Position numbers and translations under genes: made by a program | Notes under the pieces: generated by a model | Database searches by the model: none | Seen by the model: only the letters and a program-made list of their open reading frames with translations | Told to the model about the DNA's origin: nothing | Source: Candidatus Wildermuthbacteria bacterium | Lineage (GTDB): Bacteria > Patescibacteriota > Minisyncoccia > Minisyncoccales > UBA10102 | Assembly: GCA_016186115.1 (NCBI GenBank) | Contig: JACPMK010000002.1 | Location: 274,323-338,322 of the forward strand | Reading direction: 5' to 3' | Length of the DNA: 64,000 bases | Part shown: positions 1 to 64,000 of the stretch, piece after piece | Layout of the letters: every line of letters starts with the position of its first letter | Position numbering within the stretch: the stretch's first letter is position 1

Positions 1-375
1 CCCGCCAAGACCGACAAGGGAAAGTAAAGTAGAGCCGCAAGAAGGGCAGGCAGAAGATGCGATTCCGAACAACGAACTCAATGCAGTGCTTGCTGATTCT
101 TTTTTAAAATTTGGAACACGTATTCCAAAATTTCTCCAGCGATAAAAAATCAGCGCTGTATTAATTCCGAAAAGAATCGCCGTAGCAAAAGTAAAAAATA
201 CATACGGCCAGAAATAAAGAGGGGTTTGAATTGTATTTTCAATCAAGCTCTCGATACTCGAATCCAAACGAAGGGTTGTATAGAACACAATGAATAAAAA
301 AAGAGAGGCAGCAACGCCAATTGACCCGTAAAAAATCTTTGTGAAAAATCTACTATTAAGCTGATCCTCGTCCAT
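1..375 (-). CDS. partial membrane protein with CPSCGS motif (N-terminal part only; gene runs off the 5' window edge)
   Basis: Minus-strand reading frame open from the ATG at 375 down to position 1 with no stop. The translation (MDEDQLNSRFFTKIFYGSIGVAASLF...ACPSCGSTLLSLVGLGG) has hydrophobic helices and a CxxC. It is absent from the ORF track because it is partial. Confidence 0.4.
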   Translation of the reverse strand, partial: MDEDQLNSRFFTKIFYGSIGVAASLFLFIVFYTTLRLDSSIESLIENTIQTPLYFWPYVFFTFATAILFGINTALIFYRWRNFGIRVPNFKKESASTALSSLFGIASSACPSCGSTLLSLVGLGG

Positions 376-413
376 AAAGTGTAAAAGAGAAGGGGTGATG
401 CTGTAATAGAGCG

Positions 414-725
414 TCACCCCTTATTGCGACCCCTACTCCTAGCGGTAGCATAGCCGCCAAGCCGATGATATGTTTTAAGTGGCTTTGCCATGCGAGATCT
501 TTTATCTATAACTTTCTCGGGGTCCACATGATTGAAGAACATTCTTCGAGTACCGCATTTCTTGCAGATTCCCTCACTGGTGGGACCGGCTGGACTTTCG
601 ATAACCCAGTAGTGTTGGCAAATAAGAACGACTGGGTCATATATCTCCTGCTTTGCCCGTTGTCGCGATTGCCGCGCTGCTGCACGAGCAGCGCCCTCGA
701 TACTCCACTCCCGCAATTTTGGCAT
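414..725 (-). CDS. hypothetical small basic protein with zinc-ribbon-like Cys pairs (CQHYW...CKKCG)
   Basis: 103-aa ORF; C..H and CxxC spacing suggests a zinc ribbon; no recognisable family. Confidence 0.4.
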   Translation of the reverse strand: MPKLREWSIEGAARAAARQSRQRAKQEIYDPVVLICQHYWVIESPAGPTSEGICKKCGTRRMFFNHVDPEKVIDKRSRMAKPLKTYHRLGGYATARSRGRNKG

Positions 726-779
726 TGCTGCCTCCTTAAAAATTATCCAAGGTTCGTTTTACTCTATTCTAGCCGATAC

Positions 780-1337
780 TTATTTATTTTGCAATTGCTC
801 TTCTAAAGCTCGAATTTTTTCTTTTAATTCTGCTATTTTCAATTCTCTCTGCACCGCCACTTTCTGAAAAATTTCCAATTCTTCCAGCCGCTCCTCAAGT
901 TTTTGCTTCGATGCCTGAAGATCATGAGTTAATCCTTTAATCTCGCGGAGATCACGAGCGATCACGACCCGGTAGACAACTTCCCCTTTGGCATTTTTGA
1001 TGACTCCTTCCGATAAATTTAGTGGAACTTTCTCGCCATTTTTTGCGTATGCCTCAACCTCAATATCATGAATAAATCCTTCCTTCTCCAGTTTTTTCCA
1101 CTGCGAGGCAATTAGAGCTTTTGTTTCAGAAGGAAGCAGAGAGGTTGCGATCGTATCCTGACCTAGAATTTCCTCGACCTCATACCCCACAATGCGCTTG
1201 CAAGCCGGATTGGAATACACCCATTCATGGGTTCTGTGGTCAACCACAACAATCCAATCGAAAATACTCTCCAATACCATCTCTGCAATTTTTTTGATGA
1301 GGAGATTCTCGCGTTTTTGTTTTACGGGTGATGCCAT
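780..1337 (-). CDS. PAS domain protein with C-terminal coiled coil (no output domain)
   Basis: 185 aa. The N-terminal ~110 aa match a PAS-fold pattern (IFDWIVVVDHRTHEWVYSNPACKRIVGYEVEEILG...). The C-terminus is a heptad-rich coiled coil (LEERLEELEIFQKVAVQRELKIAELKEKIRALEEQL). Confidence 0.55.
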   Translation of the reverse strand: MASPVKQKRENLLIKKIAEMVLESIFDWIVVVDHRTHEWVYSNPACKRIVGYEVEEILGQDTIATSLLPSETKALIASQWKKLEKEGFIHDIEVEAYAKNGEKVPLNLSEGVIKNAKGEVVYRVVIARDLREIKGLTHDLQASKQKLEERLEELEIFQKVAVQRELKIAELKEKIRALEEQLQNK

Positions 1338-1382
1338 GTTGTAAAAAATTCTCTAATACTTATTATACATGAGTTACAGGAT

Positions 1383-1411
1383 TTGCAAATCAAAGTAATC
1401 TTGTTTATAAT
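1383..1411 (+). promoter_or_regulatory. sigma70-like promoter TTGCAA-17nt-TATAAT
   Basis: TTGCAA at 1383-1388, 17-nt spacer, TATAAT at 1406-1411; a consensus SD AGGAGG at 1431-1436 lies 8 nt before the ATG at 1445. Confidence 0.5.
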
Positions 1412-1444
1412 CTCTTCCATAGGCACAAAAAGGAGGGGTGTATC

Positions 1445-1690
1445 ATGGTACAAACACAGCGGAAAACGCATGTCATTACAAGAAGAACACTAGCTGCGTG
1501 CACTGCGGAGGAACTGTGCTATATCGTAGCAAGTTATGCAAAGGAAGAACCCTGCTTGTTCTGCAAAGAAGTTTCAGAGGAGCCAGTGCTCGTGTGCGTG
1601 CTCGACAGCAATGGAAATCTTTTAATATTTACCCCATGCGCGAATCACTTGCCTATAGAGCTAAGGCCGCCACAATCAAAAAGCATCTAG
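1445..1690 (+). CDS. small CxxC protein (81 aa), hypothetical
   Basis: ORF preceded by a near-consensus promoter and AGGAGG SD; contains a CLFCK motif plus extra Cys; no confident family. Confidence 0.5.
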   Translation: MVQTQRKTHVITRRTLAACTAEELCYIVASYAKEEPCLFCKEVSEEPVLVCVLDSNGNLLIFTPCANHLPIELRPPQSKSI

Positions 1691-1747
1691 CACTCTCAAG
1701 CGATTCCTCTGCAGCAATGCTGCAGAGGAATTTTTATATGCTCGTAT

Positions 1748-1987
1748 TTATTTTCGATCTTCGTCACTGCGGATTATTGGTAAAAGTAAACGATATACCC
1801 CATAAATTACCACGACTGTTCCCACCAACAATCCGATGAACAAAAACAGGGGCGAGGTTTCCATTTTTTTATCAATCCATACGCCCAGCAAAAGAGGTAC
1901 CACTAAAGAAATTACCACAACTGCCCCGAATTGAAAAGCAAAAGAAAGAACGTACGCAAGAGTAGATCTCTGTTTCTTTTCAGTCAT
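1748..1987 (-). CDS. AtpZ/AtpI-like small two-TM membrane protein
   Basis: LLGVWIDKKMETSPLFLFIGLLVGTVVVIYGVYRL matches the AtpZ/AtpI pattern (LG.WLD...TSPWFLL.GLLLG). Start taken at the internal MTEKKQ; no ATP synthase genes are nearby. Confidence 0.45.
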   Translation of the reverse strand: MTEKKQRSTLAYVLSFAFQFGAVVVISLVVPLLLGVWIDKKMETSPLFLFIGLLVGTVVVIYGVYRLLLPIIRSDEDRK

Positions 1988-2068
1988 TTTTTCATTATAT
2001 ATCACCTAGAGCACTGTTTCAAAAAGAGAAAAGGGATTGTCCGCCAGAGGCGAGACAATCCCTTTTGT

Positions 2069-3829
2069 TTAATGAACCACCTGAACTTTCACTGTTTTTT
2101 GGGCAAGAACAGCGCCGCTCAAATTTTGAGCGATAAAATCTATCGTATATGTGCCAGATGCCTGCCAGTCCCATCCGCTCACGTCAACAAGCGCCTCTTT
2201 ATGCGGGTAATCTTGCATGCTGTCGTCCATAGCATTGAGCTGGTCGCCGTCAACTCTCCAAAACATGCTGTATTCGCCAAGCGACATACCCTGCAACAAC
2301 GCTTTGAACGGCTGCAGCCCCGAAATCTGGATGCCGTCGGCAGGCCACCAGACATCAATTTGACCGGGAGACGAATCAGACGGCGGAGATGGAGCAGGCG
2401 GCGCGCTATCGCTGACTGCAATAGAAACCACACTGCTTTGCCAATGGTATACTGTGTTCCAACCACTGGCAAATATGCCAACGTGCACATAAAACTGCCC
2501 TTGGCTCATTGGAGTCCAGTCGACATTGTAGGTGCGCGACTGCCCGGCAGAAAAACTCTGATTTTCAAAGTACTGCTGGAATAGTTGGTTTCCTGCGCCG
2601 TCCTGCACCTCCACATCAACAATTGTTCCTGCAACAGCATCTCCGGTTGCCTGTACTGTGGCAGCAATCCCTATTTGTTGATTTACTTGAGAACTTGACG
2701 GCGAAGCGCTGCCTGTTGCAGTAAATGAAATCGCAGCAGGAGGCGGAGGCGGCGGCGTTTCGGTTCCGCCTTGCCCAAACCATGTCCGCATCACATTCTC
2801 TGCCATTTTTCCTTGGGGCATATAGTCGGTATTGCCGGGGCCTCCCGCGTTGGGATCGCTGCTCCAGTGCCACCAATGAACACCCTGCATAAATGTCTGG
2901 CCATTCCAATATTCAAACAGGGCTTGGTAGGCGTTGGCTTGCGCGGTTTCGTCGGGAGGGCCGCCCATCTCGTAATTCCATGGACTTACAAAAGAATTCG
3001 GAATGCTCTTATACCCTATCTCGGTGAACAGCACGGGCTTGCCATAGCGCTGGGAAAGCGGACGGATATGGGTATTGTTCCAGTAATCCCATGATCCTTT
3101 CATTGCCTCCACACTATTGTTCCCCCAACTGCTTAACCCAAAGTAGGCCGAGATGCCTATGAAATCGAGGGCAGACCAGAAGGTAATCTGATTTTTTTCA
3201 TCGACGAACCCATCCGGCCCCCAGTTGGCGCTGTACGTAAGTTTTCCCGAGTACACTCCGCGTACCGCCCCAATAAGGCTGATCCAATTCTGCGTGTTGG
3301 TCGGATTGATGGTGTTGGACGCCATGCTAATAAGCTCCGCGCCAACGCACAACTGCTCCACTCCATACTGCTGGGCAATATTTGCATAGCGCAAAAGCAC
3401 TGTCTGGTACGCAGCAAACCATGCTTCCCTGTTTCCGGGATTAATGTATGCTCTCCAGCTGCCGTCCCACACGCCCACATGGGGCTTGAGCATCACCTTC
3501 ATGCCCAGAGAGTGAACGTAGTTGATGGCCGAGATCAATGATTCGTCTGTTGGCGTATCCCATCCTTGTTGAATATCAGTCGAATAGGTATTCGATTGAT
3601 AGTAAGGGATCACCAGCGTGATAAAGTTCACGTTGGCGTTTTTGGCATTGAGCACCGACTGCTGAAAGGAAGCGCTTTCAAAGTCGGTGGAAAATCGGGG
3701 AATAATGGTTACCCCTTTTTGCCAATTGGATACCGCAGCATGCGCCTCCTTCGTGTTGCCGGCGCTCGCGAAGAGCAAACCGGCAACAAGCAAGAGCAAG
3801 AAAAGCAAACCAACGCATTTTCGCATCAC
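2069..3829 (-). CDS. secreted glycoside hydrolase (TIM-barrel clan GH-A-like, GH113/GH26/GH5-like) with poly-Pro linker and two C-terminal beta-rich (CBM-like) domains
   Basis: N-terminal signal peptide (MMRKCVGLLFLLLLVAGLLFASA). Catalytic-type motifs are CVGAEL (acid/base region) and PVLFTEIGY (nucleophile Glu). A PPPPPP linker precedes Ser/Thr-rich C-terminal domains. Confidence 0.6.
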   Translation of the reverse strand: MMRKCVGLLFLLLLVAGLLFASAGNTKEAHAAVSNWQKGVTIIPRFSTDFESASFQQSVLNAKNANVNFITLVIPYYQSNTYSTDIQQGWDTPTDESLISAINYVHSLGMKVMLKPHVGVWDGSWRAYINPGNREAWFAAYQTVLLRYANIAQQYGVEQLCVGAELISMASNTINPTNTQNWISLIGAVRGVYSGKLTYSANWGPDGFVDEKNQITFWSALDFIGISAYFGLSSWGNNSVEAMKGSWDYWNNTHIRPLSQRYGKPVLFTEIGYKSIPNSFVSPWNYEMGGPPDETAQANAYQALFEYWNGQTFMQGVHWWHWSSDPNAGGPGNTDYMPQGKMAENVMRTWFGQGGTETPPPPPPAAISFTATGSASPSSSQVNQQIGIAATVQATGDAVAGTIVDVEVQDGAGNQLFQQYFENQSFSAGQSRTYNVDWTPMSQGQFYVHVGIFASGWNTVYHWQSSVVSIAVSDSAPPAPSPPSDSSPGQIDVWWPADGIQISGLQPFKALLQGMSLGEYSMFWRVDGDQLNAMDDSMQDYPHKEALVDVSGWDWQASGTYTIDFIAQNLSGAVLAQKTVKVQVVH

Positions 3830-3900
3830 CTCACCTCCCCTTCTTTTTGTAAAGATCTAATTTTGAGACGCACGAAAACCCCAACGATTACTCCAATCAA

Positions 3901-3924
3901 AAGGCGAGGGCATGCCCTCGCCTT
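3901..3924 (-). terminator. perfect 24-nt palindrome (aaggcgagggcatgccctcgcctt), probable terminator after gene 3951..4154
   Basis: 10-bp GC-rich stem; on the minus strand it is followed by CCTTTTGATT. Confidence 0.35.
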
Positions 3925-3950
3925 GGAAATTTATTTTGAGCTTATAAAAA

Positions 3951-4154
3951 CTAAGATACGCCCTTGACTCGAACTATGATCTCCACATGCCCCTCATGCC
4001 CCGGAATGCGATACGTGCCTTCTCGATGGTACAAATCGTCGCTATTCGGGCGTATGTTTTGCATACGCTCTTCAAGAAAACGTTTCACCTCCTGTACGAT
4101 ACCTTCCAATCGCTTCCCATTAATTTTAATTCCGAGCGTGTCGTTTTCAGTCAT
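3951..4154 (-). CDS. hypothetical 67-aa protein
   Basis: Internal start MTENDTLGIK, preceded by AGGAGG with a 6-nt spacer on the minus strand; no confident family. Confidence 0.5.
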   Translation of the reverse strand: MTENDTLGIKINGKRLEGIVQEVKRFLEERMQNIRPNSDDLYHREGTYRIPGHEGHVEIIVRVKGVS

Positions 4155-4202
4155 AACACCCCTCCTTTTGCCTTTAAAAAATATCACAAAAAATTCCCTT
4201 TG

Positions 4203-5171
4203 TCAAAAGTTTTGGTTGAGCAATTGCAGTAAAGATCTCAGTGTTTTGGAAATTGTATCAAGAGATTGGCCTAGCGAAGCAGTAAGCTCCGATTCTGTAG
4301 GATTTGGCGAAGTCACGGTAAACCATGCCCGCGCGGTTCTGTTGGTGTCGAGGCCGTGCGCAAAAAACATGCCCTGACCGCGCGGCCCCAAAAGCGGTAT
4401 TTCGGTCGCAAAAACAAATATTCCCTCCGGCCGTGATACTGTGCTTCCCAAAAACTGCCCCTCAAAGAAAATTTCCACCCGCTCTTGTACGCCAAACCCA
4501 TGGCCTGTTAATTGCAGTTGAGTTCCTGGATTGCCAAAGTATTTATTTAAAAGTAAAAATGGCACGGTATCATCAAATTTGAGAGTTACCCTTGCTTGAG
4601 TTTTACTGTTCTGCCCGATAAAACTGTAGTCAAGAATCCCCTCTCGATAAGGAAGATCCAACTCTCTGGCGACAAAACCTCCACTTGAGTTCGTTTTCGC
4701 AAGCATGAAAAAATTGCCTTGTCTTTCCACGCGCACCTCCTCATTGGGAGCAAAATTTCTGCCTGTAAAACTTACACTTCCGCCCGGCTTAACGAAATAG
4801 CTGCTCGGAACGACCTGCGGATAGAAACTCCCGACCACAAGCTTTGCCGTCTCGCGAATGCCGCTTATTCTGCCTTGAGCCAAGATATTGAGCGTTGAAT
4901 TTATATCCTGAAACGGCACAACAAAATGAGGGCTTACAAAATTCCCCCGTGCGTCGGCTTGCGCTATTTGTGTCATAGTACCCACACGCACCTCTACCAA
5001 TTCATTTCTGCCAAAACCATACCCTCGCACAGTCACCTGCTCCTCCGGAAATACGTAATACTTGGAAAGAAGAATATAGCTCGATTTTGCTTGCGCCAAA
5101 GATTGAAAAGCAGGAACAACAAAACCTGCGCACACGACAACTGCTATTGTAAAAATTTTTAGTGTTTTCAT
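4203..5171 (-). CDS. secreted protein of unknown function
   Basis: Start taken at MKTLKIFTIAVVVCAGFVVPAFQSLAQA (signal peptide); beta-rich mature region; the longer ORF in the track has an improbable N-terminal extension. Confidence 0.5.
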   Translation of the reverse strand: MKTLKIFTIAVVVCAGFVVPAFQSLAQAKSSYILLSKYYVFPEEQVTVRGYGFGRNELVEVRVGTMTQIAQADARGNFVSPHFVVPFQDINSTLNILAQGRISGIRETAKLVVGSFYPQVVPSSYFVKPGGSVSFTGRNFAPNEEVRVERQGNFFMLAKTNSSGGFVARELDLPYREGILDYSFIGQNSKTQARVTLKFDDTVPFLLLNKYFGNPGTQLQLTGHGFGVQERVEIFFEGQFLGSTVSRPEGIFVFATEIPLLGPRGQGMFFAHGLDTNRTARAWFTVTSPNPTESELTASLGQSLDTISKTLRSLLQLLNQNF

Positions 5172-5287
5172 AGAAATTAAGCTAGCAAGCATACATCTTA
5201 AGAGACGCTCCATGGAAGATAACTTTACAAAAAAGCTGCGGCAGCCCTTTGACGAGCTGCCGCAGTCGAATGAAAACATCAATACAT

Positions 5288-5509
5288 CTATGCAGTCCTT
5301 ACTTCCTTTGTTCTTTGGACCAAACCCGTGTTATGGATAACGACTTCGTAAACCGCTGCCAACCCTACGAGAGTATAGATAATGCGCGATATCAGCATAT
5401 CCTGTCCTCCAAAAATCTGGCCTATATCCCATTGCAAAAGTCCTACTAACAGCCAGTTAAGCCCTCCAATAACGAGAATCGCGAACGCAAGAAGGTGAAG
5501 GTTTTTCAT
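5288..5509 (-). CDS. DUF378-family small membrane protein
   Basis: MKNLHLLAFAILVIGGLNWLLVGLLQWDIGQIFGG matches the DUF378 signature (IGGLNWGLVGLF..D). Confidence 0.55.
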   Translation of the reverse strand: MKNLHLLAFAILVIGGLNWLLVGLLQWDIGQIFGGQDMLISRIIYTLVGLAAVYEVVIHNTGLVQRTKEVRTA

Positions 5510-5599
5510 AAATAATATTAAATTTATTAGTAGAATGTCCAGACCTTTGCAGTTTTATTATACCAAAAACCCAATCCTCCTCACAAGCATATCCTTTGA

Positions 5600-5627
5600 T
5601 AAACAAAAAATCGCCCCTTGGGCGAAT
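5600..5627 (-). terminator. rho-independent terminator downstream of 5703..6158
   Basis: Minus strand reads GCGAATTCGCCCAAGGGGCGATTTTTTGTTTATC: a 6-bp GC stem, 4-nt loop and T-tract. Confidence 0.5.
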
Positions 5628-5702
5628 TGCGTTGTCATGGCAGAATATTCAATACGAAGATCATCAACCGCTTTGGATCTCCGTTAAACTCTTTCCGCAG
5701 AA

Positions 5703-6158
5703 TCATTGAACTAGAATAGTGCCTGTGTCACTTGGATTCAGATGATTATGGTACTGCCACGTACCAGTTTTTGCAAAAGGAAAACTGTACTCGCCCCCTG
5801 CGCCGCATTGATCAAATGCCATTCCGGAGGTATCGGGGCAATGCTGCTCCAAACTAGTGCCGCTATACACACGATGAGATGGGTGCGCTGCCGAAGCAAC
5901 CCACATGGATCTGCTGCTTTCATTTTTAAAGAGTACGGTCTCTCCTTGATTTATTGTCAGAGTCGCGGGTGTAAAGCCATTATCATTATAGCGAACAATG
6001 GCACTCCCCTGCTCCGTGCTGCTCGGCGAAGCAGATGCTGAAGGCTGCAATGAATTCTCCAAAGATGATTGAGGATTATTCGATCTTGCCTTCAGCAAGA
6101 AATAACCTCCTCCAGCAATGAGAATGACAATAACAACTGCAATAATTATTTTATTCAT
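5703..6158 (-). CDS. membrane-anchored cupredoxin-like (plastocyanin/EfeO-like) domain protein
   Basis: N-terminal TM anchor (IIIAVVIVILIAGGGYFLL), Ser-rich linker, then a beta-sandwich-like region (GFTPATLTINQGETVLFKNES...). Copper ligands are not clearly conserved. Confidence 0.45.
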   Translation of the reverse strand: MNKIIIAVVIVILIAGGGYFLLKARSNNPQSSLENSLQPSASASPSSTEQGSAIVRYNDNGFTPATLTINQGETVLFKNESSRSMWVASAAHPSHRVYSGTSLEQHCPDTSGMAFDQCGAGGEYSFPFAKTGTWQYHNHLNPSDTGTILVQ

Positions 6159-6167
6159 AGTTTAGAA

Positions 6168-6530
6168 TTATTTTTTTAACCTTTGGAAAGGAAAAGAATC
6201 AGCGAATATTGCAATGGCTGCTGCCAAAAGCCCGATATCTCGCACCGTGATATCGGTGATGCCGCTTACCGAGAGCACAACCACAAGATGGATGATACCC
6301 AGCAGAGCGGCAACCCAGACCAGCCAATCAACTAGAAACAAAGCGCCGATAGCAATATCAAGAATCGCTATCCCAATCATTGCCTGATCCAAAGGAATCG
6401 GCAAGAGCCCTGCTGCCCATGGCTGCAAATATCCTCCCCATGCTTGCGGATCTCTAAAAATCAAAACGCCGATCCAGACAAAGGTAATGCCCAACCCGAC
6501 TCGTATAATATGAAATGATGCCTTTTTCAT
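6168..6530 (-). CDS. DoxX-like multi-TM membrane protein
   Basis: Four predicted TM helices; start taken at the internal MKKASF. Confidence 0.45.
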   Translation of the reverse strand: MKKASFHIIRVGLGITFVWIGVLIFRDPQAWGGYLQPWAAGLLPIPLDQAMIGIAILDIAIGALFLVDWLVWVAALLGIIHLVVVLSVSGITDITVRDIGLLAAAIAIFADSFPFQRLKK

Positions 6531-6596
6531 TGTAAAATGATCGCTCCCATGAGCCAATCGGCTGCTGTAAGGCAATTCTTTTTATGTTTTATTTCT

Positions 6597-7844
6597 CTAT
6601 CTATAAAAACGCGGGCGGGAACTGCCTGAACGCCGAAAGTTTCCATGGGGCCGCGGAAACCTGCTGCGAGGCGGATATTGAGGCGCAGAAATTTGCGCAA
6701 AGTCCGCTTTCGGAAGTTCTGGAAGCTTGGATATGGGAATATTTTTTCTGATAAGCCGCTCAATGGACCTCACCGCCTGCTGTTCTTGCGGAACGGCAAA
6801 GGTGACAGCATGCCCTTGGGCGCCCGCCCTTGCGGTTCTGCCTATCCTGTGGACATAATCCTCGGAAGCTGCCGGAAGGTCGTAGTTTACAACCATCTCG
6901 ATTCCCACAACGTCAATTCCACGCGAGGCAATATCCGTGGCAACCAATACTCGATACCTGCCCGACTTAAATCCTTCAAGGGCTTCTTTGCGCTGATTCA
7001 AAGATCTGTTGGAATGGATTTCCGCCGCGCTCACGCCAAAACTCCGTATCTGGCGAGTCACTTTTCTTGCGCCGTACTTCGTTCGTGTAAATACGAGGGT
7101 AGATCCCTTGTGGTCAAAAAGCAATTTTTCCAAAAGCGCTGTTTTCTGCTCTCTGGGCACAATAAAAAGTTCATGCGTTACTTTATCTACCGTGGTTCCG
7201 GACGGAGCTATCTCCACGCGCACCGGAAGCCGCATATAGGAAGACGCAATCTTCATTACTCCATCTGGCATAGTTGCCGAAAACAGCATGGTCTGGCGGT
7301 CCCGCGGCAAGACCTGCAAAATTCTTTGTATCTGCGGAAGAAATCCCATATCAAGCATGCGGTCCGCTTCATCCAGAACAACAATTCCCACGTCGTCTAA
7401 ACGCAATGTTTTTTGGTTCAAATGGTCTATGATTCTGCCCGGAGTCCCGATGAAAAGGTGCGGGTTCCTTTTGAGATCCCGTATCTGGAGCATCATAGAA
7501 GCTCCCCCAATAAGAACCGCTGTTCTCAAACCGAGAACTTTTCCCACCGATCTCAAGGACTCCTCCACCTGAAGGGCAAGCTCTCTTGTGGGAAGAACAA
7601 CCAGACCTTTCTTTTGTGTCTGGCTAAGGCGCTGAAGCATGGGAATACCAAAAGCAAGCGTCTTTCCGGTTCCGGTTTGCGCTATTCCCACAAGGTCCTT
7701 TCCTTGGATGGCAATCGGTATTGCCCTAGTTTGAATTGGGGTCGGAACGCGAAAATTCAGCCGCCCTAAAGTTTCCAAAAGAGCCGGGGCAATGCCAAGG
7801 CCGTAAAAGCTCGAGGCAGGCCCGCTCGAAAATTGCTGTTGCAT
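6597..7844 (-). CDS. DEAD-box ATP-dependent RNA helicase
   Basis: Q motif, AQTGTGKT (motif I), PTRELA (Ia), DEAD (II), SAT (III) and HRIGRTARAG (VI); Arg/Ser-rich basic C-terminal tail. Confidence 0.9.
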   Translation of the reverse strand: MQQQFSSGPASSFYGLGIAPALLETLGRLNFRVPTPIQTRAIPIAIQGKDLVGIAQTGTGKTLAFGIPMLQRLSQTQKKGLVVLPTRELALQVEESLRSVGKVLGLRTAVLIGGASMMLQIRDLKRNPHLFIGTPGRIIDHLNQKTLRLDDVGIVVLDEADRMLDMGFLPQIQRILQVLPRDRQTMLFSATMPDGVMKIASSYMRLPVRVEIAPSGTTVDKVTHELFIVPREQKTALLEKLLFDHKGSTLVFTRTKYGARKVTRQIRSFGVSAAEIHSNRSLNQRKEALEGFKSGRYRVLVATDIASRGIDVVGIEMVVNYDLPAASEDYVHRIGRTARAGAQGHAVTFAVPQEQQAVRSIERLIRKNIPISKLPELPKADFAQISAPQYPPRSRFPRPHGNFRRSGSSRPRFYR

Positions 7845-7918
7845 AAGAAATTATAATATCACAAAAAACGAAATCCCGCAAGCCTGCCTGCTCCTTGCAT
7901 ATGAAACCTGTTCGAAAT

Positions 7919-8380
7919 TTAAAAGTTAGCGAACAAATAAAGCACAAGAAGAAACAGCCCGCCCCACCAGCCAATGTCTGATACGATAAGCCCCAGCATT
8001 ATTTTTCTCTGCCATGATGTCGGCAAGAGCTCGCCGGAGCGGCCCTCCTGTTCTCGCTTCAACAAAAACGGACTCACTGCAAACGAAAGGAAGTAGCCGT
8101 TGGCAATAAGGGCAAGTGCAATGACGCTATGGATAAGCGGGATGCCCACAAACGCCGCATTGCGATAGAAAATCAATCCGCCGACAATTGCAAGCCCAAT
8201 CCCAATCCAAATCAGGGGTTTGGTCACTTTGTGCGTACGCGTGGTGGCTTCGGTCCAGTAGGATGATTTCCGGCCGAGAAAACCGTGGATATCTATCACT
8301 GTTACCGCGCCGAGGCCAACCACAAAGCCGGCGAGGAATAAAAATAGGCCAATTACATCAAACCATTCAACGACGCTCAT
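7919..8380 (-). CDS. hypothetical multi-TM membrane protein
   Basis: Several hydrophobic helices; start taken at MSVVEW to avoid a 23-nt overlap with TspO. Confidence 0.45.
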   Translation of the reverse strand: MSVVEWFDVIGLFLFLAGFVVGLGAVTVIDIHGFLGRKSSYWTEATTRTHKVTKPLIWIGIGLAIVGGLIFYRNAAFVGIPLIHSVIALALIANGYFLSFAVSPFLLKREQEGRSGELLPTSWQRKIMLGLIVSDIGWWGGLFLLVLYLFANF

Positions 8381-8390
8381 GGCAAACAAA

Positions 8391-8867
8391 TTAATTGAGA
8401 ATCCAGATAGCATAGTTTAAGTAGGCGGCAAAACTCACCCAAAGAATATACGGTACGAGCAGATACGCCGCCGGTTTGGAAATTTTGTAAAAAACAATGA
8501 TCGTCCAAACAATTGCAAGCCAAAGGGAAACTATTTCAACAAGAGCCCAGCCCGGACTCTGGAATCCGAAGAAAATAATTGACCAGATTGCGTTTAAGAA
8601 AAGCTGAATGCCGAATACGCCAAGCGCCATTTTTACCTCTTTCCGTTCCCAACCCATACGCCATATCAAAAATGCCGCGATGCCCATCAACGCATAGAGC
8701 GTGGTCCACGCGGGCCCAAACACCCAACCCGGAGGATTCAACGCCGGCTTTTCTAATGCCGCGTACCACGTGGGTATCGCATTAACCGTAAACAGAGATC
8801 CAATTATTCCGGCAAATTCAGAAAGAGCGACTGCAATAACAAGTTTCAACGCGCTGGGGATTCTCAT
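8391..8867 (-). CDS. tspO: TspO/MBR family tryptophan-rich sensory protein
   Basis: Five-TM, Trp-rich pattern (GWVFGPAWTTLYALMGIAAFLIW..., FLNAIWS, LWLAIVWTII) typical of TspO. Confidence 0.75.
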   Translation of the reverse strand: MRIPSALKLVIAVALSEFAGIIGSLFTVNAIPTWYAALEKPALNPPGWVFGPAWTTLYALMGIAAFLIWRMGWERKEVKMALGVFGIQLFLNAIWSIIFFGFQSPGWALVEIVSLWLAIVWTIIVFYKISKPAAYLLVPYILWVSFAAYLNYAIWILN

Positions 8868-8888
8868 AACTAAACACGCAATATTAAA

Positions 8889-9065
8889 TTATTCGCTCGC
8901 CGGATCGGCGCCTTCTTCCTCATGAGCTTGCTTTCCATAATGCTTTCCATCTGCGCAATCGCACGGTTCCAGCGGCGCATGATGTTTCGGACAACCTTCT
9001 GTTTGGCAAACGCCCGGCTTATCGCTTACCCCTTTACATGTGCCTGTGCAAATATAATGAATCAT
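8889..9065 (-). CDS. small Cys-rich protein (58 aa) missed by the 60-aa ORF cutoff
   Basis: Minus-strand ATG at 9065 and TAA at 8889. Translation is MIHYICTGTCKGVSDKPGVCQTEGCPKHHAPLEPCDCADGKHYGKQAHEEEGADPASE, with 7 Cys and 5 His; weak GGA upstream. Confidence 0.4.
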   Translation of the reverse strand: MIHYICTGTCKGVSDKPGVCQTEGCPKHHAPLEPCDCADGKHYGKQAHEEEGADPASE

Positions 9066-9079
9066 ATGTATCTATCCTA

Positions 9080-9103
9080 CCAAAAAATCGCCCCTGAGGC
9101 GAC
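9080..9103 (-). terminator. rho-independent terminator (end of the R-M operon transcript)
   Basis: Minus strand reads GTCGCCTCAGGGGCGATTTTTTGGTAGG; it shares the 15-nt core caaaaaatcgcccct with the terminator at 5600..5627. Confidence 0.45.
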
Positions 9104-9249
9104 CCCTCACTTCTGACAACGAGCATCAAAGTATCAATAAGTATCTATGCATATACCTGCAAATATCAAATCCGCTTCTCTCTCGTCCCACTCAAAATCA
9201 AACCCCACCTCTTCAATCTCTTTTGGAATTTGTCGTTTGGTCATTTCTA

Positions 9250-9382
9250 TCATTCGTTTGTTATTTTTAAAACTTTCTCTGCGATTTCTTCAACTGGCCC
9301 ATCTGCGTCGATCGCAAAGTTTTTTGCTTAACGTCGACTTCCCCACTCCTGTAGTTCCAATAATCAAAATTGATCTTTTCAT
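9250..9382 (-). pseudogene. remnant of a P-loop kinase gene (Walker A N-terminus plus frameshifted C-terminus; middle missing)
   Basis: ATG at 9382 gives MKRSILIIGTTGVGKSTLSKKLCDRRRWAS, then a stop (Walker A GTTGVGKST). The -1 frame continues GPVEEIAEKVLKITNE, then a stop. The total is far too short for a functional kinase. Confidence 0.35.
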
Positions 9383-9389
9383 AATTATT

Positions 9390-10526
9390 TCAGTTTACCA
9401 TATCCAATTCGCCGGCCATTGAGCGATATAAAACGCTGTCAAAGAGCTCTCGGAGTTTGGTTTTTTGCTCCAACAGACCTTTTTTGTATTCTTGCACCGC
9501 ATTCAGTTTTTGAACAATTTCCTTTTGCGTCTCAATTCCCGGCACCGGAATTTCAATATGTTTAATTTTATTTGCATTAAACTGTTGTTGGCCAGAACCG
9601 GTCATCAATCGCTCCGCCTGCGTCCAATATTCTTTTGTTCTAGAAAAAATCCAGATAAACTTTGGCAAGACGAGTTTTTCATCTGGTATAATGCGAATCA
9701 AGTATGAGGCAAAAACAGCAGGTTCATTTGAATCGTAAAAAAGAATTTTGCCATAAGTAGCGCCCGTCCGCGCCACAAGCAAGTTTTCTTGATTGAGCAC
9801 ATACTTCTTTGTTTCGCTGTTTGCTTTAACGTATTTCGGATCAGAATTTCTTAGTTCCCCGCTTTCGTTGATGTCAGTGATTCGTATAAGGCGATAATCC
9901 CCCTCGTCCTGCGCCGAAGCTGTATATCCGTATTGAAACTCGCAAAGCTCCCCTAATTTTTTGATTTCCCAATTTTTGGCGACTGGGTTAAGTTCCTTAT
10001 GCAACAGCGACGCAAAGAGTTCTTCGGTTTTTTGGATAAGCTCGTTATTCAATTTTTGCGCCTCCCGAATCCCATCCAACCGCTCCACAAGCTTTTTCTG
10101 TATCTCAAGAGGAGGAACCGGAATTTTAAGATTGTCTATGAATGCCTTGCTTAAATGAGGAACAGCCGCACCCTGGGCCGCACCACGAATTTTACTCTCG
10201 TTGAATTCCCAAAAGTATCGCAAAAAGCGGCTATCCAGTTTAGGTTCTCTAATCACAATTTTGGCAACGGTGCTACCAGCAAAACCACTTACTTCTATTC
10301 CCACCGTTCCCGCATGTGCTCCGTCCCACACTACAACAACATCATCCTCCGCACACCGCACGCCGTCTTTCTCGGGCGTGTATAGATTATATTTTTGCGT
10401 CCTAATCGTATCAATGCCAATATAAGGCTTATAGCCAAGCTTTTGCTCTTCCGAAACAGCCATTTTCTTTCCCTTTTGGAAGTCTATAACCTCTCCCAAT
10501 TTTTTCGTCGGCCAGTTAGTTTTCAT
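9390..10526 (-). CDS. hsdS: type I restriction-modification specificity subunit HsdS (two target-recognition domains)
   Basis: Classic HsdS architecture: N-terminal WPTKKLGEV, central conserved repeat (IPVPPLEIQKKLVERLD), a second half starting NWEIKKLGELCEF, and a C-terminal repeat (IPVPGIETQKEIVQKLN). The start overlaps the upstream gene by 4 nt (ATGA). Confidence 0.9.
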   Translation of the reverse strand: MKTNWPTKKLGEVIDFQKGKKMAVSEEQKLGYKPYIGIDTIRTQKYNLYTPEKDGVRCAEDDVVVVWDGAHAGTVGIEVSGFAGSTVAKIVIREPKLDSRFLRYFWEFNESKIRGAAQGAAVPHLSKAFIDNLKIPVPPLEIQKKLVERLDGIREAQKLNNELIQKTEELFASLLHKELNPVAKNWEIKKLGELCEFQYGYTASAQDEGDYRLIRITDINESGELRNSDPKYVKANSETKKYVLNQENLLVARTGATYGKILFYDSNEPAVFASYLIRIIPDEKLVLPKFIWIFSRTKEYWTQAERLMTGSGQQQFNANKIKHIEIPVPGIETQKEIVQKLNAVQEYKKGLLEQKTKLRELFDSVLYRSMAGELDMVN

Positions 10527-11104
10527 GTAAGAATACCGAATATACTCAACACGAACAGCAAAAGGCCCAGACCGAAAATTCCCAAAAACAAATAGTATAA
10601 TTTATCCAATACAGAGGAATATTTAGTCACTGGTTTAACATCCTCTGTATAAATCTTTTTGCTTTCTTCCTTCATGTTCAGATAGTCTTCTATATGTTTT
10701 TCCTCGAGCATTCCATCTATGGCTTGCGAGTATATTTGAACTACTTCTTTCAGTTGTTCGGCAAGAAACTTTTGCTCTGCGTCATTTTGTACTTTACTTA
10801 ATGTTCCCTCTTTTATATTAGAAAAAATGATCAAACCAATGCCATAAATAGCACCCACCAGCAATAAAACCACAGACACGATAGATAAACAACCAAGTGC
10901 TTCATTACTCGCATAGATCGGAAATACTATGGCCACCATCGCAATTTCTAACGACGAGAAAGCAACGATTGATGTATGCTTTCGCTCTATAATGCGATTC
11001 TCCCTATTTTCAAATTCGAACATCCGTTGAAGCAAAAGATCAACTAAAGTATCTCGGGTTGTTCGAAATTCGTCTTGCGCTAATTTTAGTTCTTTATCAT
11101 CCAT
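10523..11104 (-). CDS. hypothetical membrane protein (cassette gene D; TM hairpin plus C-terminal TM) embedded in the R-M operon
   Basis: 193 aa: cytoplasmic N-terminus, two adjacent TM helices (IVAFSSLEIAMVAIVFPIYA, LGCLSIVSVVLLLVGAIYGIGLIIF), a ~70-aa charged helical segment and a C-terminal TM (YYLFLGIFGLGLLLFVLSIFGIL). GGGAGA SD upstream; stop overlaps the hsdS start. Confidence 0.6.
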   Translation of the reverse strand: MDDKELKLAQDEFRTTRDTLVDLLLQRMFEFENRENRIIERKHTSIVAFSSLEIAMVAIVFPIYASNEALGCLSIVSVVLLLVGAIYGIGLIIFSNIKEGTLSKVQNDAEQKFLAEQLKEVVQIYSQAIDGMLEEKHIEDYLNMKEESKKIYTEDVKPVTKYSSVLDKLYYLFLGIFGLGLLLFVLSIFGILT

Positions 11105-11139
11105 AAATGTATTCTCCCAATTTTTTCGTCGGCCAGCGG

Positions 11140-11913
11140 CTAATCTTCATAAACCCTTGATAGGATGGCGTCAGCTTCCTGCCGGCCAAGCCCTCGAAGC
11201 ACCAAACCATTCTCATTTTCTGCCACCATATTTTTGATTTTAGTCACAGCAATTTGAGCTGCGTTCTTAGAGCATCCGTGATCCTGTATCAGCTTTACAA
11301 GATCGGCGCGCTTAGTTCTTTTCGGGGAGAACGCATTCAGTAATAACAGCGCAATCTCTCTGGGGTATAAACCTCTGATATTGATAAATAGTTGATCGTC
11401 GATTGCTTCTAAATATGGATATTTTCGTTCTATTACCGTTTCTACTAGCACAGCTGCCTCGTCCGGATCCGCGGAAGACCCTGCGATCCGAATTATTTCT
11501 GCAAGGATCCATGACATAATTGGAACGGCAACACTGGCGTCCATTTTGTTGGGATTTACCTCCGTAGGATCATGACGAGCCCCTCTGTTGCTCGCGATGT
11601 CATACAAAAAGCGGCATGCCCGCGGTATTGTTATTCGAATAGAATCATGACAACTACCTGCCGCAGTATTCTGAAGCGTGTTAATCACGCCTTCGACACC
11701 AAACTGGCGCGCAGGAGGAAGCGTATTGCCGGAAGAAATACACAGCATTTTGAGTGCTGCCTCGACAAACTTTCCACTTTTTGCAACGCATTCTTCCCAA
11801 TCACTCTCATGGTATGCACGAATAGCACCATTATAATGTCGCAAAAGATTCCCTATATGTTGTCTGGGGAACATGGCTACAAGCACTTCTTGTATGTCTT
11901 GAGTTATAGACAT
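11140..11913 (-). CDS. hypothetical helical protein (cassette gene C), possible Abi/HEPN-like nuclease but no canonical motif
   Basis: 257 aa. All-alpha character; contains SNRGARHD (Rx3H, not the canonical Rx4-6H HEPN motif); the C-terminal ~90 aa are wHTH-like. It lies 7 nt downstream of gene B. Confidence 0.6.
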   Translation of the reverse strand: MSITQDIQEVLVAMFPRQHIGNLLRHYNGAIRAYHESDWEECVAKSGKFVEAALKMLCISSGNTLPPARQFGVEGVINTLQNTAAGSCHDSIRITIPRACRFLYDIASNRGARHDPTEVNPNKMDASVAVPIMSWILAEIIRIAGSSADPDEAAVLVETVIERKYPYLEAIDDQLFINIRGLYPREIALLLLNAFSPKRTKRADLVKLIQDHGCSKNAAQIAVTKIKNMVAENENGLVLRGLGRQEADAILSRVYED

Positions 11914-11920
11914 CTTTGGC

Positions 11921-12346
11921 TCAGTTGAAAATCTCTTTCCAGTTCGGTCTTAAGTTATAAAAGCCTTTTCGCTTCGACTCCACCCAATCGTTATCCTTTG
12001 CAGCAGAAGTAAAAAAGCGGTTAAAGTCAGTACCTACTATAGAAGTCATTCTGCTCCACTGCTTTTCGATTTCGGTAAGCGTAATTTCTTTTTTTGTATC
12101 TCCCTTTGTCAAACGTGCCAATAAAAGAGTGAACTTCTTCGCGCCGCTCATATTCTTGGTGACGTACTGCTTCATAAAGGGGCGGAGAGGCTTATCAAAA
12201 TCAATGCTCCCCGCGCGACTCGTTTGTTTTGAGGCATTCCTATCTTTGGTGTTCTTGGTACTACTAGCTCCAAGAACTATTTTTTCTACACGGTCAAGAC
12301 GGGTCGAGATCTCCGAAATCCTTTGCCCAAGTTCTTTTTCTGTCAT
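11921..12346 (-). CDS. hypothetical protein (cassette gene B), paralog of gene A
   Basis: 141 aa. Its C-terminal ~90 aa align with gene A (TLTEI/TPAEI anchors, conserved R and A in a 23-aa equal-length segment, NDWVESKRKGFYNLRPNWKEI vs NAWIASDPSQRGTFYVTNPGFKAM). The start overlaps the A stop (ATGA). Confidence 0.6.
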   Translation of the reverse strand: MTEKELGQRISEISTRLDRVEKIVLGASSTKNTKDRNASKQTSRAGSIDFDKPLRPFMKQYVTKNMSGAKKFTLLLARLTKGDTKKEITLTEIEKQWSRMTSIVGTDFNRFFTSAAKDNDWVESKRKGFYNLRPNWKEIFN

Positions 12347-12876
12347 AATCGCTTCTTTAACTTCTTATTTTTTGACGCTACTCTTTTTGTGTTCTTTTTG
12401 CGCTTCCCCCCTCGAGGGGCCGATGTTTTAGGAAATCCTTCTTGCATGGCTTTAAAACCAGGGTTGGTTACATAAAACGTTCCCCGTTGACTTGGATCGG
12501 AAGCAATCCAAGCATTCCTTAGAGCTACTTTAAGATCCCTCGTGAGATTTCCGGGGAGCTTTTCTCCAGCATCACGTAAAAGTACTCTTATTTCAGCTGG
12601 AGTAAACGAATCTTGCCCTCTCGCTTCTTTCAAGTATGCCCCTAAAGCTACAATTTTATCTGGGTTGCGGTCAGGCGCAAATTTTTTGAGATATTCAGCT
12701 GGAGCTTCTTGCGGCCGAGAATTTATAGGCCGAGCGGTGACGCTTGTGGTGACGGCACCTTCTTCTGTAGAAAGACACGTCCTCATAACTTCCGCTGCTG
12801 TTTCTGGAGAAACTTCTCCAGTGTACTGTAACCCCGCCCCTCTTAAGATAACTTTCACTTTGTTTGGTTTAGCCAT
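12343..12876 (-). CDS. hypothetical protein (cassette gene A) with Lys-rich basic C-terminal tail, paralog of gene B
   Basis: 177 aa. The tail GGKRKKNTKRVASKNKKLKKRL suggests nucleic-acid binding; the central region is paralogous to gene B. Confidence 0.6.
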   Translation of the reverse strand: MAKPNKVKVILRGAGLQYTGEVSPETAAEVMRTCLSTEEGAVTTSVTARPINSRPQEAPAEYLKKFAPDRNPDKIVALGAYLKEARGQDSFTPAEIRVLLRDAGEKLPGNLTRDLKVALRNAWIASDPSQRGTFYVTNPGFKAMQEGFPKTSAPRGGKRKKNTKRVASKNKKLKKRL

Positions 12877-12926
12877 AGTTTTGTAGTGTATAACTTTTTG
12901 TATTACTGTACGACTTTACGACATTC

Positions 12927-12954
12927 ATTATACACAAGTACAAAACTAAGTCAA
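12927..12954 (-). promoter_or_regulatory. near-consensus sigma70 promoter (TTGACT-16nt-TATAAT) inside the operon, upstream of cassette gene A
   Basis: Minus strand reads ...GCTGCCTC TTGACT TAGTTTTGTACTTGTG TATAAT GAATG...; about 50 nt upstream of the gene A ATG at 12876. It is preceded by a 6-bp hairpin (12957-12975) that spans the hsdM stop codon. Confidence 0.45.
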
Positions 12955-12966
12955 GAGGCAGCTTGG

Positions 12967-14511
12967 TTAGCTGCCTCCGAGTAGTTTCGCTATCTTCTCT
13001 CTTGTACCATCTAGCGTACCACTTTTCTGTTCTATCTCTCCTAAAATCTCCTTGGGATCGCGGTGAGGTTTTTCTGCTTCGATGGCGTGCGGATTGTACG
13101 TGTTGGCAGAAAGAATAAAATCGTTTGCGGCGATTTGTTTTACGGGGGTGAACCAAGAGAATCCTTTTTCTTCTTTGGGCTGGCCGCCGTTCCACAACTC
13201 CAAGAGCTTGGGGATGTCATTGCGGTATTGGGGGCCGTATTTTTTGGCCGCAGATAAAGAGGAGCCGTCTCCTTGCATATTAAAGAACCATATTTTATCA
13301 GGCGACCCTTCGACAGGCTCAGGGTGGTTTTTCTTACGAAAAACCAGAAAGCTGGTTTTTACTCCGGCGTACGGCTGGAATACTCCAGCTGGCATGGAAA
13401 CCACAGCTTCAAGCTTTGTATTTTCCAAAAGATAGCGGCGAATTTCTTTGTCGTCGCGGTTGGTGCCGAACAAACTGCCTTCCGGCAAAATAATGCCAGC
13501 TCGGCCGGTGCCCGGCTTTAAGGCATTCAGCACATACCCCAAAAACAGAACTTGCGTTTTCTTGGACTTTACGGGTAGGGTGGGCTTTACCCGTTCTAAA
13601 TCCACTTTTCCCGCAAATGGTGGGTTTGTTAAAACTACGTCGAACTGGCGGAGATCGTCGTCGGTTTCAGATCCGGCAACCGTATCTTTTCGCTGGATTT
13701 TTGCGCCTTCAATGCCGTGCAGAATAAGATTCATTAAGCACAGCCGCATCATTTCGGGGTCTACATCGTAGCCATGAAACGTTTTTTGAATAAGAAAATC
13801 CCATTGCGCTTTTTTAAGGCGGTCGCCATAGCCTATGGGATAGCCATTTTTCTCCGCAATGCTTTCTTTGCTGCTGTTTTGGTATTTTATCCATTCAAAA
13901 GAAGCAATAAGAAAGCCGCCGGTGCCGCAAGCAGGGTCGAACACGGATTCCCCTATTTTAGGGTTTACCATGTGCACCATGGGCCGAATAATGTGCCGGG
14001 GCGTAAGAAACTGGCCCAGTTCGCCGGCAGCGTCTATGCTCTGAAGTAGTCCTTCGTATAAATCGCCTTTTACGTCGGTCTCCAGCTTTGAAAACTCAAT
14101 GCTGTCGATTATTTCGACTGCGCGTTTGAGTGTAACCTCGTCTGGAATAAGAAACTTTGCGTCGCGGAAAATTTGAGAAACAGTGGTATGGCTGTTTTGA
14201 AGATCTACGGCAAACTGAAAAACATTATCGCGGACAAAGTTATACAGCTGCGTGCCGGTTTTGTCGCGCCAGCGAGACCAGCGGAATTTCTCGTTGTCGC
14301 CTTCAAAAATAGAGTGGTGAGCGCGGCCGGTAAGTTCTTCTGCCCGCTCCATGGCATTATCCTGTTCTTCCAGCATCTTTAAGAAAAACAAAAAGCTTAC
14401 CTGCTGAATGCGCGTAACCGGGTCTTTAAGGCCGGCGCCCCAAAGGTAGTTGTTTAGACGCGAAAGCTTTGTCTGGAAATCTTCTGTAAATTGTTGAGCT
14501 TCAGGACTCAT
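12967..14511 (-). CDS. hsdM: type I R-M N6-adenine DNA methyltransferase subunit HsdM
   Basis: HsdM N-terminal domain (LWGAGLKDP...), SAM-binding FDPACGTGGFL and catalytic VLTNPPFAG (NPPF motif IV); 4-nt ATGA overlap with hsdR. Confidence 0.9.
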   Translation of the reverse strand: MSPEAQQFTEDFQTKLSRLNNYLWGAGLKDPVTRIQQVSFLFFLKMLEEQDNAMERAEELTGRAHHSIFEGDNEKFRWSRWRDKTGTQLYNFVRDNVFQFAVDLQNSHTTVSQIFRDAKFLIPDEVTLKRAVEIIDSIEFSKLETDVKGDLYEGLLQSIDAAGELGQFLTPRHIIRPMVHMVNPKIGESVFDPACGTGGFLIASFEWIKYQNSSKESIAEKNGYPIGYGDRLKKAQWDFLIQKTFHGYDVDPEMMRLCLMNLILHGIEGAKIQRKDTVAGSETDDDLRQFDVVLTNPPFAGKVDLERVKPTLPVKSKKTQVLFLGYVLNALKPGTGRAGIILPEGSLFGTNRDDKEIRRYLLENTKLEAVVSMPAGVFQPYAGVKTSFLVFRKKNHPEPVEGSPDKIWFFNMQGDGSSLSAAKKYGPQYRNDIPKLLELWNGGQPKEEKGFSWFTPVKQIAANDFILSANTYNPHAIEAEKPHRDPKEILGEIEQKSGTLDGTREKIAKLLGGS

Positions 14512-16847
14512 CGTTGAACAAAAATCCGCTGGTTAAGCTCTTGAAGCATTTTCTTAAGTTCGTCGGCGTCAAACAGCGTAAGGACATGGTTCAGGCCGCC
14601 GAAGTATTGGAACACCGGTTCTGTAAAAATAGAAACGTCAACCCGCTCTTTGTTTGCGATATACTGTTCCTTTACCAGGCGGAGTAATTTGGTTTGCTCT
14701 GCAGAAAGATTTTTTTCGAGAAGCCAAGATTCAAACAAGTCGTTGACACGGTTTTCTAAAAGTTGCTCTTCGGTTGGCAGCTCCTCAATATCCAAAGCGG
14801 TACGGATAAACTGGTTAAGCGTGCCTGGCGGATAGCCGTACGCCTCGCGCAAATTTGCCTCGTTAAAGTAGAATTTGGGCGAATTAAGTTTTTCACCAAG
14901 GTACGCGGTTTCGTCGCTTGTAAGTTCTTGCCCTTCTTTTACTTTGGAAATAAGGGGTTCGGTTTGCGCAAGTTCCTGCACTTCTTTTTCCCAGGCTGTT
15001 TGGTATTCGTCAGCATCAATGGATTCGCCTTCCGGCCCCACTTCCACATAGGTACGTTGTACCACACTATCAACATTTTCCGGAGCGGATTCTGGCACCT
15101 GTACAAATTGCAGCTTTTGCACCGCCTCTTTTTGTTCGTCGGTAAGGTCTTCCAAGTCGTCGGTTTCTTCCGTGCCCCAGGGGATACCGGTACGCGCTTT
15201 TAAGATATTTGAGTACGGGTTGTAGCTTTCGTCGTTAAAGTAAGCGGTAACGCCGGCAAAATCGTATATGCGAAAAGAAGTTTTGCTTATGGAGCGGTCG
15301 AGTCGGCTGCCGCGGCCTCGCATTTGCTGGTATAAAATGGCAGATCGCGTAGGGCGTACCATAACAAGGTTTTCTACCATGGGAGCGTCTATTCCCGTAT
15401 CAAGCATCCCAACGGATACGGCTACTTTGGGAAATCCTTCCAGCTTGAATTTTCGAATGGCCGCCCGGGGGTCTTGCGTGTCGGAAGTTATGACTTCTGC
15501 AAAACGGCCGTTGTGTTCGGGAAACGCCTGGTTAAGGTAATACGCAAGCTGGGCTGCGTGCCGTTTTGTTACGGCAAACACAATGGCCTTGCGAAGCTTG
15601 CCATCTCCCCGGCTTTCCTCTTCTTGTCGATATGCTTTTGCAATCTGTTCGTTGCGGGCTGGAATGTTAATTCGCCTTTCCAAGTCTTCTGGATTATAAT
15701 CTTCGTTTTCATATTCTACGCCTTCAAGAGATAGCTTTGTCTCGATACGGACAATATCGTAACCCGCCAAATAGCCTTCTTTGATACCCCTGCGAATGCC
15801 ATAGGTAAAAGTGGGTTCTCCTCGCTCTTTTCTTTCATCCCAGCAGTCAAAAAGCTTGTAGGTGTTGTGGTTAATAAGTATGGAGGGTGTGGCGGTAAGC
15901 CCAATGCGGATAGCGTCAAAGTGCGAAAGGACAGCATTGTAAATGCCGTAAATGCCGCGATGCGCTTCGTCTGAAACGACAACGTCAAAGTATCCACTCG
16001 TAAAGTTTGAAAGTTGGGAATATATCGTAGGGAGCGTGGAGATAATAATAGAGGATTCGTCGCTTTCCCGCCCGCCGTACAAAAGTTTTGATGGATAATC
16101 GGCAAGAATGTCGCCGAAAGCGTCTTGCGCCTGCTGGCCGAGATCGATTCGATCTACAAGAAATAGAACTCGCCGGGCAACTCCTGCCTCAAAAAGACGT
16201 TTGAGGTACAGGGCAACAGTATCTGTTTTCCCGGTACCGGTCGCCATAAGCAAAAGCATTTTACGTTTGCCGTTTTCAAGCGATTTATCCATGACAATCA
16301 TAGCTTCCTTTTGGTACTGTCGAGGCTCTCGCCATTCCCCTCCTTTGAAATATTTTTCTGGTATGGGAATTGCTGAAACCGGCTTTTGCTCTAACCGCTG
16401 TGTTTGCAGTTTTTCGAGATCTCGTTGCGAGAAAAAAGTTGCTACCTTTTGTTCGGGCCTATATTTGTAGTCCCAAAAATAAATATCTTCTCCGTTAGAA
16501 AGAAAAATAAAATCAGTGTTCGTGGCTTCGGCATATTCCAACGCTTGTTGTTTTGCAGCCACGGGATCCACCGAAAAACGTTTCGCTTCTATAATGGCAA
16601 TGCTTCTGCCTCGACTATCACGAAGAATATAGTCGGCCCGGCCTTTTGCTGCTTCGGCTTCCGTGGAAACTTGGTTTTTGTCTTCGATATTCCAAAAGGC
16701 CTCACGCAATTTGCGGTCAATCAAAATGCGCGAGTCTGTCTCGCGCAAAACCTGCCCTTTTGGAGGGGTTACTCCAATTTCCACTTCTCTTGGCTTATAG
16801 AGAGGTTCCTCCATAGAATTACTCCACCATACTCCATTTCTCCTCAT
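14508..16847 (-). CDS. hsdR: type I R-M restriction subunit HsdR (compact, 779 aa)
   Basis: N-terminal PD-(D/E)xK nuclease motif (ADYILRD...IAIIEAKR), SF2 helicase motif I LMATGTGKT, motif II VVSDEAHRG, and later helicase motifs. The alternative start MEEPLYK at 16814 has the better SD (GGTGGAG). Confidence 0.9.
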   Translation of the reverse strand: MRRNGVWWSNSMEEPLYKPREVEIGVTPPKGQVLRETDSRILIDRKLREAFWNIEDKNQVSTEAEAAKGRADYILRDSRGRSIAIIEAKRFSVDPVAAKQQALEYAEATNTDFIFLSNGEDIYFWDYKYRPEQKVATFFSQRDLEKLQTQRLEQKPVSAIPIPEKYFKGGEWREPRQYQKEAMIVMDKSLENGKRKMLLLMATGTGKTDTVALYLKRLFEAGVARRVLFLVDRIDLGQQAQDAFGDILADYPSKLLYGGRESDESSIIISTLPTIYSQLSNFTSGYFDVVVSDEAHRGIYGIYNAVLSHFDAIRIGLTATPSILINHNTYKLFDCWDERKERGEPTFTYGIRRGIKEGYLAGYDIVRIETKLSLEGVEYENEDYNPEDLERRINIPARNEQIAKAYRQEEESRGDGKLRKAIVFAVTKRHAAQLAYYLNQAFPEHNGRFAEVITSDTQDPRAAIRKFKLEGFPKVAVSVGMLDTGIDAPMVENLVMVRPTRSAILYQQMRGRGSRLDRSISKTSFRIYDFAGVTAYFNDESYNPYSNILKARTGIPWGTEETDDLEDLTDEQKEAVQKLQFVQVPESAPENVDSVVQRTYVEVGPEGESIDADEYQTAWEKEVQELAQTEPLISKVKEGQELTSDETAYLGEKLNSPKFYFNEANLREAYGYPPGTLNQFIRTALDIEELPTEEQLLENRVNDLFESWLLEKNLSAEQTKLLRLVKEQYIANKERVDVSIFTEPVFQYFGGLNHVLTLFDADELKKMLQELNQRIFVQR

Positions 16848-16939
16848 TTTTCCAGTAAAAAGTCGCTAAGGCACGGCACCAGCCAGAAACGTATCTCCTT
16901 AAAACTGCGATAGCAAGAATAAGAAGATCAACGCTGGGA

Positions 16940-16986
16940 TAATGGAAAAATAAAAGTCGCCATGCTCATAGAAAGAATGGCGACTT
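16940..16986 (-). terminator. rho-independent terminator downstream of lipoprotein gene 17002..17457
   Basis: 10-bp stem aagtcgccat/atggcgactt (16953-16986); on the minus strand it is followed by TTATTTTTCC. Confidence 0.5.
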
Positions 16987-17001
16987 AGCTTCCCTCATTA
17001 C

Positions 17002-17457
17002 TCATCGGTTAAAAACGATGCTAAAATAATCGCTCCTACCTTCCGCGGGGTTTTCGCCCCCGTCTGCGTCCCACACCCGGATCCGGAAACGATCTCCGGG
17101 CTGAACATCAGGCCATAAATCTTTTATGGCCGTGATTGCGTAATGGCCGGAATTCTCAACCGCTACTCCTTCATCAAGAATCCAGGTGAATGGATACGTT
17201 CCCTTGAAAGGTTCGGCCCGCACTCCGGCAGAAGCAACTGTCGTCTGAATCGCAGGAGAAGCGGGATCTCGCCAATCCTCAAGGGCAATGTTGACCCGCT
17301 TTACTCCCTTTCCTACTTCCCACGCAACAGGCCTTCCAATTTCATCCCATTGTTCTCCTCTAGCCGGGTAAGTAACCTTCACCGTTGAAACACTCCCACA
17401 AGACAACAAAAGAGCAACAAGACCAAAAAGCAATCCGAACCGTAGTAGCCAAATCAA
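17002..17457 (-). CDS. putative lipoprotein of unknown function
   Basis: Signal peptide with lipobox-like LLLSCGS; beta-rich mature domain. Confidence 0.55.
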   Translation of the reverse strand: MIWLLRFGLLFGLVALLLSCGSVSTVKVTYPARGEQWDEIGRPVAWEVGKGVKRVNIALEDWRDPASPAIQTTVASAGVRAEPFKGTYPFTWILDEGVAVENSGHYAITAIKDLWPDVQPGDRFRIRVWDADGGENPAEGRSDYFSIVFNR

Positions 17458-17559
17458 GTTTCTCCTCCCTTCGATTTTTAATCACGAATATACGAAGAGT
17501 TACTTTGAGCTACTTCTTGCTTATCACATTTCACCCAAAAATCAAGCCGTTATTAATTA

Positions 17560-17599
17560 CGAAAAATAAATGCCCCGGATAGAAAGAATCTATCCGGGG
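17560..17599 (-). terminator. rho-independent terminator downstream of 17622..18068
   Basis: Perfect 10-bp stem ccccggatag/ctatccgggg (17573-17599); on the minus strand it is followed by CATTTATTTTTCG. Confidence 0.55.
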
Positions 17600-17621
17600 G
17601 TTTGGGGCGCGCACTCCACGA

Positions 17622-18068
17622 CTAGTTGAGAGAGAACGTAAACCCCGAATGAGCTACGGGGATTTCCGGGTGGTAGTAAATAAACTCTACTACCAGCAGA
17701 TTGTCGGGGTCATCTGTCGCGACCGCCACTGTGACGAAATGGCGATCATCCGGGAGAACAATCCGTCTTTTTCTTGTTGCCCCTTCCCCCGGAAGATAAA
17801 GGGGACATCCACGAGATGACCTTTTCCCCGAAAAAGGTATGGTAATGATGCTAAAAAACCCGCCGCCCTCCATGAGAGGTACTATTTCATGAAGGCAGAA
17901 TTCTCCTGTTCCTGGATCAAATCCAGACGTCAAAGGGTAGGGTTCGTCCCGCGGAAGAAGCATAACCGAACCACCCTTCTGAATCTCCATGGTAATCCGT
18001 TCAGCAAACTCCTCGATCCGCCAACGACTGTAGGGAATGCCGTTGGGACGATGCAATCTATAAATCAT
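17622..18068 (-). CDS. hypothetical 148-aa protein
   Basis: Start MIYRLHRP is preceded by AAGGAGG with a 5-nt spacer. Contains GFDPGTGEFCLHEI; no confident family. The longer track ORF has an unlikely hydrophobic extension. Confidence 0.55.
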   Translation of the reverse strand: MIYRLHRPNGIPYSRWRIEEFAERITMEIQKGGSVMLLPRDEPYPLTSGFDPGTGEFCLHEIVPLMEGGGFFSIITIPFSGKRSSRGCPLYLPGEGATRKRRIVLPDDRHFVTVAVATDDPDNLLVVEFIYYHPEIPVAHSGFTFSLN

Positions 18069-18224
18069 CTCTGCCTCCTTTCTGTCTGATTTCCGTTCTC
18101 CAGCAGGATTTTTTTTATAGCACAACATTAACGCTGCCGTCAAAAAGAAAAACATAGCCGTAGCGTTCAACTACGGAAAAAGACGCAGCGCACTGCTCTT
18201 TTTTTTCACTGCAGCAATTCCGCC

Positions 18225-18260
18225 GGGCGAATTTCAATCATTCAAACGTTCTGGTACAAT
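18225..18260 (+). promoter_or_regulatory. extended -10 promoter (TGgTACAAT) for the carboxypeptidase gene; leaderless start
   Basis: TGG at 18252-18254 and TACAAT at 18255-18260. The ATG at 18267 is only 6 nt downstream, with no SD, which implies a leaderless mRNA. The -35 is weak (TTTCAA/TTCAAT). Confidence 0.3.
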
Positions 18261-18266
18261 AAACGC

Positions 18267-19205
18267 ATGCGATACAAAAGATTTTTTCTCTTATGTTCTC
18301 TCTTGCTTCTCTTTTTTCTGTCTCTTATGCCGAAAACGGCCCAAGCTATTACCCAAACAGAAAAAGACCTGCTACTTCAGCAAATCGAAATCCTCAAACA
18401 GGAAGTTTCGCTTTTGCAGATGCTCCTTGCAAATCTCCAGTCCGCCAGCGATCCCGCAGGAATTACTGCGCAATCATACCTTGCAGTAAACCTTTCTGAT
18501 TATTCGGTTGTTTTAGAAAAAAACCAAAACCAGCCATATCCCATAGCTTCTGTTGCCAAACTCATGAATGCCGTGGTTGCTCTTGAAAACATTGACAAGA
18601 CCCAAACCATAACGCTCACAGAAGAAATGCTCAAGCCCTTAGGATCCAGCCCCTCCCTTTTTCGGGGCCTTACGGTCGGCGCGGAAAATCTTCTCAAAGC
18701 CAGCCTTATTCAATCTACAAACGACGCTGCCGAAGCGTTAGCGTATGCTGTGGGAAAAGAAAAATTTACGAATCTCATGAACCAAAAAGCAAAAGAGCTG
18801 GGCATGTCAAATACTGTTTTTTATGACACCCACGGATTGAACCTAGCAAACCTCTCCACGGCTTCAGATCTCGCCAAACTCATTTCGTATATCCGCGGAT
18901 ATCATCCTGAAATTTTGAGCATCACGAGAGATAATAACTTCTGGCTTCCCGATGCAACAGGAAGAAAGCTTAAATTCCAAAATGTAAATAATTTCTATCC
19001 TCTTCCTGCGTTTATTGGCGGAAAAGCCGGCTACCTCCCCGAAGCCAGGCAAACGTTAGCTGCGGTCTTTAATGTCAACGGGGACGCTATCGTCGTCGTC
19101 GTGCTGCACTCCATCAACCGCCAGGCAGACACCTTCCGCATCCTCAATCAACTAGGAAGAGAAAAGCTCATCGCAAGCAGAATGATACAAAATGAAAAGG
19201 CGTAG
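18267..19205 (+). CDS. serine-type D-Ala-D-Ala carboxypeptidase (peptidase S11, PBP5-like)
   Basis: Signal peptide, SVAKLM (SxxK), STND (SxN) and GGKAGY (KTG-like) active-site triad; N-terminal coiled-coil segment. Confidence 0.8.
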   Translation: MRYKRFFLLCSLLLLFFLSLMPKTAQAITQTEKDLLLQQIEILKQEVSLLQMLLANLQSASDPAGITAQSYLAVNLSDYSVVLEKNQNQPYPIASVAKLMNAVVALENIDKTQTITLTEEMLKPLGSSPSLFRGLTVGAENLLKASLIQSTNDAAEALAYAVGKEKFTNLMNQKAKELGMSNTVFYDTHGLNLANLSTASDLAKLISYIRGYHPEILSITRDNNFWLPDATGRKLKFQNVNNFYPLPAFIGGKAGYLPEARQTLAAVFNVNGDAIVVVVLHSINRQADTFRILNQLGREKLIASRMIQNEKA

Positions 19206-19241
19206 ATACCGACCCCCAAAAATCTAATGGAGTAGTCAAAA

Positions 19242-19490
19242 TCACTTACTCAAACACTTCCCCTTTGAGCTTCCTCGCTTCTTCTGCAATTCCTTGAGGG
19301 CCACGTCCAGCTGCATGATATTGATCTCTTCTTCGGAAAAAAAATCAAGGTCTTCTGAATAGCGATGCCTTAAATAAAAAGCGGCAAGCGCCGTGCCGCC
19401 AGTTAGATAAAATTTCTGCGAGAGAAATGCGTTCTCCCCAATCCTCTCTAAAAGCACCTGCTGTGTTTTCGTAAGAATTCCCTTACTCAT
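19242..19490 (-). CDS. truncated AbiEii/DUF1814-type nucleotidyltransferase (N-terminal 82 aa only)
   Basis: FYLTGGTALAAFYLRHRYSEDLDFF matches the AbiEii-family Pol-beta NTase motif (LKGGTAL...R.S.DIDF). Full-length family members are ~250-300 aa; here the ORF stops after 82 aa, right at the end of the convergent dacA-like gene. Confidence 0.5.
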   Translation of the reverse strand: MSKGILTKTQQVLLERIGENAFLSQKFYLTGGTALAAFYLRHRYSEDLDFFSEEEINIMQLDVALKELQKKRGSSKGKCLSK

Positions 19491-19797
19491 GCAAAAGGAG
19501 TTCTAGAAATCGCTTTCTGGCGGGATCAAGACGAAGCTTGTCCCAATATTTTTTTAGCTCTTTTTCGCTTATTTTTTTCCCATTCAATCCGAAATTTACC
19601 ATCTGCTCAAGTTTCCAAATGGCGTACTTTTCCGGATTATTCTTTAGTTTCTCCTCGTCTACAGACCAGTTATACATATTTTTATTATACTCCTTCAACA
19701 AACTCAGAACAAGCAAAAAAACCGCCCTTCGAAAAGTAAGGCCCCGAAGAGCTTGCTGCTCAACGGGGCATGGCGGTTGGCTTGGATCTGTGAGCAA
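19483..19797 (-). CDS. hypothetical small protein upstream partner of the NTase fragment (possible antitoxin-like remnant)
   Basis: Translationally coupled to the NTase fragment (ATGAGTAA overlap). Its C-terminal part (KYAIWKLEQMVNFGLNGKKISEKELKKYWDKLRLDPARKRFLELLL) is helical; the true start is uncertain (possibly MYNW at 19674). Confidence 0.4.
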   Translation of the reverse strand: MLTDPSQPPCPVEQQALRGLTFRRAVFLLVLSLLKEYNKNMYNWSVDEEKLKNNPEKYAIWKLEQMVNFGLNGKKISEKELKKYWDKLRLDPARKRFLELLLHE

Positions 19798-19803
19798 TTT
19801 CTT

Positions 19804-20172
19804 CTAGAGCAAGGTTGTTGTCCCTCCCTCACCTACGTGCGCCACATGGGAGAGGAGCGCGTGGAATCTCTGAAGAATTTTCATCTGAAGCCGGCGCGCA
19901 CGACGCAACTGAACTTCCTCTCCTATCTGTTGCGCCTTACACCAGGCGCAATCCCAGTGATAGGAAATAATCAAACGCTCAATGGTGGGGTCAAGCTCCA
20001 AAAGCGTCTCGATCTTTTGGAAAAGTATCTGCAATCCGCTTTCTCCAAGCGGATCCACTCCTCCGAATTCCGTAAAGCTATAGTGGGCACCTACAACTTC
20101 CTGAATGGGGAGAGCCCACTCTCCCTCAAACCGGGGGTCCACGCAACGGAGCAAAATTGTTTTCGCCGGCAT
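19804..20172 (-). CDS. short beta-carbonic-anhydrase-like protein (putative)
   Basis: Start MPAKT is preceded by GGAAGGAGG. Motifs ILLRCVDPRF and LIISYHWDCAWC mirror beta-CA zinc-ligand motifs (CxDxR ... HxxC). At 123 aa it is shorter than typical beta-CA. Confidence 0.45.
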   Translation of the reverse strand: MPAKTILLRCVDPRFEGEWALPIQEVVGAHYSFTEFGGVDPLGESGLQILFQKIETLLELDPTIERLIISYHWDCAWCKAQQIGEEVQLRRARRLQMKILQRFHALLSHVAHVGEGGTTTLL

Positions 20173-20413
20173 GAGCAACCTCCTTCCCAACGTCTTGACT
20201 ACCATCCCACATTTCCACATTTTTAGGCTTTTTTCAAGGAAAAGCTCCCCCCTCCTTTGCCTTTCGCAGAGGCGAGGGCGGGCACGTGTAGCCTGCTTTT
20301 CTTTGCAAAATAAATCTTTGATTTATCGCGCGGATCAGCCACGAAAAATGAACCAAAACATTCATCTCATGGCTCACGCTGCTGAAGTCCGTTCGAACCA
20401 GTTTGATGGAAAG

Positions 20414-20454
20414 TTAAAATAAAAAGCCCTTCTATTCTGGCTGAACAGAAGGGC
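20414..20454 (-). terminator. strong rho-independent terminator after gene 20612..20860
   Basis: Perfect 8-bp stem gcccttct/agaagggc with a 13-nt loop (20426-20454); on the minus strand it is followed by TTTTTATTTT. Confidence 0.6.
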
Positions 20455-20611
20455 CACCGATGTAAAACCATCCTTGCTCTGTTTTTTAGTATTTTATGAG
20501 CTGTAATTTTATACCAATCCTAATGCATAAAAATCAAGTGTTCTATCAAAAAATCGCCTTCCCTTCTAGAATTCGGCAAAGCAGGTCCTTTGCATCCAAA
20601 ATAGAGAGAAA

Positions 20612-20860
20612 TTAATACTCCAACTTAATGCCGAGCTTCTCTGCAATCTGGTGAAACCACTTTTCGTGCCTGTCCACTTTCATAACTACAGCGGCATATT
20701 CTATCCGCAGATCATCTACCGCCTTTGCCAACCGATCTATTGCAATGATTAACTCATGCACCGTTTCCTTAAGATCGAGAAGTTCTGTTTTTATCTCTGC
20801 AACATCCTCTTTGGTTGCTAAAACCTCAAGGAGTTTTTGAATATCTTCTGAAGTTAACAT
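20612..20860 (-). CDS. hypothetical coiled-coil protein (82 aa)
   Basis: Entirely helical with heptad periodicity; no TM; no recognisable family. Confidence 0.5.
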   Translation of the reverse strand: MLTSEDIQKLLEVLATKEDVAEIKTELLDLKETVHELIIAIDRLAKAVDDLRIEYAAVVMKVDRHEKWFHQIAEKLGIKLEY

Positions 20861-20897
20861 ATAGCTTATGATAACTTACCAAAGAAAAGTGTCAAAC

Positions 20898-20971
20898 GGC
20901 TCCGCGGGTAGGACTCGGACCTACAACCAACTGGTTAACAGCCAGCTGCTCTACCATTGAGCTACCGCGGA
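20898..20971 (-). tRNA. tRNA-Asn (anticodon GTT)
   Basis: Minus-strand sequence TCCGCGGTAGCTCAATGGTAGAGCAGCTGGCTGTTAACCAGTTGGTTGTAGGTCCGAGTCCTACCCGCGGAGCC folds as a cloverleaf with a 7-bp acceptor, anticodon loop CTGTTAA and T-loop TCCGAGT. Confidence 0.85.
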
Positions 20972-21027
20972 ATATATTGCTCAATAAATATCAAATATAA
21001 GATAACAGATTCCTGCGATCCTTTCAA

Positions 21028-22218
21028 CTAGTATCCGCGGAGTTTACGAAGAGACCGGTGTTCGCGGATTTTTTCGAGGGCCTTGGCTTCGATCTGACGG
21101 ATACGCTCTCTGGTCACGCCAAACTCTGTCCCCACCTCTTCCAGGGTATGGGTGATGCCGTCATCCAAACCAAAACGCATCGCAAGAATTTTTTGTTCCC
21201 GCGGACTCAAATCAACAAGAATTTCCTGGATGCGTTCGCGCAAAAGATTGCGAGCTGCCTCAACCGAGGGAGGGGCAACTTTTTCATCCTCCACGAACTC
21301 TGCCAAAATACTGTCTTCCTCATCCTCCCCCACCGGCGTTTCGAGCGATACGGTTTCCTGCGAAATTTTTTGAATCTGCCGAACCTTGCTCACTTCCAAT
21401 CCCATTTCTGCTGCAATTTCTTCTGCCAATGGCTCCCTGCCCAAATCCTGAAGCAAGCGTTTGCGCACCTGCGTATATTTGGAAATGGTTTCGATCATGT
21501 GCACCGGAATACGAATAGTTCTTGCCTGATCCGCTAACGCTCTGGTAATTGCCTGACGAATCCACCATGTGGCATAGGTTGAAAATTTATACCCTTTGCG
21601 CCAGTCAAATTTTTCAACCGCGCGGAATAATCCTAAATTCCCCTCCTGAATAAGGTCGAGAAGGGTAAGGTGAGGCGTGCGTCCCACATATTTTTTTGCA
21701 ATGGATACCACGAGCCGAAGATTTGCCCGCGCCAATTGTTTCTTCGCTTCTTCATCGCCCCGCTCAATGCGTTTTGCAAGCTCACGCTCTTGCTCTGCGG
21801 TAACGAAAGAAATTTTTCCAATTTCTTTAAGATACATCTGCACCGGATCAAGCGGCCCCTCTTCTGTCGGCTTTTTTGCCTCCTGTTTTGTAACATCGAT
21901 ATATTCGCGTACTTCTTCCACGCGAATCCCTTCTTTTTCCAAAATCCCGAAAAGCTCATCAAGACCTTGCACATCTTTTTCTGGATTAGGAAACTGATAC
22001 AGAATTTCTGAAAAGATAACGAAACCCCGCGGCTTTACCCGATCAATTAATTCCCGAATCTTTTCTTCGGTAAAAACCTTGCTTCCTCTCCTTCTTTTCG
22101 GCGCTTTCCTGATCACGCGAATTTTTCTCGACGCGCGCCCCACCTTGGAAAGAGCGACTGTTCCCCTCCTTCCCGGTCGCATTTTCTGATTTCTTTTTGC
22201 GATAAGACTTTTTGGCAT
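21028..22218 (-). CDS. rpoD: RNA polymerase sigma factor RpoD (sigma-70)
   Basis: Region 2 ([13 protein letters not shown]), region 3 and region 4 ([24 protein letters not shown]); basic N-terminal extension. Confidence 0.92.
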
Positions 22219-22242
22219 TTTTCTTTGGAGTTTCTAATTTTG

Positions 22243-24006
22243 TTAGTTTAATAAATGAAGCTCTGTACTCAAATGATGAAATTCCTGCATGAGCTGTTGC
22301 AATTTTTGATGATCCTGCTCTTTTTCTGCCTGCTTAATCTCGCGAGAAATGACGCTGAGCCGTTCTCTTGTATATAACGCTTTTAACTCCTTTAGGCAAC
22401 TCTGTAGTTCCTTTTCTCCTTCCGATTCCCCCTCTTCCATATCTGCTTGGAAGGTAAGACCCCTTAGATATTCGACGCTCTCTTTCGAAAGCATGTTTCC
22501 AAAAAGGGAAAAATCAAGCTGGGGATTCTTTTGCATTGCTGCAATAATCTCTCGTGTAGCTGGAGAAACCAGTTCCATCGCTTGCGGGGCGAATTGCTGT
22601 ACATTCTCTGGCGTGCGGAATAAAAGGAAAACAATTTGCTCCTCCAGAAGTTCTTTTCTTGATTTCATCTCCACGGCCCCCACCTTCGCGACAGAAGAAC
22701 GTCGGATAATATCATCCTCATTTTTAATTTTGGAGAGTTCTTCGCGCACGCTTTCTTCTCTTGCGCAAAGCTCCTCTGCCAGACGCCTGATCCAAAAATC
22801 CTGCTCAACCCTGCTCTGCAATTTTTTAATAACGGGGAGAATGGTCTTGGCAATGGCGTTTTGCCCTTCGGAAGTATGCTTATCAAATTTTGCAAAGGTC
22901 GTTTCGAAATAAAAATCGGAAATTGATTTTGCATGTTGCAAAAGTTCTTTCCACTGCTCTGAATTCTCTTTCACAACATCAGCAGGATCTTTCGGCGGAG
23001 GCATCAATACCACTTTGATCCGAAAACCCGCACCCAAAGCCCGGTCAATGCCCTTTTTCGTTGCCGATTCCCCGGCCGCATCTCCATCAAAAGAAGCGAA
23101 GAGGTTTTCAGAATAGCGTTTCAATACTTTCACATGCTCATCGGTGAGAGCGGTTCCTGACGCAGCAACCACATTTTCTGTACCTGCTTGAGAAACCAAA
23201 ATCACATCAAAGTATCCCTCGACCAGCACGCAAAAATCATTTCTTCGAATCGCGAGTTTCGCCTTATCCAATCCATAGAGAATTTTGCTTTTATCATACA
23301 AAGGAGTGTTGGAAGTATTAATGTATTTGGCAAGATCCGCATCTGCTTTTTTGCCAAAAATTCTTCCGCCAAACCCCACGGTCGCAGAATGCAAATCAAA
23401 AATCGGAAACATAATGCGGCTGCGGAACCGGTCATAGGTCTGCCCCTCCGAACGCACCAAGAGTCCTGCTCTGCCGATTTCCTGTTCTCTAAATCCGCGT
23501 GAGGAAAGAAAAGAAAATAAAGAATTGGCGCTTTCCGGAGCATACCCCACTCTCCATTTGGCAATACTCTCTTTGGTTAGCCCGCGCTCGCCCATAAGAT
23601 AATTCGTTGCCTCCTCCCCTATTTGGGAACCCTCGAGCTGCTTTTCAAAAAATTGCGTTGCAAGCTCCATCAGTTCGAGCAATCGCTTGCGTTCGGTTTC
23701 CCATTGCATAAATGCGGGATCTCTTTGGGGCAATTCGACCCCTGCCTTTTGCGCAAGCAATCGCAAAGCATCGCCAAATTCAATTCCCTCGATCTGCATG
23801 ATAAATTGAAAAACATCGCCTCCCAATCCGCATCCGAAGCATTTCCAGGTCTGCCGTCCCGGCGACACAAAAAAAGATGGGCCTTTCTCTGAATGAAACG
23901 GGCAAAGCGCCCGATAATTTGCTCCGGCCTTTTGCAGCTGAACATATTCCTTTACTACAGCCAAAATATCAAGCCGATTTTTAATTTCTTCAATGGGAGA
24001 GAGCAT
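22243..24006 (-). CDS. dnaG: DNA primase DnaG
   Basis: Zinc-binding CPFHSEKGPSF...CFGCG, RNA polymerase core and Toprim (EGYFDV, DGDAAG). It is 24 nt upstream of rpoD, the classic dnaG-rpoD arrangement. Confidence 0.9.
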   Translation of the reverse strand: MLSPIEEIKNRLDILAVVKEYVQLQKAGANYRALCPFHSEKGPSFFVSPGRQTWKCFGCGLGGDVFQFIMQIEGIEFGDALRLLAQKAGVELPQRDPAFMQWETERKRLLELMELATQFFEKQLEGSQIGEEATNYLMGERGLTKESIAKWRVGYAPESANSLFSFLSSRGFREQEIGRAGLLVRSEGQTYDRFRSRIMFPIFDLHSATVGFGGRIFGKKADADLAKYINTSNTPLYDKSKILYGLDKAKLAIRRNDFCVLVEGYFDVILVSQAGTENVVAASGTALTDEHVKVLKRYSENLFASFDGDAAGESATKKGIDRALGAGFRIKVVLMPPPKDPADVVKENSEQWKELLQHAKSISDFYFETTFAKFDKHTSEGQNAIAKTILPVIKKLQSRVEQDFWIRRLAEELCAREESVREELSKIKNEDDIIRRSSVAKVGAVEMKSRKELLEEQIVFLLFRTPENVQQFAPQAMELVSPATREIIAAMQKNPQLDFSLFGNMLSKESVEYLRGLTFQADMEEGESEGEKELQSCLKELKALYTRERLSVISREIKQAEKEQDHQKLQQLMQEFHHLSTELHLLN

Positions 24007-25420
24007 AAAGCTTTTGATAAAGCTGAAGATATTTTTTTGCTGATTTTTGCCATGAAAAATCCTGATTCATGGCGCAAGCAATCATATTCTGCATCTTTTT
24101 TTCATTTCGGTATAGCTCCAATGCCTTTTTGAGCGCGCTCAATAATTGCTGGGAATTATACTCTTCAAAAAGAATCCCTGTCTTGCCATGTTCCACCGTA
24201 TCTCCAAGCCCGCCGGTCTTACGCACAATGGGGATTGTTCCATAGCGCATCGCAATCATCTGGCCAAGCCCGCAGGGTTCAAATTTCGATGGCATAAGAA
24301 AGAAATCAACTCCTGCATAGATTTGCTGCGCCAGCACCGCATCGAACTTGATATGAGACGAAATATTCTGTGGAAAATTTTTCGCGGCAGTTTCAAGCCC
24401 ATCCTCGTATTCTTTTCCTCCTACTCCTAACACTGCCAGCTGGCAATTGGTTTCTCGTAAAAAGGGAATGGTCTCTAAAATCAGATCAATTCCTTTTTGA
24501 GAGGTCAACCTTCCGATAAAACCAAATAAGGGCATGGAACTGTCAACGGGAAGGCCGATAATTTGCTGAAGATATCTCTTATTTTCTTTCTTTAATTCTG
24601 GATTTTTCAAAGAATACTTGCTCTTCAAATCAGGGTCGGTTGCAGGGTTGAATCTTTCTACGTCAATACCATTCACAATACCGAATAAATCTTTTTTCCT
24701 TGGTCGAAGAATATCTTCCAATCCTTCACCATATTCTTTGGTGAGGATTTCTTTGGCATACGATGGGCTCACGGTATTCAAAAGATCCGCAGAAATAATC
24801 CCTTGCCGCAAAATATTTCCTTGGGGAAATTCCTGTTCATTGGTTATTTGGAGAAATTCGCGGATTTGCTGCTCATCCCATTTGCCCTGATTGGCAAGAT
24901 TATGAATTGTGAGCAGGGTCTTTGCTTCTATTCCTTTGCGTTTCAAAAAATACGGAATTGCTGCGGTATGCCAATCATTGCAATGAACAATATCGGGAGT
25001 CCATTGAACAGATGGCAGAAATTCGCCAACAAGTTCGGAGAAAAATAAAAAACGCGCAATTTCTTTCCACGATCCCACAAACGCGGTTCGCTCAAAATAA
25101 ATTCCGTTTTCGCCAAAATAGCGCTCGTTTTCCAAAAGATACAATGGCACCGAGCTGCCGGGAAGAGTCCCTCGGTATACTTTGATTTCCTCGCCGCGAT
25201 AAGAAAAAGAAGAAATATGCTCAACTTTTTCTTTAGTAAGATCGATTTCGCGGTATTTTGGAAGAACAATCCGTACGTCGCACCCTTCTTTGGCAAGGGC
25301 CACGTCAAACGTGGCAAGAGCTTTTGGAAGCGCGCCAATCACATCGCCAAGGCCCCCAACCTTTGCGATGGGAGTACATTCGGAAGCCGCGAACAAAATT
25401 TTCAAACGCGCTTCCTGCAT
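23990..25420 (-). CDS. glgA: glycogen/starch synthase (GT5, GlgA-like)
   Basis: N-terminal KVGGLGDV and CNDWHTA motifs plus a C-terminal GT-B domain. Confidence 0.85.
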   Translation of the reverse strand: MQEARLKILFAASECTPIAKVGGLGDVIGALPKALATFDVALAKEGCDVRIVLPKYREIDLTKEKVEHISSFSYRGEEIKVYRGTLPGSSVPLYLLENERYFGENGIYFERTAFVGSWKEIARFLFFSELVGEFLPSVQWTPDIVHCNDWHTAAIPYFLKRKGIEAKTLLTIHNLANQGKWDEQQIREFLQITNEQEFPQGNILRQGIISADLLNTVSPSYAKEILTKEYGEGLEDILRPRKKDLFGIVNGIDVERFNPATDPDLKSKYSLKNPELKKENKRYLQQIIGLPVDSSMPLFGFIGRLTSQKGIDLILETIPFLRETNCQLAVLGVGGKEYEDGLETAAKNFPQNISSHIKFDAVLAQQIYAGVDFFLMPSKFEPCGLGQMIAMRYGTIPIVRKTGGLGDTVEHGKTGILFEEYNSQQLLSALKKALELYRNEKKMQNMIACAMNQDFSWQKSAKKYLQLYQKLYALSH

Positions 25421-25457
25421 GAATGCTTTTTAATAAAGATTACGAAGCGGCGTCGAA

Positions 25458-25571
25458 GGTGCATGTTTGAGGAGACCCTTAGCAGCGCGACGGCGCGACC
25501 TGCCTGCCGGCAGGCAGGGAAAAGAGCAAATTTCTAGCAAGAAATTATGCGTGTCTCCGAAAACATGCACC
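25458..25571. other. compound palindromic structured element in the GH57-glgA intergenic region
   Basis: The outer inverted repeat ggtgcatgtttgaggagac (25458-25476) and gtctccgaaaacatgcacc (25553-25571) pairs at 17 of 19 positions. It encloses a perfect 20-nt palindrome cctgcctgccggcaggcagg (25499-25518), a 7-bp hairpin aatttct-agca-agaaatt (25529-25546) and a gcgcgac direct repeat. Confidence 0.5.
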
Positions 25572-25598
25572 AAGAAAGCCGATTCGCAACTAATCAAT

Positions 25599-26975
25599 TT
25601 ATACTTTTGATGTTGCTTCTTTTCTTTTTCCTTTCAACTCGGTGATGCGATCGCGAAATTGCGCTGCCTTTTCATACTCTTCTGATTGCGCGCATTCCAA
25701 CATTTGCTTGCGCAAGTGCTCGATAATTTTATCAAATTCTTCAGGAGGAACGTATGGGGCCGAGGTATCAAGGCGCATCGAGACCTCCTCGTCGTAGTGC
25801 TCTTTGACCAAATCTTCCACTATCCCATTCCTTTGCCAGTCAAGCGCCGTAAACACAATATTTTTATACAACTCCTGGGCTTTCTTTGCTGATTGGATAT
25901 TTTTCCCTTCGAGAATCAAAACGACCTCGAGCAGTTCTTTTGCCCCCTTTTCCAAAATTTCCAAACTCCACCATGGCTTTGCCGAAGCCCACCAATATTG
26001 ATCCGAATGCAAGGCCTTGTCGAGCAAGGCCCGTGCTTTTTGATACGGTTTTCCTTTCTCCTTTGCTTTTTTCGCTTCACCAATCGCAAGAGCGGTAAGT
26101 TGCCACTGCATGCGATGAATTGCGTTTTTGGGATTGTACCAGCGGGAAAAAGGAAGATTACGCGCAATATCTTTGTGCATCAAAGCCCATGACGCGGGAA
26201 TCGGATCGCATGCCGTTTTTTCGAACGAATGCTTTCCCAACAATTCTGAAATGGTTGCGGTGGGAAGTTCTTTTGATTGGTAAATATCAAAGAGAAGTTT
26301 TTCGAGCCCGGGCCGGTGATGCCCGAACGTTTCTCCGTCCATTGCAGTAAGCAGATACTCATTTTTTTGCAGTCGCGGCCCCAAATTCGCAAGCAGCATG
26401 GGGCCGGAGCCCAATTGCGCAGAAAGAATTTTGAAAGAGGTTTCCCGCTCCCGGAAAAAAACAGTGAAATCACCAAGCCCCTCAATGGTGTAAATCTTTG
26501 AATAATCGGGATTTTCTCCGGGATACGATGCCTCGTCGGCAAGCATCCATTTGTATCCCAAATCGCGGATAATCTTTGCAATGTCTTTGGTAAAGGCCAT
26601 TTCCGGAGGAAAGAATCCCATGGGTTGATACGCGTCTCCAAAATACTTCTGATTTGTCTGCTGATTCAGATGAATCTGGCGGATAATTTCTTCTTTGGGG
26701 AGTTTGGGCAAAAATGCGTGATATTTCGCGCTGCCCGTAAATTCAAGCTGCCCTGCTTTTGCCAAACTCCGCAGGTTTTCGATCACATCATTGAATCCAT
26801 GCTTTGCTAATAGTTCCGTAAGCCCGGCATTGATATTGAGTGTAAGTTTTGCATCAGGAGTGCGCTGAAGCTCCTGAATGATTTTGCGGTAACTTTCATG
26901 AACAACTTTTTCCAAAATTTTTGGCTTCTGGTTTGATGGCTGATAGATATGAAGAAAATTTGCCCAAATCATAGT
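25599..26975 (-). CDS. glycoside hydrolase family 57 protein with C-terminal UVR motif
   Basis: GH57 signatures ANFLHIYQP near the N-terminus and MDGETFGHHRPG (catalytic Glu region). The C-terminal SEEYEKAAQFRDRITELK matches the UvrB/UvrC UVR motif. Start taken at MIWANF. Confidence 0.8.
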   Translation of the reverse strand, partial: TMIWANFLHIYQPSNQKPKILEKVVHESYRKIIQELQRTPDAKLTLNINAGLTELLAKHGFNDVIENLRSLAKAGQLEFTGSAKYHAFLPKLPKEEIIRQIHLNQQTNQKYFGDAYQPMGFFPPEMAFTKDIAKIIRDLGYKWMLADEASYPGENPDYSKIYTIEGLGDFTVFFRERETSFKILSAQLGSGPMLLANLGPRLQKNEYLLTAMDGETFGHHRPGLEKLLFDIYQSKELPTATISELLGKHSFEKTACDPIPASWALMHKDIARNLPFSRWYNPKNAIHRMQWQLTALAIGEAKKAKEKGKPYQKARALLDKALHSDQYWWASAKPWWSLEILEKGAKELLEVVLILEGKNIQSAKKAQELYKNIVFTALDWQRNGIVEDLVKEHYDEEVSMRLDTSAPYVPPEEFDKIIEHLRKQMLECAQSEEYEKAAQFRDRITELKGKRKEATSKV

Positions 26976-28525
26976 GTGCACGCTCTTTGATAAAGTTCGA
27001 TATACCTTTTTGCAGAAGTATTCCATGAGAAGTCAGCTTTCATTGCTCTTCGAACCAATCTTTCCCATGTTTTTTTGTATTTATAGGTTTCCAACCCCCG
27101 TACAATCGCACCAAAAAACGCATAGGAATGGAATTCCTCAAAGGTAAACCCGGTGCCGGTATTTCTGATAGGGTCAAAGTTCTCTACGGTGTCAGCCAAT
27201 CCTCCGGTCTCGCGCACCACAGGAATTGCTCCGTAGCGCATTGCTTCCATTTGGGTAATGCCGCACGGCTCAAATTTGGATGGCATCAAGAATAAATCGC
27301 TTCCCGCAAAAACATGCCGGGCCAAGGTCACGTCGGACATCAAATGGGTCCCTACCCGATGAGGAAATTTTTTATTGAGTTCTTCAAAAAAAGTGCGGTA
27401 TTCCGGCTCCCCTCCGCCCACCACCACAAATTCAATCATATGTTCGGCAAGCAGAACTTCAAGAATCGGAAACAGCAGATCAATCCCCTTTTGCTCGTAC
27501 AATCTGCCAACCATACCCAAAACAGGAATATCTTCGCCCATATCAAGGTTAAATTCTTTTTGCAAATGGAGTTTATTCTCCACACGATCCTTGAGATTCC
27601 TTATGGTAAAGTTCTTGACAAGAGATGGATCGGTCGCCGGGTTCAATTCCTTGTGGTCCAGACCATTCAAAATGCCGAATACTTTTGTGCGCACTTCCTG
27701 CAGCAGATCCTCCAAGCCCTCGCCATATTCTTTGGTAAGAATTTCTTTGGCATAGGTTTCAGATACCGTATTCACAAGGTCAGAATACAAAATACCCCGC
27801 TTCACAAAATTCTGCTTTAAAAGACGCTCTGCGAAAAAAGAGGCGATGGGCGATCTTCCGTCGTCTGCGTCAAGTTCAGAAACAAAGCGATGATCAAATA
27901 CTCCTTGATGATAGAGATTATGAATCGAAAAAACAGTTTTGATGCCGCCCAGAACAGGGTCATTACTATAGCTTGTTTTCAAATAATTCGGGAGGGCACC
28001 GGTATGCCAATCCGCGCAATTAATCACGTCGGGCACCCAATCGGATTGCCGCAAAAATTCCAAGGCCCCGCGCGAAAGAAGCACAAAACGTATGGGGTCA
28101 TCAGAATAGCCGTAGACATTGGAGCGCTTCTCGTAATACTCCATGTTTTCCAAGAAGTAAACCATCGGATCGGATTTCCGCTTTGCGTACTGCTTAACAT
28201 TGCAAACGAGCGATTCCTTTCCTTCGGCTGGGTCATCCGTAGGAACTTGTAATCCCTCGAGCAACATTTTCAAACGATATTTCTTCTCGTCGATCTGCCC
28301 GTATTTGGGCATAAAAATCCGAACGTCAAGCCCCTCCTTTTTCAGAGCTCTTGTCAATGAAAAAATGGCCATTCCAAGGCCTCCAACTGACGCATAGGGA
28401 TATGCTTCCGAAACAACGAACAGTACCTTCAACTGCTTATGGGAAGAATTCCCCTTTTTCTGGTTATTATTTGCCATAAAAAAAGCTGCACTCCAAGGCC
28501 ATTCACTATAGCACGAAGAGCTCAA
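26969..28525 (-). CDS. second GT5 glycogen-synthase-like alpha-glucan synthase
   Basis: SVGGLGMAIFSLTRAL and CADWHTGA motifs plus a GT-B C-terminal domain; only distantly related to the first glgA. Confidence 0.75.
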   Translation of the reverse strand: MSSSCYSEWPWSAAFFMANNNQKKGNSSHKQLKVLFVVSEAYPYASVGGLGMAIFSLTRALKKEGLDVRIFMPKYGQIDEKKYRLKMLLEGLQVPTDDPAEGKESLVCNVKQYAKRKSDPMVYFLENMEYYEKRSNVYGYSDDPIRFVLLSRGALEFLRQSDWVPDVINCADWHTGALPNYLKTSYSNDPVLGGIKTVFSIHNLYHQGVFDHRFVSELDADDGRSPIASFFAERLLKQNFVKRGILYSDLVNTVSETYAKEILTKEYGEGLEDLLQEVRTKVFGILNGLDHKELNPATDPSLVKNFTIRNLKDRVENKLHLQKEFNLDMGEDIPVLGMVGRLYEQKGIDLLFPILEVLLAEHMIEFVVVGGGEPEYRTFFEELNKKFPHRVGTHLMSDVTLARHVFAGSDLFLMPSKFEPCGITQMEAMRYGAIPVVRETGGLADTVENFDPIRNTGTGFTFEEFHSYAFFGAIVRGLETYKYKKTWERLVRRAMKADFSWNTSAKRYIELYQRACTL

Positions 28526-28582
28526 CTTGTAAAACCTCCCAATTATTCTATTATACGAAATTCTTGTGCTTGGAGCAAATTC

Positions 28583-28966
28583 CTACACCAACCATTCCTT
28601 CCAATTCTTTGGCCAACCGAGTATAAGCAGCAATGCCAAAGGCGCGCCCCAGTTTGCCCAACGCTCAACAAAATCCCAAATCGGCTCTCCAACCACTGGA
28701 CGCAAAAGCGCTGTCCAGAATCCCCAGATTACAGCCCAAAGCAATGCTGCCTTCACTGGTCTTACCAAAACGATCAATGCTACCGACAAATCCAGTAAAC
28801 CAACTAATGTAAGCAATGTTGCTGCGGTTCCGACTTCTACGCGAAGAAGCTCCTGGATCCATTTAATCCATGCCTCCTTCCCTTGCAAGGCAAAAACGCC
28901 GTGCCCGACAAACTCACCGGCTACCGCAATGCGCAGCACCCACTCCACAATTCGAGTATTACTCAT
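28583..28966 (-). CDS. hypothetical multi-TM membrane protein
   Basis: Start taken at MSNTRIVEWVL; 3-4 TM helices, Trp-rich. Confidence 0.45.
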   Translation of the reverse strand: MSNTRIVEWVLRIAVAGEFVGHGVFALQGKEAWIKWIQELLRVEVGTAATLLTLVGLLDLSVALIVLVRPVKAALLWAVIWGFWTALLRPVVGEPIWDFVERWANWGAPLALLLILGWPKNWKEWLV

Positions 28967-29037
28967 ATGTATGTATTGTAGCACATCAGAAAAATAAAAG
29001 GCAGCGGGACTCACGTCTCGCCGCCTTTCCTTCTCAT

Positions 29038-29235
29038 TCACCAGCCAAGCGCCTCGATCACGTCGTCGGCAGAATTATAGGTTCCCTCGGGCAGCTTCTC
29101 TGAAAATTCTTTCTTATCTTTGTCAGAAAAATCGGAGAGATTATTGCAGTGAGCGACTAGCTCTTCCCTGCTTGCAGGATAGGTCGCGTGCGTACGCAAA
29201 TGGCTGATCGCGTTTTCTTTGTTTTGCATATACAT
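29038..29235 (-). CDS. DUF2795-like small protein
   Basis: MYMQNKENAISHLRTHATYPASREELVAHC...KLPEGTYNSADDVIEALG fits the DUF2795 pattern (YPA.K.EL...LP...Y....DV..A.G). The longer track ORF has an unlikely extension. Confidence 0.5.
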   Translation of the reverse strand: MYMQNKENAISHLRTHATYPASREELVAHCNNLSDFSDKDKKEFSEKLPEGTYNSADDVIEALGW

Positions 29236-29470
29236 TCGTAAGTAATTTAGATATTCGACCTTTACGCGCCTTTTAATTAGAGGACGAACGTGCCAACCAA
29301 ATCTGTAACTTTGTATTTCTTCAATCAAAACGAAAAAGGCCATCCATTGGCCTTCTCTAAACTCAAAAATATACCGATCTCAACGGATATTGACTTGAGC
29401 TTTATCTCGATTCTAACTTAGACAACTGGCGGTGTCTGTTTGAAAATATCCGAACGGAACTGGCTGGGCT

Positions 29471-29509
29471 CGGCGGGCGGAATTCCCCCCACACCCCCCT
29501 TCCGCCCGC
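29471..29509. other. GC-rich hairpin (11-bp stem ggcgggcggaa/ttccgcccgcc with C-rich/G-rich loop) within a ~330-nt intergenic gap
   Basis: Seen directly in the sequence. It may be a terminator for gene 29567..30172 or part of a small structured RNA. Confidence 0.3.
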
Positions 29510-29566
29510 CTCGCCTTGAACCGGAGCGGAAAGGACGATTTCAAGTTTTTCTTTGGCGGCAAATTT

Positions 29567-30172
29567 TTAGATAATTCCCTGACACTCACTATTGGGTCCG
29601 TCCCACAAAATAGTCCCGTCTTGTAAATCAACATAAATTTTCCTGCGATTCGCCCCAGTTTCCAGATTACAATAGCTAATCTCTGCAACAATTTCGTCGT
29701 TATACATGACCAATTCAAAATATTGATCGTTGAGATTTTCTCGTCTGGCAATTTCCTTTAATTCTTCAGGGGAAAGTTTGAAGTCACATTGATTTTTATC
29801 TTTTTCACAACTGGGCAAAGTTAAAGGAACGTCGTTATTTGCTATCTCTACCTGATTGTTTGTAAATGTGTAGAAGAAAAGAAATTCAGATCCCCCATAT
29901 TTCTCGGCAGGAAGAAATTTGTAGCGGAGGTAAGAACCGCCTGCCTGATCAGTATCACGAAACTTTTCCGATTTTTCGTAATCAAATTCATAGTTCTTTT
30001 GAAACTCTGAGTTTCCCACCAAGCTTATTACATAACTATCAGCCGCAGCTTTAATCGTCGGGTCAAACTGTTCTGAATCTCTGGTTTGAGTAGTTACAAA
30101 GTAAACACCAATCACTATCAAAATGACCACAATGCCAATAAGTATAAATTTTATAAAACTGTTTTGGTTCAT
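29567..30172 (-). CDS. membrane-anchored extracytoplasmic protein with 4 Cys, unknown function
   Basis: Start taken at MNQNSF; single N-terminal TM (FIKFILIGIVVILIVIGVYFV), then a soluble domain with paired Cys. Confidence 0.45.
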   Translation of the reverse strand: MNQNSFIKFILIGIVVILIVIGVYFVTTQTRDSEQFDPTIKAAADSYVISLVGNSEFQKNYEFDYEKSEKFRDTDQAGGSYLRYKFLPAEKYGGSEFLFFYTFTNNQVEIANNDVPLTLPSCEKDKNQCDFKLSPEELKEIARRENLNDQYFELVMYNDEIVAEISYCNLETGANRRKIYVDLQDGTILWDGPNSECQGII

Positions 30173-30332
30173 ACTGATGATGCTTTTGAACTTTTTTAAA
30201 AAATTTCTTATGCCCTTATTGATAAATCCTTTTCCTTTTCGCCAAAAAAACCCTTTCAAATCCTAGCCGAGCGGCACGTCCCGCGCCGCGAGCTTGCTTC
30301 TTCCAATTCCGATTTTCAATTTTGGCGGTGGG

Positions 30333-30420
30333 GGTGGGATTTGAACCCACGATACCTTTCGGTATACCTGCTCTCCAAGCAGGCGCACTAGGCCGCTATG
30401 CGACCCCACCATTTACCTCG
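30333..30420 (-). tRNA. tRNA-Ser (anticodon GGA), class II with long variable arm
   Basis: Minus strand GGTGGGGTCGCATAGCGGCCTAGTGCGCCTGCTTGGAGAGCAGGTATACCGAAAGGTATCGTGGGTTCAAATCCCACCCCCACCGCCA: anticodon loop TTGGAGA, T-loop TTCAAAT, CCA encoded. Confidence 0.85.
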
Positions 30421-30943
30421 GGAGCGAGGTGAGAATCTTTGAAAGTGTTGGGTGCTGCGCAAGAAACTTATACCGCAAAAGCTTTACAATCGCAAGGACA
30501 TCGAGCACCTCTTCTTTGAGTATTTCTGGTCCGGAAAATACTTCCCAAATTTCCGCGACCACATTGTTGAGGTAACGATAGAGCACTTCGTGCTCTGCTT
30601 TTTCCTTAATATACGCAATCAATTCCTTGAACTCTCCCCTATCAAGCCATACTCCGTAGCATAGATTGCATACATCGATTTTGATCTGCGAGTCACCATA
30701 CGCTGTTTCGTATAAGGGCATGCGATCTTTGGGGCAGAATTTTTGCGCAGGAGAAATGCGGAATTTGGTTTCATCTCTCCATAAATCAAAGTCGAGCCAG
30801 CGAAAACTCCGGTCTTTTTCGTCTTTTGCAAACTGCAACTCATCCTCTTCAAACCAAAGACCATAGCAACGCGGGCAGTAATCAACCGCCACATTTGCAA
30901 TAATTGCCTGCTCCAATTTTATTTTGCACAAAGGACATCTCAT
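30413..30943 (-). CDS. protein with two zf-TFIIB-type zinc-ribbon domains
   Basis: Two copies of CP.C....C..CYG.W.d..E (CPLCK...CPRCYGLWFEEDEL; CPKD...CNLCYGVWLDRGEF). Confidence 0.65.
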   Translation of the reverse strand: MRCPLCKIKLEQAIIANVAVDYCPRCYGLWFEEDELQFAKDEKDRSFRWLDFDLWRDETKFRISPAQKFCPKDRMPLYETAYGDSQIKIDVCNLCYGVWLDRGEFKELIAYIKEKAEHEVLYRYLNNVVAEIWEVFSGPEILKEEVLDVLAIVKLLRYKFLAQHPTLSKILTSLPR

Positions 30944-30950
30944 AAAGATA

Positions 30951-31862
30951 CTAAATACTCATTCCGCGCAGGGCGGCGATGCGCTCTTCCACGGGCGGGT
31001 GGGTCATGAACAATTTATGAATCCAACTTATCCTTTCTTTGTTTCGAAAAGGATTCACGAGATACAAATGGGCTGTGGCGTCATTGGCGCTTCGTAGCTC
31101 GTGAGGGTCGGCCGCAATTTTTTCTAAAGCGCGAGCCAATCCTTCTGGATGGCGGGTAAGCAAAGCGCCCGAAGCATCTGCAAGAAACTCGCGCTTGCGT
31201 GAAATTGCAAGCTTCATAAGCTGAGCCAAGATGGGAGCAACAATGATAGCCACAAGCGATACAAGAATTAAAATTCCGCGCAATTGCCCTCCTTCCCTGT
31301 CGCGATCCCTGCCGCCAAGCCCACCCCAGAAAGTAATCCGAAAAAAGAAATCGGCCATCAGCACCACAACTCCCACCAACACCACAACAATGGTGGAAAC
31401 AAGCATATCTCTGTTGCCGATATGAGAAAGTTCGTGCGCAAGAACCCCTTCCAATTCCACCCGGTCTAACCGTTCGAGCAATGCCGTGGTTGCCGCGACA
31501 ACCGCGTGCTGGGCATTGCGACCAGTGGCAAAAGCATTGGGCTGGCGATCTTCAATGATATAAATTTTTGGTGCGGGCAGCCCTGCGGTAATAGAAAGAT
31601 TCTCTACAATGCGATACAGTTCAGGATTATCCTGCTTTTCAATTTTCTTGGCCTTGCTTATTGCCAACACGATCTTATCGGAATACCAATAAGACCCGAT
31701 GCTCATTACAATGCTCAACACCACTGCGAAAACAAGAATAGATGGATTCTGAAATGTATAACTTAATAGCCATCCCAATCCAATGACAAAAAGAAAAAAT
31801 CCCGCGAGATAAACCCACGTCTTGAAGATGTTGGATTCTTTATTGGCATACAGATTGGCCAT
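30951..31862 (-). CDS. htpX: zinc metalloprotease HtpX (peptidase M48)
   Basis: HELSHIGNRD (HExxH) with flanking TM helices; start taken at MANLYAN. Confidence 0.85.
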   Translation of the reverse strand: MANLYANKESNIFKTWVYLAGFFLFVIGLGWLLSYTFQNPSILVFAVVLSIVMSIGSYWYSDKIVLAISKAKKIEKQDNPELYRIVENLSITAGLPAPKIYIIEDRQPNAFATGRNAQHAVVAATTALLERLDRVELEGVLAHELSHIGNRDMLVSTIVVVLVGVVVLMADFFFRITFWGGLGGRDRDREGGQLRGILILVSLVAIIVAPILAQLMKLAISRKREFLADASGALLTRHPEGLARALEKIAADPHELRSANDATAHLYLVNPFRNKERISWIHKLFMTHPPVEERIAALRGMSI

Positions 31863-31863
31863 A

Positions 31864-32418
31864 CTAAAACTTGACTTGCGGCGTGGCGCGCTGGGCTGGT
31901 TCTTCGATCTCGAAAAACTCCTCCTTCTTGAATCCGAACATACCGGCCATGAGATTGATTGGAAAGCTTTCAATACTGGTATTCAAAGCCATCACGGTGG
32001 TGTTGTAAAAACGCCTCGCTGCCTGAATTTTATCTTCGGTATCGCGCAATTCCCGCTGCAATTCCACAAAATTGGCCGATGCTTTTAAATCAGGATAGGC
32101 CTCGGCAACTGCAAACAAACTCTTTAATGTTTGGGAAAGCATGTTTTCTTTCTCTGCCTTGTCGTGCATTCCAGTTGCGCCCATTGCCCGGGCACGGGCT
32201 TCGGTCACTTTCTCAAAAAGTTCTTTCTCGTGCGCCGCATACCCTTTGACCGTATTCACCAGATTTGGAATCAAGTCGTAGCGACGCTTTAGCTGCACAT
32301 CGATATCAGAAGATGCTTCTTTGGCTCGGTTGCGAAGCGTAACCAAACGATTATACATGGCAATTAGCCACAGAACCAAAAGCACAACAACGCCTAGAAT
32401 GATCCAAGATGCTTGCAT
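31864..32418 (-). CDS. lemA: LemA family protein
   Basis: N-terminal TM followed by the conserved LemA region (NRLVTLRNRAKEASSDIDVQLKRRYDLIPNLV). Confidence 0.8.
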   Translation of the reverse strand: MQASWIILGVVVLLVLWLIAMYNRLVTLRNRAKEASSDIDVQLKRRYDLIPNLVNTVKGYAAHEKELFEKVTEARARAMGATGMHDKAEKENMLSQTLKSLFAVAEAYPDLKASANFVELQRELRDTEDKIQAARRFYNTTVMALNTSIESFPINLMAGMFGFKKEEFFEIEEPAQRATPQVKF

Positions 32419-32464
32419 ATAAGTTGTATGTTAAGTTATAGCTACTCTTATTTTATGATACCAG

Positions 32465-32500
32465 AAAAGAAAAAACCCTTCTAGGGGAAGGATTTTTTCT
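32465..32500 (-). terminator. rho-independent terminator after groES-groEL (hairpin ccttc-taggg-gaagg flanked by A and T tracts; possibly bidirectional)
   Basis: Forward sequence is gaaaagaaaaaacccttctaggggaaggattttttcttt. Confidence 0.5.
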
Positions 32501-32506
32501 TTAGTT

Positions 32507-34451
<1,945 letters not shown>

Positions 34452-34538
34452 ACAAAAATACCATTAGCACTTTTGACCTTTGATTGCTAATTTCTGTTTA
34501 TAATTTAGATGAACATCCCATCCTTGTCAAGCCCCCTC

Positions 34539-37349
34539 TTACAATGCGCCCTTGAGATACTGGCCGGTGTAGCTCTTTTTATTTTTTACAATATCTTTGG
34601 GCGTGCCTTCGGCGACGATCTCCCCTCCTTTCTCTCCGCCTTCGGGGCCAAGGTCAACAATCCAATCAGCATTTTTCACTACATCCAAATTATGTTCAAT
34701 AACCAATACTGTGTTATCCCGATCGGCAAGCTCCCGCAACACATGCAATAATTTTTTGCAATCTTCAAAATGAAGCCCGGTGGTTGGCTCATCCAAAATA
34801 TATAAGGTTCTGCCGGTTGCCCGCCGCGAGAGTTCGGTCGCAAGTTTTACCCGCTGCGCTTCTCCTCCGGAAAGCGAAGGGGCGGGCTGGCCCAATTCCA
34901 CATATCCCAATCCAACCTCGTGCAATGTTTTTAATTTCGCGTAGAGCGACGGGATGTGTTTGAAAAATACGAGTGCTTCTTCAACGGTCATACGGAGAAT
35001 TTCTGCAATGTTCTTTTCCTTGTATTCGATCTCGAGCACCTCTCTGGTGTAGCGCGTACCGTGACATTCTTCGCACTCCACATACACATCCGGCAAAAAA
35101 TACATTTCGATTTTCTTTAACCCTTGGCCTTCACATGCTTCACATCGCCCTCCCTTCACGTTAAAAGAAAATCTCCCGGCATTGTATCCACGGATTCTCG
35201 CCTCCTTTGTTTTCACGAACAGATCCCGAATCGAAGCAAACGCTCCGGTATAGGTTACAGGATTGGAACGCGGGGTTCTTCCAATGGGCGACTGATCAAC
35301 CAACACCACTTTATTCAAATGTTCTATGCCATCGATCGCGGTATATGCTCCAGGTTCTTCTTTGGCTTTGTAGAAATGTTTCAGAAGCGCCTTTGCCAAA
35401 ATATCATTCACGAGCGTACTTTTGCCGGATCCCGAAACGCCAGTCAGACAGACGAACTTTCCCAAAGGAATTTTTACCGTAATATTTTTCAGGTTGTGTT
35501 CTTTTGCTCCTTTGATTGTTAAGTATTTAGTATTTTGTATTTCGTACTTCGTACTTGGAACCTCCACCTTTTTCTTGCCCGAAAGATATTCTCCTGTTAA
35601 GGTATGAGCTTTTTGCAGCTGCGCAGGTGTGCCCTCGAACAATACTTCTCCCCCGTGCTTGCCAGCTCCCGGGCCAATATCAACTACCCAATCAGCAGAA
35701 GAAATGGTCTGACTATCATGTTCCACCACCACAACGCTATTCCCCAAGTCGCGAAGTTCGCGCAACGTATTGATCAACCGCTGCTGATCTCTGGCATGCA
35801 ATCCGATCGAAGGTTCATCCAGTATATAAAGAACGCCAGAAAGTTTTGAGCCAATTTGCGTTGCCAAACGGATGCGTTGCGCCTCGCCCCCCGAAAGCGT
35901 TTCTGCCTTGCGATCAAGGGTGAGATATTCAAGCCCAACATCACAAAGAAACTGAAGACGGTTTTGAATTTCTTTCACAATGGGCTGGATAATTTTCTTT
36001 TCATGCTCTTTTAAAGAGGAGGCCTTGCCGAACCCATTGAAAAATTCCGCGGTGCGGCTCAATTGCATCTCCACAATTTGATCGATAGAATGATCTGCCA
36101 CTGTTACCGCGAGAGCTTCGGGCTTGAGACGTTTTCCCTTGCATGCTTCGCAAATCTTTTCAACCATGTACTGCTCAATCTCTTCTCGTGCGTATTCAGA
36201 ATCTGTTTCGCGGTAGCGGCGTTCAAGCCATGGGATCACTCCTTCGAAATCCCCGTCTCCTCTAAGCACGAGATTTATTTTCTCTTTCGGAAGATCTCCG
36301 ACAGCCACTCGCAGAGAAAAATTCTGCTGCTTTGCCAATTCTTCGAGTTTCCACCAAAAGAACCCCTGTCTGCCGATTTTGTGCGAGGCATGCGCCCAAG
36401 GAAAAATTGCGCCCTCTGCAATAGAGAGGCGCGGATTGGGGATCACCCGGTTTGAATCAACCTCAAGCTTTTCTCCCAATCCTTGGCACACCGAACAGGC
36501 GCCATAGGGAGAATTGAAAGAAAAGAGGCGCGGTTCAATATCTGGCAAATTAATTCCGCAATGTTCGCAGGCAAATCGTTCCGAAAAGATAAGATCATGC
36601 GAATCTTTGGATTTGGCATCGATGAAAACAAGTCCCTTCCCAAGCTTTAGAGCGGTCTCCAACGAATCAGCAAGCCGGGGTTTGTCGAGATTCTTTTCGA
36701 TCGTAAGCCGGTCTACCGCAACTTCAATGGAATGTTTTTTCTTGCGATCAAGATCTGTTGCGAGGGCCTCTTCAACGCGCCACAGAGTTCCGTCGATTCT
36801 CACTCGCACAAAGCCTGCCTTTTGAATTTCTTCCAAAATGGCGCGATGCTCTCCTTTGCGATCGCGCACAACCGGGCCCAAAATCGCAATCTCTGTCCCC
36901 GATTCCAACTCCATCAATTGCTGGGCAATTTGGCTCACGCTTTGCCGTTTGACTTCTCTTTTGCAAATAGGACAATGCGGCACTCCCACTCTTGCAAATA
37001 AAAGTCGCAAATAGTCATAAATTTCTGTAATTGTGCCAACCGTAGAACGGGGATTATGCGCACCCTTTCTTTGATCAATGGCAATAGCGGGGCTGATTCC
37101 CTCGATACTGTCCACATCGGGTTTATCCATCACGCCCAAAAATTGTCTTGCATAGGCAGATAAACTCTCCACATACCGTCTTTGCCCTTCGGCATATAGC
37201 GTATCAAACGCGAGCGAGCTCTTGCCCGAACCCGAAAGCCCAGTAATCACCACCAATTTATTCTTTGGAATATCAACATTAATATTCTTTAAGTTATGCA
37301 CCCGGGCGCCTCGTATTTTAATCACATTCTCTTGCTTTGGAATACTCAT
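34539..37349 (-). CDS. uvrA: excinuclease ABC subunit UvrA
   Basis: Two ABC ATPase modules ([28 protein letters not shown] x2) and zinc-finger Cys clusters. Confidence 0.95.
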
Positions 37350-37367
37350 AATTCGGCTATAGTATAC

Positions 37368-37396
37368 TTGAAAATCAAGATAAAATCAATTGTAAT
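37368..37396 (+). promoter_or_regulatory. sigma70-like promoter TTGAAA-17nt-TGTAAT for uvrC (leaderless)
   Basis: -35 at 37368-37373 and -10 at 37391-37396; the ATG at 37405 is only 8 nt downstream, with no SD. Confidence 0.4.
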
Positions 37397-37404
37397 AAAA
37401 GCGC

Positions 37405-38682
37405 ATGGAAAAATTCACCTTCCTCAAAAAGAAACGGCAAGAAGTACTCCCTAAAACAGCGGGGGCGTATGCGTTGTGCGCGAATAACGCCATCTTGTAC
37501 ATTGGCAAGGCGGCAAATTTGCGCGACCGCGTGAAAAATCATTTCCATGCATCTTCATATCGGGATCATCTTTTTATCAACCAGATTACAAAGATCGGAT
37601 ATATCGAAACACAATCGGATATCGACGCTCTTTTGTTGGAATCGGAACTGATCAAAAAATATCAGCCGAAATACAATGTCATGTGGCGCGATGATAAAAG
37701 CTATTTCTACGTTGCCATTACCAAAGAATCCTTACCGCGTGTTTTTCTCGCGCATCAACCAAAAAAGCTACCAACTACTACCTACCAGCTACCAACTCAA
37801 TACATTGGGCCTTTCGTTGATGGCAAGGCATTAAAAAAAGTTCTGCGCCTTCTGCGACATGTATTCCCCTACTACCAAGGTAAAACTCATCCAAAAACTT
37901 TTTGCGGATATTGTCACCTCGGCATTTGCCCGGGCCCAAATCCGGATCAGAAAACATATAAACAAAATACCAAACGATTGACTCAAGTGCTCCAAGGCAA
38001 AAGAGTATCAGTGCTCAAAACAATCGAGAAAGAAATGAAAAAAGCGGCCAGGGAAGAACGCTTTGAAAAAGCAAAGGAATTGAGGGATCAGTTATTTGCA
38101 TTACAACGAGTTATTGCGCATGCCAGAATCTTGAATAAAGAAAAAGGCCATGAGAATTACGATTCTATCGCAAAGAATCTTCAATCCCTGCTCACAACCA
38201 GAAATCCTGTTCGGCGCATTGAAGCATATGATATTTCAAATATCCAAGGGGCATCTGCAACTGGCTCGATGGTGGTGTTTTTCAAAGGTATGCCGGCTCG
38301 GGATCAATACCGGAAATTCAAAATTCGTATTGCTGGTACTCCCAATGACTTTGCAATGATGAAAGAATTAGTGACCCGTCGCCTCAAACATGAAGAATGG
38401 GGATATCCCGATCTCATGATAATAGACGGGGGCAAACCGCAACTTTCAGCCGCTCTCTCTGCCCTACAAACTACTTACTACCAACTACCCGTTTTGCCTG
38501 TCGCGGCGCTCGCAAAACAGCACAACGAACTTTTCTTGCCCAACAAAGAAAAAGCGGCGCTGCTCCGCGATCTCGACGAAGGAACCCGCAATCTTTTGCT
38601 GCATATCCGCGATGAAGCGCATCGCTTTGCCATTTCCTATCATAGAGTATTGCGAAGAAAAGAGTTGATAAGAAAACCCTAG
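37405..38682 (+). CDS. uvrC: excinuclease ABC subunit UvrC (short form lacking C-terminal HhH domain)
   Basis: GIY-YIG domain (GAYALCANNAILYIGKAANLRDRVKNHF), UVR motif (KEMKKAAREERFEKAKELRDQLFALQ), UvrC homology and RNase H-like endonuclease regions. It ends at ~425 aa, whereas typical UvrC is ~600 aa. Confidence 0.85.
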   Translation: MEKFTFLKKKRQEVLPKTAGAYALCANNAILYIGKAANLRDRVKNHFHASSYRDHLFINQITKIGYIETQSDIDALLLESELIKKYQPKYNVMWRDDKSYFYVAITKESLPRVFLAHQPKKLPTTTYQLPTQYIGPFVDGKALKKVLRLLRHVFPYYQGKTHPKTFCGYCHLGICPGPNPDQKTYKQNTKRLTQVLQGKRVSVLKTIEKEMKKAAREERFEKAKELRDQLFALQRVIAHARILNKEKGHENYDSIAKNLQSLLTTRNPVRRIEAYDISNIQGASATGSMVVFFKGMPARDQYRKFKIRIAGTPNDFAMMKELVTRRLKHEEWGYPDLMIIDGGKPQLSAALSALQTTYYQLPVLPVAALAKQHNELFLPNKEKAALLRDLDEGTRNLLLHIRDEAHRFAISYHRVLRRKELIRKP

Positions 38683-38689
38683 TGCGGGA

Positions 38690-38718
38690 TTGACGCCAAA
38701 ACCAGAACATGATATATT
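38690..38718 (+). promoter_or_regulatory. sigma70-like promoter TTGACG-17nt-TATATT (leaderless start at 38725)
   Basis: -35 at 38690-38695 and -10 at 38713-38718, with the ATG 6 nt downstream. Confidence 0.45.
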
Positions 38719-38724
38719 ACAATA

Positions 38725-39099
38725 ATGTTTCAGAGTTTAGTCCTCAATGTCCTCGCAAGTATTGGGGGGTTATGGCTTGCGCTTTTGATCGTGCCCGGGG
38801 TGGAATTTAAGGGACCTTGGTATTTTTTGCTTATCGCGGGAGCCATCCTCGGAATCCTCTACACCTTTATTAGGCCTCTTCTCGAGCTCCTTACGCTTCC
38901 TCTCCGCATTCTTACGTTGGGATTGTCCGGGATACTCGTCAACATGCTTATTCTGTGGCTGCTCGATATCCTGTTCGACGTGTTCTTCTCTCCCGCAACG
39001 CTGGATATTCTCGGAATTATCGCGCTTTTCTGGACCACTCTCATTATCTGGCTTGCAATGACATTCATAGGGCTTCTCAAAAAATTCGCACATCTATAA
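38725..39099 (+). CDS. four-TM membrane protein of the phage-holin-4_2 (PF04020-like) family
   Basis: LWLALLIVPGVEFKGPWYFLLIAGAILGIL... matches this widespread chromosomal family; there is no other phage context. Confidence 0.6.
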   Translation: MFQSLVLNVLASIGGLWLALLIVPGVEFKGPWYFLLIAGAILGILYTFIRPLLELLTLPLRILTLGLSGILVNMLILWLLDILFDVFFSPATLDILGIIALFWTTLIIWLAMTFIGLLKKFAHL

Positions 39100-39107
39100 A
39101 TTCTTTT

Positions 39108-39329
39108 ATGAATATCTCTCTCCTTCTTTCTATTGCTCAACTTACTATTGCAATCTTCCTTATCATCTCTATACTATTGCAACAGCGCGGAACTGCCTTG
39201 GGATCTTCGTTCGGCGGCGAAGGAACATCCTATGCCCTCCGAAGAGGTATCGAGAAAAAACTCTTCATTGCGACTCTTTTTCTCGGAATCTTGTTTCTTG
39301 CCATTGCGGTTCTCCAGCTTGCGATATAA
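39108..39329 (+). CDS. secG: preprotein translocase subunit SecG
   Basis: MNISLLLSIAQLTIAIFLIISILLQQRGTALGSSFGG, a two-TM SecG signature (LLQ..G.GLSS.FGG). Internal start within the track ORF. Confidence 0.7.
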   Translation: MNISLLLSIAQLTIAIFLIISILLQQRGTALGSSFGGEGTSYALRRGIEKKLFIATLFLGILFLAIAVLQLAI

Positions 39330-39335
39330 ATTCTT

Positions 39336-41333
39336 GTGAATACCGATCAAAAGCAAAAATCCTTTCGGCTTCCTTCGATTTCCCAGTGGAAACATTTTTT
39401 CTCCATTCTTTCGAAAAAAGAAAAGGTGTTGCTTTTGATACTCGCCTTGGCATGGATTGGATCTTCGGTTTTCCTTGTCCGGCAATTTTATCTTCAGCAA
39501 ACCCAAATCGCGCCAGCAAAGGGAGGGGAAATCGTGGAAGGCATGGTCGGATTCCCCCGTTCTCCCAATCAGATCGTGGCCGATGACAGTGATGTAGACA
39601 GAGATCTTCTCCAACTTCTCTATGCGGGTTTGCTTTCCTACGACGAAGAAAGTATTCTTGCTCCAGATTTGCTTGAAAGTTATCAAGTGCAGGGAGAAAA
39701 TAAACTGATTGAACTTGTACTCAAAGATAATCTCCGATGGAGCGATGGCAAACCAATTACTGCAGATGACGTCATCTTTACTATCGAAGCGATTCAAGAT
39801 CCCCAAAATAAAAGTCCTCTTCGGAGAAACTGGCTGGGCGTTACCGTAAAAAAAATTTCTGATCTTCGCATTCAACTGGAATTGAAAGAAAGCTATATTC
39901 CTTTTTTGGAGCGTCTCACCTTAAAACCGATCCCTAAACATATTTGGGAAGGGAGCACGCCCGAAAGCTTCTATCGACCCAGCAATGCGAATTTAAAACC
40001 CGTGGGGAGCGGGCCGTATGTGGTCACCAAAATCACACAGGAAAAAGAAAACGGGGCAATCCGCGAATTACAGCTTGAACCAAATCCTTATTACCATAGC
40101 AATGCTCCTTTTATCCCTGTAGTGAAGGCAAAATTCTATGCAAGTCAGGACGAGCTTACAAAAGCAGCAGAACAAGGACAGATTACAAGCTTTGCAATGG
40201 ATCCTTTTGAAAAGAATGCGCAAGCGAACTCCTCCCGGTTTGCCAGCCATATCTACTCTTTGCCGCGCTACTTTGCAATATTCTTCAACTTGGATGCGCC
40301 TGCCGGGCAGGATGTCATAAAAAATAAAACAATTCGAAAAGCGCTTGCGCTCGCTCTCGATCGAAATAAAATTGCAGCAGACATCTTCGGATCGAACGGA
40401 AAAATCGTCGTATCGCCCCTTTTATCCGATCTCTTCCAGCTAACCCAGCCAGAAAATAATCCTGAACCCGACTTCGAGAAAGCACTGGAACTGCTGGGTA
40501 ATTCTGGCTATGGAAAAAAAGATGGGAAAATTGTACAATTAAACTCTCCCAAGCTTTTTCAAGGAGATCTCAAAGAGGGATCGAAAGGAACAGCAGTAGA
40601 AATGCTTCAGGAATGCCTTGCAAAGGACAAAGAGATTTATCCCGATGGTACCGTGTCAGGATCATTTGGCGCGCTCACAAAAGAGGCGGTCATGCGCTTT
40701 CAGCAAAAATACGCCAATGATATTCTCAAGCCATCCGGACTTTCCAAGGGAAACGGAGTAGTAGGGCCTGCCACAAGAGCAAAGCTGAATGAAATTTGTT
40801 TCGGAAATAATGCCTATCCCGTCCTCCAGATCTTGCTCACGATACCCGATAACCCCACCTTCCAAGCGGTAGCCCAGAATATCAAAAATCAATGGGAAAC
40901 ATTTGGCATTACAGTAGAAATTCAATCGTATTCACTCAAAGATATCACCACAACTGTTATTCCCAAAAGGGCATACCAAACACTTCTTTTCGGCGAGATA
41001 TTGAATATTCTTCCGGATCCCCTGCCTTTTTGGCATTCTTCCCAAAAAGATTACCCGGGGTTTAATCTTTCTGCATATCAAAATAAAGAAGCAGATGCCC
41101 TGCTTGAACAAGCCAGAAAAGAAAGTGATCCGTCAAAAAGGAAAGAGAAATTCGTAAAGCTTCAAACCATGCTTCTCGAAGATCTCCCTGCGATTACTCT
41201 GTATGACACGAATTATATCTATGCTACCCCCAAAGAGCTGCAAGGAATCAAAGAAAGCATCATCGCAGAACCATCGCAACGTTTTACTGGAATTGCAAAT
41301 TGGTACATGCGCACTGCAAGACAGTGGAAGTAA
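39336..41333 (+). CDS. membrane-anchored ABC-type solute-binding protein (family 5, peptide/nickel type) with inserted peptidoglycan-binding domain; orphan
   Basis: N-terminal TM anchor and SBP5 architecture. The inserted segment LKEGSKGTAVEMLQECLAKDKEIYPDGTVSGSFGALTKEAVMRFQQKYANDIL resembles a PG_binding_1 domain. No permease or ATPase genes are adjacent. Confidence 0.8.
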   Translation: MNTDQKQKSFRLPSISQWKHFFSILSKKEKVLLLILALAWIGSSVFLVRQFYLQQTQIAPAKGGEIVEGMVGFPRSPNQIVADDSDVDRDLLQLLYAGLLSYDEESILAPDLLESYQVQGENKLIELVLKDNLRWSDGKPITADDVIFTIEAIQDPQNKSPLRRNWLGVTVKKISDLRIQLELKESYIPFLERLTLKPIPKHIWEGSTPESFYRPSNANLKPVGSGPYVVTKITQEKENGAIRELQLEPNPYYHSNAPFIPVVKAKFYASQDELTKAAEQGQITSFAMDPFEKNAQANSSRFASHIYSLPRYFAIFFNLDAPAGQDVIKNKTIRKALALALDRNKIAADIFGSNGKIVVSPLLSDLFQLTQPENNPEPDFEKALELLGNSGYGKKDGKIVQLNSPKLFQGDLKEGSKGTAVEMLQECLAKDKEIYPDGTVSGSFGALTKEAVMRFQQKYANDILKPSGLSKGNGVVGPATRAKLNEICFGNNAYPVLQILLTIPDNPTFQAVAQNIKNQWETFGITVEIQSYSLKDITTTVIPKRAYQTLLFGEILNILPDPLPFWHSSQKDYPGFNLSAYQNKEADALLEQARKESDPSKRKEKFVKLQTMLLEDLPAITLYDTNYIYATPKELQGIKESIIAEPSQRFTGIANWYMRTARQWK

Positions 41334-41338
41334 TCAGG

Positions 41339-41420
41339 GGGCGTGTGGCGGAACTGGCATACGCATACGCTTCAGGAGCGTATTCCGCAAGGATTGAGGG
41401 TTCGAATCCCTCCACGCCCA
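41339..41420 (+). tRNA. tRNA-Leu (anticodon CAG), class II
   Basis: GGGCGTG acceptor, anticodon stem-loop TACGC-TTCAGGA-GCGTA, variable arm TCCGCAAGGA, T-arm GAGGG-TTCGAAT-CCCTC, 3' CACGCCC + A; CCA not encoded. Confidence 0.8.
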
Positions 41421-41445
41421 CTAGAATAACTAATCTCATAATTTA

Positions 41446-43128
41446 ATGGTCTCACAAACAACTGAAGAATCGCTACGCATTATCCCTCTCGGAGGGCTAG
41501 GTGAAGTTGGTCGCAATATGATGATTATTGAATGGCAGGGAAAAATTCTCATCATCGATATGGGATTTCGTATGCCGGAAGAAGACATGCCCGGCATTGA
41601 TTACATCATTCCGAACATCTCTTGTCTCAAGGGAAAATCAAGAGATATTTTGGGAATTCTCATTACCCACGGCCATTACGACCACATTGGCGCAATCCCC
41701 TACTATCTGGGAAGAATAGGCAACCCTCCGTTTTTTTCCGGCCAGATTGGGAAGGCCATCATTTTGAAACGGCAGGAAGAATTTCAGCATCAGCCAAAAA
41801 TGCGCATTAATCTTATCGAAGATGGGAAAAAATTCCGCTTAGGTCCATTTGAGATCGAGCCCTTCCGACAAAATCACAATATCGCCGACAATTTCGGATT
41901 TGTTATTGGAACTCCCATCGGCAATATCGTGCATACATCTGACTTTAAATTCGATGACAATCCAATCTACGACAAGCCGACTGATTACGAACATTTGGCC
42001 GCAATCGGCAAAAAAAAGGTGCTGCTCTTGATGTCCGATTCCACCAATGCAGAAGAGCCGAACCACTCCCTTTCCGAAAAAACAATCATGGAAAATCTTG
42101 ATGAGATTTTCAAGAACGCACAAGGGCGCATTCTGACCGCAACCTTCTCGTCTTTACTGAACCGAATACAACAAATTATTGCTCTGTCAGAAAAATACGG
42201 CAGAAGAGTAGTGCTGGAGGGATATTCCATGAGAACAAATGTTGAGATTGCTCGCCGCTTGGGATATCTCAAGATGAAACGAGGAACTCTTATCAAAGCG
42301 CAGGATGCTTCGAAATACGCGGATGACAAACTTACCATCATGGGCACGGGAGCACAGGGCGAAGAAAGAGCGGTGCTCATGCGCATTGCAACCGGAGAAC
42401 ATCGCTTCTTTAAAATCCAAAAGGGTGATACGATTATTTTTTCCTCTTCGGTCATCCCGGGAAACGAACGAACGGTGCAATATGTCAAAGATCAGCTCTA
42501 CCGCCAAGGCGCACTGGTGTATCATTACAAAATGCTTGATATTCATGCTTCGGGCCATGCCAATCAGGAAGAGTTAAAGCAGATTATCGAACTGATGCAG
42601 CCAAAATTCTTCCTGCCGGTGCATGGACAATTTTCTATGCTCGTGAACCACGCCCGTCTTGCCCAAGGGATGGGGATTTCCGAAAATCGCATGGTGGTTG
42701 CGGAAAACGGGAATATCATCAAGATCACGAAAGACACGATTGGGATCGAGAAAGCAAAAGTCCCCGCCAATTACGTTATGGTGGATGGATTGGGTATAGG
42801 AGATGTGGGAGAAGTGGTGCTGCGGGATCGCCAGAATCTTGCCCGCGACGGCATGTTCGTTATTATCGCGGTAGTTGATCGGCAAACAGGCAAAGTGCGC
42901 GGCTCCCCTGATATTATTTCACGAGGATTCATTTATCTGCGCGAGTCACAGGATCTCTTGCGCGAAGTGAGACGGCGGGTTATTACAATTGTCGAGCGAA
43001 GCGCGGGATCTGGAGGAGCGGTAAACTGGGTATACGTACGCGATAATGTACGGAACAAAATCGGCGATTTTCTTTTCGAAAAAATTCAACGTCGGCCAAT
43101 GGTCCTGCCAGTAATTATTGAAGTATAG
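41446..43128 (+). CDS. rnj: ribonuclease J (metallo-beta-lactamase / beta-CASP)
   Basis: LITHGHYDHIGAIPY (HxHxDH), beta-CASP motifs and a C-terminal domain. Confidence 0.9.
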   Translation: MVSQTTEESLRIIPLGGLGEVGRNMMIIEWQGKILIIDMGFRMPEEDMPGIDYIIPNISCLKGKSRDILGILITHGHYDHIGAIPYYLGRIGNPPFFSGQIGKAIILKRQEEFQHQPKMRINLIEDGKKFRLGPFEIEPFRQNHNIADNFGFVIGTPIGNIVHTSDFKFDDNPIYDKPTDYEHLAAIGKKKVLLLMSDSTNAEEPNHSLSEKTIMENLDEIFKNAQGRILTATFSSLLNRIQQIIALSEKYGRRVVLEGYSMRTNVEIARRLGYLKMKRGTLIKAQDASKYADDKLTIMGTGAQGEERAVLMRIATGEHRFFKIQKGDTIIFSSSVIPGNERTVQYVKDQLYRQGALVYHYKMLDIHASGHANQEELKQIIELMQPKFFLPVHGQFSMLVNHARLAQGMGISENRMVVAENGNIIKITKDTIGIEKAKVPANYVMVDGLGIGDVGEVVLRDRQNLARDGMFVIIAVVDRQTGKVRGSPDIISRGFIYLRESQDLLREVRRRVITIVERSAGSGGAVNWVYVRDNVRNKIGDFLFEKIQRRPMVLPVIIEV

Positions 43129-44119
43129 CATCATGAAAATCTTTAGCGGTATCCAGCCAACAGGAAAAATGCATATCGGGAATTATCTGGGAGCAATCAA
43201 GCAATGGGTTGAGTTTCAGCAAACCGATGATTGTATGTTCTGTGTGGTCGATTTGCACGCGCTTACTATCCCTCAAAACCCAAATGCTCTTAGAAAAGCT
43301 GTCGCTGAAAAAGTCATTGAACTCCTTTCGGTGGGAGTTGATCCGGCAAAAAGCATTCTCTTTGTGCAGTCGCATGTCAAAGAGCATACCGAACTCGCGT
43401 GGATGTTGAGCACCCTTACCTCAATGGGAGAACTGGAGCGCATGACGCAATACAAAGAAAAAGCGAGAAAGAACAAGGCAAATCAGAACGCAGGACTTCT
43501 TACCTATCCCGTGCTTATGGCGGCTGACATTCTTCTGTACCAGACCGAAGGGGTCCCCGTGGGAAAAGATCAGGGACAGCATCTGGAAATCACCCGGGAT
43601 ATAGCAAAACGATTCAACGCAAGATTCGGCAAGACATTTGTCGAACCAAAAACGCTTTTCCCGAAAGCAGGGGCAAAGGTACTCTCGCTCAAGGACCCCA
43701 AAAAGAAGATGTCGAAGTCCGATGATCCCGAAAGCTATATCGCGCTATTTGACGAACCCGAGGCGATCAGAAAGAAAATTATGTCTGCCGTCACCGATAC
43801 CGGAAAAGAAATCCGGTATAATCCGGAAAGGAAACCCGGCATTTCAAATCTTCTCCTCATATATTCGTTGATGAACGGCAAATCCATTGCCGAACTCGAG
43901 CGGCAATTCAAAACGAAAGGATATGCCGCACTCAAGAAGTCGCTCGCAGAAATTCTTATTGAAACCCTGGAGCCATTCCGCAGAAAACAAAAAGAGCTCC
44001 AATCGCGCGAGCTCTACATCCAAGAAATCCTCAAACAGGGAGCGAAGAAGGCCTCATCGCTTGCCGAGATCACCATGAAAGAAGTGCGGAAGAGAATGGG
44101 ACTGCTCGGAAACGAATAG
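43118..44119 (+). CDS. trpS: tryptophanyl-tRNA synthetase
   Basis: SGIQPTGKMHIGNYLG (HIGH) and KMSKS motifs; the alternative start MKIFSG at 43136 is also possible. Confidence 0.9.
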   Translation: MKYSIMKIFSGIQPTGKMHIGNYLGAIKQWVEFQQTDDCMFCVVDLHALTIPQNPNALRKAVAEKVIELLSVGVDPAKSILFVQSHVKEHTELAWMLSTLTSMGELERMTQYKEKARKNKANQNAGLLTYPVLMAADILLYQTEGVPVGKDQGQHLEITRDIAKRFNARFGKTFVEPKTLFPKAGAKVLSLKDPKKKMSKSDDPESYIALFDEPEAIRKKIMSAVTDTGKEIRYNPERKPGISNLLLIYSLMNGKSIAELERQFKTKGYAALKKSLAEILIETLEPFRRKQKELQSRELYIQEILKQGAKKASSLAEITMKEVRKRMGLLGNE

Positions 44120-44222
44120 TATCCTGTATCTAGTATTTGGTATGCAGAATTATACAAATGAAAATTTACATCAATTTCATCCCATCGTATAAAATTGATG
44201 CACAATGACAGAGAATAAAAAA

Positions 44223-45623
44223 TCAGCTTTCTTCTCCTTCGATAATCTTTGCGAGTTCTTTTTTCTTTTCCTCGAGTAGCTCTTGAGAATTTGCTTCGAT
44301 CACAAGACGGAGCAAGGGTTCGGTATTGGAAGATCGAACCAAAAACCACCAGTCAGGAAAATCAACCCGCAACCCATCAAGTTCCGATATCTGGCCCGTG
44401 CGGAAATACGCTCTTACTGCCGCTATTTTCTGCTCTTTCGCCTGTACGGAAAAATTAATTTCGCCAGAATGGGCATACACTTGAAACGGCTGAATGAAAT
44501 GAGAAAATGGCACACGACGTTCCCTTAATGCCTTAAGAATACGCAGGAATACAACGAAAGGAACTTCAAAAAACAATCCGTCTCCCCAATAGTAATGTCC
44601 AGAAAGCTCTCCGCCAAACAAGATATCTTCCTTGCGCATTGTTGCCTTAATAAGGGAGTGGCCGATGCGTGAAGCGACAGGAACCCCCCCAAATTGCTGG
44701 ACTTTCTCTGCTACAATGTTGCTCGAACGAACATCATACAATATTTTTTGTTGCTGCATCCGGAACTTTTCCTGTTGCAGGATAATTTGCGCCATCAAGG
44801 CAGTAATCAAATCGCCTCGGATTGGCTCCCCTTGTTCATCAATGAATACAATGCGATCGGCGTCGCCATCAAGCGCCACGCCCAAATCGGGCTTTTTTTC
44901 TTTTATCAATAAAATAAGATCTTCGATATTTTTCCGTATGAGAGGATCAGGCACATGATGAGGAAATCGTCCATCCGGATCCATATGCAACGGATATACC
45001 GTAGCACCAATGGCCTGCAAAATTTTTGTCAACATTGGCCCTCCTACCCCATTGCCGGCGTCCACGGCAACTGAAAAATTTTTGAATTCGTCTTTTTGCA
45101 CATCGGCAAGAACAAGGTTAAATGCAAGGTACTCTTCCTCAATACTCTTTTTGACGATCTTGCGTCTATCAAGCTCCGTATCTTTTGCTGCCGTTGGCAT
45201 ACTCTGCACATAATCTCGAATCCAGAAAATTCCCGTGTCCCCGCCCAATGGAATTGCTTTCTCTCTCGTCAGCTTAATTCCATTGTGGGGGTTTGGATTA
45301 TGAGAAGCAGTAATCATTGCTCCCCCATCGTAGCCAAAATGAGAAACCGCAAAATAAAGCATGGGCGTTGTAATGAGTCCCGCGTCAATAATTGTGCATC
45401 CTTCAGAGATAGCTCCTCTTGCAAATTGTTCAAATAAAATTGGGGAGGAAAGCCGCATATCCCGGCCCACCACAATCGATAGCTCCTCTTGCTGAATACG
45501 CGCTTCCTTTTTTAAAAAGGTTACAAACCCCTTGCCAACGGCAAACGCAACTTCTTCATTAAGTTCATCCGGGTATGTGCCGCGGATATCGTAGGCACGA
45601 AAAATATCGGGATTAATTTTCAT
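44223..45623 (-). CDS. alpha-D-phosphohexomutase (phosphomannomutase/phosphoglucomutase family)
   Basis: Active-site TASHNPNPHNG, a metal-binding DGDADR motif and the sugar-binding GEMSGH-like region (GELSGHYYW). Confidence 0.85.
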   Translation of the reverse strand: MKINPDIFRAYDIRGTYPDELNEEVAFAVGKGFVTFLKKEARIQQEELSIVVGRDMRLSSPILFEQFARGAISEGCTIIDAGLITTPMLYFAVSHFGYDGGAMITASHNPNPHNGIKLTREKAIPLGGDTGIFWIRDYVQSMPTAAKDTELDRRKIVKKSIEEEYLAFNLVLADVQKDEFKNFSVAVDAGNGVGGPMLTKILQAIGATVYPLHMDPDGRFPHHVPDPLIRKNIEDLILLIKEKKPDLGVALDGDADRIVFIDEQGEPIRGDLITALMAQIILQQEKFRMQQQKILYDVRSSNIVAEKVQQFGGVPVASRIGHSLIKATMRKEDILFGGELSGHYYWGDGLFFEVPFVVFLRILKALRERRVPFSHFIQPFQVYAHSGEINFSVQAKEQKIAAVRAYFRTGQISELDGLRVDFPDWWFLVRSSNTEPLLRLVIEANSQELLEEKKKELAKIIEGEES

Positions 45624-45694
45624 ATCTTCCTCATATTACCATAGCATTGACGAAAACCAAATATCTATGCTATAGTAGTATTACCATTTTCATG

Positions 45695-46117
45695 AAAAAC
45701 TACGAATATACAATCATCCTCTCCCCGAACCTTAGCGACGAAGAAGTGGCAAATAAGGTAAGCCAGCTTGTTTCGTTTTTGCAAGAGAAAGGAGGAATTC
45801 TGGAAAAGCAATCGCTTGTAGGCAGAAAGTCCTTGGCATATTCTATCAAAAAGGAAAACGAGGGGCATATTGCCGTAATCAGCTTTCTCGGAAGCGCTGA
45901 AACCCATGCCATGCTCGCCAATAAGATAAAGACGGAACAAGGCATTATGCGATTTCTTGCATTGACGAGGACCCCTCAAAAAGTATCCCGAAAGCAGCCG
46001 TCTTTCGCTTCGGCAAGGTCTCATCAAGCGCCTCTTGAAGAAACAAAGGGACAAGAAAAAATAACCGCACAGGACATTGACAAACAACTTGAAGAAATTC
46101 TAGGCAAAGGAGAATAA
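45695..46117 (+). CDS. rpsF: 30S ribosomal protein S6
   Basis: MKNYEYTIILSPNLSDEEV...; the extended C-terminal tail is common in some lineages. Confidence 0.85.
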   Translation, partial: KNYEYTIILSPNLSDEEVANKVSQLVSFLQEKGGILEKQSLVGRKSLAYSIKKENEGHIAVISFLGSAETHAMLANKIKTEQGIMRFLALTRTPQKVSRKQPSFASARSHQAPLEETKGQEKITAQDIDKQLEEILGKGE

Positions 46118-46588
<471 letters not shown>

Positions 46589-46634
46589 TAAATTCGAATT
46601 TCGATATTCGAATTTCTTTTACGAAGTAAAAGCT

Positions 46635-46832
46635 ATGGACTGTTTCTTGTGCAAAAAAAATTTCAGAGAAATTGATTTTCGCGAAACGCCCTTTCTGAAA
46701 CGCTATATTTCGAGCTTGGGAAAAATCCGCCCGAAAGAAAGAACAGGATTGTGCTCGTATCACCAGCGCCACATGGCCAAGGCAATCAAAAGGGCCCGTC
46801 ACCTCGGCCTGCTTTCCGCTACCTCGAAATAA
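46635..46832 (+). CDS. rpsR: 30S ribosomal protein S18
   Basis: FLKRYISSLGKIRPKERTGLCSYHQRHMAKAIKRARHLGLL; rpsF-ssb-rpsR synteny. Confidence 0.85.
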   Translation: MDCFLCKKNFREIDFRETPFLKRYISSLGKIRPKERTGLCSYHQRHMAKAIKRARHLGLLSATSK

Positions 46833-46866
46833 CAAAAATCCCGCTTTCCGCGGGATTTTTGTTTGC
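46833..46866. terminator. bidirectional rho-independent terminator between rpsR(+) and recA(-)
   Basis: aaaaatcccgctttccgcgggatttttg: 7-bp stem atcccgc/gcgggat flanked by A5 and T5. Confidence 0.55.
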
Positions 46867-46877
46867 ACCATTTCATT

Positions 46878-47879
46878 TCACTCTTTGACGCCTTGAAATG
46901 TCTTTTCGCGAATACGTTTTACCACTTCCGGGTTTTCTTTGAGAAAACTTCTTGCCTGCTCGGTACCCTGGCCAAGCTTGGTATCTTCGAACTGAAGCCA
47001 ACTTCCTGCTTTTTCCACGATCCCATTTTTCATGCCAATATTCAACACGTCAGCCAAATACGAGATACCCTCATTATAATAAATGTCAAATTCTGCGGTT
47101 CTAAAAGGCGCTGCCACTTTATTTTTTACGATCTTTGCTCTCACTCTCGACCCTACAATTTCCTCTCCTTGCTTGATTTGGGCAATTCTCCGAAGTTCGA
47201 TCCTTACTGATGCGTAAAATTTCAAGGCAAGGCCTCCGGGCGTGGTCTCGGGATTGCCAAACATAACGCCAATTTTCATTCGAATCTGGTTGAGAAAAAT
47301 AACAGAGGTTTTTGTTTTGGCAACAATCGAAGAAAGTTTTCGCAAGGCAGAAGACATCAACCGCGCCTGAAGCCCGATCTGAAATTCTCCCATTTCCCCC
47401 GCAATTTCATTTTTCGGAGTTAATGCCGCCACCGAATCCACCACAATCACATCCACTTCTCCCGAGCGCACCAAGGTCTCAAGAATTTGCAATGCCTGTT
47501 CCCCAGAATCGGGCTGTGAAATCAATAAATCATCTACATTTACGCCGATGCGCTTGGCATATTCCGGATCAAGCGCATGCTCGGCGTCGATAAATGCTCC
47601 AACTCCTCCTTGTTTCTGGGCTTGAGAAAGAATGTGGAGGGCAAGAGTTGTTTTGCCGCTTGACTCGGGGCCATAAATCTCAATTACTCTTCCTCTTGGC
47701 ACTCCCCCAACTCCAAGCGCAAGATCAATTGATAAGGAACCGGTGGGGATTACTGCGACATCTACAGGACTCGCCTCGCTTAGCTTCATAATTGCGCCCT
47801 CGCCGAAACGCTGCTTTATTTCGGTAATTGCTTCCTGCAGATTACCGGCCTCTTTTTTTACGATTTGTTTCTTTGCCAT
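46878..47879 (-). CDS. recA: recombinase RecA
   Basis: GPESSGKTT (Walker A) and the L1/L2 loop regions. Confidence 0.95.
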
Positions 47880-47909
47880 ACAACTTAATTATAACACACT
47901 TCTCGTATT

Positions 47910-50099
47910 TTATAGCTTGGGGGTTTCCCATTCTTGTTGCCCTTCGCCGGTTTGCTCATGCTTTGCATATACTTCCCGCGGCTTTGCTCCTTCGCCTGGA
48001 CCAATAATACCCCGATCTTCCAGCATATCGATAAGCCGGGCTGCTCTGGCATAGCCAAGCTTGAGACGGCGCTGCAGCAAAGAAGCGGAGGCCTTGCCTG
48101 ACTCTACTACAACGCGTTTCGCTTCTTCGTACAGAGAGTCATCTTCATCGCTCATACCCGAGGGCAATTCCAATCCTTGCATTGCGCTTTGAGTAAGGTC
48201 GTCCTCTGATATTTCTTCTCTTGGCAAATCAGCAACTTGACCCCGAATCCAACTCACCACTTTTTTCACCTCCCTTTCCGAAACGTACGCACCCTGAACT
48301 CTTCGGGGCTTGGAGAGTTCAGCAGAAGAAAAGAGCATATCGCCTTGTCCGAGCAGCTGTTCCGCGCCCGAAGCATCAAGAATCGTTCGCGAATCAACTT
48401 GAGAAGCCACTTGAAACGCGATCCGCGAAGTAATATTTGCCTTGATCAAACCAGTGATAACTTCCACCGACGGACGCTGTGTTGCCAATACCAGATGAAT
48501 CCCTACGGCCCGCGCCATTTGAGCCAGACGTACAATCATGGCTTCGAGTTCCCGGCCGCGGGCAGCCATAAGATCTGCTAATTCATCGATCACGGTTACA
48601 ATGTATGGCATTGATTCCCAATCAGAATCATCTTTTTGATTATTATGTTGCGAAAGTAATGCATGATACCCCTTAATATCTCTTGCCTTGGCATTAGAAA
48701 GCACCAAAAATCTACGCTCCATTTCTTTGATAAGCCATTTTAAAACGTTCAACGTTCTTTGCGTGTCAAAGATAACCGGGGTTAAAAGATGAGGCAGGTC
48801 GTTATAAACAGGAAACTCAACACGCTTGGGATCCACGAGAACGAATCGCAGTATTTCCGGCGAATTACGAAAAATTAAACTCAAAATGATATTATTTAGC
48901 CCGATGGTCTTGCCGGAACCAGTTGCTCCTGCAACCAAAAGGTGCGGCATTCTCGCCAAATCTGTAAATATGGGGCTGCCCGCTACATCCTTTCCGAGCG
49001 CAAGGGGAAGCGAAGCAGGAATGCTGGAAAATTGGGTATTCTCCAATAAACTCCGCAATCGCACCACTGCCCGGGTCTTGTTGGGAATTTCGATCCCGAC
49101 GAGAGCGCGCCCCGGGATTGGGGCCTCGATACGAATCGGATGGGCTGCCACAGCCAACGAAAGATCGTTGCGCAGAGCGGTAATTTTTGAAAGCTTAACT
49201 CCTTCTGCGGGCTTGAACGCATATTGAGTAACCGCAGGCCCAATATTTACTTCTGACATCTCTACCGAAATGCCGAAATTCTGGAGCGTTTTTTTGATGA
49301 TTGCCGAGTATACCTTAATGTCTCCTGCATTCGGACTCCCCTTTTCGTTTTCCAGCAAATCAATGGGGGGAAGCTGATATTCTATCCCTCCAAATTGTTC
49401 GGACAATTTTCCTTTCTCTTCTTTGGACGATTTCTGTTTATCTTTGAGAGAACCTTCGCCCGAATCAATGACGGTTGTATTTTGAATGCGGGGCTCGGAT
49501 TCTATTTCTTTTACTTCAAAATGCGGTGCAAAAATTTTCTTTATTTTTTCCTGTGCTTTTTGGCTGAAATCTCCTTCTTCGCCTTGGCCGTGAGGAATAA
49601 GTTGCCAAAAAATAATGAGGGAGACAAGGAACAATGCAACAAAAATGATCTCCGATACCCACAGCCCAAACGCAGAGAACAATGGCTTTGCTACCAAAAA
49701 ACCGAGCCATCCGCCAATCTCCCGCATGATCTCATTATTCGCGCCGTAGGCAAAAATACCCAGCATGCCGCTCAAACCAAGAAACGCAAGAAGAATCGCA
49801 AAAAATACGGGTTTGCTGCTTTCCCCCTTCAGCGAAAAAAGCACCACTCCTCCCATAAAAAAAATGAGGGGGACAAAAGGAGCTGCCTGGCCAAATACAA
49901 AAAAAGTAAAGTTCTTAAGGAGAATCCCTGCCCTTCCCGCGTTATCGAACAAAGAAAAAATAAAAATAAGGGAAATGGTGAATAATGCCACTGCCCAGAT
50001 GGAACGCTGAATAGGAGAAGGAAGACTGATTTCCGGAAGAGCAGGAATTGGAAGCGAAGGAAAGTGCGATTTTTTTTGTCTTTGTTTTTTTGTCCCCAT
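47910..50099 (-). CDS. ftsK: DNA translocase FtsK/SpoIIIE
   Basis: N-terminal TM domain, linker, motor domain with GATGSGKT and a C-terminal gamma wHTH domain (LYEEAKRVVVESGKASASLLQRRLKLGYARAARLIDMLE). Confidence 0.9.
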   Translation of the reverse strand: MGTKKQRQKKSHFPSLPIPALPEISLPSPIQRSIWAVALFTISLIFIFSLFDNAGRAGILLKNFTFFVFGQAAPFVPLIFFMGGVVLFSLKGESSKPVFFAILLAFLGLSGMLGIFAYGANNEIMREIGGWLGFLVAKPLFSAFGLWVSEIIFVALFLVSLIIFWQLIPHGQGEEGDFSQKAQEKIKKIFAPHFEVKEIESEPRIQNTTVIDSGEGSLKDKQKSSKEEKGKLSEQFGGIEYQLPPIDLLENEKGSPNAGDIKVYSAIIKKTLQNFGISVEMSEVNIGPAVTQYAFKPAEGVKLSKITALRNDLSLAVAAHPIRIEAPIPGRALVGIEIPNKTRAVVRLRSLLENTQFSSIPASLPLALGKDVAGSPIFTDLARMPHLLVAGATGSGKTIGLNNIILSLIFRNSPEILRFVLVDPKRVEFPVYNDLPHLLTPVIFDTQRTLNVLKWLIKEMERRFLVLSNAKARDIKGYHALLSQHNNQKDDSDWESMPYIVTVIDELADLMAARGRELEAMIVRLAQMARAVGIHLVLATQRPSVEVITGLIKANITSRIAFQVASQVDSRTILDASGAEQLLGQGDMLFSSAELSKPRRVQGAYVSEREVKKVVSWIRGQVADLPREEISEDDLTQSAMQGLELPSGMSDEDDSLYEEAKRVVVESGKASASLLQRRLKLGYARAARLIDMLEDRGIIGPGEGAKPREVYAKHEQTGEGQQEWETPKL

Positions 50100-50183
50100 A
50101 GAAAGATAGTATACCCCTAGTATACAAAAAAATCTCTTCAAAAAAAATCCCCCTCTCTCGCCAGAGGGGGATGCAACCATACG

Positions 50184-53100
50184 CTACTTTTCTTTGGGAG
50201 CAGATAAAAAGTAATCTTTATCAAACCCGGTTCCCGCAGGAATAAGCTTTCCAAGAATGACATTTTCTTTGAGGCCTTTCAATTTATCGTCTCTTGCCTC
50301 CAAAGCAGCGCGTATGAGCACGCGAGAGGTCTCTTGGAAAGAAGCCGCCGAAAGGAAGCTATCGGTTGTAAGGGCAACCTTTGAAATCCCAAGCAGCATT
50401 TGGCTCGCGACAGGCAACTCTTTGTCAAGCTTCTTCAAACGCGCAACCTCTTCCAGATAAGTGGAGCGTTCGATAACCTCGCCTTCGGTAAACCGGCTTT
50501 CGCCTCTTTCTTTCACGCGCAAACGGGAAAACATTTGCCGCGTAATAATTTCAATGTGTTTGTCATGAATAGGAGCCCCCTGCATGGAATAAATTCGCTG
50601 CACTTCTTTCACTACTATTCTCTGCGTTTCATCTTTTCCCACAACCTTGTACAATTCCTTAAGATCGATATTCCCCTCGCACAATTGCTGCCCCTTGGAT
50701 ACCCGATCTCCGGCTTTCACCCAAATCGCTCTTTTGGGAGGAACATCATATTCTATAATTTGCTCTTTCGCTTCCTGTTTCTTTTCTTTGCTCACCTTTC
50801 TTTTGCTTTCTTTTGCAGTCGCAGTACCGGGATTGGACTGAGAAGGCACGTTATCAGCAAGAATCTTAATGTTGCCTTCTGGGCTCACGCCTTGCACAAC
50901 TCCATCCACTGTTGCAATAACTGCTTTCCCGCCCGGGATTCTTCCTTCAAAAATTTCTTCTACGCGAGGAAGACCTTGCGTAATATCGCCTCCGCCGGCC
51001 ACTCCGCCGGTGTGGAATGTCCTCATGGTAAGCTGTGTTCCGGGCTCACCAATGGATTGTGCTGCGATAATTCCTACCGCGGTTCCCAATTTCACAGGGG
51101 TATTCGAACCCAATTCCCATCCGTAGCATTGCTGGCATACTCCCCGGCCGCTCTTGCACGTTAAAGGCGAACGTATACGAATAGAATCCACTTCGGCATC
51201 TCCGTTGATCTTCTGAACTGCATCCCAATCAATCACTTCTCCCTTCCGCATATAATCCTTCACATCTTCCGCTGCTACTCTACCCATAATCCGAAGGGCT
51301 AGGTTCTGGCCGATTTCTTCCCCGTCTTTTTTGCGGATACTAATTCCTTTGGTATCCTTGCAATTTTCTTCTGTAATAAAGATATCGTGGGCAACATCAA
51401 TAAGCCGGCGCGTAAGGTATCCCGCGGTAGAAGTTCGCAGAGCAGTGTCCGCTGTTCCCTTTCTCGCGCCATGGGTAGAAATAAAGTACTCAAGCACGTT
51501 GAATCCTTCCTTAAAGGAGCTCAACACAGGCAGCTCGATAATGCGTCCTGCGGGATTGATTACGAGACCCTTCATTCCCGACATCTGGACTGCCTGTCCC
51601 CAGCCGCCGCGAGAACCAGAATCAATCATGCTGTAAACCGATCCTTGAGGAGAAAGGGTTTGAGGAACAAGTTTTTCCATCATTGACTTTACTCGAGACC
51701 ACACCGCGATCACCTTCGCACTGCGCTCTTCTCTCGAGAGAAGCCCGTGACGCCAATGCGAATCAATAACTTCAATTTCTTTTTCTGCTTCCCCAAGAAG
51801 TTTTGCTTTCTCTGGAGGAACTACCAGATCATCCATACCCCATGTAGTTCCGGATTGAGTCGCGTATTCAAAACCAAGTTCCTTTATTTTATCAAGAATT
51901 TGTTGGGCTTCCTTGCTTGGGTATCTCCGGATAATGTCTGCTGCAATCCGCTCCATTTTCTTTGCATTCACCTGTTCATTGATAAAGGGATACCCTATGG
52001 GCAAAGAATCGTTAAAGATCATTCTTCCAACTGTTGTCTCAAGAATTTGTTCCCGGATCTGTACCCTGATGGGTTCTTGCAGGGCAACGACTCCTTGCGA
52101 ATGCGCGAGTAATGCTTCGTCAGCAGAACTCAATACTCTCATTGGTTCCGGCGAAGATTTCTTGCCCATGCCGGTAAGATAATAGCAACCCAACACCATG
52201 TCTTGGCGGGGGCTGATCACTGGAGTTCCAGTTGCTGGTTTCAAAAGATTCGTATTGGAAAGCATCAATTCTCGCGCTTCTGTTTGCGCCTCTTCCGAAA
52301 GAGGGACGTGCACTGCCATTTGGTCGCCATCAAAGTCGGCATTAAATGCAAGACATGCGAGAGGATGCAATTGAATTGCTTCTCCTTCGATTAATATGGG
52401 GAAGAACGCCTGTATTCCCAAACGATGAAGCGTGGGAGCGCGGTTCAAAAGCACGGTTTTATTTTGCGCTACTTCTTCCAAGATTGCCCATACTTCATCG
52501 GTCTGCTGTTCGATCAGCCGTGTTGCGCCGCGCACGTTGTAGGCAAGTTCTTTTTCAAGAATGCGCTGGATCACAAAGGGCTTCAATAATTCCAATGCCA
52601 TCTGCTTTGGCAAGCCGCATTGCGAGAGTTTTAATTTTGGCCCCACCACGATGACTGAACGCCCAGAATAGTCCACGCGCTTTCCCAACAGATTCTGGCG
52701 AAATCTGCCCTGCTTTCCCTTGAGCATATCAGCCAACGATTTCAGGAGGCGTTTGCCGCCAGTAGTTGCTTGAGTCATGGTCCCTTTGCGCATACTATTA
52801 TCAATCAGCGCATCCACTGCCTCCTGAAGCATGCGCTTTTCGTTGCGCACAATGACGTCGGGAGCTCCCAGCTCGATTAAGTACTTCAGACGGTTATTTC
52901 TGTTGATGACTCTACGGTACAAATCGTTCAGATCGGATGAGGCGTACCGTCCTCCGTCAAGCTGCACCATTGGTCGCAAATCCGGAGGCAATACCGGAAG
53001 CACGCTCAAGAGCATCCACTCCGGGCGAACTCCGCCCTCTTTCATGCCGCGGAATAATCGCAAACGGAACAAAATTTTCTTTTTGGCCTGGGGAGTTGCG

Positions 53101-53807
53101 TCAACAAGTTGACGCTCCAACTCCTCAATCGTTTTTGCAATATTTACCTGTTCAAAAATCTTCCGAAGGGTCTCCGCTCCCGTCCCCGCCTCAAACACAT
53201 GGCCATATTTCAAAGAAAGATTCTGGTATTCGATTTCCGAAAGAATACGCAAAGGCCGAAGCAAACTAAGTTGCTCTATCTCTTCATCTTTTGCTTTCTT
53301 GAATATCTGCTTCTCTTCTTCTGTTTTCTCTTTGACTTTTCTCCGAAATTCCTCCTCCACATCGTTGATTGCCTGTTTTTTCGCATCCTCATCAACTTTG
53401 ATAGTAATATAGGAAGCAAAATAAATAATCCGCTCCAGCGATTGAGCAGGAAGATCGAGAATGGCGCCCATGCGCGAAGGCACTCCCCTCAAAAACCAGA
53501 TGTGAGAACAGGGAGCCGCAAGTTTGATATGACCCATACGTTCTCTTCGCACCGCAGAACGCGTAACCTCTACGCCGCAGCGATCGCAAATAACGCCTTT
53601 GTAGCGAATTTTCCGGTATTTCCCGCAATAGCATTCGTAATCTTTTTCGGGACCAAAAATTCGCTCATCAAACAAACCATCTTTTTCCGCTCTTTGGGTG
53701 CGGTAGTTGATGGTTTCTGGCTTGATTACCTCTCCATAGGACCACGAAAGAATGTCATCGGGAGAAGCAAGCTTGATACGAATTGCCTCGAGGTCAACAA
53801 CTCTCAT
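50184..53807 (-). CDS. rpoC: DNA-directed RNA polymerase subunit beta prime
   Basis: Zinc-binding CYCGKY...[14 protein letters not shown] catalytic motif, bridge helix and trigger loop regions. Confidence 0.97.
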
Positions 53808-53824
53808 GGATTAAAAATTAAGAA

Positions 53825-56800
53825 TTATCTTTTTTCTGCCTTCTGTAGTTTTTCTTTTACTTCCACATGCAAAGCCAACGATCTCAATTCATTAAGCAAA
53901 AGATTAAACGATGCGGGGATATTCGGAGTTTGAATTGGCTGTCTGCGCAAAATGGATTCATAGGTTGCGGCGCGCCCCGTGACATCATCGGATTTAATCG
54001 TAAGCATTTCCTGAAGCGTATACGCAGAACCATATCCTTCTAATGCCCACACTTCCATTTCTCCGAATCTCTGCCCTCCAAATTGCGCCTTGCCCCCCAA
54101 GGGCTGCTGGGTAATCAGGGAGTAAGGCCCAATAGAACGCATATGGATTTTATCTTCAACCATATGGATCAACTTCATCATATAGATATACCCCACGGTA
54201 ATTTTTTGCGGAAAAGAACTCCCGTCCCTTCCGTCGTACAAGGCAACTTTTCCATTCTCGGGAAGACCGGCGCTGCGAAGCTCCTGTTTAATGTCTTCTT
54301 CATTGGCTCCTGCCAACCCCGGAGTAACAGCAATATATCCAAGTTCATGTGCAGCCCACCCGAGATGGGTCTCCAAAATCTGGCCAATATTCATACGAGA
54401 AGCAACTCCCAGAGGATTGAGAATAATATCAACGGGAGTGCCGTCTTCCATATAGGGCATTTCTGCTTCCGGAAGAACCATGGAAATAACTCCTTTATTC
54501 CCATGACGGCCTGCCAGCTTATCTCCGGGCTGAATCCTGCGAAGTTCTGCTACTTCCACATGAATTCGCTTAATAATTCCGGGCTCCAACTTATGCCCTT
54601 CTTCTCTGGAAAATATTTTCACATTCACGACTCTTCCCCTCTTCCCATGGGGCATGAGAAGAGAACTATCTTTAATATCCCGCGCCTTTTCGCCAAAAAT
54701 TGCCCGCAAGAGCCGCTCTTCCGGAGTTAACTCGGCTTCACCCTTAGGAGAAATCTTGCCAACCAAAATATCATTCGGCCCAACTTCGGCTCCAATACGC
54801 ACAATTCCCTCTTCATCAAGGTCTTTCAATTTTTCTTCCCCCACATTCGGAATGTCTCCAGTTGTCTGCTCGGGGCCGAGTTTTGTTTCGCGCACATCGC
54901 AACTGAAATTTTCAATATGAATAGACGTAAAAATATCATCCCTCACAATCCGTTCGGAAAGGATAATCGCATCCTCATAATTTCCTCCCCGCCACGGCAT
55001 AAACGCAACCAAGAGATTTGTTCCCAAAGCCAACCTCCCATGATCGATAGCGCCGCCATCTGCAATGATATCTCCCTTTTTGACCCGTTCACCCTTCTTC
55101 ACAATAGGCCGCTGATGAAATGCAGTGTATTGATTGGTCCGGACAAATGTCCGTAAATCATAGGAATGGGAAGAACTTTTCGATCTTCCATCTTCTGAAC
55201 GAATGACAATGTGACGCGCATCCACTTCCTGAACCACGCCTCCTTCTTGCGCAACCAGCGCAAGTCCAGAATCCTTTGCCACCCGGTCCTCCAAGCCCGT
55301 ACCAACAAGAGGGGCTTGAGCCCGCAGCAATGGCACGGCCTGCCGCTGCATATTAGAACCCATCAGAGCGCGGTTTGCATCGTCATTGCGCAAAAAAGGA
55401 ATAAGGGAGGTTGCAACCGAGATCGACTGCTCCGAGGCAACATCAATGTAATCGACTCTGTCTCGCGTAGCTACCCCCGGCTCCCCATGGATTCTTGCCT
55501 CCACTTTTTCATCTATAATTCGTCCCTGCTCATCAAGACGAACCCCAGCATGAGCAATGACATGCTGCTCCTCTTCATATGCATTGAGATAATGCAATTC
55601 ACTCGTCGCTTTTCCCTGCTCTACCTTGTAATAAGGAGTTTCCAAAAATCCGTATTCATTAATTCTTGCAAAAGTTGCCAAATGCCCGACCAATCCAATA
55701 TTAGGACCTTCCGGGGTCTGGATGGGACAAATCCTGCCATAGTGGCTTGGCTGCACATCCCGGACTTCAAACCCTGCTCTTTCCCGGGTCAAACCGCCGG
55801 GACCTGTCGCAGAAACACGACGCTTATGCTCTAATTCGGCAAGCGGATTCTCATTCTCCATAAACTGGGTGAGCTGCGAAGAAGTGAAAAATTCTTTCAC
55901 CACTGCCATGACTGGCCTTGGATTAATCAGCTGGACCGGAGTAATAGTAGCCGGATCAAGCGTGGACATCCTGTCTTTGATAATGCGCTCCATACGGGTG
56001 AACCCAACTCTCATCCTATTCTGGAGAAACTCTGCAAAGGTTCTTACTCTGCGGTTTCCCAAGTGATCGATCTGATCGGGTTGCGCTTCCGGCGCATTAT
56101 TCAACCTGATAATTTCGCGCAACACCTCGATCACATCTTCAATGGTAAGCACCCGATCTTTGATCGTTATCTCGCCTTTGCTCTTTTGCAACGCAGGAAG
56201 TCGCTGCATTGTTTTCCAACGCCCAACACGCGACAAATCGTATCGTTCAAAATTGAAAAACATATTCCAGATTAATTCCTTTGCGGTATCCGGAGTGACA
56301 TAATCACCAGGCCGCAATCTGCGGTATACCTCCACGAGTCCTTCTTCCTGTGTGTTTGCGGAATCCCGCTTAAGCGTTTCATCAATATAATGGACCTCTC
56401 CCATATCGACATCCTTAAAAAGCTTCCGGATAAGCTCGTCTTCCCGAGTTCTTTGCGCCTCCACGCTCTCCCCCTCCTTTGCCTCGGTCGCTCCAGCACC
56501 GAATGCGCGCAATAGCGTTGTCGCAGAAACCTTCCGCTTCCGGTCGATACGCACCACGATCGCTCCGGATGGCTCGGTTTCAAATTCAAGCCACGCGCCG
56601 CGGTTCGGAATAATTTTTGCCCCAAACAATTTACGCCCCTGCGAGACATTCGCAGTAAAAAATGCGCCCGGAGAACGAATGAGCTGCGAAATTGCCACAC
56701 GCTCCACTCCATTCACTACAAAAGTTCCCCGTTCGGTCATCAGCGGAAAATCGCAGAGAAAAATCTCCTGTTCTTTGACCTCTTTCGTCCGAAGATTTAC

Positions 56801-57079
56801 CAAACGAACCTTCACGCGCAATGACGCCTCAAGCGAATCATCGTTATTTTTTGCATCGAGATCAGATCTATAGTTTGGTTCTCCTAATTTGAAATCGACA
56901 AACCAAAGTTCAAACTCTTTTTTGGTATAGTCGCGTACTGGAGATATTTCCTGAAGAAGTTCTTTCAAATGTGTATCCCAAAATACCCGCCAGCTATTAT
57001 GTTGAACTTCCAACAGGTAAGGGGGATCCAGGTGGACCCTGGATTTTGCAAAATTTTTAATTGAAAGAGAGGTTGCCAT
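53825..57079 (-). CDS. rpoB: DNA-directed RNA polymerase subunit beta
   Basis: Conserved rpoB regions throughout (e.g. GDKLAGRHGNKGV, QQPLGGKAQFGGQRFGEME). Confidence 0.97.
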   Translation of the reverse strand: MATSLSIKNFAKSRVHLDPPYLLEVQHNSWRVFWDTHLKELLQEISPVRDYTKKEFELWFVDFKLGEPNYRSDLDAKNNDDSLEASLRVKVRLVNLRTKEVKEQEIFLCDFPLMTERGTFVVNGVERVAISQLIRSPGAFFTANVSQGRKLFGAKIIPNRGAWLEFETEPSGAIVVRIDRKRKVSATTLLRAFGAGATEAKEGESVEAQRTREDELIRKLFKDVDMGEVHYIDETLKRDSANTQEEGLVEVYRRLRPGDYVTPDTAKELIWNMFFNFERYDLSRVGRWKTMQRLPALQKSKGEITIKDRVLTIEDVIEVLREIIRLNNAPEAQPDQIDHLGNRRVRTFAEFLQNRMRVGFTRMERIIKDRMSTLDPATITPVQLINPRPVMAVVKEFFTSSQLTQFMENENPLAELEHKRRVSATGPGGLTRERAGFEVRDVQPSHYGRICPIQTPEGPNIGLVGHLATFARINEYGFLETPYYKVEQGKATSELHYLNAYEEEQHVIAHAGVRLDEQGRIIDEKVEARIHGEPGVATRDRVDYIDVASEQSISVATSLIPFLRNDDANRALMGSNMQRQAVPLLRAQAPLVGTGLEDRVAKDSGLALVAQEGGVVQEVDARHIVIRSEDGRSKSSSHSYDLRTFVRTNQYTAFHQRPIVKKGERVKKGDIIADGGAIDHGRLALGTNLLVAFMPWRGGNYEDAIILSERIVRDDIFTSIHIENFSCDVRETKLGPEQTTGDIPNVGEEKLKDLDEEGIVRIGAEVGPNDILVGKISPKGEAELTPEERLLRAIFGEKARDIKDSSLLMPHGKRGRVVNVKIFSREEGHKLEPGIIKRIHVEVAELRRIQPGDKLAGRHGNKGVISMVLPEAEMPYMEDGTPVDIILNPLGVASRMNIGQILETHLGWAAHELGYIAVTPGLAGANEEDIKQELRSAGLPENGKVALYDGRDGSSFPQKITVGYIYMMKLIHMVEDKIHMRSIGPYSLITQQPLGGKAQFGGQRFGEMEVWALEGYGSAYTLQEMLTIKSDDVTGRAATYESILRRQPIQTPNIPASFNLLLNELRSLALHVEVKEKLQKAEKR

Positions 57080-57247
57080 AGCAAAACGTAAAAAATCCCC
57101 AATAATGCAGAGGGGAATAATTTGAGAAATTATTAGTAAGATTGAAAAAGCGTAATGGAAACGCTCAAGGAAGGTCTATGATTAAAAATATGCGTCTTTA
57201 GTGTAGTTTATTACCCAAAAATTGTCAAGGGCGTCAACCCCTCTCTC

Positions 57248-58264
57248 CTATTCTTGCGAAAAAAGAGACGATTCTCCTCTCTTGCGGGCAATCACCATCA
57301 CGAGCATAAGAAGCATAAGGATAGCCCCGATAATTCCGCCAATGAAGAGGCCTCTTCCGCCGAAAATGCCTTTCTCTTCTTTTCCCTGCTGCGTCTGCAA
57401 TGCTCCCGTGGTAAACACCTGATCCTCTGACTGCAGTTCTTTATCTGCGGCATTTGTGCCCTTTACCCGGAAGTGATACTCTGTTTGAGGAGAAAGATTC
57501 TCGAGCGTAATTTGATGCTCCATGGCAAGCTCTCCCCGCAACACAATAAATGCATACTCTTTGTTTGGTCCATATTCTACTACTGAATTTGCGCCTTCGC
57601 TCGTAACCCAAGCAATACGAGCACTCTCACCGGTGATTGTGTCAACTCTTACATCGGATAGAGAAAATTGCGGCTGCGATGTTGGGAAAGAAGAAGGTGC
57701 TGGTTGAGACGATGTTGTTGGGGTGGGAGAAACCGAAGAACTCGGCCTTGGCGTTGGACTGGAGGAAGCACTACTCTTCGCTTTCAAAACATATGCTCCT
57801 TTGCCAGATGCAACAAGATTGAGGATATTCGCATTTCCTGCGTCAGTAAGCACTGCAGAATCAGAAGCAAAGGTAAGGGTAGCAGCTCCGGAAGAACTTT
57901 TCACTCGGAATAACACTGAAGCAATCTGCTGGATTCCCGAAAAGCCCGGAGTTGGTTTGCCGCCAGAAATTTCCACTCTCCCCTGCCCGTATTTTTTTTC
58001 GGCAAAAAGAGTCATTGCTGAATTAGCAGTATTAATTTCTCTCGCCTCAAGCTTATCCTCGGGATACGTAAAGTATGCTGCAACGGCATTCACATCTTCC
58101 CCTTGAGTATTTACCATGACATTCACCCAAAAACTGTCGTCTTGGGCAAAGCTTCCCGTGGCAGGAGAAAAAAAGAGCGTCCCGTTCTGCGCAGACGCAG
58201 AAGAACCAAAAAGGAATAACGCGCCACTCACGAGCACAAATAAAACAAGTGTAAATTTTATCAT
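57248..58264 (-). CDS. cell-anchored cohesin-domain protein with FN3 domain and C-terminal TM (anchoring scaffoldin-like)
   Basis: Signal peptide and a cohesin-like beta-sandwich (FWVNVMVNTQGEDVNAVAAYFTYPEDKLEA...ATLTFASDSAVLTDAGNANIL). An S/T/P-rich linker and FN3-like domain (DVRVDTITGESARIAWVTSEGANSVVEYG...TEYHFRVKG) follow, then a C-terminal hydrophobic anchor plus a basic tail. Confidence 0.6.
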   Translation of the reverse strand: MIKFTLVLFVLVSGALFLFGSSASAQNGTLFFSPATGSFAQDDSFWVNVMVNTQGEDVNAVAAYFTYPEDKLEAREINTANSAMTLFAEKKYGQGRVEISGGKPTPGFSGIQQIASVLFRVKSSSGAATLTFASDSAVLTDAGNANILNLVASGKGAYVLKAKSSASSSPTPRPSSSVSPTPTTSSQPAPSSFPTSQPQFSLSDVRVDTITGESARIAWVTSEGANSVVEYGPNKEYAFIVLRGELAMEHQITLENLSPQTEYHFRVKGTNAADKELQSEDQVFTTGALQTQQGKEEKGIFGGRGLFIGGIIGAILMLLMLVMVIARKRGESSLFSQE

Positions 58265-58308
58265 AAAGATTGTGCTTGTATTATATCACAGCAACGCATC
58301 GACACAAA

Positions 58309-60030
58309 TCATCTCGTCCAATTCGACAACAAAATACTGAAATCAAAAATTGTGATACTGCTATCGCCGTTGAGATCGTATGACGGAGCTGTCTTCTTCC
58401 AGTTTGAAAGCAAAATGCTTAAGTCAATGATATTTACTTTCCCATCTTTGTTATAATCTCCTTTTAAGAACTTGGGCGAGGAGCCGGGCGAAGATGAAGG
58501 AGAACTGGAAGGGGCAGGGGCAGGCGGATTTTGCGGCGCAGGAGGATTTGGTTGGGGCGTGGGAGCCGGAGCTGCCACTTGAAACGCAATAAGAAAATCT
58601 GAAGCACTGGTATTGCCCAACCCGTCTTGGCATTTCACGTAGTACGAATAGGAACTGCCGTTGGAAAGCCCGGAAATAGGAGTGGAATGCGTCGTTCTCC
58701 CGCCGGTCAAAGCAAATGCAGACATTGCGGCGTAATTCAAGCTTGGAATGGTTGCATATCTACAAGCGGCTAACTCATCACTAGTGAGCGAAAGTGTGAC
58801 TGAAGTTGTTCCCGCAGGAAGAGAGCCGCTTGGCTGACCATTCGCAGGGATAGGAGCAGTGGTATCGGGCGTTGAGATGTTCAGCGTTTTCCTCACTTCA
58901 GCAGTTGGAGCATTCCCTCTTGCTACGATAACCTTTGCGGTATAAGTTCCCGCCGCAGAATAATTGCAGGCATCAATCGCAATTTTCGGATTTTCTGAAC
59001 TATTCAAAAATTGAACTGCCCAATTGGAAGAAATATCTGTTCCCGCATCAGAACGATCGCAATAGAAGGTGTACGAAATGGAGCCGGTGGCAGAACCCCC
59101 CGCGTCAGCAATCAGATCAACGCCATTCAAGGGAGCGTTTCCCGACGCCGGGCTAAGATTCAAAGTAACGATCAGGGTAGAGGATACGCTAAACACAATA
59201 GAAAAATCATCGGGATTGGTATTGGGCGTGGAGGCGGCATCTTGGCATTTTACGTAGTAGGTGTAGGAATTACCGTCGGAAAGATTAGAAACTGAAGATG
59301 AATGACCTGTCCCGCCCGTGGTAGAGAATGCGGTCATGGCGCTATAGCTAGCGCCCGAAGTCGTTGCATATCTGCATGTGGCATTTTCATCAGTGGCAAG
59401 AGAAAGAGTGGTCGAGGTTGTACCCGCAGCCAATGTTCCCGAAGGAACGCCGCTTGATCTCACCGGAGGAGTAACATCAACAGTAGTAGTAAAACTCGCG
59501 CCAGTGGAACGAGCAACATTTAAAATATTGGAATCATCAACTTTCAACGCCAAAGAAGAAGGATCATACGTGATATTGGCTGTTCCCGCAGCAATAGCTT
59601 TGAAACTGATCTTGGCAACAAGTCCGCCGTTGCCGTTAAATCCAGAGGGATCAGAACCTTGGAATTTGACCTGCCCCGGCGCACTTACGTCTGCCTCCCA
59701 AACGCTCGTAAATACGCTCGAGGAATAATCGACGCTCAACGCAGAAAGACGAGTGCTGTCATAATTGAGATATATCTTCGCCGATGTTACTGATGCGGAT
59801 GCGCTGATACGCAATTCTCCATTGAATGTGGAGTTTACGGGAAAGCTGCCGCTTTCGGGAGACAAATATAAAACCGCCTCATTATTGCCGGGGACAACTT
59901 GAGCAAGGGAACCGGAGGGAAGATTAAATTGGAACATAGAAAGGGGGAGATTTTTCATCCCCCAAAATAATACCGCAGCAGTAGTGAGAATAAGTCCGAC
60001 AAGAAATCCCAAAAGAAACGACCGACTCAT
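58309..60030 (-). CDS. secreted protein with N-terminal cohesin-like domain, two Ig/FN3-like repeats, PT linker and C-terminal type I dockerin
   Basis: Cohesin-like N-terminus (AVLYLSPESGSFPVNSTFNGELRISASASVTSAKIYLNYDS...). Two ~100-aa repeats share PxxxxPSGxLxAGTTSxTLSLxTDExAxCRYAT. The dockerin has two Ca-binding repeats (DYNKDGKVNIIDLSILLSNW; DLNGDSSITIFDFSILLSNW). Confidence 0.6.
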   Translation of the reverse strand: MSRSFLLGFLVGLILTTAAVLFWGMKNLPLSMFQFNLPSGSLAQVVPGNNEAVLYLSPESGSFPVNSTFNGELRISASASVTSAKIYLNYDSTRLSALSVDYSSSVFTSVWEADVSAPGQVKFQGSDPSGFNGNGGLVAKISFKAIAAGTANITYDPSSLALKVDDSNILNVARSTGASFTTTVDVTPPVRSSGVPSGTLAAGTTSTTLSLATDENATCRYATTSGASYSAMTAFSTTGGTGHSSSVSNLSDGNSYTYYVKCQDAASTPNTNPDDFSIVFSVSSTLIVTLNLSPASGNAPLNGVDLIADAGGSATGSISYTFYCDRSDAGTDISSNWAVQFLNSSENPKIAIDACNYSAAGTYTAKVIVARGNAPTAEVRKTLNISTPDTTAPIPANGQPSGSLPAGTTSVTLSLTSDELAACRYATIPSLNYAAMSAFALTGGRTTHSTPISGLSNGSSYSYYVKCQDGLGNTSASDFLIAFQVAAPAPTPQPNPPAPQNPPAPAPSSSPSSSPGSSPKFLKGDYNKDGKVNIIDLSILLSNWKKTAPSYDLNGDSSITIFDFSILLSNWTR

Positions 60031-60156
60031 GCAATATAAGCTAGAATTAATGAGTCACGAAACGCCTTCGACGCCGTTTCATGACTAACAAAATAATCTC
60101 TTAATATAGTTTAATGCCTACCGAATCGAAACACAAGAACATTTTCCCCATTTGAT

Positions 60157-60741
60157 TTATGGGGTAAGAACATAACAATATCGGTTCGGATCATTCACGA
60201 TGCCAGCATCATTTCCGGACGTGCAGCATTGGGCTTGATCTGAAACTTCGTAGATGCTTTGAGATTTTTCAAGACCTGCGCAAAGCCAAACCGTTCCTGC
60301 CGGGCAAACAGGACTGCAATCTGGAGCAATATCTCTTTTCGTATACCCGTATGCCCTGCAATTATCATCTGCGCTGCCGAAATTGCGCGTCTCCCGGGGA
60401 ATGGCGTTGAGCAAATTCTCCGTTTGGAGCATAGAAAGAAAGTCCTGATCGGATGTGCTATCAGCATTTTGAGTATTGGTATTCCCCGAATCCCAAGTCC
60501 AAGGCAGCGTACCGCAAGAATCATCTATATCTGCCACATCGGGATAATCGCCGTGTTCTTGATAATAAAGTTCAAGGCCGCTACGGATAGTTGCCAAATC
60601 GCTTATTCTTCTTGCATCGCGCACTTTTGCCCTTTCATCAGAGAGTAACTGATACGCCGTATACAGTGCGAGAAATCCAATAATGACTACAACAATTAAT
60701 AATTCGAAAAGCGTAAACCCATCCTCTTTTCGTGTTTTCAT
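60157..60741 (-). CDS. type IV pilin-like protein (prepilin N-terminal cleavage/methylation motif)
   Basis: MKTRKEDGFTLFELLIVVVIIGFLALYTAY: GFTLFE prepilin peptidase site plus a hydrophobic helix; C-terminal domain with paired Cys. Confidence 0.7.
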   Translation of the reverse strand: MKTRKEDGFTLFELLIVVVIIGFLALYTAYQLLSDERAKVRDARRISDLATIRSGLELYYQEHGDYPDVADIDDSCGTLPWTWDSGNTNTQNADSTSDQDFLSMLQTENLLNAIPRETRNFGSADDNCRAYGYTKRDIAPDCSPVCPAGTVWLCAGLEKSQSIYEVSDQAQCCTSGNDAGIVNDPNRYCYVLTP

Positions 60742-60767
60742 AACTTTATACTTCGCAAGAGCCTACC

Positions 60768-63700
60768 TTAGCGGGACCAGTTCGCCATCATCTTATTGGC
60801 GTCGTAGAGATCAATTTTGTTCAGGGAAACATTGCTGGGACCGGAATTAATATCTGCTTCGGCAAGATCCTGAGCATTAGCACTCCCCCATTTAGAAAGG
60901 AGCCGGGACACATCGTAGATATCTATTTTTCCATCGCGCTTGTACTCGGCAAATTGGGTTTGCCCTGCATTATACCAGATATCTCCTAGTTTTGTTACGA
61001 GAATTTGCTTTGCATACATTACCTTTTCCTGATCAGCGAGTCGTTCCACATCAAGTTCATAGAGGCCGAGAAGCAGTGAAGAAAGATCGCTTGGAGCTAT
61101 AGAGGCCTCAACTCTCGTTGCGCTCACGGGAGTAAGCACGAACGATTTCTTTTCTACGCCTGCCTGAACCAAATGCGCAGCAAAACTGTCATTCGTAGTA
61201 AAATCAGTGCCATCAATACGAATGGTCTCCGATACACCCGCAAAGAGGTAGAGCTTGTTCAGCGAAGCAAGGGTAAATGATCGCGGCAACACCTCGATAC
61301 CATTAACCAACGCATTATTGACCGAAGCCGTAAATCCGATATTGAGCTGGCCATCACCGATCGAAACATTGACGGATTTTGCAATCGCAATATTGCGGCC
61401 GCCCGCTTCCCTAAATATATCAATATTGGTAATTGGCACCCCCTCCACGTTCGCATTGAATACCCGCTGCCCGGCAGCGGTAATACCTGTGTAGGTCTCT
61501 GCAAGATGAAGCCAAACCGTATAATTCCCGTTGGGAACGTTCAATGCATACCCCGTCATGCCATAGCGTTCGGTTTGGAATACTCTATCGTTGACACTAT
61601 TAGCAATGGCAATTGCTCCGCGATCTGCTGTCCATCCGCCGATAAACCCGCTGTCTGCCACCCATTTATTTCCTGACGTATCCACAAAGTCAGCGTTGCC
61701 GCCTGCTTCAATACGAACGACAGATGAAGGAATCGGCGTGGGTGCAGGAGATGTTGACGGCGTAGGCGTAGGCGTGGGAGTTGGTGTCGAGGTTGGTGTT
61801 GGAGTCGGCGTGGGAGTTGGTGTCGGCGTGGGAGTTGGGGTAGGCGTCGGGGTAGGTGTTGGCGTTGGCAAGGGAGCGCCGGTGCTATCAAACACCACTG
61901 CCACTGCCGAATATGCTGGAATTGTATAATTTACAATGGAGTTGTTTCCCGATGGAATAATCGTGCTTACTGGTTTTGCAGGAATGCCTGCCAATATATT
62001 CTTGAACGCAGTAACATTGCTGATTTGCACATCGGGAATGGTCACGCCGTTAATTCGTGTCTGATTTCCGGTGAATGAAGTTGGGTTGGCAAGAGAAGTG
62101 GGGTCTGTGCTAGTCATCTCATAGGCAACTCCGCTCGTTGCCTTAAATCCATTCAGGGTAATCGCGCTTGTTGCGGCTGCGGCTTTCAAATTCACCAGCA
62201 TCAGTTTTAATTTTCCGGGATCTTTGGCATCCGTACTTGCCCAGACCACCACATTCTGTTCAGGATCGCTGGTTGAACTCTGTACCATCATATCGCCAAA
62301 GTATTGAGCGTAGAGATACATGGTGCTGAAAATCGGCCGCACATCAAGGGCGGTGTCTCCGTTCGTTCCCAGCAAACCCCTTGAATTGCCCAGTCCTGTT
62401 CCTCCGTCTTCCAAACTGTAGTACGTGATGATATCAACGCCATTGTAGGCATGGCGGGCAAGCACATCAGCCAGCCAGATTGCAGCGAGATGATTGGAAT
62501 TAATCGGATTTTCATGCTGCACGGCGTGAGGCCCGAACTCGGTAATCGCCATCTCCAAGGTTGGATCTGTCGCACGATAGGGGTTTATTACTACTTGTTT
62601 CATTGATTCTGCAATACTGCGGCGATAACGGGTGCGATCCAGCCGCGCTTTGTTAATGCTGTCTCCCGGACAGCCAAAGCCATCCTGACAAGAGCCGACA
62701 GAGGTATTGTAATTCAACAACGCTTCAACTGAACCTCCCTGATAGGCAAAGGATCCCGTATTGGTGGTCCACTCGGTAAGCTGATACCAGTGCCATACCA
62801 ACACATCCAAGGCATTGCCGACTTTATTGCGCAACGCATCATACCAGCTGGTTTTGTCGGGCATGGTTGGCACCGGCCCCATCACTTTAATGGTGGGGTC
62901 TACTGCTTTCAGGGCGCTTTGGTATGCCGCAAAACGATTGGCATATTCGGTTGCATTTACACAGCCATCAAGATCGAGCTCATTTCCGATTTCCCAATAT
63001 GTAAAGTTGTATCCCTTTTCAACATTGGTGTATTTCAAAAGATCGGCCCACATTTTTGGATTGTTGTCGCATACATTCACCTGCACCATCATTTCAGCGC
63101 CCACTTGTTTTGCAACGTCAGCAGCAGCGTCAACCATTGGGGGCTTATACGCATGCGTATAGCTATAGGCGGCTCCTGTGCTTGGGTCAGTATAAGTCCA
63201 TGCTCCATCATCTGGCGCAGTATTGCTGCGGCTCCAGCCAGTCCGATTTGCCCATAGTCCTCCTGCGAAACGGATAATACCGGGTTTAAGAAGTTTTGTT
63301 ACCTCAACAATAGCGTTATGTTTTCCAACAGGACAACATTGGTATCCGGGACGATCCCATAATGCCTCATACAGCCAGTTCCACGTATTTGTGGCAACGC
63401 CGCGAATCATGCTCTTGAAAGGATACACGCTTGTGGTTGCGTTGACCGTAAGAGAGTAGGAACCAGATGGCAAAGGCGTCGGAGTCGGTGTTGGGGTAGG
63501 CGTCGGTGTTGGAGTGGGCGTCGGGGTTGGGGTTGGGGTTGGCGCTGGCGTGCCTCCTAGCGCAACGGGATTCTTCATCCAATCAAGAAGCTGGGAATGG
63601 GTAGCCAAACGAACATCAGGGAATTGGCCGTTGAGCAGCCAATTAAGAAAATCATTCATTGCCTGTTGTTTTTCCAATATACTTGCCGTGGGCACTCCCC

Positions 63701-64000
63701 CATTTGCCAAAGTATTTACCGGCCCCCATTCTTGTGAATGCGTGCAGATTGAGAATGGCGCGCGGTTGCCATTATACAACGTAAGGAAAGTATTTTTCAG
63801 GTCCTGAATATATTGCGCTCCTGTCTTGCCGGTATCAAACCAGTCCTTGTCGCAGTACGCGCTTTGTCCTGTTGCGTAGATTTGCGGAACTTCCCAGATG
63901 CCGGGAGTAGTGCCAAAATTGCGGGTATCCCATGTTGCCCCTCCCGGCCAGCCATTGTCGAGCGTTCCTGTCCACCATGCCGGAAGATTGGTAGAATGGC
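60768..64000 (-). CDS. large secreted dockerin-bearing glycoside hydrolase (clan GH-A-like catalytic domain, Pro-Thr linkers, malectin-like CBM); 5' end beyond window
   Basis: The track start at 63779 is a TTG inside a frame that stays open to position 64000, so the gene is partial. It carries a YWEIGNELD acid/base-type motif and two PT-repeat linkers. A malectin-like domain ([29 protein letters not shown]...[11 protein letters not shown]) and a C-terminal dockerin ([16 protein letters not shown] ... [14 protein letters not shown]) follow. Confidence 0.75.
61745..61875 (-). repeat. coding tandem repeat (Pro-Thr linker, PTPTPT...) inside the large GH gene
   Basis: Forward strand shows reiterated ggcgt(a/g)gg(a/t)gt(t/c)gg units encoding (PT)n; a second shorter PT run lies at about 63473-63548. 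Confidence 0.5.

What the first reader, a model, noticed from the sequence alone, without database searches (positions are those of the whole stretch)
10492..11136. Perfect 24-nt direct repeat of the hsdS 5' coding end flanks cassette gene D
The sequence tctcccaattttttcgtcggccag occurs at 10492-10515, inside the first codons of hsdS. On the coding strand that is CTGGCCGACGAAAAAATTGGGAGA, encoding WPTKKLGE, the conserved HsdS N-terminus. It recurs identically at 11113-11136, in the 35-nt spacer between gene C and gene D, where its GGGAGA doubles as the SD for D. A 24-nt perfect repeat 621 bp apart is not a chance event in 64 kb. It looks like a recombination or insertion footprint, either a target-site-like duplication or a relic of a second hsdS 5' end. 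It marks gene D as a separately acquired or shuffled module inside the operon.
Basis: seen in the sequence. Interest (0 to 1): 0.6.

Follow-up and report, generated by a model that had tools for sequence, protein, structure and literature searches.

The report
Duplicated hsdS start brackets inserted gene
The first two dozen bases of a restriction-enzyme specificity gene (hsdS) are repeated exactly just upstream of a small membrane-protein gene, marking that gene as a cassette slotted into the operon, and the same kind of joint bounds unrelated inserted genes in related operons, which points to a simple way these bacteria swap genes inside a defence operon.

Summary
The 24-nt repeat sits at 10492-10515 and 11113-11136, and none is expected by chance. 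It lies in a minus-strand type I R-M operon of a Candidatus Wildermuthbacteria genome: hsdR-hsdM-A-B-C-D-hsdS. The upstream copy is not just spacer. It is an orphaned hsdS start with its own ATG, a 17-codon mini-ORF (MKISRWPTKKLGEYIYG*) that overlaps the stop of C and the start of D.

Gene D is a 3-helix membrane protein with 36% GC against 46% for the window. It recurs in other metagenomic loci behind different partners (RT, TIR, SduA_C, an ATPase), mostly with the same hsdS-start flanks, even where no hsdS remains.

In related type I operons fetched through HsdM alone, unrelated cargo genes (a HEPN protein, a 250-aa, a 140-aa) are bounded the same way. One such locus has its own perfect 24-nt pair.

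Both window copies share three derived G substitutions. That implies gene conversion or a recent crossover between them.

My best reading is that the conserved hsdS 5' end serves as a portable homology and translation-start joint for cargo cassettes. No recombinase, inverted repeats or empty site were found. This is a new variant of two known themes: genes embedded in type I operons, and recombination at hsdS repeats.

The parts
10492..10515 (-). Repeat copy 1: codons 5-12 (W P T K K L G E) of the intact hsdS gene
   Evidence: Exact match; translation MKTNWPTKKLGEVIDF
11113..11136 (-). Repeat copy 2: the same 24 nt in the gap between gene C and gene D; its GGGAGA lies 8 nt upstream of the D ATG
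   Evidence: Exact match; sequence
11097..11150 (-). Orphaned hsdS start: 17-codon mini-ORF MKISRWPTKKLGEYIYG*. Its ATG overlaps the stop of gene C (ATGAAGATTAG) and its TGA overlaps the start of gene D (ATGGATGA)
   Evidence: Translation. Homology with locus L015 begins exactly at this ATG. Aligned with relics of other loci
10523..11104 (-). Gene D, 193 aa, the cargo between the two copies. Predicted as three long helices with hydrophobic stretches; no known family; its stop overlaps the hsdS ATG (ATGA)
   Evidence: ORF. No Pfam, PADLOC or NCBIfam hit. Model pLDDT 74 with three helices. No PDB fold match at E<=0.001. 13 close homologues and 33 clusters in 1.84 billion proteins. GC 36.3%
9390..10526 (-). 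hsdS, 378 aa, intact specificity subunit with two target-recognition domains
   Evidence: Pfam Methylase_S with 2 stretches, E 5e-41; PADLOC Specificity_I E 2e-62
9949..9971 (-). Start of the second target-recognition domain of hsdS (W E I K K L G E). A weaker third copy of the motif, 3 mismatches to the degenerate core
   Evidence: Degenerate-core scan
11140..11913 (-). Gene C, 257 aa, unknown function. Belongs to a large family (692 hits) that also occurs outside type I loci
11921..12346 (-). Gene B, 141 aa, unknown function; overlaps gene A by 4 nt
   Evidence: weak similarity to the gene preceding the C homologue in L016 (E 0.016)
12343..12876 (-). Gene A, 177 aa, unknown function; first cargo gene after hsdM
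12927..12954 (-). Promoter-like site TTGACT-16-TATAAT (11 of 12) in the 90-nt gap between hsdM and gene A
   Evidence: This is a consensus match only; the number of such sites in the region does not exceed shuffles
12967..14511 (-). hsdM, 514 aa
   Evidence: Pfam N6_Mtase E 3e-59 and HsdM_N; PADLOC MTase_I E 5e-141
14508..16847 (-). hsdR, 779 aa
   Evidence: Pfam ResIII, EcoEI_R_C, HSDR_N; PADLOC REase_I

Best explanation
The upstream 24-mer is the core of an orphaned hsdS start: an ATG plus about 12 codons. It was left in front of gene D when D, together with a working hsdS start, came to lie between gene C and the body of hsdS.

In this family of type I operons the first codons of hsdS (W-P-T-K-K-L-G-E) are unusually conserved at the DNA level, and they recur as the joint between cargo genes placed between hsdM and hsdS. 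I propose that the joint does two things.

1. It provides a short stretch of shared sequence at which homologous recombination or gene conversion can add, remove or swap promoter-less cargo genes without destroying hsdS. A crossover between the two window copies would delete D and leave an in-frame hsdS beginning MKISRWPTKKLGEVIDF.

2. It supplies a ready translation start for the cargo. GGAGA lies 8 nt before the ATG in an unstructured A-rich context. The mini-ORF starts at the stop of the upstream gene and ends at the cargo ATG, so translation can be handed on from C to the mini-ORF, to D and then to hsdS.

Shown: the anatomy, its recurrence across loci and cargo types, the mosaic combinations, and the shared derived substitutions.

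Inferred: the recombination route (integration of a circle, unequal crossover or conversion), the translational coupling, and any function of D.
For: Anatomy: the relic has its own ATG overlapping the stop of C and a stop overlapping the start of D. The stop of D overlaps the hsdS ATG. Both copies are in the same codon phase.

D is a separate module. Its GC is 36.3% against 46.1% for the window. D homologues follow gene C, an RT, a 285-aa protein, an AAA_14/DUF4143 ATPase, a TIR protein or a SduA_C protein in different loci.

The hsdS-start sequence travels with D:
- A recognisable relic lies upstream of D in the window, L001, L004, L009 and L015, and a decayed one in L010.
- An hsdS start or a decayed stub directly follows D in the window, L001, L014 and L015, although L001 and L015 have no hsdS.

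The pattern is not specific to D. Five distinct loci were fetched by HsdM homology alone, without regard to repeats. Four of them have extra hsdS-start copies at cargo boundaries:
- L019: the relic precedes a HEPN gene.
- L020: three copies bound a 211-aa and a 140-aa gene.
- L025: a perfect 24-nt pair 788 nt apart flanks a 250-aa gene.
- L026: two copies.

With at most 2 mismatches to the degenerate core there are 15 hits, all on the operon strand at gene starts or boundaries, and 0 on the other strand.

Mosaicism points to breakpoints at the core. The codons to the left of the core vary independently of what lies to its right. Variants seen are MKIS/MKIN, MP, MT and MTN. The 34-nt unit TGGCCAACAA[A/G]AAAATTAGGAGAATAAATTTATG precedes both D (L004) and an unrelated HEPN gene (L019).

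Cargo turns over quickly. L025 and L026 encode an identical HsdM protein and are 99.3% identical in DNA up to L025:6445, then carry different cargo.

Homogenisation in the window:
- The family consensus is CCA ACA .. TTA. Both window copies read CCG ACG .. TTG, with no private differences.
- D is only 73-75% identical in DNA to its homologues.
- The window shares its relic type, and a TspO gene downstream, with L015. TspO there is only 54% identical, so the arrangement looks old.

DNA-level conservation of the core. Codon identity for PTKKLG is 0.83 among seven true hsdS starts, against 0.39-0.67 for same-residue codons in the adjacent hsdM genes. The consensus spelling has probability about 8e-4 from codon usage alone.

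Translation-start role:
- Both regions fold no better than shuffles (z +1.4 and +0.5).
- A mini-ORF is kept in all eight relics examined.
- It survives an in-frame 36-nt hairpin insertion in L009 and an in-frame 3-nt deletion in L001.
Against: No empty site (C directly followed by hsdS) and no circular or deleted form was found. All five assemblies of this strain carry D.

The evidence for homogenisation rests on one locus. In L004, L019 and L020 the copies differ by private changes.

A 24-nt homology is at the lower limit for efficient RecA-dependent recombination (my own knowledge, not tested here).

The cross-locus DNA conservation could be explained by a preference for A-ending codons at 5' ends. 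All consensus codons are NNA, so it need not reflect a recombination role.

The shared spacer before unrelated cargo needs a breakpoint at the cargo ATG, which the model does not explain.

The sample is small: 9 distinct D loci and 5 HsdM-derived loci, all metagenomic. D has no demonstrated function.

In L018 the cargo (a UvrD-like gene and a 201-aa gene) has no internal relic.
Confidence: 0.62

Rival explanations
1. The core is an attachment site for a dedicated site-specific recombinase encoded elsewhere in the genome, as with integron attC/attI or the pneumococcal TvrR. Cargo genes would then be true cassettes, excised as circles and re-inserted at hsdS starts.
For: The unit is discrete and sharply bounded. 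34 nt are shared by unrelated cargo in L004 and L019. Perfect pairs with the same 24-nt boundaries occur in two unrelated loci, the window and L025. DNA-level conservation exceeds codon expectation. There is a precedent for recombinase-driven excision and reintegration at direct repeats inside hsdS in the tvr locus (PMC6265443).
Against: No integrase, resolvase or transposase domain was found in the window between 4.2 and 20.2 kb. None appears among the precomputed Pfam hits of the related loci. The boundaries of the repeat coincide with the conserved residues W...GE, as coding constraint predicts. There is no inverted-repeat or attC-like structure. No circular form has been observed.
Confidence: 0.15
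2. The upstream copy is a passive fossil. The locus once had two tandem hsdS genes, or an hsdS that was truncated once in an ancestor. The stub has simply been inherited with D and survives only because it supplies the ribosome-binding site for D. It plays no part in moving genes.
For: Relics in different loci share the same truncation point and spacer (GGAGAATAAATTTATG), which suggests one ancestral truncation. Stubs decay where no hsdS remains (L001, L015, L010). GGAGA at 8 nt is a plausible SD. Copies in L004, L019 and L020 have private differences.
Against: Three findings argue against it:
- It does not explain why both window copies share three derived substitutions with no private change, although D has diverged by about 25% from its relatives.
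- It does not explain why the codons left of the core vary independently of the cargo.
- It does not explain why unrelated cargo genes carry the same joint, or why operons encoding an identical HsdM protein differ in cargo.
Confidence: 0.15
3. The two identical 24-mers are a shared regulatory target. For example, one antisense RNA or RNA-binding protein could act on the translation starts of both D and hsdS and keep their expression linked.
For: Both copies lie in translation-initiation regions of one transcript and are identical. Both regions are unstructured and therefore accessible.
Against: No Rfam family matches there. Promoter-like sites in the region are no more numerous than in shuffled sequence. 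In other loci the two copies differ, so identity is not generally maintained.
Confidence: 0.04
4. The repeat is a target-site duplication made by a transposable element that carries D.
For: It is a direct repeat flanking a single compositionally foreign gene.
Against: There are no terminal inverted repeats and no transposase. 24 nt or more is far longer than usual duplications. The copies extend as diverged hsdS starts with separate ATGs. The same joints occur around many unrelated genes.
Confidence: 0.02

Closest known systems
Accessory or defence genes embedded in type I R-M operons (PrrC in EcoprrI, RloF in Campylobacter, TgvAB in Vibrio cholerae VPI-2)
   Same: Extra genes sit inside an otherwise intact hsdR/M/S operon (PMC11411939; PMC12707154). 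In relatives of this locus the cargo includes recognisable defence-type domains: HEPN, SduA_C, TIR, RT, SLFN/AlbA_2 and an AAA_14/DUF4143 ATPase.
   Different: The papers I could search describe no duplicated hsdS 5' ends at the boundaries of the embedded genes. Genes A-D match none of the described embedded families.
Pneumococcal tvr locus (SpnIV): excision and reintegration guided by direct repeats within hsdS
   Same: Direct repeats derived from hsdS sequence bracket a segment that includes non-hsd genes (tvrAT, tvrR). Excision leaves a functional locus, and recombinase-independent excision was seen at the longer repeats (PMC6265443).
   Different: The tvr locus encodes its own recombinase and shuffles alternative target-recognition segments to change specificity. 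Here there is no recombinase and no spare recognition segment. The repeat is the extreme 5' end of hsdS, and what varies is cargo rather than specificity.
Phase-variable hsdS invertons or shufflons (pneumococcal ivr/SpnIII and others)
   Same: Short conserved stretches of hsdS serve as recombination substrates (PMC4948785, PMC7672463, abstracts only).
   Different: Those systems use inverted repeats, several hsdS copies and an invertase. Here the repeats are direct, there is a single hsdS and no invertase.
Integron gene cassettes
   Same: An array of promoter-less single genes, each bounded by a recurring short site and expressed from an upstream promoter.
   Different: There is no intI and no attC hairpin. 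The recurring site is coding sequence of a resident gene. The comparison comes from my own knowledge of integrons.
Integrative elements that insert into the end of a gene and carry a replacement end (classically tRNA 3' ends)
   Same: The insertion leaves the target gene intact because a copy of its terminal segment lies on each side of the insert. This gives a direct repeat, one copy functional and one orphaned.
   Different: Those elements encode an integrase and target 3' ends of RNA genes. Here a 5' coding end is duplicated and no integrase is present. The comparison comes from my own knowledge.

Membership tests
Type I restriction-modification system | HsdR (helicase and nuclease), HsdM (N6-adenine methyltransferase) and HsdS (two target-recognition domains) encoded together | tested here: met
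   Pfam and PADLOC hits for all three, all full length
Type I operon with embedded accessory or defence genes | Non-hsd genes located between hsd genes on the same strand | tested here: met
   Four ORFs (A-D) lie between hsdM and hsdS on the same strand with overlaps or short gaps. Relatives carry other cargo at the same place
Type I operon with embedded accessory or defence genes | The embedded genes confer defence or act as guardians of the R-M system | not testable with these tools
   A-D have no family assignment. Only the cargo of related loci carries defence-type domains
tvr-like excision-reintegration locus | Direct repeats of hsdS sequence flanking the mobile segment | tested here: met
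   24-nt perfect direct repeat flanking D
tvr-like excision-reintegration locus | A locus-encoded recombinase (TvrR) | tested here: not met
   No recombinase domain in the ORFs from 4.2 to 20.2 kb or in related loci
tvr-like excision-reintegration locus | Several alternative target-recognition segments that are shuffled | tested here: not met
   Single hsdS. The only other motif copy is the start of its own second domain
tvr-like excision-reintegration locus | Circular intermediates | not testable with these tools
   Needs reads or PCR. Assemblies show only the integrated form
hsdS inverton or shufflon | Inverted repeats between hsdS copies plus an invertase | tested here: not met
   No relevant inverted repeats in 8800-17000; no invertase
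Integron | An intI integrase with attI, and attC hairpins bounding cassettes | tested here: not met
   No integrase. The joint region is unstructured
Transposon with target-site duplication | Transposase and terminal inverted repeats inside a short duplication | tested here: not met
   The insert holds only gene D, there are no inverted repeats, and the copies extend into diverged hsdS starts

The most novel reading that the evidence does not exclude
The conserved 5' end of hsdS acts as a genuine attachment and joining site. It would turn type I R-M operons of CPR (Patescibacteria) and other groundwater bacteria into integron-like collectors of promoter-less defence genes. Cassettes would move between operons by excision and integration at this site, using only host recombination or an undiscovered recombinase acting in trans. 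Each insertion would regenerate hsdS and pass translation on through a mini-ORF.
Probability: 0.25. Interest if true: 0.75.

Novelty: new variant of a known kind. Interest (0 to 1): 0.55.

Why it matters
Defence genes nested inside type I R-M operons are well known, but how they get there without breaking the operon is not explained in the papers I could search.

A recurring joint made from the first codons of hsdS offers a concrete and testable mechanism. The joint regenerates hsdS, supplies the ribosome-binding site for the cargo and provides shared sequence for exchange.

It also gives a practical handle for gene discovery. Scanning for orphan hsdS starts would delimit cargo cassettes, many of which are small membrane proteins and proteins of unknown function. 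These come from uncultivated lineages whose defence repertoire is largely uncharted.

Tried and rejected
- **Function of D.** Pfam, PADLOC and NCBIfam gave no significant hit. The AlphaFold model shows three long helices. Foldseek against PDB gave only BAR-domain and coiled-coil noise, none at E<=0.001. A profile search of 1.84 billion representatives found only 33 clusters. The function remains unknown.
- **Empty site.** I looked up the exact gene C protein on all contigs that carry it. Every contig has C-D-hsdS and none lacks D.
- **Phage origin.** There are no D relatives in IMG/VR and no exact match to the consensus core there.
- **Generality in cultured bacteria.** The nearest HsdM matches on PLSDB plasmids are 38% identical or less. 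The three loci I inspected have hsdM directly followed by hsdS with no cargo, so they are uninformative.
- **Other loci.** Scans of metagenome and genome contigs with the D profile gave only 3 and 1 loci.
- **RNA element.** Rfam finds only three tRNAs in the window and nothing near the repeat. Both repeat regions are unstructured.
- **Transposon or inverton readings.** There are no inverted repeats or recombinases.
- **Fused ORFs as degenerate HsdS.** ORFs that begin with the hsdS start (211 aa in L020, 297 aa in L026) have no Methylase_S hit.
- **A retracted inference.** I first thought ATGAAAACTAAC belonged to the D cassette. I dropped this when L025 showed the same hsdS start behind an unrelated cargo gene.
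- **Literature.** Five full-text searches found embedded genes and hsdS repeat recombination. None described duplicated hsdS starts bounding embedded genes. The library is incomplete, so this is not proof of novelty.
Full report
**1. The observation**

TCTCCCAATTTTTTCGTCGGCCAG occurs exactly twice in the window, at 10492-10515 and 11113-11136. No third site appears even with three mismatches, and no match occurred in 100 dinucleotide shuffles. It is the longest perfect direct repeat in 8800-17000.

The same arrangement is present in four independently assembled contigs from other sequencing runs. They are identical to the window apart from noise at contig ends. Both copies are present in L021-L023. 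L024 ends inside D and holds only the upstream copy. The repeat is real and is not an assembly artefact.

**2. What surrounds it**

All genes of interest are on the minus strand. In order they are:
- hsdR, 14508-16847
- hsdM, 12967-14511
- gene A, 12343-12876
- gene B, 11921-12346
- gene C, 11140-11913
- gene D, 10523-11104
- hsdS, 9390-10526

HsdR, HsdM and HsdS give strong Pfam and PADLOC matches and are full length. A-D match nothing in Pfam, PADLOC or NCBIfam. The exact D, C and HsdM proteins are recorded from a Candidatus Wildermuthbacteria MAG, a member of the CPR/Patescibacteria.

Copy 1 is codons 5-12 of hsdS (MKTNWPTKKLGEVIDF). Copy 2 lies in the 35-nt gap between C and D.

The gap is more than a spacer. 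It contains a 17-codon ORF, ATG at 11150 to TGA at 11097, reading MKISRWPTKKLGEYIYG*. Its ATG overlaps the stop of C (ATGAAGATTAG) and its TGA overlaps the start of D (ATGGATGA). The stop of D in turn overlaps the hsdS ATG (ATGA).

The first codons of the two units are related but diverged (ATGAAGATTAGCCGC versus ATGAAAACTAAC). The two cores are in the same codon phase. The upstream copy is therefore an orphaned hsdS start. A crossover between the copies would delete D and leave an in-frame hsdS.

**3. Gene D is a separate module**

D has 36.3% GC, against 46.1% for the window and 43-48% for its neighbours. It has only 13 close homologues, and a profile search finds 33 clusters among 1.84 billion representatives.

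Contexts of the homologues show six different upstream partners:

| Locus | Gene upstream of D |
|---|---|
| window | gene C |
| L004 | reverse transcriptase |
| L001 | 285-aa unknown |
| L009 | AAA_14/DUF4143 ATPase |
| L014 | TIR protein |
| L015 | SduA_C protein |

The hsdS-start sequence travels with D:
- A recognisable relic precedes D in the window, L001, L004, L009 and L015. In L009 it is interrupted by a 36-nt hairpin. A decayed relic precedes D in L010.
- An hsdS start or a decayed stub directly follows D in the window, L001, L014 and L015, although L001 and L015 contain no hsdS.
- In L004 and L009 a 151-aa gene lies between D and hsdS.
- L011 and L013 show no relic.

Window-to-L015 similarity upstream of D begins exactly at the relic ATG.

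**4. The pattern is not specific to D**

HsdM has more than 900 close homologues. I fetched five distinct loci through HsdM alone, blind to repeats:
- L019: hsdM, a SLFN/AlbA_2 gene, then the relic ATGACTAAC-TGGCCAACAAGAAAATTAGGAGA-ATAAATTTATG, a HEPN gene and hsdS.
- L020: three copies. One is fused as the start of a 211-aa ORF, one is a relic before a 140-aa gene, and one is the true hsdS start.
- L025: a perfect 24-nt pair, CTGGCCAACAAAAAAATTAGGAGA, 788 nt apart around an unrelated 250-aa gene.
- L026/L027: a 297-aa ORF begins MKINYPTKKLGV and a further relic follows it.
- L018: no internal relic, but a half copy downstream of hsdS.

With at most 2 mismatches to the degenerate core, all 15 hits lie on the operon strand at gene starts or boundaries. 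None lies on the opposite strand.

L025 and L026 encode an identical HsdM protein and are 99.3% identical in DNA up to L025:6445. Beyond that point they carry different cargo, so cargo turns over at short evolutionary distance.

**5. Evidence bearing on mechanism**

*Mosaicism.* The codons left of the core vary independently of what lies to its right. Variants seen are MKIS/MKIN, MP, MT and MTN. A 34-nt unit (core plus ATAAATTT plus ATG) precedes both D in L004 and the HEPN gene in L019.

*Homogenisation.* The family consensus is CCA ACA AAA AAA TTA GGA. Both window copies read CCG ACG AAA AAA TTG GGA, sharing three derived substitutions with no private change. Yet D is only 73-75% identical in DNA to its homologues. 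The window also shares its relic type and a downstream TspO gene with L015, whose TspO is only 54% identical. If that arrangement is as old as it looks, the perfect identity is best explained by gene conversion or a recent crossover between the copies. It is unlikely to be a leftover of the original event. This inference rests on this one locus. Copies in L004, L019 and L020 carry private differences.

*DNA-level conservation.* Codon identity for PTKKLG is 0.83 among seven true hsdS starts. It is 0.39-0.67 for same-residue codons in the adjacent hsdM genes. The consensus spelling has probability about 8e-4 from codon usage alone. All consensus codons end in A, so selection for an unstructured A-rich 5' end is a sufficient explanation. 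Whatever the cause, it creates a rare island of DNA identity among otherwise diverged hsdS genes.

*Translation.* GGGAGA lies 8 nt before the D ATG. Both repeat regions fold no better than shuffles. A mini-ORF is retained in all eight relics examined, despite an in-frame 36-nt insertion in L009 and an in-frame 3-nt deletion in L001.

*No dedicated machinery.* There is no recombinase or transposase in the window from 4.2 to 20.2 kb or in the related loci, and no relevant inverted repeats.

**6. Interpretation**

The conserved hsdS start most likely serves as a portable joint for promoter-less cargo genes between hsdM and hsdS.
- It gives shared sequence for host recombination or conversion, so genes can be gained, lost or swapped while hsdS is regenerated.
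- It supplies the ribosome-binding site for the cargo and a coupling mini-ORF.

I cannot tell the route apart: integration of a circle, unequal crossover or conversion. The model does not explain how unrelated cargo came to share the same spacer right up to the ATG.

The rivals are an undiscovered recombinase acting in trans at the core, a passive fossil kept only as a ribosome-binding site, a shared regulatory target, and a transposon target-site duplication. The last of these is contradicted by the anatomy.

**7. Comparison with what is known**

Genes embedded in type I operons are established: PrrC, RloF and TgvAB. Recombination at hsdS repeats is established too, including excision and reintegration of a segment carrying non-hsd genes through direct repeats in the pneumococcal tvr locus.

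This locus differs in four ways. It has no recombinase and no spare recognition segments. The repeat is the extreme 5' end of hsdS. What varies is cargo rather than specificity.

Five literature searches found no description of duplicated hsdS starts bounding embedded genes. The library is incomplete. I rate this a new variant of a known kind.

**8. Limits**

- The sample is small and entirely metagenomic.
- No empty site or circular form was seen.
- Gene D is predicted as three long helices with hydrophobic stretches and has no fold match, so its function is unknown.
- The roles in recombination and translational coupling are inferred, not shown.

Noticed in passing
window 12877-12966 (minus strand): The 90-nt gap between hsdM and gene A holds a near-consensus promoter-like site, TTGACT-16-TATAAT (12954->12927). 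An 8-nt inverted repeat, GTGTATAA/TTATACAC (12886-12893 and 12928-12935), also lies there; one arm overlaps the TATAAT box. The cargo block and hsdS may have their own regulated promoter.
   Followed up: partly
window 9300-9389 (minus strand): Just downstream of hsdS there is a short ORF beginning MKRSILIIGTTGVGKST..., which is a Walker A motif. It stops after about 30 codons and looks like a truncated P-loop kinase or ATPase remnant. I read this directly from the sequence.
   Followed up: no
window 8391-8867; L015 about 2255-2595; L019 5170-5523: A TspO/MBR gene lies next to this type I locus or its remnants in three distantly related genomes. The window and L015 proteins are 54% identical. 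This suggests an old shared neighbourhood or an island that includes TspO.
   Followed up: partly
L009 5935-5970; L018 9122-9151 and 9162-9193; L025 about 6630-6700: Small CCCC...GGGG hairpin elements are inserted in or next to the joints. The L009 element folds at -19.4 kcal/mol (z -4.4). In L009 it interrupts the relic in frame. In L018 it lies inside the end of hsdS, followed by a half relic, CAAGAAAATTAGGAGAATAAATTTATG. These may be a family of miniature palindromic elements.
   Followed up: partly
L020 11038-11673; L026 8461-9354: Two cargo ORFs (211 aa and 297 aa) begin with the hsdS N-terminus itself (MTWPTKKLGENIF.., MKINYPTKKLGVANL..) but have no Methylase_S match. They are in-frame fusions of an hsdS start to unrelated proteins.
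   Followed up: partly
L016 5168-7789: The nearest homologue of gene C (52% identity) lies outside any type I locus. It sits behind four small genes and an N6_N4 methyltransferase. Two of the small genes resemble window genes A and B weakly (E 0.05 and 0.016). A-B-C may therefore be one module that moves as a unit.
   Followed up: partly
L004, L009, L018, L019, L020, L025: Other junctions of these operons also carry variable extras. A RadC gene, often with DUF7695, lies upstream of hsdR. A NYN gene (L004, L019, L025) or a GIY-YIG-like 103-aa gene (L009, judged from its sequence, not scanned) lies between hsdR and hsdM. The window has none of these, and there hsdR and hsdM overlap.
   Followed up: no
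L004 8579-9034; L014 1965-2387; L020 11703-12125; L025 6827-7579: Several of the small cargo genes next to hsdS begin with a hydrophobic segment, as gene D does internally. One gives a faint PADLOC '2TM effector' hit (E 0.004). Small membrane proteins may be a recurrent class of cargo at this position.
   Followed up: no
window 20900-20971, 30326-30410, 41339-41420: Three tRNA genes are the only Rfam matches in the window.
   Followed up: no

What the first reader, a model, noticed from the sequence alone, without database searches (positions are those of the whole stretch)
11921..12876. Tandem paralogous small proteins (genes A and B) as the leading pair of the cassette
The C-terminal ~90 residues of A and B align without gaps over several anchors: FTPAEI/ITLTEI; an equal-length 23-aa segment with conserved R, A and hydrophobic positions; and W(I/V).S....G(T)FY.l.P..K. 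Identity is about 25-30%. A tandem duplication with a translationally coupled junction (ATGA) suggests a hetero-oligomeric pair. A additionally carries a poly-Lys tail suggestive of nucleic-acid binding.
Basis: seen in the sequence. Interest (0 to 1): 0.6.

Follow-up and report, generated by a model that had tools for sequence, protein, structure and literature searches.

The report
Two related winged-helix genes in restriction-linked cassette
Two small adjacent genes encode distantly related DNA-binding-type (winged-helix) proteins, and they lead a widespread, unannotated gene cassette that often sits inside type I restriction-modification operons and looks like a toxin-antitoxin or back-up defence module.

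Summary
The genes exist as described, on the minus strand: A 12343-12876 (177 aa), B 11921-12346 (141 aa), with an ATGA overlap and a Lys/Arg tail on A.

The claimed 25-30% gap-free identity is not confirmed. It is 16% over 87 residues with three indels. Pairwise tests fail (BLASTP E=17; Smith-Waterman shuffle p=0.06-0.3).

At profile level the similarity is real but modest:
- hhalign P about 1e-3 over the whole domain, with 0 of 400 shuffles reaching the score.
- The A-family HMM hits B at 14-19 bits.
- Other winged helices of the same cassettes score at background.
- AlphaFold gives both the same build: a short N-module, a disordered basic linker and a winged helix.

This is not a recent duplication or an obligate pair. 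B is fixed next to C (11140-11913), a 257-aa protein with a weak HEPN-like domain plus a winged helix. B-C is the minimal core. A is one of several interchangeable first-gene proteins. A conserved operator-like motif in front of A genes suggests A is the autorepressor.

The cassette sits between hsdM and hsdS here and in two other genomes. Type I R-M genes lie within 5 kb in 6 of 21 long B loci.

None of A, B or C matches Pfam, NCBIfam, PADLOC or PHROGs. It is most likely a tripartite TA/Abi-like module. The function is inferred, not shown.

The parts
14508..16847 (-). hsdR, type I restriction subunit (779 aa)
   Evidence: Pfam ResIII 6e-33, EcoEI_R_C 3e-19, HSDR_N. It overlaps the hsdM start by 4 nt.
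12967..14511 (-). hsdM, type I methyltransferase subunit (514 aa)
   Evidence: Pfam N6_Mtase 3e-59, HsdM_N 2e-10.
12877..12977 (-). hsdM-A spacer. It holds a hairpin across the hsdM stop (12955-12977), a near-consensus sigma70-type promoter (TTGACT-16-TATAAT, 12954..12927), and a long interrupted inverted repeat. One arm of the repeat (12928-12948) lies over the promoter spacer and -10. The other arm (12876-12893) abuts A's ATG.
   Evidence: The promoter scan gives 11 of 12 matches. Inverted repeats I2 (10 nt, 100%), I4 (8 nt, 100%) and I3 (9 nt, 100%) are. Folded as RNA the region gives -19.7 kcal/mol, z=-3.3. Function is inferred.
12343..12876 (-). Gene A (177 aa), the first gene of the cassette. 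It has a beta-hairpin+helix N-module (residues 7-36, nt 12769-12858), a disordered linker, a winged helix (residues 59-146, nt 12439-12702) and a Lys/Arg tail (residues 153-177, nt 12346-12420).
   Evidence: ORF. AlphaFold2 gives pLDDT 87-94 over the winged helix. Foldseek hits MarR, F93, RosR and other winged helices. The family has 937 cluster representatives. No Pfam, NCBIfam, PADLOC or PHROGs match.
11921..12346 (-). Gene B (141 aa), the second gene. It has an N-terminal helix (residues 3-24, nt 12275-12340), a disordered linker and a winged helix (residues 54-140, nt 11927-12187).
   Evidence: ORF. AlphaFold2 gives pLDDT 92-96 over the winged helix. Foldseek hits Rok, forkhead, MCM-WH and DpnI-WH. 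31 homologues were found. It lies directly upstream of C or of a PLD-like effector in the related loci.
11140..11913 (-). Gene C (257 aa), the putative effector. It has an alpha-helical N-domain with invariant E51, R93 and H114 and the motif ASNRGxRHD (weakly HEPN-like), plus a C-terminal PaaX-like winged helix. It starts 7 nt after B's stop.
   Evidence: 692 homologues, none with a Pfam domain. 6 of 36 members hit Pfam HEPN weakly (best 1.6e-3), and there are PaaX hits. PDB 3kfw matches the C-terminal winged helix at E=0.85.
10523..11104 (-). Gene D (193 aa), a predicted 3-TM membrane protein. It is an accessory gene specific to this locus and overlaps the hsdS start by 4 nt.
   Evidence: Hydrophobic segments at about 45-64, 72-96 and 170-193, and no homologue in any related locus. 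There is only a weak PADLOC hit, PDC-M30A at 1.6e-3.
9390..10526 (-). hsdS, type I specificity subunit (378 aa, two target-recognition domains). It is the last gene of the unit and lies downstream of the cassette.
   Evidence: Pfam Methylase_S 5e-41, two stretches.

Best explanation
A and B are two anciently diverged members of one winged-helix (wHTH) sub-family. Each is built as a short N-terminal module, a disordered basic linker and a wHTH.

They are the first two genes of a mobile cassette made of an array of small wHTH proteins followed by an effector. Here the cassette is A-B-C, plus a locus-specific membrane protein D. It is nested between hsdM and hsdS of an intact type I R-M operon, so hsdS lies downstream of the cassette and is probably transcribed with it.

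Most likely division of labour (inferred):
- A is the sequence-specific autorepressor. It would bind an operator at the cassette's own promoter.
- B is the effector-proximal partner, acting as an antitoxin or adaptor. It would hold C inactive.
- C is the effector, with a HEPN-like helical domain that may be an RNase.

The whole would behave as a tripartite toxin-antitoxin or abortive-infection-like module linked to restriction. The logic resembles PrrC, DarTG2 or TgvAB nested in type I R-M loci, and the HEPN nuclease held in check by a WH protein and DNA in the type IX retron.

Shown: gene order, fold, profile-level homology, conservation of the cassette, its modularity, its link to type I R-M, and the conserved upstream motifs.

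Inferred: DNA binding by A, B-C contact, any toxicity or RNase activity of C, and a defence role.
For: Fold and homology:
- The AlphaFold2 models have the same element order, H0-H1-b-H2-H3-b-b-Hc. It is in register with the profile alignment.
- hhalign gives P about 1e-3, with 0 of 400 shuffles as good.
- Only the A/B wHTH pair scores above background. A-GFF, B-GFF, A-Cctd and B-Cctd all give P>=0.03.
- L012:6521-6958 is the gene after an A homologue. It is a B-family member (80 bits) and also matches the A HMM across the wHTH (22.6 bits).

Cassette:
- B is followed by C in 31 of 80 metagenome loci and by wHTH+PLD-like proteins in about 20.
- A minimal two-gene B-C cassette occurs in L105. Arrays of up to four small wHTH genes precede C in L106.
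- Full A-B-C occurs in L021/L068 and L043.

R-M link:
- hsdR-hsdM-A-B'-C-hsdS is found in L015 and L016, as in the window.
- L018 has hsdM-A-x-PLD-like-...-hsdS.
- Type I genes lie within 5 kb in 6 of 21 B loci of at least 6 kb.

Regulator role of the first gene:
- A near-consensus promoter and an inverted repeat lie in the 90-nt hsdM-A spacer.
- GTA[TG]AC is enriched 25-fold in the 120 nt upstream of A genes from CPR bacteria, Actinomycetota and Gammaproteobacteria.
- Cassettes led by a different first-gene wHTH carry a different conserved element, TATTCnnnTATTC...GAATAnnnGAAT-ATG, in 17 of 31 loci.
- B occurs in both cassette types, so the operator tracks the first gene and not B.

Cooperation of the small proteins:
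- Single polypeptides join A to a second A-type wHTH (P0116, P0188) or to a GFF-type wHTH (P0070, P0180).

Precedents:
- PrrC within hsdMSR (PMC3710099).
- DarTG2 plus the RptR repressor in a type I R-M system (PMC12255303).
- TgvAB embedded in a type I R-M system (PMC11411939).
- A HEPN active site enclosed by a WH protein and DNA (10.64898/2026.07.14.738597).
Against: - There is no experimental or structural evidence for any interaction or activity.
- The HEPN assignment for C is sub-threshold: best Pfam E=1.6e-3, 6 of 36 members, covering only the first two helices. Its conserved motif is R-x3-H, not the canonical R-x4-6-H.
- The window's own spacer has no exact GTA[TG]AC, only related TGTAC/GTATA/ATACA repeats.
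- The inverted repeat could act at the RNA level instead.
- The A-B homology rests on P about 1e-3 statistics. The reciprocal HMM test is weak (p about 0.02).
- PADLOC has no model for any of the proteins, so a defence role is only contextual.
- Many cassettes sit in ordinary neighbourhoods without R-M genes (L021, L105, L106).
Confidence: 0.5

Rival explanations
1. A and B are unrelated small winged-helix proteins. Their resemblance would reflect only the constraints of a very common fold, with no specific common ancestry and no functional pairing.
For: - BLASTP gives E=17.
- Smith-Waterman shuffles give p=0.06-0.32.
- Identity is only 16%.
- The B HMM scores the A domain at 1.6 bits, p about 0.02.
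- Foldseek finds only generic winged-helix matches, all with E>=0.01.
- The two proteins mostly occur with other partners.
Against: - The other winged helices of the same cassettes (GFF-type, C's C-terminal domain) score at background against A and B. A against B gives P=9e-4 over the full 80-column domain.
- No hhalign shuffle out of 400 reaches the real score.
- The A HMM hits several B-family members in the same register (P0009 18.8 bits, P0037, P0038, P0034).
- A bridging protein matches both HMMs.
- Both domains share an extra helix H0 and a conserved Arg and Trp in H3 and the wing.
Confidence: 0.15
2. A and B, and perhaps C, are simply transcription factors that control expression of the type I R-M genes. 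They would act like controller proteins or RptR, and the unit would contain no toxin or effector.
For: - All three proteins carry winged helices.
- There is a promoter with operator-like repeats directly upstream of A.
- hsdS lies downstream of the cassette in the same orientation.
- RptR is a small R-M-proximal repressor and so sets a precedent.
Against: - The cassette is often free-standing with no R-M genes nearby (L021, L105, L106).
- The third position swaps between a conserved helical domain with invariant Arg/His/Glu, a PLD-like domain and a third domain type. This is the pattern of an effector slot, not of a regulator.
- There is no sequence or structure match to RptR or to controller proteins.
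Confidence: 0.15
3. The cassette is a selfish tripartite addiction module (regulator, antitoxin, toxin, as in omega-epsilon-zeta or paaR-paaA-parE). It would stabilise the mobile DNA it rides on, including the R-M operon, and would have no role in sensing phage or R-M failure.
For: - The minimal core is two genes, B-C (L105).
- The genes are tightly spaced or overlapping.
- There is an autoregulation-type operator.
- Cassettes lie next to a relaxase and integrase (L006), a recombinase (L001) and an IS element (L022).
- No relatives were found on viral contigs.
Against: - The strong, repeated nesting inside type I R-M operons in different arrangements argues for a functional link with restriction rather than random hitch-hiking. 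The arrangements seen are between M and S, after S, before R, and between S and R.
- Neighbours often include other defence genes: AbiEii, DpnII, TIR, Schlafen-like.
- The two readings are not mutually exclusive.
Confidence: 0.25

Closest known systems
PrrC/RloC anticodon nucleases nested in type I R-M loci (prr locus)
   Same: An accessory gene set inserted among hsdM/hsdS/hsdR. The effector is of the HEPN kind and is thought to be held silent until restriction is compromised (PMC3710099).
   Different: PrrC and RloC are single large proteins with an ABC-ATPase domain and a canonical HEPN motif. Here there is no ATPase. The effector is a 257-aa HEPN-like+wHTH protein with an R-x3-H motif, preceded by one to four small wHTH proteins. 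No sequence similarity was found.
RptR-DarTG2 island inside a type I R-M system (EPEC)
   Same: A small DNA-binding repressor at the head of a toxin-antitoxin module embedded in a type I R-M operon. Its operator is made of short repeats or a 6-bp palindrome at the promoter (PMC12255303). Compare the GTATAC/GTAGAC repeats upstream of A genes.
   Different: The proteins are different (no match by sequence or Foldseek), and the toxin chemistry is different (DarT ADP-ribosylates DNA). RptR sits at the start of the whole island, whereas A sits after hsdM.
Type IX retron effector pair (HEPN nuclease + winged-helix protein)
   Same: A HEPN nuclease is kept inactive by a separate WH protein together with DNA, and is released on infection (10.64898/2026.07.14.738597).
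   Different: The operon has no reverse transcriptase, and Rfam finds no RNA family there. There are no PADLOC retron hits. Homology was tested only through those libraries.
Tripartite type II TA systems with a separate regulator (omega-epsilon-zeta, paaR2-paaA2-parE2)
   Same: The gene order regulator, antitoxin, toxin; tight coupling; a promoter-proximal operator. This comparison rests on my own knowledge of these systems.
   Different: All three proteins here carry winged helices. The number of small proteins varies from 1 to 4. The effector domain is swappable (HEPN-like, PLD-like, other). No sequence relation was found.
MarR/PadR-type winged-helix regulators
   Same: The wHTH topology. 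They are the best Foldseek neighbours of A (4jba MarR, prob 1.0, E=0.02; 3l09 is hit by both A and B).
   Different: No Pfam MarR or PadR match at threshold (1 of 127 A-family members hits PadR at 7.5e-3). The extra N-terminal modules, the disordered basic linkers and the basic tail are not features of those families.

Membership tests
Winged helix-turn-helix fold (A and B C-terminal domains) | Topology H1-b1-H2-H3-b2-b3 with a beta-hairpin wing | tested here: met
   AlphaFold2 gives, for A: H71-86, E91, H93-102, H111-120, E124-126, E134-136. For B: H68-79, E87-89, H90-99, H110-118, E121-122, E129-132. pLDDT is about 87-96.
Winged helix-turn-helix fold (A and B C-terminal domains) | Significant structural similarity to solved winged-helix proteins | tested here: inconclusive
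Winged helix-turn-helix fold (A and B C-terminal domains) | Binds nucleic acid through the recognition helix | not testable with these tools
   Indirect only: a conserved Arg (A R113 / B R110) at the start of H3, a basic tail, and a conserved upstream motif.
One common wHTH sub-family for A and B (paralogy) | Pairwise sequence similarity above shuffled controls | tested here: not met
   BLASTP E=17. Smith-Waterman p=0.32, 0.055 and 0.12.
One common wHTH sub-family for A and B (paralogy) | Profile-profile or profile-sequence similarity above controls and above other wHTH families | tested here: met
   hhalign P=0.0012 and 0.0009, with 0 of 400 shuffles as good. Other wHTH pairs give P>=0.03. 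The A HMM scores B at 14-19 bits, with 1 of 2000 shuffles as good.
One common wHTH sub-family for A and B (paralogy) | Co-occurrence of the two families in other genomes | tested here: met
   A-B-C in L021/L068 and L043, and A-B-PLD-like in L012. The pair is not obligate: only 4 of about 60 resolvable B loci have an A-type upstream gene.
HEPN superfamily (protein C, N-domain) | Match to a HEPN profile at family threshold | tested here: not met
   Pfam PF05168 is hit by 6 of 36 members, best E=1.6e-3 and 12 bits against a cut-off of 22. The match covers only helices 1-2.
HEPN superfamily (protein C, N-domain) | R-x4-6-H catalytic motif before the last helix | tested here: not met
   The conserved motif is ASN-R-G-x-R-H-D (R110-x3-H114, with R113 adjacent). 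It is invariant at H114 and nearly invariant at R110/R113, and it lies in the right place before the last helix, but it is one residue short of the canonical spacing.
HEPN superfamily (protein C, N-domain) | Four-helix up-down bundle forming a dimeric RNase | not tested
PrrC/RloC-type R-M-linked anticodon nucleases | N-terminal ABC/Rad50-like ATPase fused to the nuclease | tested here: not met
   No ATPase domain in A, B, C or D by Pfam or NCBIfam.
R-M controller proteins / RptR | Sequence or structural match to the HTH_XRE-type C proteins or to RptR | tested here: not met
   No Pfam or NCBIfam hit. No PDB sequence hit with the A profile. Neither appears among the top 50 Foldseek PDB hits.
Type IX retron | Reverse transcriptase and msr/msd ncRNA next to the HEPN and WH genes | tested here: not met
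   The operon holds only hsdR, hsdM, A, B, C, D and hsdS. Rfam finds only three distant tRNAs in the window. No PADLOC hit.
Known anti-phage defence systems (PADLOC-DB 2.0) | HMM match to any catalogued defence protein | tested here: not met
   A, B and C: 0 families. D: weak PDC-M30A at 1.6e-3.

The most novel reading that the evidence does not exclude
A, B and C would define a large, so far uncatalogued class of modular conflict systems. In it, an array of one to four small winged-helix proteins is built from interchangeable N-modules (beta-hairpin or helix) and interchangeable winged helices (A/B-type, GFF-type, others). The array controls a swappable effector (HEPN-like, PLD-like or other). 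The class repeatedly nests within type I R-M operons, placing hsdS under the cassette's own promoter. It would act as a second line of defence that fires when restriction is overwhelmed or inhibited.
Probability: 0.35. Interest if true: 0.75.

Novelty: new variant of a known kind. Interest (0 to 1): 0.6.

Why it matters
If the model is right, three sizeable protein families belong to one widespread module coupled to type I restriction-modification. They are currently annotated only as hypothetical proteins. The A family has 937 cluster representatives and the C family has 692 or more homologues. The module is found in CPR/Patescibacteria, Acidobacteriota-like MAGs, Actinomycetota and Proteobacteria.

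It would add a new architecture, with winged-helix arrays gating an effector, to the short list of systems nested in type I R-M loci (PrrC, DarTG2, TgvAB).

It also gives directly testable parts: a predicted repressor with its operator, a two-gene B-C core, and alternative effectors. For annotation, the work supplies seed alignments for at least four new families.

Tried and rejected
- **Family libraries.** Pfam, NCBIfam, PADLOC and PHROGs scans of A-D gave nothing usable. Pfam on 127 A-family members gave nothing consistent.
- **PDB sequence searches.** The A profile found nothing. The C profile found only a marginal PaaX-like hit on its C-terminal winged helix.
- **The search for related loci with the 127-sequence A alignment.** It failed because the alignment was too diverse. 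It was redone with the 8-sequence alignment.
- **Viral contigs.** No relatives of A or B were found, so a phage-borne origin was dropped.
- **Plasmid collection.** A had no hit. C had one hit, on the archaeal Natronomonas plasmid PL131, in an uninformative context.
- **Is the third-position C-terminal domain of L011/L013/P0085 related to C's N-domain?** hhalign gave P=0.016 over 108 columns, too weak to claim.
- **Retron type IX membership.** Rejected because there is no RT and no ncRNA.
- **PrrC-like membership.** Rejected because there is no ATPase.
- **A recent tandem duplication.** Rejected on the 16% identity, the different N-modules and the independent partner repertoires.
Full report
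**What is at the coordinates**

All genes of interest lie on the minus strand and form one tight co-directional block:

| Gene | Coordinates | Notes |
|---|---|---|
| hsdR | 14508-16847 | Pfam ResIII, EcoEI_R_C |
| hsdM | 12967-14511 | Pfam N6_Mtase, HsdM_N |
| A | 12343-12876 | 177 aa |
| B | 11921-12346 | 141 aa |
| C | 11140-11913 | 257 aa |
| D | 10523-11104 | 193 aa |
| hsdS | 9390-10526 | Pfam Methylase_S, two stretches |

- The A/B junction is the 4-nt overlap ATGA (+ strand 12343-12346 = tcat).
- B and C are 7 nt apart, and D overlaps hsdS by 4 nt.
- A ends in a Lys/Arg-rich tail. This tail is a family feature and is disordered in the model.
- The sequences are identical to hypothetical proteins of a Candidatus Wildermuthbacteria MAG.
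- A, B and C match nothing in Pfam, NCBIfam, PADLOC or PHROGs.

**Is the A/B resemblance real?**

At the pairwise level it is not significant:
- BLASTP gives E=16-17, with 21 of 108 identities and 17 gap positions.
- Smith-Waterman scores against 2000 shuffles give p=0.32 for the full proteins. They give p=0.055 for the C-terminal parts and p=0.12 with BLOSUM45.
- In the profile-guided alignment the two domains share 14 of 87 identical residues (16%; 21% in a 63-residue core), with three indels.

At the family level the picture changes:
- An exhaustive HMMER search showed that the A family is large: 937 cluster representatives at E<=1e-3 and 615 at E<=1e-10.
- With 127 diverse A sequences, hhalign against B gives P=0.0012 and score 27.6 over 86 columns. 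The alignment runs from a helix preceding the wHTH to the wing.
- Reversed profiles score 15. None of 200 column shuffles or 200 block shuffles exceeds 21.9.
- Restricting both profiles to the domain gives P=0.0009 over 80 columns. The other winged helices found in the same kind of cassette score at background against A and B, with P=0.1-0.34. These are the 'GFF-type' family and C's C-terminal domain.
- The A-family HMM scores the window's B at 18.8 bits. It also hits several other B-family proteins in the same register.
- Domain-only, the A HMM gives 14.2 bits, reached by 1 of 2000 shuffles. The reciprocal test is weaker, at 1.6 bits with 41 of 2000 shuffles as good.
- A protein encoded right after an A homologue in a Saccharibacteria genome (L012:6521-6958) is a clear B-family member (80 bits). 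It also matches the A HMM across the whole wHTH (22.6 bits).

**Structure**

- The AlphaFold2 models are confident over the C-terminal domains, with pLDDT about 87-96. Both show the same element order. It is a leading helix, then H1, a short strand, H2, H3, a two-stranded wing and a trailing helix. The elements are in register with the profile alignment.
- Foldseek against the PDB returns almost only winged-helix proteins for both. A hits MarR, STIV F93 and RosR. B hits Rok, forkhead, MCM-WH and DpnI-WH. Rok and 3l09 are hit by both. No hit has E<=0.001.
- The N-terminal parts differ. A has a beta-hairpin plus helix (residues 7-36). B has a single long helix (residues 3-24). Each is joined to the wHTH by a disordered, basic, Ser/Thr-rich linker.

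I conclude that the two wHTH domains are homologous members of one sub-family, at roughly 1-in-1000 evidence. They are anciently diverged, not a recent local duplication.

**The pair in other genomes**

*B loci*
- Every B homologue whose context I looked up individually has a short gene upstream. It is followed by a C homologue or by a protein combining a winged helix with a PLD-like domain.
- In 80 metagenome loci with a B gene, the downstream gene is C in 31 and a B-type wHTH fused to a PLD-like domain (motif LHDRFxI) in 12. It is another wHTH+PLD-like protein in about 8 and is unresolved in most of the rest. Pfam hits to MIT_C and PLDc_2 are weak.
- The upstream gene is an A-type protein in only 4 loci. 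It belongs to a different ~110-aa family in about 50. That family has an N-terminal helix RLxxLEKAVFG plus a wHTH containing GGxRLLISKGFF, here called 'GFF-type'.

*A loci*
- Of 10 genome loci with an A gene, L015 and L016 repeat the window's layout, hsdR-hsdM-A-B'-C-hsdS.
- L018 has hsdR-hsdM-A-(GFF-type)-(wHTH+PLD-like)-...-hsdS.
- L012 has A-B-(PLD-like).
- L011, L013 and L014 have A, then a protein with B's N-helix and another wHTH, then a third type of effector.
- L017 has A directly followed by a wHTH+PLD-like protein.

*Other arrangements*
- Free-standing A-B-C occurs in L021/L068 and L043.
- A minimal B-C pair occurs in L105.
- Five-gene arrays occur in L106, with three GFF-type proteins followed by B and then C.
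- N-modules and wHTH modules are shuffled. B-type wHTH occurs with beta-hairpin N-modules (P0037-39, L022, L105). A-type wHTH occurs with helical N-modules (L087, L091).
- Single polypeptides join A to a second A-type wHTH (P0116, P0188; second-domain i-E about 1e-7). Others join A to a GFF-type wHTH (P0070, P0180; i-E about 1e-15) or to the third effector type (P0085).

The conserved unit is therefore an array of small wHTH proteins followed by an effector. B-C is its core and A is one alternative first gene.

**Link to restriction-modification**

- Besides the window, L015, L016 and L018 have the cassette inside a type I operon.
- L001 and L047 have it just after hsdS, L006 and L045 after hsdR, L051 before hsdR, and L063 between hsdS and hsdR.
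- Six of 21 B loci of at least 6 kb have type I genes within 5 kb.
- Other neighbours include AbiEii, DpnII, a TIR protein, a Schlafen-like protein, N6/N4 methyltransferases, recombinases, a relaxase and IS elements.
- Several cassettes sit among housekeeping genes.
- No relatives were found on viral contigs.

**Protein C**

- The family has at least 692 members, none with a precomputed Pfam domain.
- The N-terminal ~150 residues are helical. E51, R93, H114, D125, W135 and E139 are invariant. The motif YDIASNRGxRHD sits before the last helix.
- Six of 36 members hit Pfam HEPN weakly (best 1.6e-3), over the first two helices.
- The Arg-His spacing is R-x3-H, one residue shorter than the canonical R-x4-6-H.
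- The C-terminal ~85 residues resemble PaaX-type winged helices.
- I treat 'HEPN-like' as a lead, not a finding. C could not be modelled.

**Cis elements (found in passing, but relevant to what A does)**

- The 90-nt hsdM-A spacer holds a near-consensus promoter: TTGACT-16-TATAAT, 11 of 12 matches.
- It also holds an interrupted inverted repeat. One arm covers the promoter spacer and -10 (12928-12948). The other abuts A's start codon (12876-12893). Folded as RNA the region gives -19.7 kcal/mol, z=-3.3.
- Upstream of A genes from very different phyla, the hexamer GTA[TG]AC occurs 14 times in 1920 nt. Elsewhere in the same loci it occurs 59 times in 204 kb, a 25-fold enrichment. It usually appears as 2-3 repeats right after the -10: TGTAKACAAGTTGACA in L001 and L011-14, CGTAGACACGTAGACAAGGAGACA in L017, and TGTATACAATGTATAC in L018.
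- The window itself has only degenerate versions of this motif.
- Some cassettes have a beta-hairpin GFF-type protein as first gene. They carry a different, strikingly conserved pair of elements: TATTCnnnTATTCT at the -10 and its inverted copy GGAATAnnnGAAT abutting the ATG. Both arms are present in 17 of 31 loci.
- B occurs in both cassette types, so the operator tracks the first gene. This is the basis for proposing that A is the autorepressor.

**Mechanism proposed**

A represses the cassette promoter. B binds and restrains C. C is the effector. The module behaves as a tripartite TA/Abi-like unit that is frequently coupled to type I restriction.

Precedents for the logic:
- PrrC among hsdMSR (PMC3710099).
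- RptR-DarTG2 within a type I system (PMC12255303).
- TgvAB within a type I system (PMC11411939).
- A HEPN nuclease enclosed by a WH protein and DNA in the type IX retron (10.64898/2026.07.14.738597).

The protein-protein contacts, DNA binding and effector chemistry are inferred.

**Verdict**

The genes, junction, tail and anchors are real. The identity and gaplessness are overstated, and significance appears only at profile level.
Homologous domains and functional linkage are supported. A tandem duplication and an obligate pair are not. Hetero-oligomerisation is untested.
- The cassette is unannotated in every library consulted. It appears to be a new variant of the known class of accessory modules nested in type I R-M loci.

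Noticed in passing
window 12877-12977 (minus strand): The hsdM-A spacer holds a near-consensus sigma70-type promoter (TTGACT-16-TATAAT). It also holds a long interrupted inverted repeat, with one arm over the -10 region and the other abutting A's ATG. A separate 9-bp perfect hairpin spans the hsdM stop codon. In read-through transcripts from hsdM the repeat could occlude A's start codon (RNA fold -19.7 kcal/mol, z=-3.3).
   Followed up: partly
L001, L011-L018, L043: 120 nt upstream of A-family genes: GTA[TG]AC(A) repeats lie immediately after the -10 and are 25-fold enriched over the rest of the loci. They are conserved from CPR bacteria to Actinomycetota and Gammaproteobacteria. This is a candidate operator for A-family proteins.
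   Followed up: partly
L006:5204-5313, L009, L041, L063, L076, L078 and others (upstream of beta-hairpin GFF-type first genes): A highly conserved architecture: CTTGAC...TATTCnnnTATTCT...(about 20 nt)...GGAATAnnnGAAT-ATG. The two 12-13-nt elements are reverse complements of each other and sometimes co-vary (L073 CCAG/CTGG against L063 CCAT/ATGG). Both arms are present in 17 of 31 loci.
   Followed up: partly
window 10523-11104 (minus strand): Gene D encodes a 193-aa protein with three predicted transmembrane segments. It is wedged between C and hsdS and overlaps the hsdS start. No homologue exists in any of the ~100 related loci. There is a weak PADLOC candidate hit (PDC-M30A, 1.6e-3).
   Followed up: partly
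L003:9331-11552: A second, analogous mini-cassette lies directly downstream of a B-C cassette. It holds a 162-aa protein with an A-like build (beta-hairpin N-module, linker, helical domain). This is followed by a Pfam AF_1680 protein carrying a canonical RNGCGH (R-x4-H) motif, and then by a TIR_2 protein.
   Followed up: no
P0116, P0188, P0070, P0180, P0146, P0159, P0171, P0085 (A-family representatives): Natural fusions of an A-type protein to a second winged helix (A-type, GFF-type or another type). In P0085 the fusion is to the C-terminal domain otherwise found in the third gene of the L011/L013 cassettes.
   Followed up: partly
L105:6013-9017: A minimal two-gene B-C cassette sits between an 82-aa zf-FPG fragment and a full Fapy-DNA-glycosylase gene on the opposite strand. 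It may be an insertion next to or into an fpg-like gene.
   Followed up: no
L009:6421-7161, L030:767-1519, L017:6528-7274, L076:1924-2712, L018:6886-7704: An alternative third-position protein joins a winged helix (B-type in L009 and L030) to a ~130-aa domain. That domain carries the motif LHDR(F/Y)xI...G.(S/G)xKDxG, an HKD/PLD-like motif with Arg in place of Lys. Only weak Pfam MIT_C/PLDc_2 hits were found.
   Followed up: partly
window 8889-9065 (minus strand): A small Cys/His-rich ORF (58 aa, MIHYICTGTCKGVSDKPGVCQTEGCPKHHAPLEPCDCADGKHYGK...) lies just downstream of hsdS. It may be a metal-binding protein.
   Followed up: no

Follow-up and report, generated by a model that had tools for sequence, protein, structure and literature searches.

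Organization of the operon

The end of the window (the 64,000-nt stretch of DNA analyzed here, from the uncultivated, ultra-small CPR (Patescibacteria) bacterium Candidatus Wildermuthbacteria) carries an operon that is most likely a non-cellulosomal cohesin-dockerin system for the retention of enzymes at the cell surface, with a giant enzyme, D, as the tethered protein. The probability of this reading as a whole is put at roughly 62%. Four consecutive minus-strand open reading frames (ORFs), A (57248..58264), B (58309..60030), C (60157..60741) and D (60768..64000), were found in the ORF listing; gene and domain coordinates given below all refer to this strand. These genes are the downstream portion of a five-gene operon, E-D-C-B-A, of ~10.3 kb. 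An earlier note on this DNA had proposed a four-gene module at this place. All four genes and nearly all the domains it named are present, but the module is larger, as it includes a third cohesin anchor, E, and a further 977 amino acids (aa) of D with M23-like and CE4-like domains.

The window ends within the cassette: 1076 codons of D are inside and open to the edge, D continues past position 64000, and E lies beyond it. Full-length D and E were read from L001, a contig that matches the window without a difference over 7419 nt. The reading frames of E and D share 4 nt, and the remaining intergenic gaps are short. A strong terminator is located ahead of E. After A, a terminator-like hairpin directly follows the stop codon (57227..57242, minus strand), overlapped by a promoter-like TTGACA-17-TACACT ahead of rpoB (57228-57200); hairpin and promoter are consensus matches only, and the overall counts of such matches are not above the shuffled background. 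Upstream of the operon, a polytopic membrane protein with TPR repeats is encoded. A local HMM scan of positions 1-57000 of the window revealed no other cohesin or dockerin ORF.

Cohesin proteins

The operon encodes three paralogous single-cohesin proteins, E, B and A, which represent three conserved classes: in a neighbour-joining tree, 46 cohesin cores fall into three clades, in agreement with gene position. Protein A (338 aa, A-type clade), a 'hypothetical protein' at NCBI (MBI2644285), consists of a signal peptide, a cohesin module (about aa 25-165; 57770..58192), a Ser/Pro/Thr linker, an FN3 domain (aa 203-288; 57401..57658) and a C-terminal transmembrane (TM) helix. The FN3 domain reaches 28.9 bits with Pfam fn3 (cut-off 25), is also above the cut-off for Pur_ac_phosph_N and has FN3 matches in the PDB. 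The TM anchor, GLFIGGIIGAILMLLMLVMVIA (57287..57352), is followed by a basic RKR (RKRGE) and recurs in the alignment of A-type orthologs. The earlier description of A as a cohesin-FN3 protein with a C-terminal membrane anchor is, hence, confirmed.

E is a small cohesin protein with a C-terminal TM helix. As read from their sequences, the anchors of A and E share a signal peptide and a C-terminal TM helix followed by basic residues. B (573 aa, B-type clade) is adaptor-like. Its N-terminal hydrophobic segment, a signal peptide or signal anchor, precedes a B-type cohesin (about aa 50-180; 59491..59883), two DUF7800/FN3-like domains on either side of a ~100-residue segment without an assigned domain, a Pro-rich linker and a canonical dockerin. 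This architecture is shared by its ortholog P0006, named 'dockerin type I domain-containing protein' at NCBI. Both the cohesin and the type I dockerin that the earlier note had seen in B pass their Pfam cut-offs.

The Pfam Cohesin profile (cut-off 24.1) recognizes B (28.8 bits) and E, but not the N-terminal domain of A (18.9 bits). However, the A domain is paralogous to the cohesins of B and E (BLASTP 4e-8 and 2e-10), and its AlphaFold2 (AF2) model (pLDDT 97) retrieves only cohesins in Foldseek hits 1-36 against the PDB, with a best E-value of 1e-9 and a TM-score of 0.76. The best structural matches are cohesins of C. acetobutylicum CipA, P. cellulosolvens ScaB and C. cellulolyticum. This fold match, together with the Pfam scores of B and E, indicates that the domains are real cohesins and not generic Ig-like sandwiches, the alternative that the note had raised. 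At the family level, the top PDB sequence matches of the profile are cohesins, Pfam Cohesin is matched by 37 of the 61 members, and an N-terminal cohesin is paired with a TM anchor or with a dockerin in thousands of relatives.

Dockerins

Two dockerin classes are present: a canonical one on B and an atypical one, here called XDoc, on the secreted enzyme D. The B dockerin (58312..58470) contains two Ca-loop/helix repeats, DYNKDGKVNIIDLSILLSNW and DLNGDSSITIFDFSILLSNW, and scores 30.3 bits with Pfam Dockerin_1 (cut-off 22.9) when the complete protein is searched and 35.8 bits when the module is searched alone. Its calcium-loop residues are canonical (DYNKDGKVNIID and DLNGDSSITIFD): the loop of each repeat has D or N at positions 1, 3, 5 and 12.

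The XDoc module of D (60771..61280) is composed of an Ig-like (IPT/TIG-like) X module and the C-terminal dockerin, for which no Pfam match was obtained even at E<=10. This dockerin is recognizable only via its homology to the B dockerin (BLASTP 4e-9; reciprocal HMM matches at ~1e-6) and via its relatives. Among 25 members of the XDoc family, Dockerin_1 (PF00404) is found in eight and TIG in three. In the D dockerin, positions 1 and 3 of loop 1 are without the canonical ligands, and loop 2 is expanded by a 6-residue insertion. The insertion is conserved in the family alignment, and its pattern, DINxGPxNxSxGK, is specific to the XDoc family. Calcium dependence, and even cohesin binding, are therefore uncertain for this dockerin. 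The earlier expectation of conserved calcium ligands and profile matches is, thus, borne out for B; in D, the loops are degenerate and Pfam is silent. The AF2 model of the XDoc module (pLDDT 92.9, pTM 0.85) is one confident unit, a beta-sandwich plus three helices. Only Ig-like matches were returned by Foldseek because the X module dominates the search, which leaves the dockerin fold without an independent structural match.

Enzyme D

The window contains the C-terminal 1076 of the 2053 aa of this giant secreted multi-domain enzyme, and the gene runs ~2.9 kb past the edge. Full-length D comprises M23-like, CE4-like, clan GH-A and malectin domains joined by four Pro-Thr linkers, three of them within the window. 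The earlier description (>1070 aa, a GH-A-like domain, malectin, Pro-Thr linkers and a dockerin) covers what is present, although the real length is 2053 aa and the dockerin is not a canonical type I one.

The malectin carbohydrate-binding domain (61314..61721) is clearly recognized (Pfam Malectin, 83.6 bits). The clan GH-A-like glycoside hydrolase domain with its C-terminal beta-sandwich (61875..63428) matches Glyco_hydro_79n at 25-27 bits (cut-off 23.1), with partial coverage. Weaker Pfam matches to GH44, GH39 and arabinofuranosidase (ASD1_dom) are located near YWEIGNELD, and GH51, GH79 and GH44 structures in the PDB match around the NE motif (E 7e-5 to 2e-3). The putative acid/base residue lies in YWEIGNELD and the putative nucleophile in AITEFG. 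The CE4-like polysaccharide deacetylase domain, of which the C-terminal part lies within the window (63549..63998), aligns over its whole length with the chitin deacetylase 5z34 (E 1e-6); its Polysacc_deac_1 score, 14.8 bits, is below the Pfam cut-off. The M23 assignment is likewise below the cut-off, with HGGYD and HTH as M23-like motifs. An ortholog in L008 is 57% identical and collinear over 2155 aligned columns; it conserves the NE motif and carries CBM6 in place of malectin.

Conservation among Patescibacteria

All eight of the other Patescibacteria genomes that were recovered carry the cassette; they are MAGs of Wildermuthbacteria, Paceibacterota, Parcubacteria and Portnoybacteria. Cohesins of all three classes, E, B and A, occur together in L003, L008, L009, L010, L011 and L015, and in a variant arrangement in L016; in the truncated loci of L012 and L013, only B is seen, followed by A. 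B precedes A in every cassette. As in the window, rpoB-rpoC lies directly downstream in L003, L008, L009, L011, L012 and L015, six of the eight; L010 and L016 differ, and L013 is outside the count. This conserved synteny argues for the joint working of the cassette genes. In L003, an FtsW/RodA gene is located upstream of the cassette.

An XDoc-bearing enzyme adjoins the cassette in three of the eight genomes. Among 23 assessable XDoc genes, 14 have a cohesin gene, mostly of the small E type, within 400 nt, and nine have no adjacent cohesin. Two loci depart from the usual order, with XDoc directly followed by B (L018) and A followed by XDoc (L023). The XDoc cargo differs between genomes: a metallophosphoesterase with a Pel9A-like beta-helix, DUF4838, a CEMIP beta-helix with G8 and lectin domains were encountered, as well as an M23-like match of 25.2 bits, below the Pfam cut-off, in the L033 enzyme. 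Lectin-type modules (malectin, CBM6, F5/8 type C, Laminin_G_3) are common in this cargo.

Gene C encodes a type IV pilin or pseudopilin of 194 aa with the prepilin site G|FTLFE (Pfam N_methyl 27.3 bits, cut-off 21.2). The gene is real and lies inside this operon, but it does not belong to the conserved cassette, in which the earlier note had counted it. The syntenic cassettes of L003, L008, L009, L011, L015 and L016, six of the eight further genomes, lack it, as does the recovered part of the L012 cassette; L013, with its truncated locus, is outside this count. In L010, a pilin is located upstream of the cassette rather than inside, and its similarity to C is limited to the N-terminal helix.

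Proposed function and alternatives

In the proposed mechanism, E and A would reside in the membrane and hold their cohesins outward on Ser/Pro/Thr stalks, and D, exported by Sec, would then be captured via its XDoc module. Which cohesin receives which dockerin we infer solely from gene adjacency. The cohesin of E is the most likely XDoc receptor, given the 4-nt overlap of the two genes and the fact that E is the usual direct neighbor of XDoc genes elsewhere. The canonical dockerin of B probably plugs into the cohesin of A, as suggested by the B-then-A order of every cassette, and a B protein docked in this way would leave its own cohesin free as a second docking site. The geometry could be altered if the N-terminal hydrophobic segment of B is an uncleaved anchor. 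Close to the cell, tethered D would degrade or modify glycopolymers of the envelope or the extracellular space, of the GlcNAc type or others. A host cell or the environment may supply these polymers, and the products would nourish an organism whose biosynthetic capacity is small. The earlier idea of a minimal parts list for cell-surface enzyme display is, thus, supported in its cohesins, its anchors, the canonical dockerin of B and the synteny; the pilin, a canonical dockerin on D and the module size do not fit, and binding is presumed.

The same parts might mainly attach the cell to a host or polysaccharide surface through cohesins, dockerins and lectin domains (malectin, CBM6), with the help of the pilin and with catalysis being secondary. 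An adhesin role has been suggested for the non-cellulosomal dockerins of other host-dependent nanobacteria (PMC10066038) and of ANME consortia (PMC5244752), and among the essential proteins of the epibiont Southlakia is one with a dockerin domain (PMC10633639). Moreover, lectin-type modules are frequent among the XDoc cargo, and the pilin gene sits within the operon. We nevertheless consider this unlikely: the presence of both partners in one operon of one genome fits self-assembly better than the binding of a foreign ligand, the catalytic motifs of the cargo are intact across a divergence to 57% identity, and the pilin is not conserved. The two functions are also compatible, as a tethered enzyme bearing a CBM adheres too.

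It is quite improbable that the M23 endopeptidase, CE4 peptidoglycan deacetylase and glycosidase activities are held at the membrane to shape or turn over the bacterium's own envelope. Such a role would account for the fixed place beside rpoBC, directly upstream of which the cassette lies in seven genomes counting the window, and for it speak the HxxxD and HxH motifs and CE4-like domain of D, the sub-threshold M23-like match in L033 and the nearby envelope genes (FtsW/RodA in L003, the TPR membrane protein here). However, the M23 and CE4 matches are under the Pfam cut-offs, the lectin modules malectin and CBM6 point to non-self glycans, and the cargo is replaced wholesale among related genomes (phosphoesterase with a pectate-lyase-like beta-helix, DUF4838, CEMIP/G8), as expected of outward-facing functions and not of core wall maintenance. 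More doubtful still is that these are independent surface proteins that share common beta-sandwich and EF-hand-like modules, the cohesin-dockerin labels having no functional meaning. The A cohesin and the D dockerin do fail the Pfam cut-offs, the calcium loops of D are degenerate, and non-cellulosomal cohesin-dockerin function is generally unproven (PMC5244752). Against this stand the cohesin-specific fold match of A over PDB hits 1-36, the two Pfam matches of B, the co-occurrence of three cohesin and two dockerin classes in fixed order in many genomes, and the thousands of relatives combining an N-terminal cohesin with a TM anchor or dockerin.

Comparison with known systems

The operon is not a cellulosome: it is made of like parts, but to another design and probably for other targets. 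With the clostridial and ruminococcal cellulosomes (the C. thermocellum CipA scaffoldin, the anchoring proteins SdbA and OlpB, the R. flavefaciens ScaA/ScaB/ScaE adaptor system), it shares the cohesin fold, the duplicated Ca-loop/helix dockerin of B, the adaptor-like combination of cohesin and dockerin in one protein, single-cohesin anchoring proteins, Pro/Thr linkers and one dockerin type common to varied polymer-degrading enzymes. The earlier label 'cellulosome-like' holds for these parts only, since no multi-cohesin scaffoldin, CBM3, recognized cellulase, SLH or sortase anchor was found in the cluster. GH5, GH9 and GH48 cellulases are lacking, the anchors are C-terminal TM helices instead of SLH domains or sortase signals, and a single giant multi-catalytic D replaces many single-catalytic enzymes. 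M23-like, CE4-like, phosphoesterase and beta-helix domains occur among the cargo, and the bacterium itself belongs to the CPR and has a reduced genome.

X-module-dockerin dyads are known for type II and type III dockerins, as in C. thermocellum CipA and R. flavefaciens CttA or ScaB. D resembles them in the predicted Ig-like beta-sandwich directly before its dockerin, and the atypical, insertion-bearing loops recall the R. flavefaciens type III dockerins. By contrast, the X module of D resembles IPT/TIG, and the dyad is carried by the enzyme, not by a scaffoldin. PDB entries 4iu2/4iu3 and 4wkz are among the structural matches of the A cohesin, as are the Archaeoglobus fulgidus cohesin (2xdh) and those of the Clostridium perfringens toxin complexes (2vo8, 2jh2, 2w1n). 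The latter two belong to the non-cellulosomal modules (Peer et al. 2009, FEMS Microbiol Lett 291:1), which are likewise used outside plant-cell-wall degradation, often with a single module in each protein and in combination with hydrolases. Those are scattered single genes or pairs, whereas here, a fixed multi-gene cassette combines three cohesin and two dockerin classes with membrane anchoring and is found superphylum-wide.

Dockerins have also been reported in Southlakia epibionticum, with the essential dockerin-domain protein SEML1_0315 (PMC10633639), and in Omnitrophota, with giant dockerin-rich ORFs (PMC10066038; bioRxiv 10.1101/2023.11.21.568195). Unlike here, the dockerins of those reports come with neither a matching cohesin set nor a conserved operon. 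The similarity lies in the ultra-small, probably host-dependent organisms and in the dockerins on large extracellular proteins with glycan-binding or -degrading domains, for which a role at the host-cell surface has been proposed (PMC10633639; PMC10066038; bioRxiv 10.1101/2023.11.21.568195).

Organization of the Locus

Four consecutive open reading frames lie on the minus strand at window positions 57248-64000, the same four that the earlier note had described. These are A (57248-58264, 338 aa), a cohesin-FN3 protein with a transmembrane anchor; B (58309-60030, 573 aa), which combines a cohesin with a canonical dockerin; C (60157-60741, 194 aa), which carries a pilin N-terminus; and D, a giant enzyme whose reading frame covers 1076 codons from 60768 to the window edge without closing. 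Downstream of A lie rpoB (53825-57079) and rpoC (50184-53807).

The remainder of the locus is found on the Logan contig L001, which carries B, is identical to the window over 7419 nt and runs ~6 kb further. On this contig, D has a full length of 2053 aa. A fifth gene, E (L001:2494-3105), lies ~2.9 kb past the right edge, at what would be window positions 66926-67537 on the minus strand; its 203-aa product consists of a signal peptide, a cohesin and a C-terminal transmembrane helix. This third cohesin escaped the earlier note because the window ends inside D. The stop codon of E and the start codon of D overlap by 4 nt, and the intergenic gaps are short: 26 nt for D-C, 126 nt for C-B and 44 nt for B-A. 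Upstream of E stands a terminator with a 12-bp stem (L001:2332-2362); a hairpin directly follows the stop codon of A and a promoter-like site precedes rpoB, such consensus scans being weak evidence by themselves. Given the overlap, the short gaps and the terminator or hairpin at both ends, E-D-C-B-A looks like a single operon. In the current annotation, A and E are each a "hypothetical protein" and C is a "type II secretion system protein".

Beyond the terminator, L001:9-2255 encodes a 748-aa polytopic membrane protein, with many predicted helices and TPR repeats at its C-terminus. The identified part is the TPR; an envelope protein of the O-antigen-ligase or glycosyltransferase type is a possibility.

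Cohesin Domains

The domains of A, B and E are cohesins of a divergent branch. With the Pfam Cohesin profile (PF00963, curated cut-off 24.1 bits), B scores 28.8 bits and E 26.3 bits, both above the cut-off. The N-terminal domain of A reaches 18.9 bits (E 0.0018), so this profile bears out the cohesin assignment of the earlier note for B, and recovers E, but leaves A below the threshold. BLASTP clearly identifies the A domain as a paralog of those in B and E (4e-8 and 2e-10). It is also the one of the three for which a structure was modeled: AlphaFold2, with an alignment of 71 sequences, yields a model with a pLDDT of 97 that specifically resembles solved cohesins, whose fold is a nine-stranded beta-sandwich (jelly-roll). 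The best 36 Foldseek matches of this model in the PDB are all cohesins, with 6kgf_C at the top (E 1e-9, TM 0.76), and the non-cellulosomal Archaeoglobus cohesin 2xdh is among the matches; the structural neighbors are cellulosomal and non-cellulosomal cohesins alike. Paralogy, fold and the Pfam results, with B passing the cut-off, therefore dispose of the possibility that these domains are merely generic Ig-like sandwiches.

In single-sequence phmmer searches with A and B against the PDB sequences, FN3 and weak dockerin matches were returned, and no cohesin. A profile of the family was required before cohesins topped the PDB sequence results, where they match weakly (E about 0.008). Pfam Cohesin is matched by 37 of 61 family members at E<=0.01.

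The family is large. An exhaustive profile search recovered 8390 clusters (50% identity) at E<=1e-3 and 2043 at E<=1e-10. A word-indexed homolog search underestimates it, with seven matches for the cohesin profile and 22, mostly fragments, for that of XDoc, the Ig-like X module plus atypical dockerin at the C-terminus of D. Among the best 145 of the 8390 cohesin clusters, ~58 have a terminal transmembrane helix, ~30 a terminal canonical dockerin of the form DGKVNIFDLSILLSNW...DLNGD..I.IFDLSILLSNW, and a few are multi-cohesin proteins. A metagenomic member of the same cohesin family, P0135 (2276 aa), is scaffoldin-like, with nine cohesin stretches and a C-terminal canonical dockerin. In a neighbor-joining tree of 46 cohesin cores, three clades are visible, which match gene position and architecture.

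Two Dockerin Classes

A type I dockerin is recognized by two tandem segments of ~22 residues, each with a 12-residue EF-hand-like loop (D/N at positions 1, 3, 5, 9 and 12) followed by a helix. The module of B corresponds closely: with Pfam Dockerin_1 (PF00404, cut-off 22.9 bits), full-length B gives 30.3 bits and the isolated module 35.8 bits, and both calcium loops, DYNKDGKVNIID and DLNGDSSITIFD, are fully canonical. The earlier note had given D a dockerin as well, but its isolated C-terminal tail has no dockerin match in Pfam at E<=10 and its calcium-binding residues are conserved in part. Loop 1 has 12 residues, of which positions 1 and 3 are the non-canonical E and K, respectively; loop 2 has 18 residues, due to a 6-residue insertion that is conserved in the family.

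Several lines of sequence and modeling evidence tie the C-terminus of D to the dockerins, the homology being demonstrated through the dockerin of B, local HMMs and other family members. The D module aligns to that of B (BLASTP 4e-9), and the local HMMs of the two dockerin classes match each other at ~1e-6. Dockerin_1 is matched by eight of the 25 scanned XDoc-family members, some of these eight have a canonical loop 1, GDLNKDGKVNIFD, and the pattern DINxGPxNxSxGKIDxYDANxxMANW is conserved across the 26-sequence family. A beta-sandwich of ~95 residues always precedes the dockerin (IPT/TIG match in 3/25 members), a layout similar to that of type II and III dockerins with their X modules. The predicted structure of the XDoc of D (170 residues, pLDDT 92.9, pTM 0.85) consists of a beta-sandwich and three helices. 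Foldseek finds only Ig-like matches and no dockerin for this model because the X module dominates; the evidence for a dockerin fold in D hence comes entirely from homology and predicted secondary structure.

Two metagenomic B-type proteins, P0179 and P0183, end in the atypical XDoc and not in a canonical dockerin. The adaptor can thus bear either dockerin class, so that a simple pairing rule is harder to sustain.

The Multidomain Enzyme D

From its N-terminus, D is composed of a signal peptide, a 177-aa domain without Pfam match, a Pro-Thr linker, an M23-like domain, a beta-rich domain, FN3, a second linker, a CE4-like domain, a third linker, a clan GH-A-like domain, a fourth linker, malectin and XDoc. 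The earlier description as a dockerin-bearing glycoside hydrolase is apparently true but incomplete, as the M23-like, CE4-like and GH-A-like domains would make the protein multi-catalytic.

Peptidases of the M23 (LytM) type have the zinc motifs HxxxD and HxH in a beta-rich domain. The M23-like domain has HGGYD and HTH ~70 residues apart and scores 17.3 bits, below the Pfam cut-off of 28.7. A CE4 enzyme is defined by a NodB-homology domain with an Asp/His/His metal site. The CE4-like domain of D matches the chitin deacetylase 5z34 over its full length (E 1e-6) and scores 14.8 bits with Polysacc_deac_1, below the cut-off of 23.1; its motifs GSDDN and HELGNH resemble, without being equal to, the canonical TFDD and HxxxH. 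In clan GH-A, the (beta/alpha)8 domain carries its acid/base Glu within an N-E motif that follows strand 4, and its nucleophile Glu follows strand 7. In D, the Pfam GH79n match (27 bits, cut-off 23.1) covers only profile positions 147-247 of 318, YWEIGNELD aligns to the NE motif of GH51, GH79 and GH44 structures in the PDB, and the putative nucleophile, AITEFG, was assigned by eye. The malectin domain scores 83 bits (Pfam). The domain set suggests that D would act on GlcNAc-type or envelope glycopolymers, not cellulose.

The four long Pro-Thr linkers (D residues 207-255, 794-806, 1130-1152 and 1688-1728 on L001; window 61722-61850 and 63429-63500, minus strand) are encoded by highly repetitive DNA, which is an assembly risk. 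A chimeric D was rejected, as two independent assemblies agree exactly over 7419 nt and an ortholog with 57% identity has the same linear layout. This ortholog, in locus L008 of another genome, has 2160 aa and is collinear over 2155 aligned columns; the D motifs are kept, with HGGYD and HAH in the M23-like domain, and a CBM6 and a CHB_HEX_C domain are found at the position of the malectin of D.

The Pilin

The N-terminus identifies C as a genuine type IV pilin or pseudopilin: it begins with MKTRKEDG/FTLFELLIVVVIIGF, a class III signal peptide (G/F-x-x-x-E) and N-terminal hydrophobic helix, and scores 27.3 bits with Pfam N_methyl (cut-off 21.2). The earlier note counted it as part of the module. 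In six of the eight other genomes with the locus (L003, L008, L009, L011, L015 and L016), the cassette has no pilin; none is present in the covered part of L012, and L013 is too truncated. The pilin of L010 lies upstream of E and shares just the N-terminal helix with C. Among the 20 largest other open reading frames of the window, a Pfam scan detected no pilus assembly genes; it identified housekeeping genes, a type I restriction-modification system, genes of glycogen metabolism and a GH113. A core role of the pilin was rejected for its lack of synteny elsewhere, and C is treated as a passenger in the operon of this genome, outside the system.

Conservation across Genomes

A scan of one genome per species revealed nine loci in Wildermuthbacteria, Paceibacterota, Parcubacteria, Portnoybacteria and other Patescibacteria MAGs. 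As L014 and L003 are one contig, these loci represent eight genomes besides that of the window. In the local HMM scan, the E, B and A cohesin genes occur together in L003, L008, L009, L010, L011 and L015; L016 departs from this arrangement and contains an additional small gene with only a dockerin, and the truncated loci L012 and L013 show only B followed by A. An XDoc enzyme accompanies the cassette in L003, L008 and L015, as in the window. The cassette immediately precedes rpoB-rpoC both in the window and in 6/8 other genomes (L003, L008, L009, L011, L012 and L015); the downstream position of rpoB-rpoC differs in L010 and L016, and L013 is outside the six.

In L003, from a groundwater Patescibacteria MAG, the order is XDoc enzyme, E-type cohesin, B ortholog, A ortholog, rpoB and rpoC, without a pilin. 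The enzyme is unlike D, with a metallophosphoesterase, BACON, a Pel9A-like beta-helix and malectin, and ends in the same XDoc.

A metagenome scan with the XDoc alignment identified 26 loci. A cohesin gene, usually of the small E type, lies within 400 nt of the XDoc gene in 14 of the 23 with assessable flanks. Two XDoc enzymes per contig, in tandem or nearby, are present in L019, L033, L035 and L018 with L020. The tandem pairs (900-1800 aa; L019:2236-7923, L033:476-10462, L035:5156-14938) have no cohesin gene in the flanks retrieved. Some genomes therefore hold several cargo proteins for one dockerin class. Across the scan, the cargo includes DUF4838, a CEMIP beta-helix with G8, Pel9A/DUF1565 beta-helices, F5/8 type C and Laminin_G_3, as well as an M23-like match under the Pfam cut-off. 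One dockerin class is thus common to many different polymer-active enzymes, which is the organizing principle of the cellulosome, here for other substrates.

Comparison with Cellulosomes

The locus had been called cellulosome-like in the earlier note. Its parts are indeed those of cellulosomes, but the defining features are lacking. E, B and A have one cohesin each, and the locus contains no multi-cohesin scaffoldin; CBM3, GH5, GH9 and GH48 have no Pfam match in its proteins. Neither an SLH match nor an LPXTG motif was found, A and E ending instead in a transmembrane helix and basic residues. The cargo differs as well, being M23-like, CE4-like, clan GH-A-like and malectin. A true cellulosome, with multi-cohesin scaffoldin, CBM3, cellulases and SLH or sortase anchoring, was hence rejected.

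Cohesin-dockerin modules outside cellulosomes go back in the literature to Peer et al. 2009, and their function is still described as unknown. In Southlakia, a dockerin-domain protein is essential (PMC10633639). Full-text searches for dockerin in CPR, Patescibacteria or Parcubacteria gave no description of the cassette; in the literature searched, dockerins in Patescibacteria are mentioned only in passing. As the cellulosome features are absent and the cassette was not found in the literature, the system is classed as a variant on the known cohesin-dockerin theme. It is a membrane-helix-anchored system with three cohesin and two dockerin classes, a distinctive XDoc and swappable giant cargo, conserved beside rpoBC in Paceibacteria-type CPR.

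Putative Assembly and Function

The modules and their classes, the anchors, the secretion signals as read from sequence and the operon layout with its conservation are established. In the arrangement proposed here, E and A would present their cohesins at the cell surface. The XDoc of D would dock to E, because of the 4-nt gene overlap in this operon and the recurrent XDoc-E adjacency elsewhere. The canonical dockerin of B would dock to A, because the B-then-A order is invariant, and the cohesin of B itself would offer a further docking site. Alternatively, the chain would be linear and run from A or E via B to D. No pairing can be deduced from the rule that cohesins do not bind dockerins of their own polypeptide, since both dockerin classes are found together with B-type cohesins (P0179, P0183).

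With a probability of about one in four, the E-B-A cassette and the two dockerin classes form a lineage-wide surface organelle of Paceibacteria/Parcubacteria-type CPR. It would be a modular "exo-digestome", in which interchangeable giant enzymes arm the cell to break through the polymers of host envelopes or to harvest them, and a principal molecular basis of the episymbiotic scavenging lifestyle; XDoc, with its expanded loop 2, would represent a new type of dockerin that has a cohesin specificity of its own. A mainly adhesive role for the same surface proteins is unlikely, and it is quite improbable that the enzymes remodel the cell's own wall. Least probable is that no assembly takes place at all, given the recurrent co-occurrence of cohesin and dockerin genes.

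CPR/Patescibacteria account for a considerable part of bacterial diversity, and their biosynthetic capacity is minimal; how they interact with hosts and acquire building blocks is a central open question. To our knowledge, few of their surface systems have been defined beyond type IV pili. The domain types of the cassette are familiar and their pairing is predicted; the system is widespread, unannotated and experimentally tractable, and bears on the dealings of CPR bacteria with their surroundings. If this conserved and compact cassette is a display system with exchangeable cargo, it provides concrete, testable parts (three cohesins, two dockerins and defined enzymes) that can be expressed recombinantly without cultivating the organism. 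Cohesin-dockerin biology would gain a membrane-helix-anchored architecture and a new dockerin variant, which could serve as an orthogonal pair in designer enzyme assemblies.

Other Genes in the Window

A 586-aa protein with a GH113 domain (190 bits) is encoded at 2069-3829 on the minus strand. The local HMMs detect no dockerin in it, so it is a second extracytoplasmic-type glycosidase, unlinked to the cohesin system. At 23990-28525, minus strand, two GT5 starch/glycogen-synthase-like genes surround a GH57 gene with a C-terminal UVR motif, an arrangement suggestive of a compact cluster for alpha-glucan metabolism in a reduced genome. The type I restriction-modification system occupies 9390-16847 on the minus strand, with HsdS at 9390-10526, HsdM at 12967-14511 and HsdR at 14508-16847, and further small open reading frames between HsdS and HsdM. 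The plus-strand gene at 39336-41333 encodes a family-5 solute-binding protein (SBP_bac_5) in which residues 418-483 appear to form an inserted peptidoglycan-binding domain (PG_binding_1), an unusual combination.
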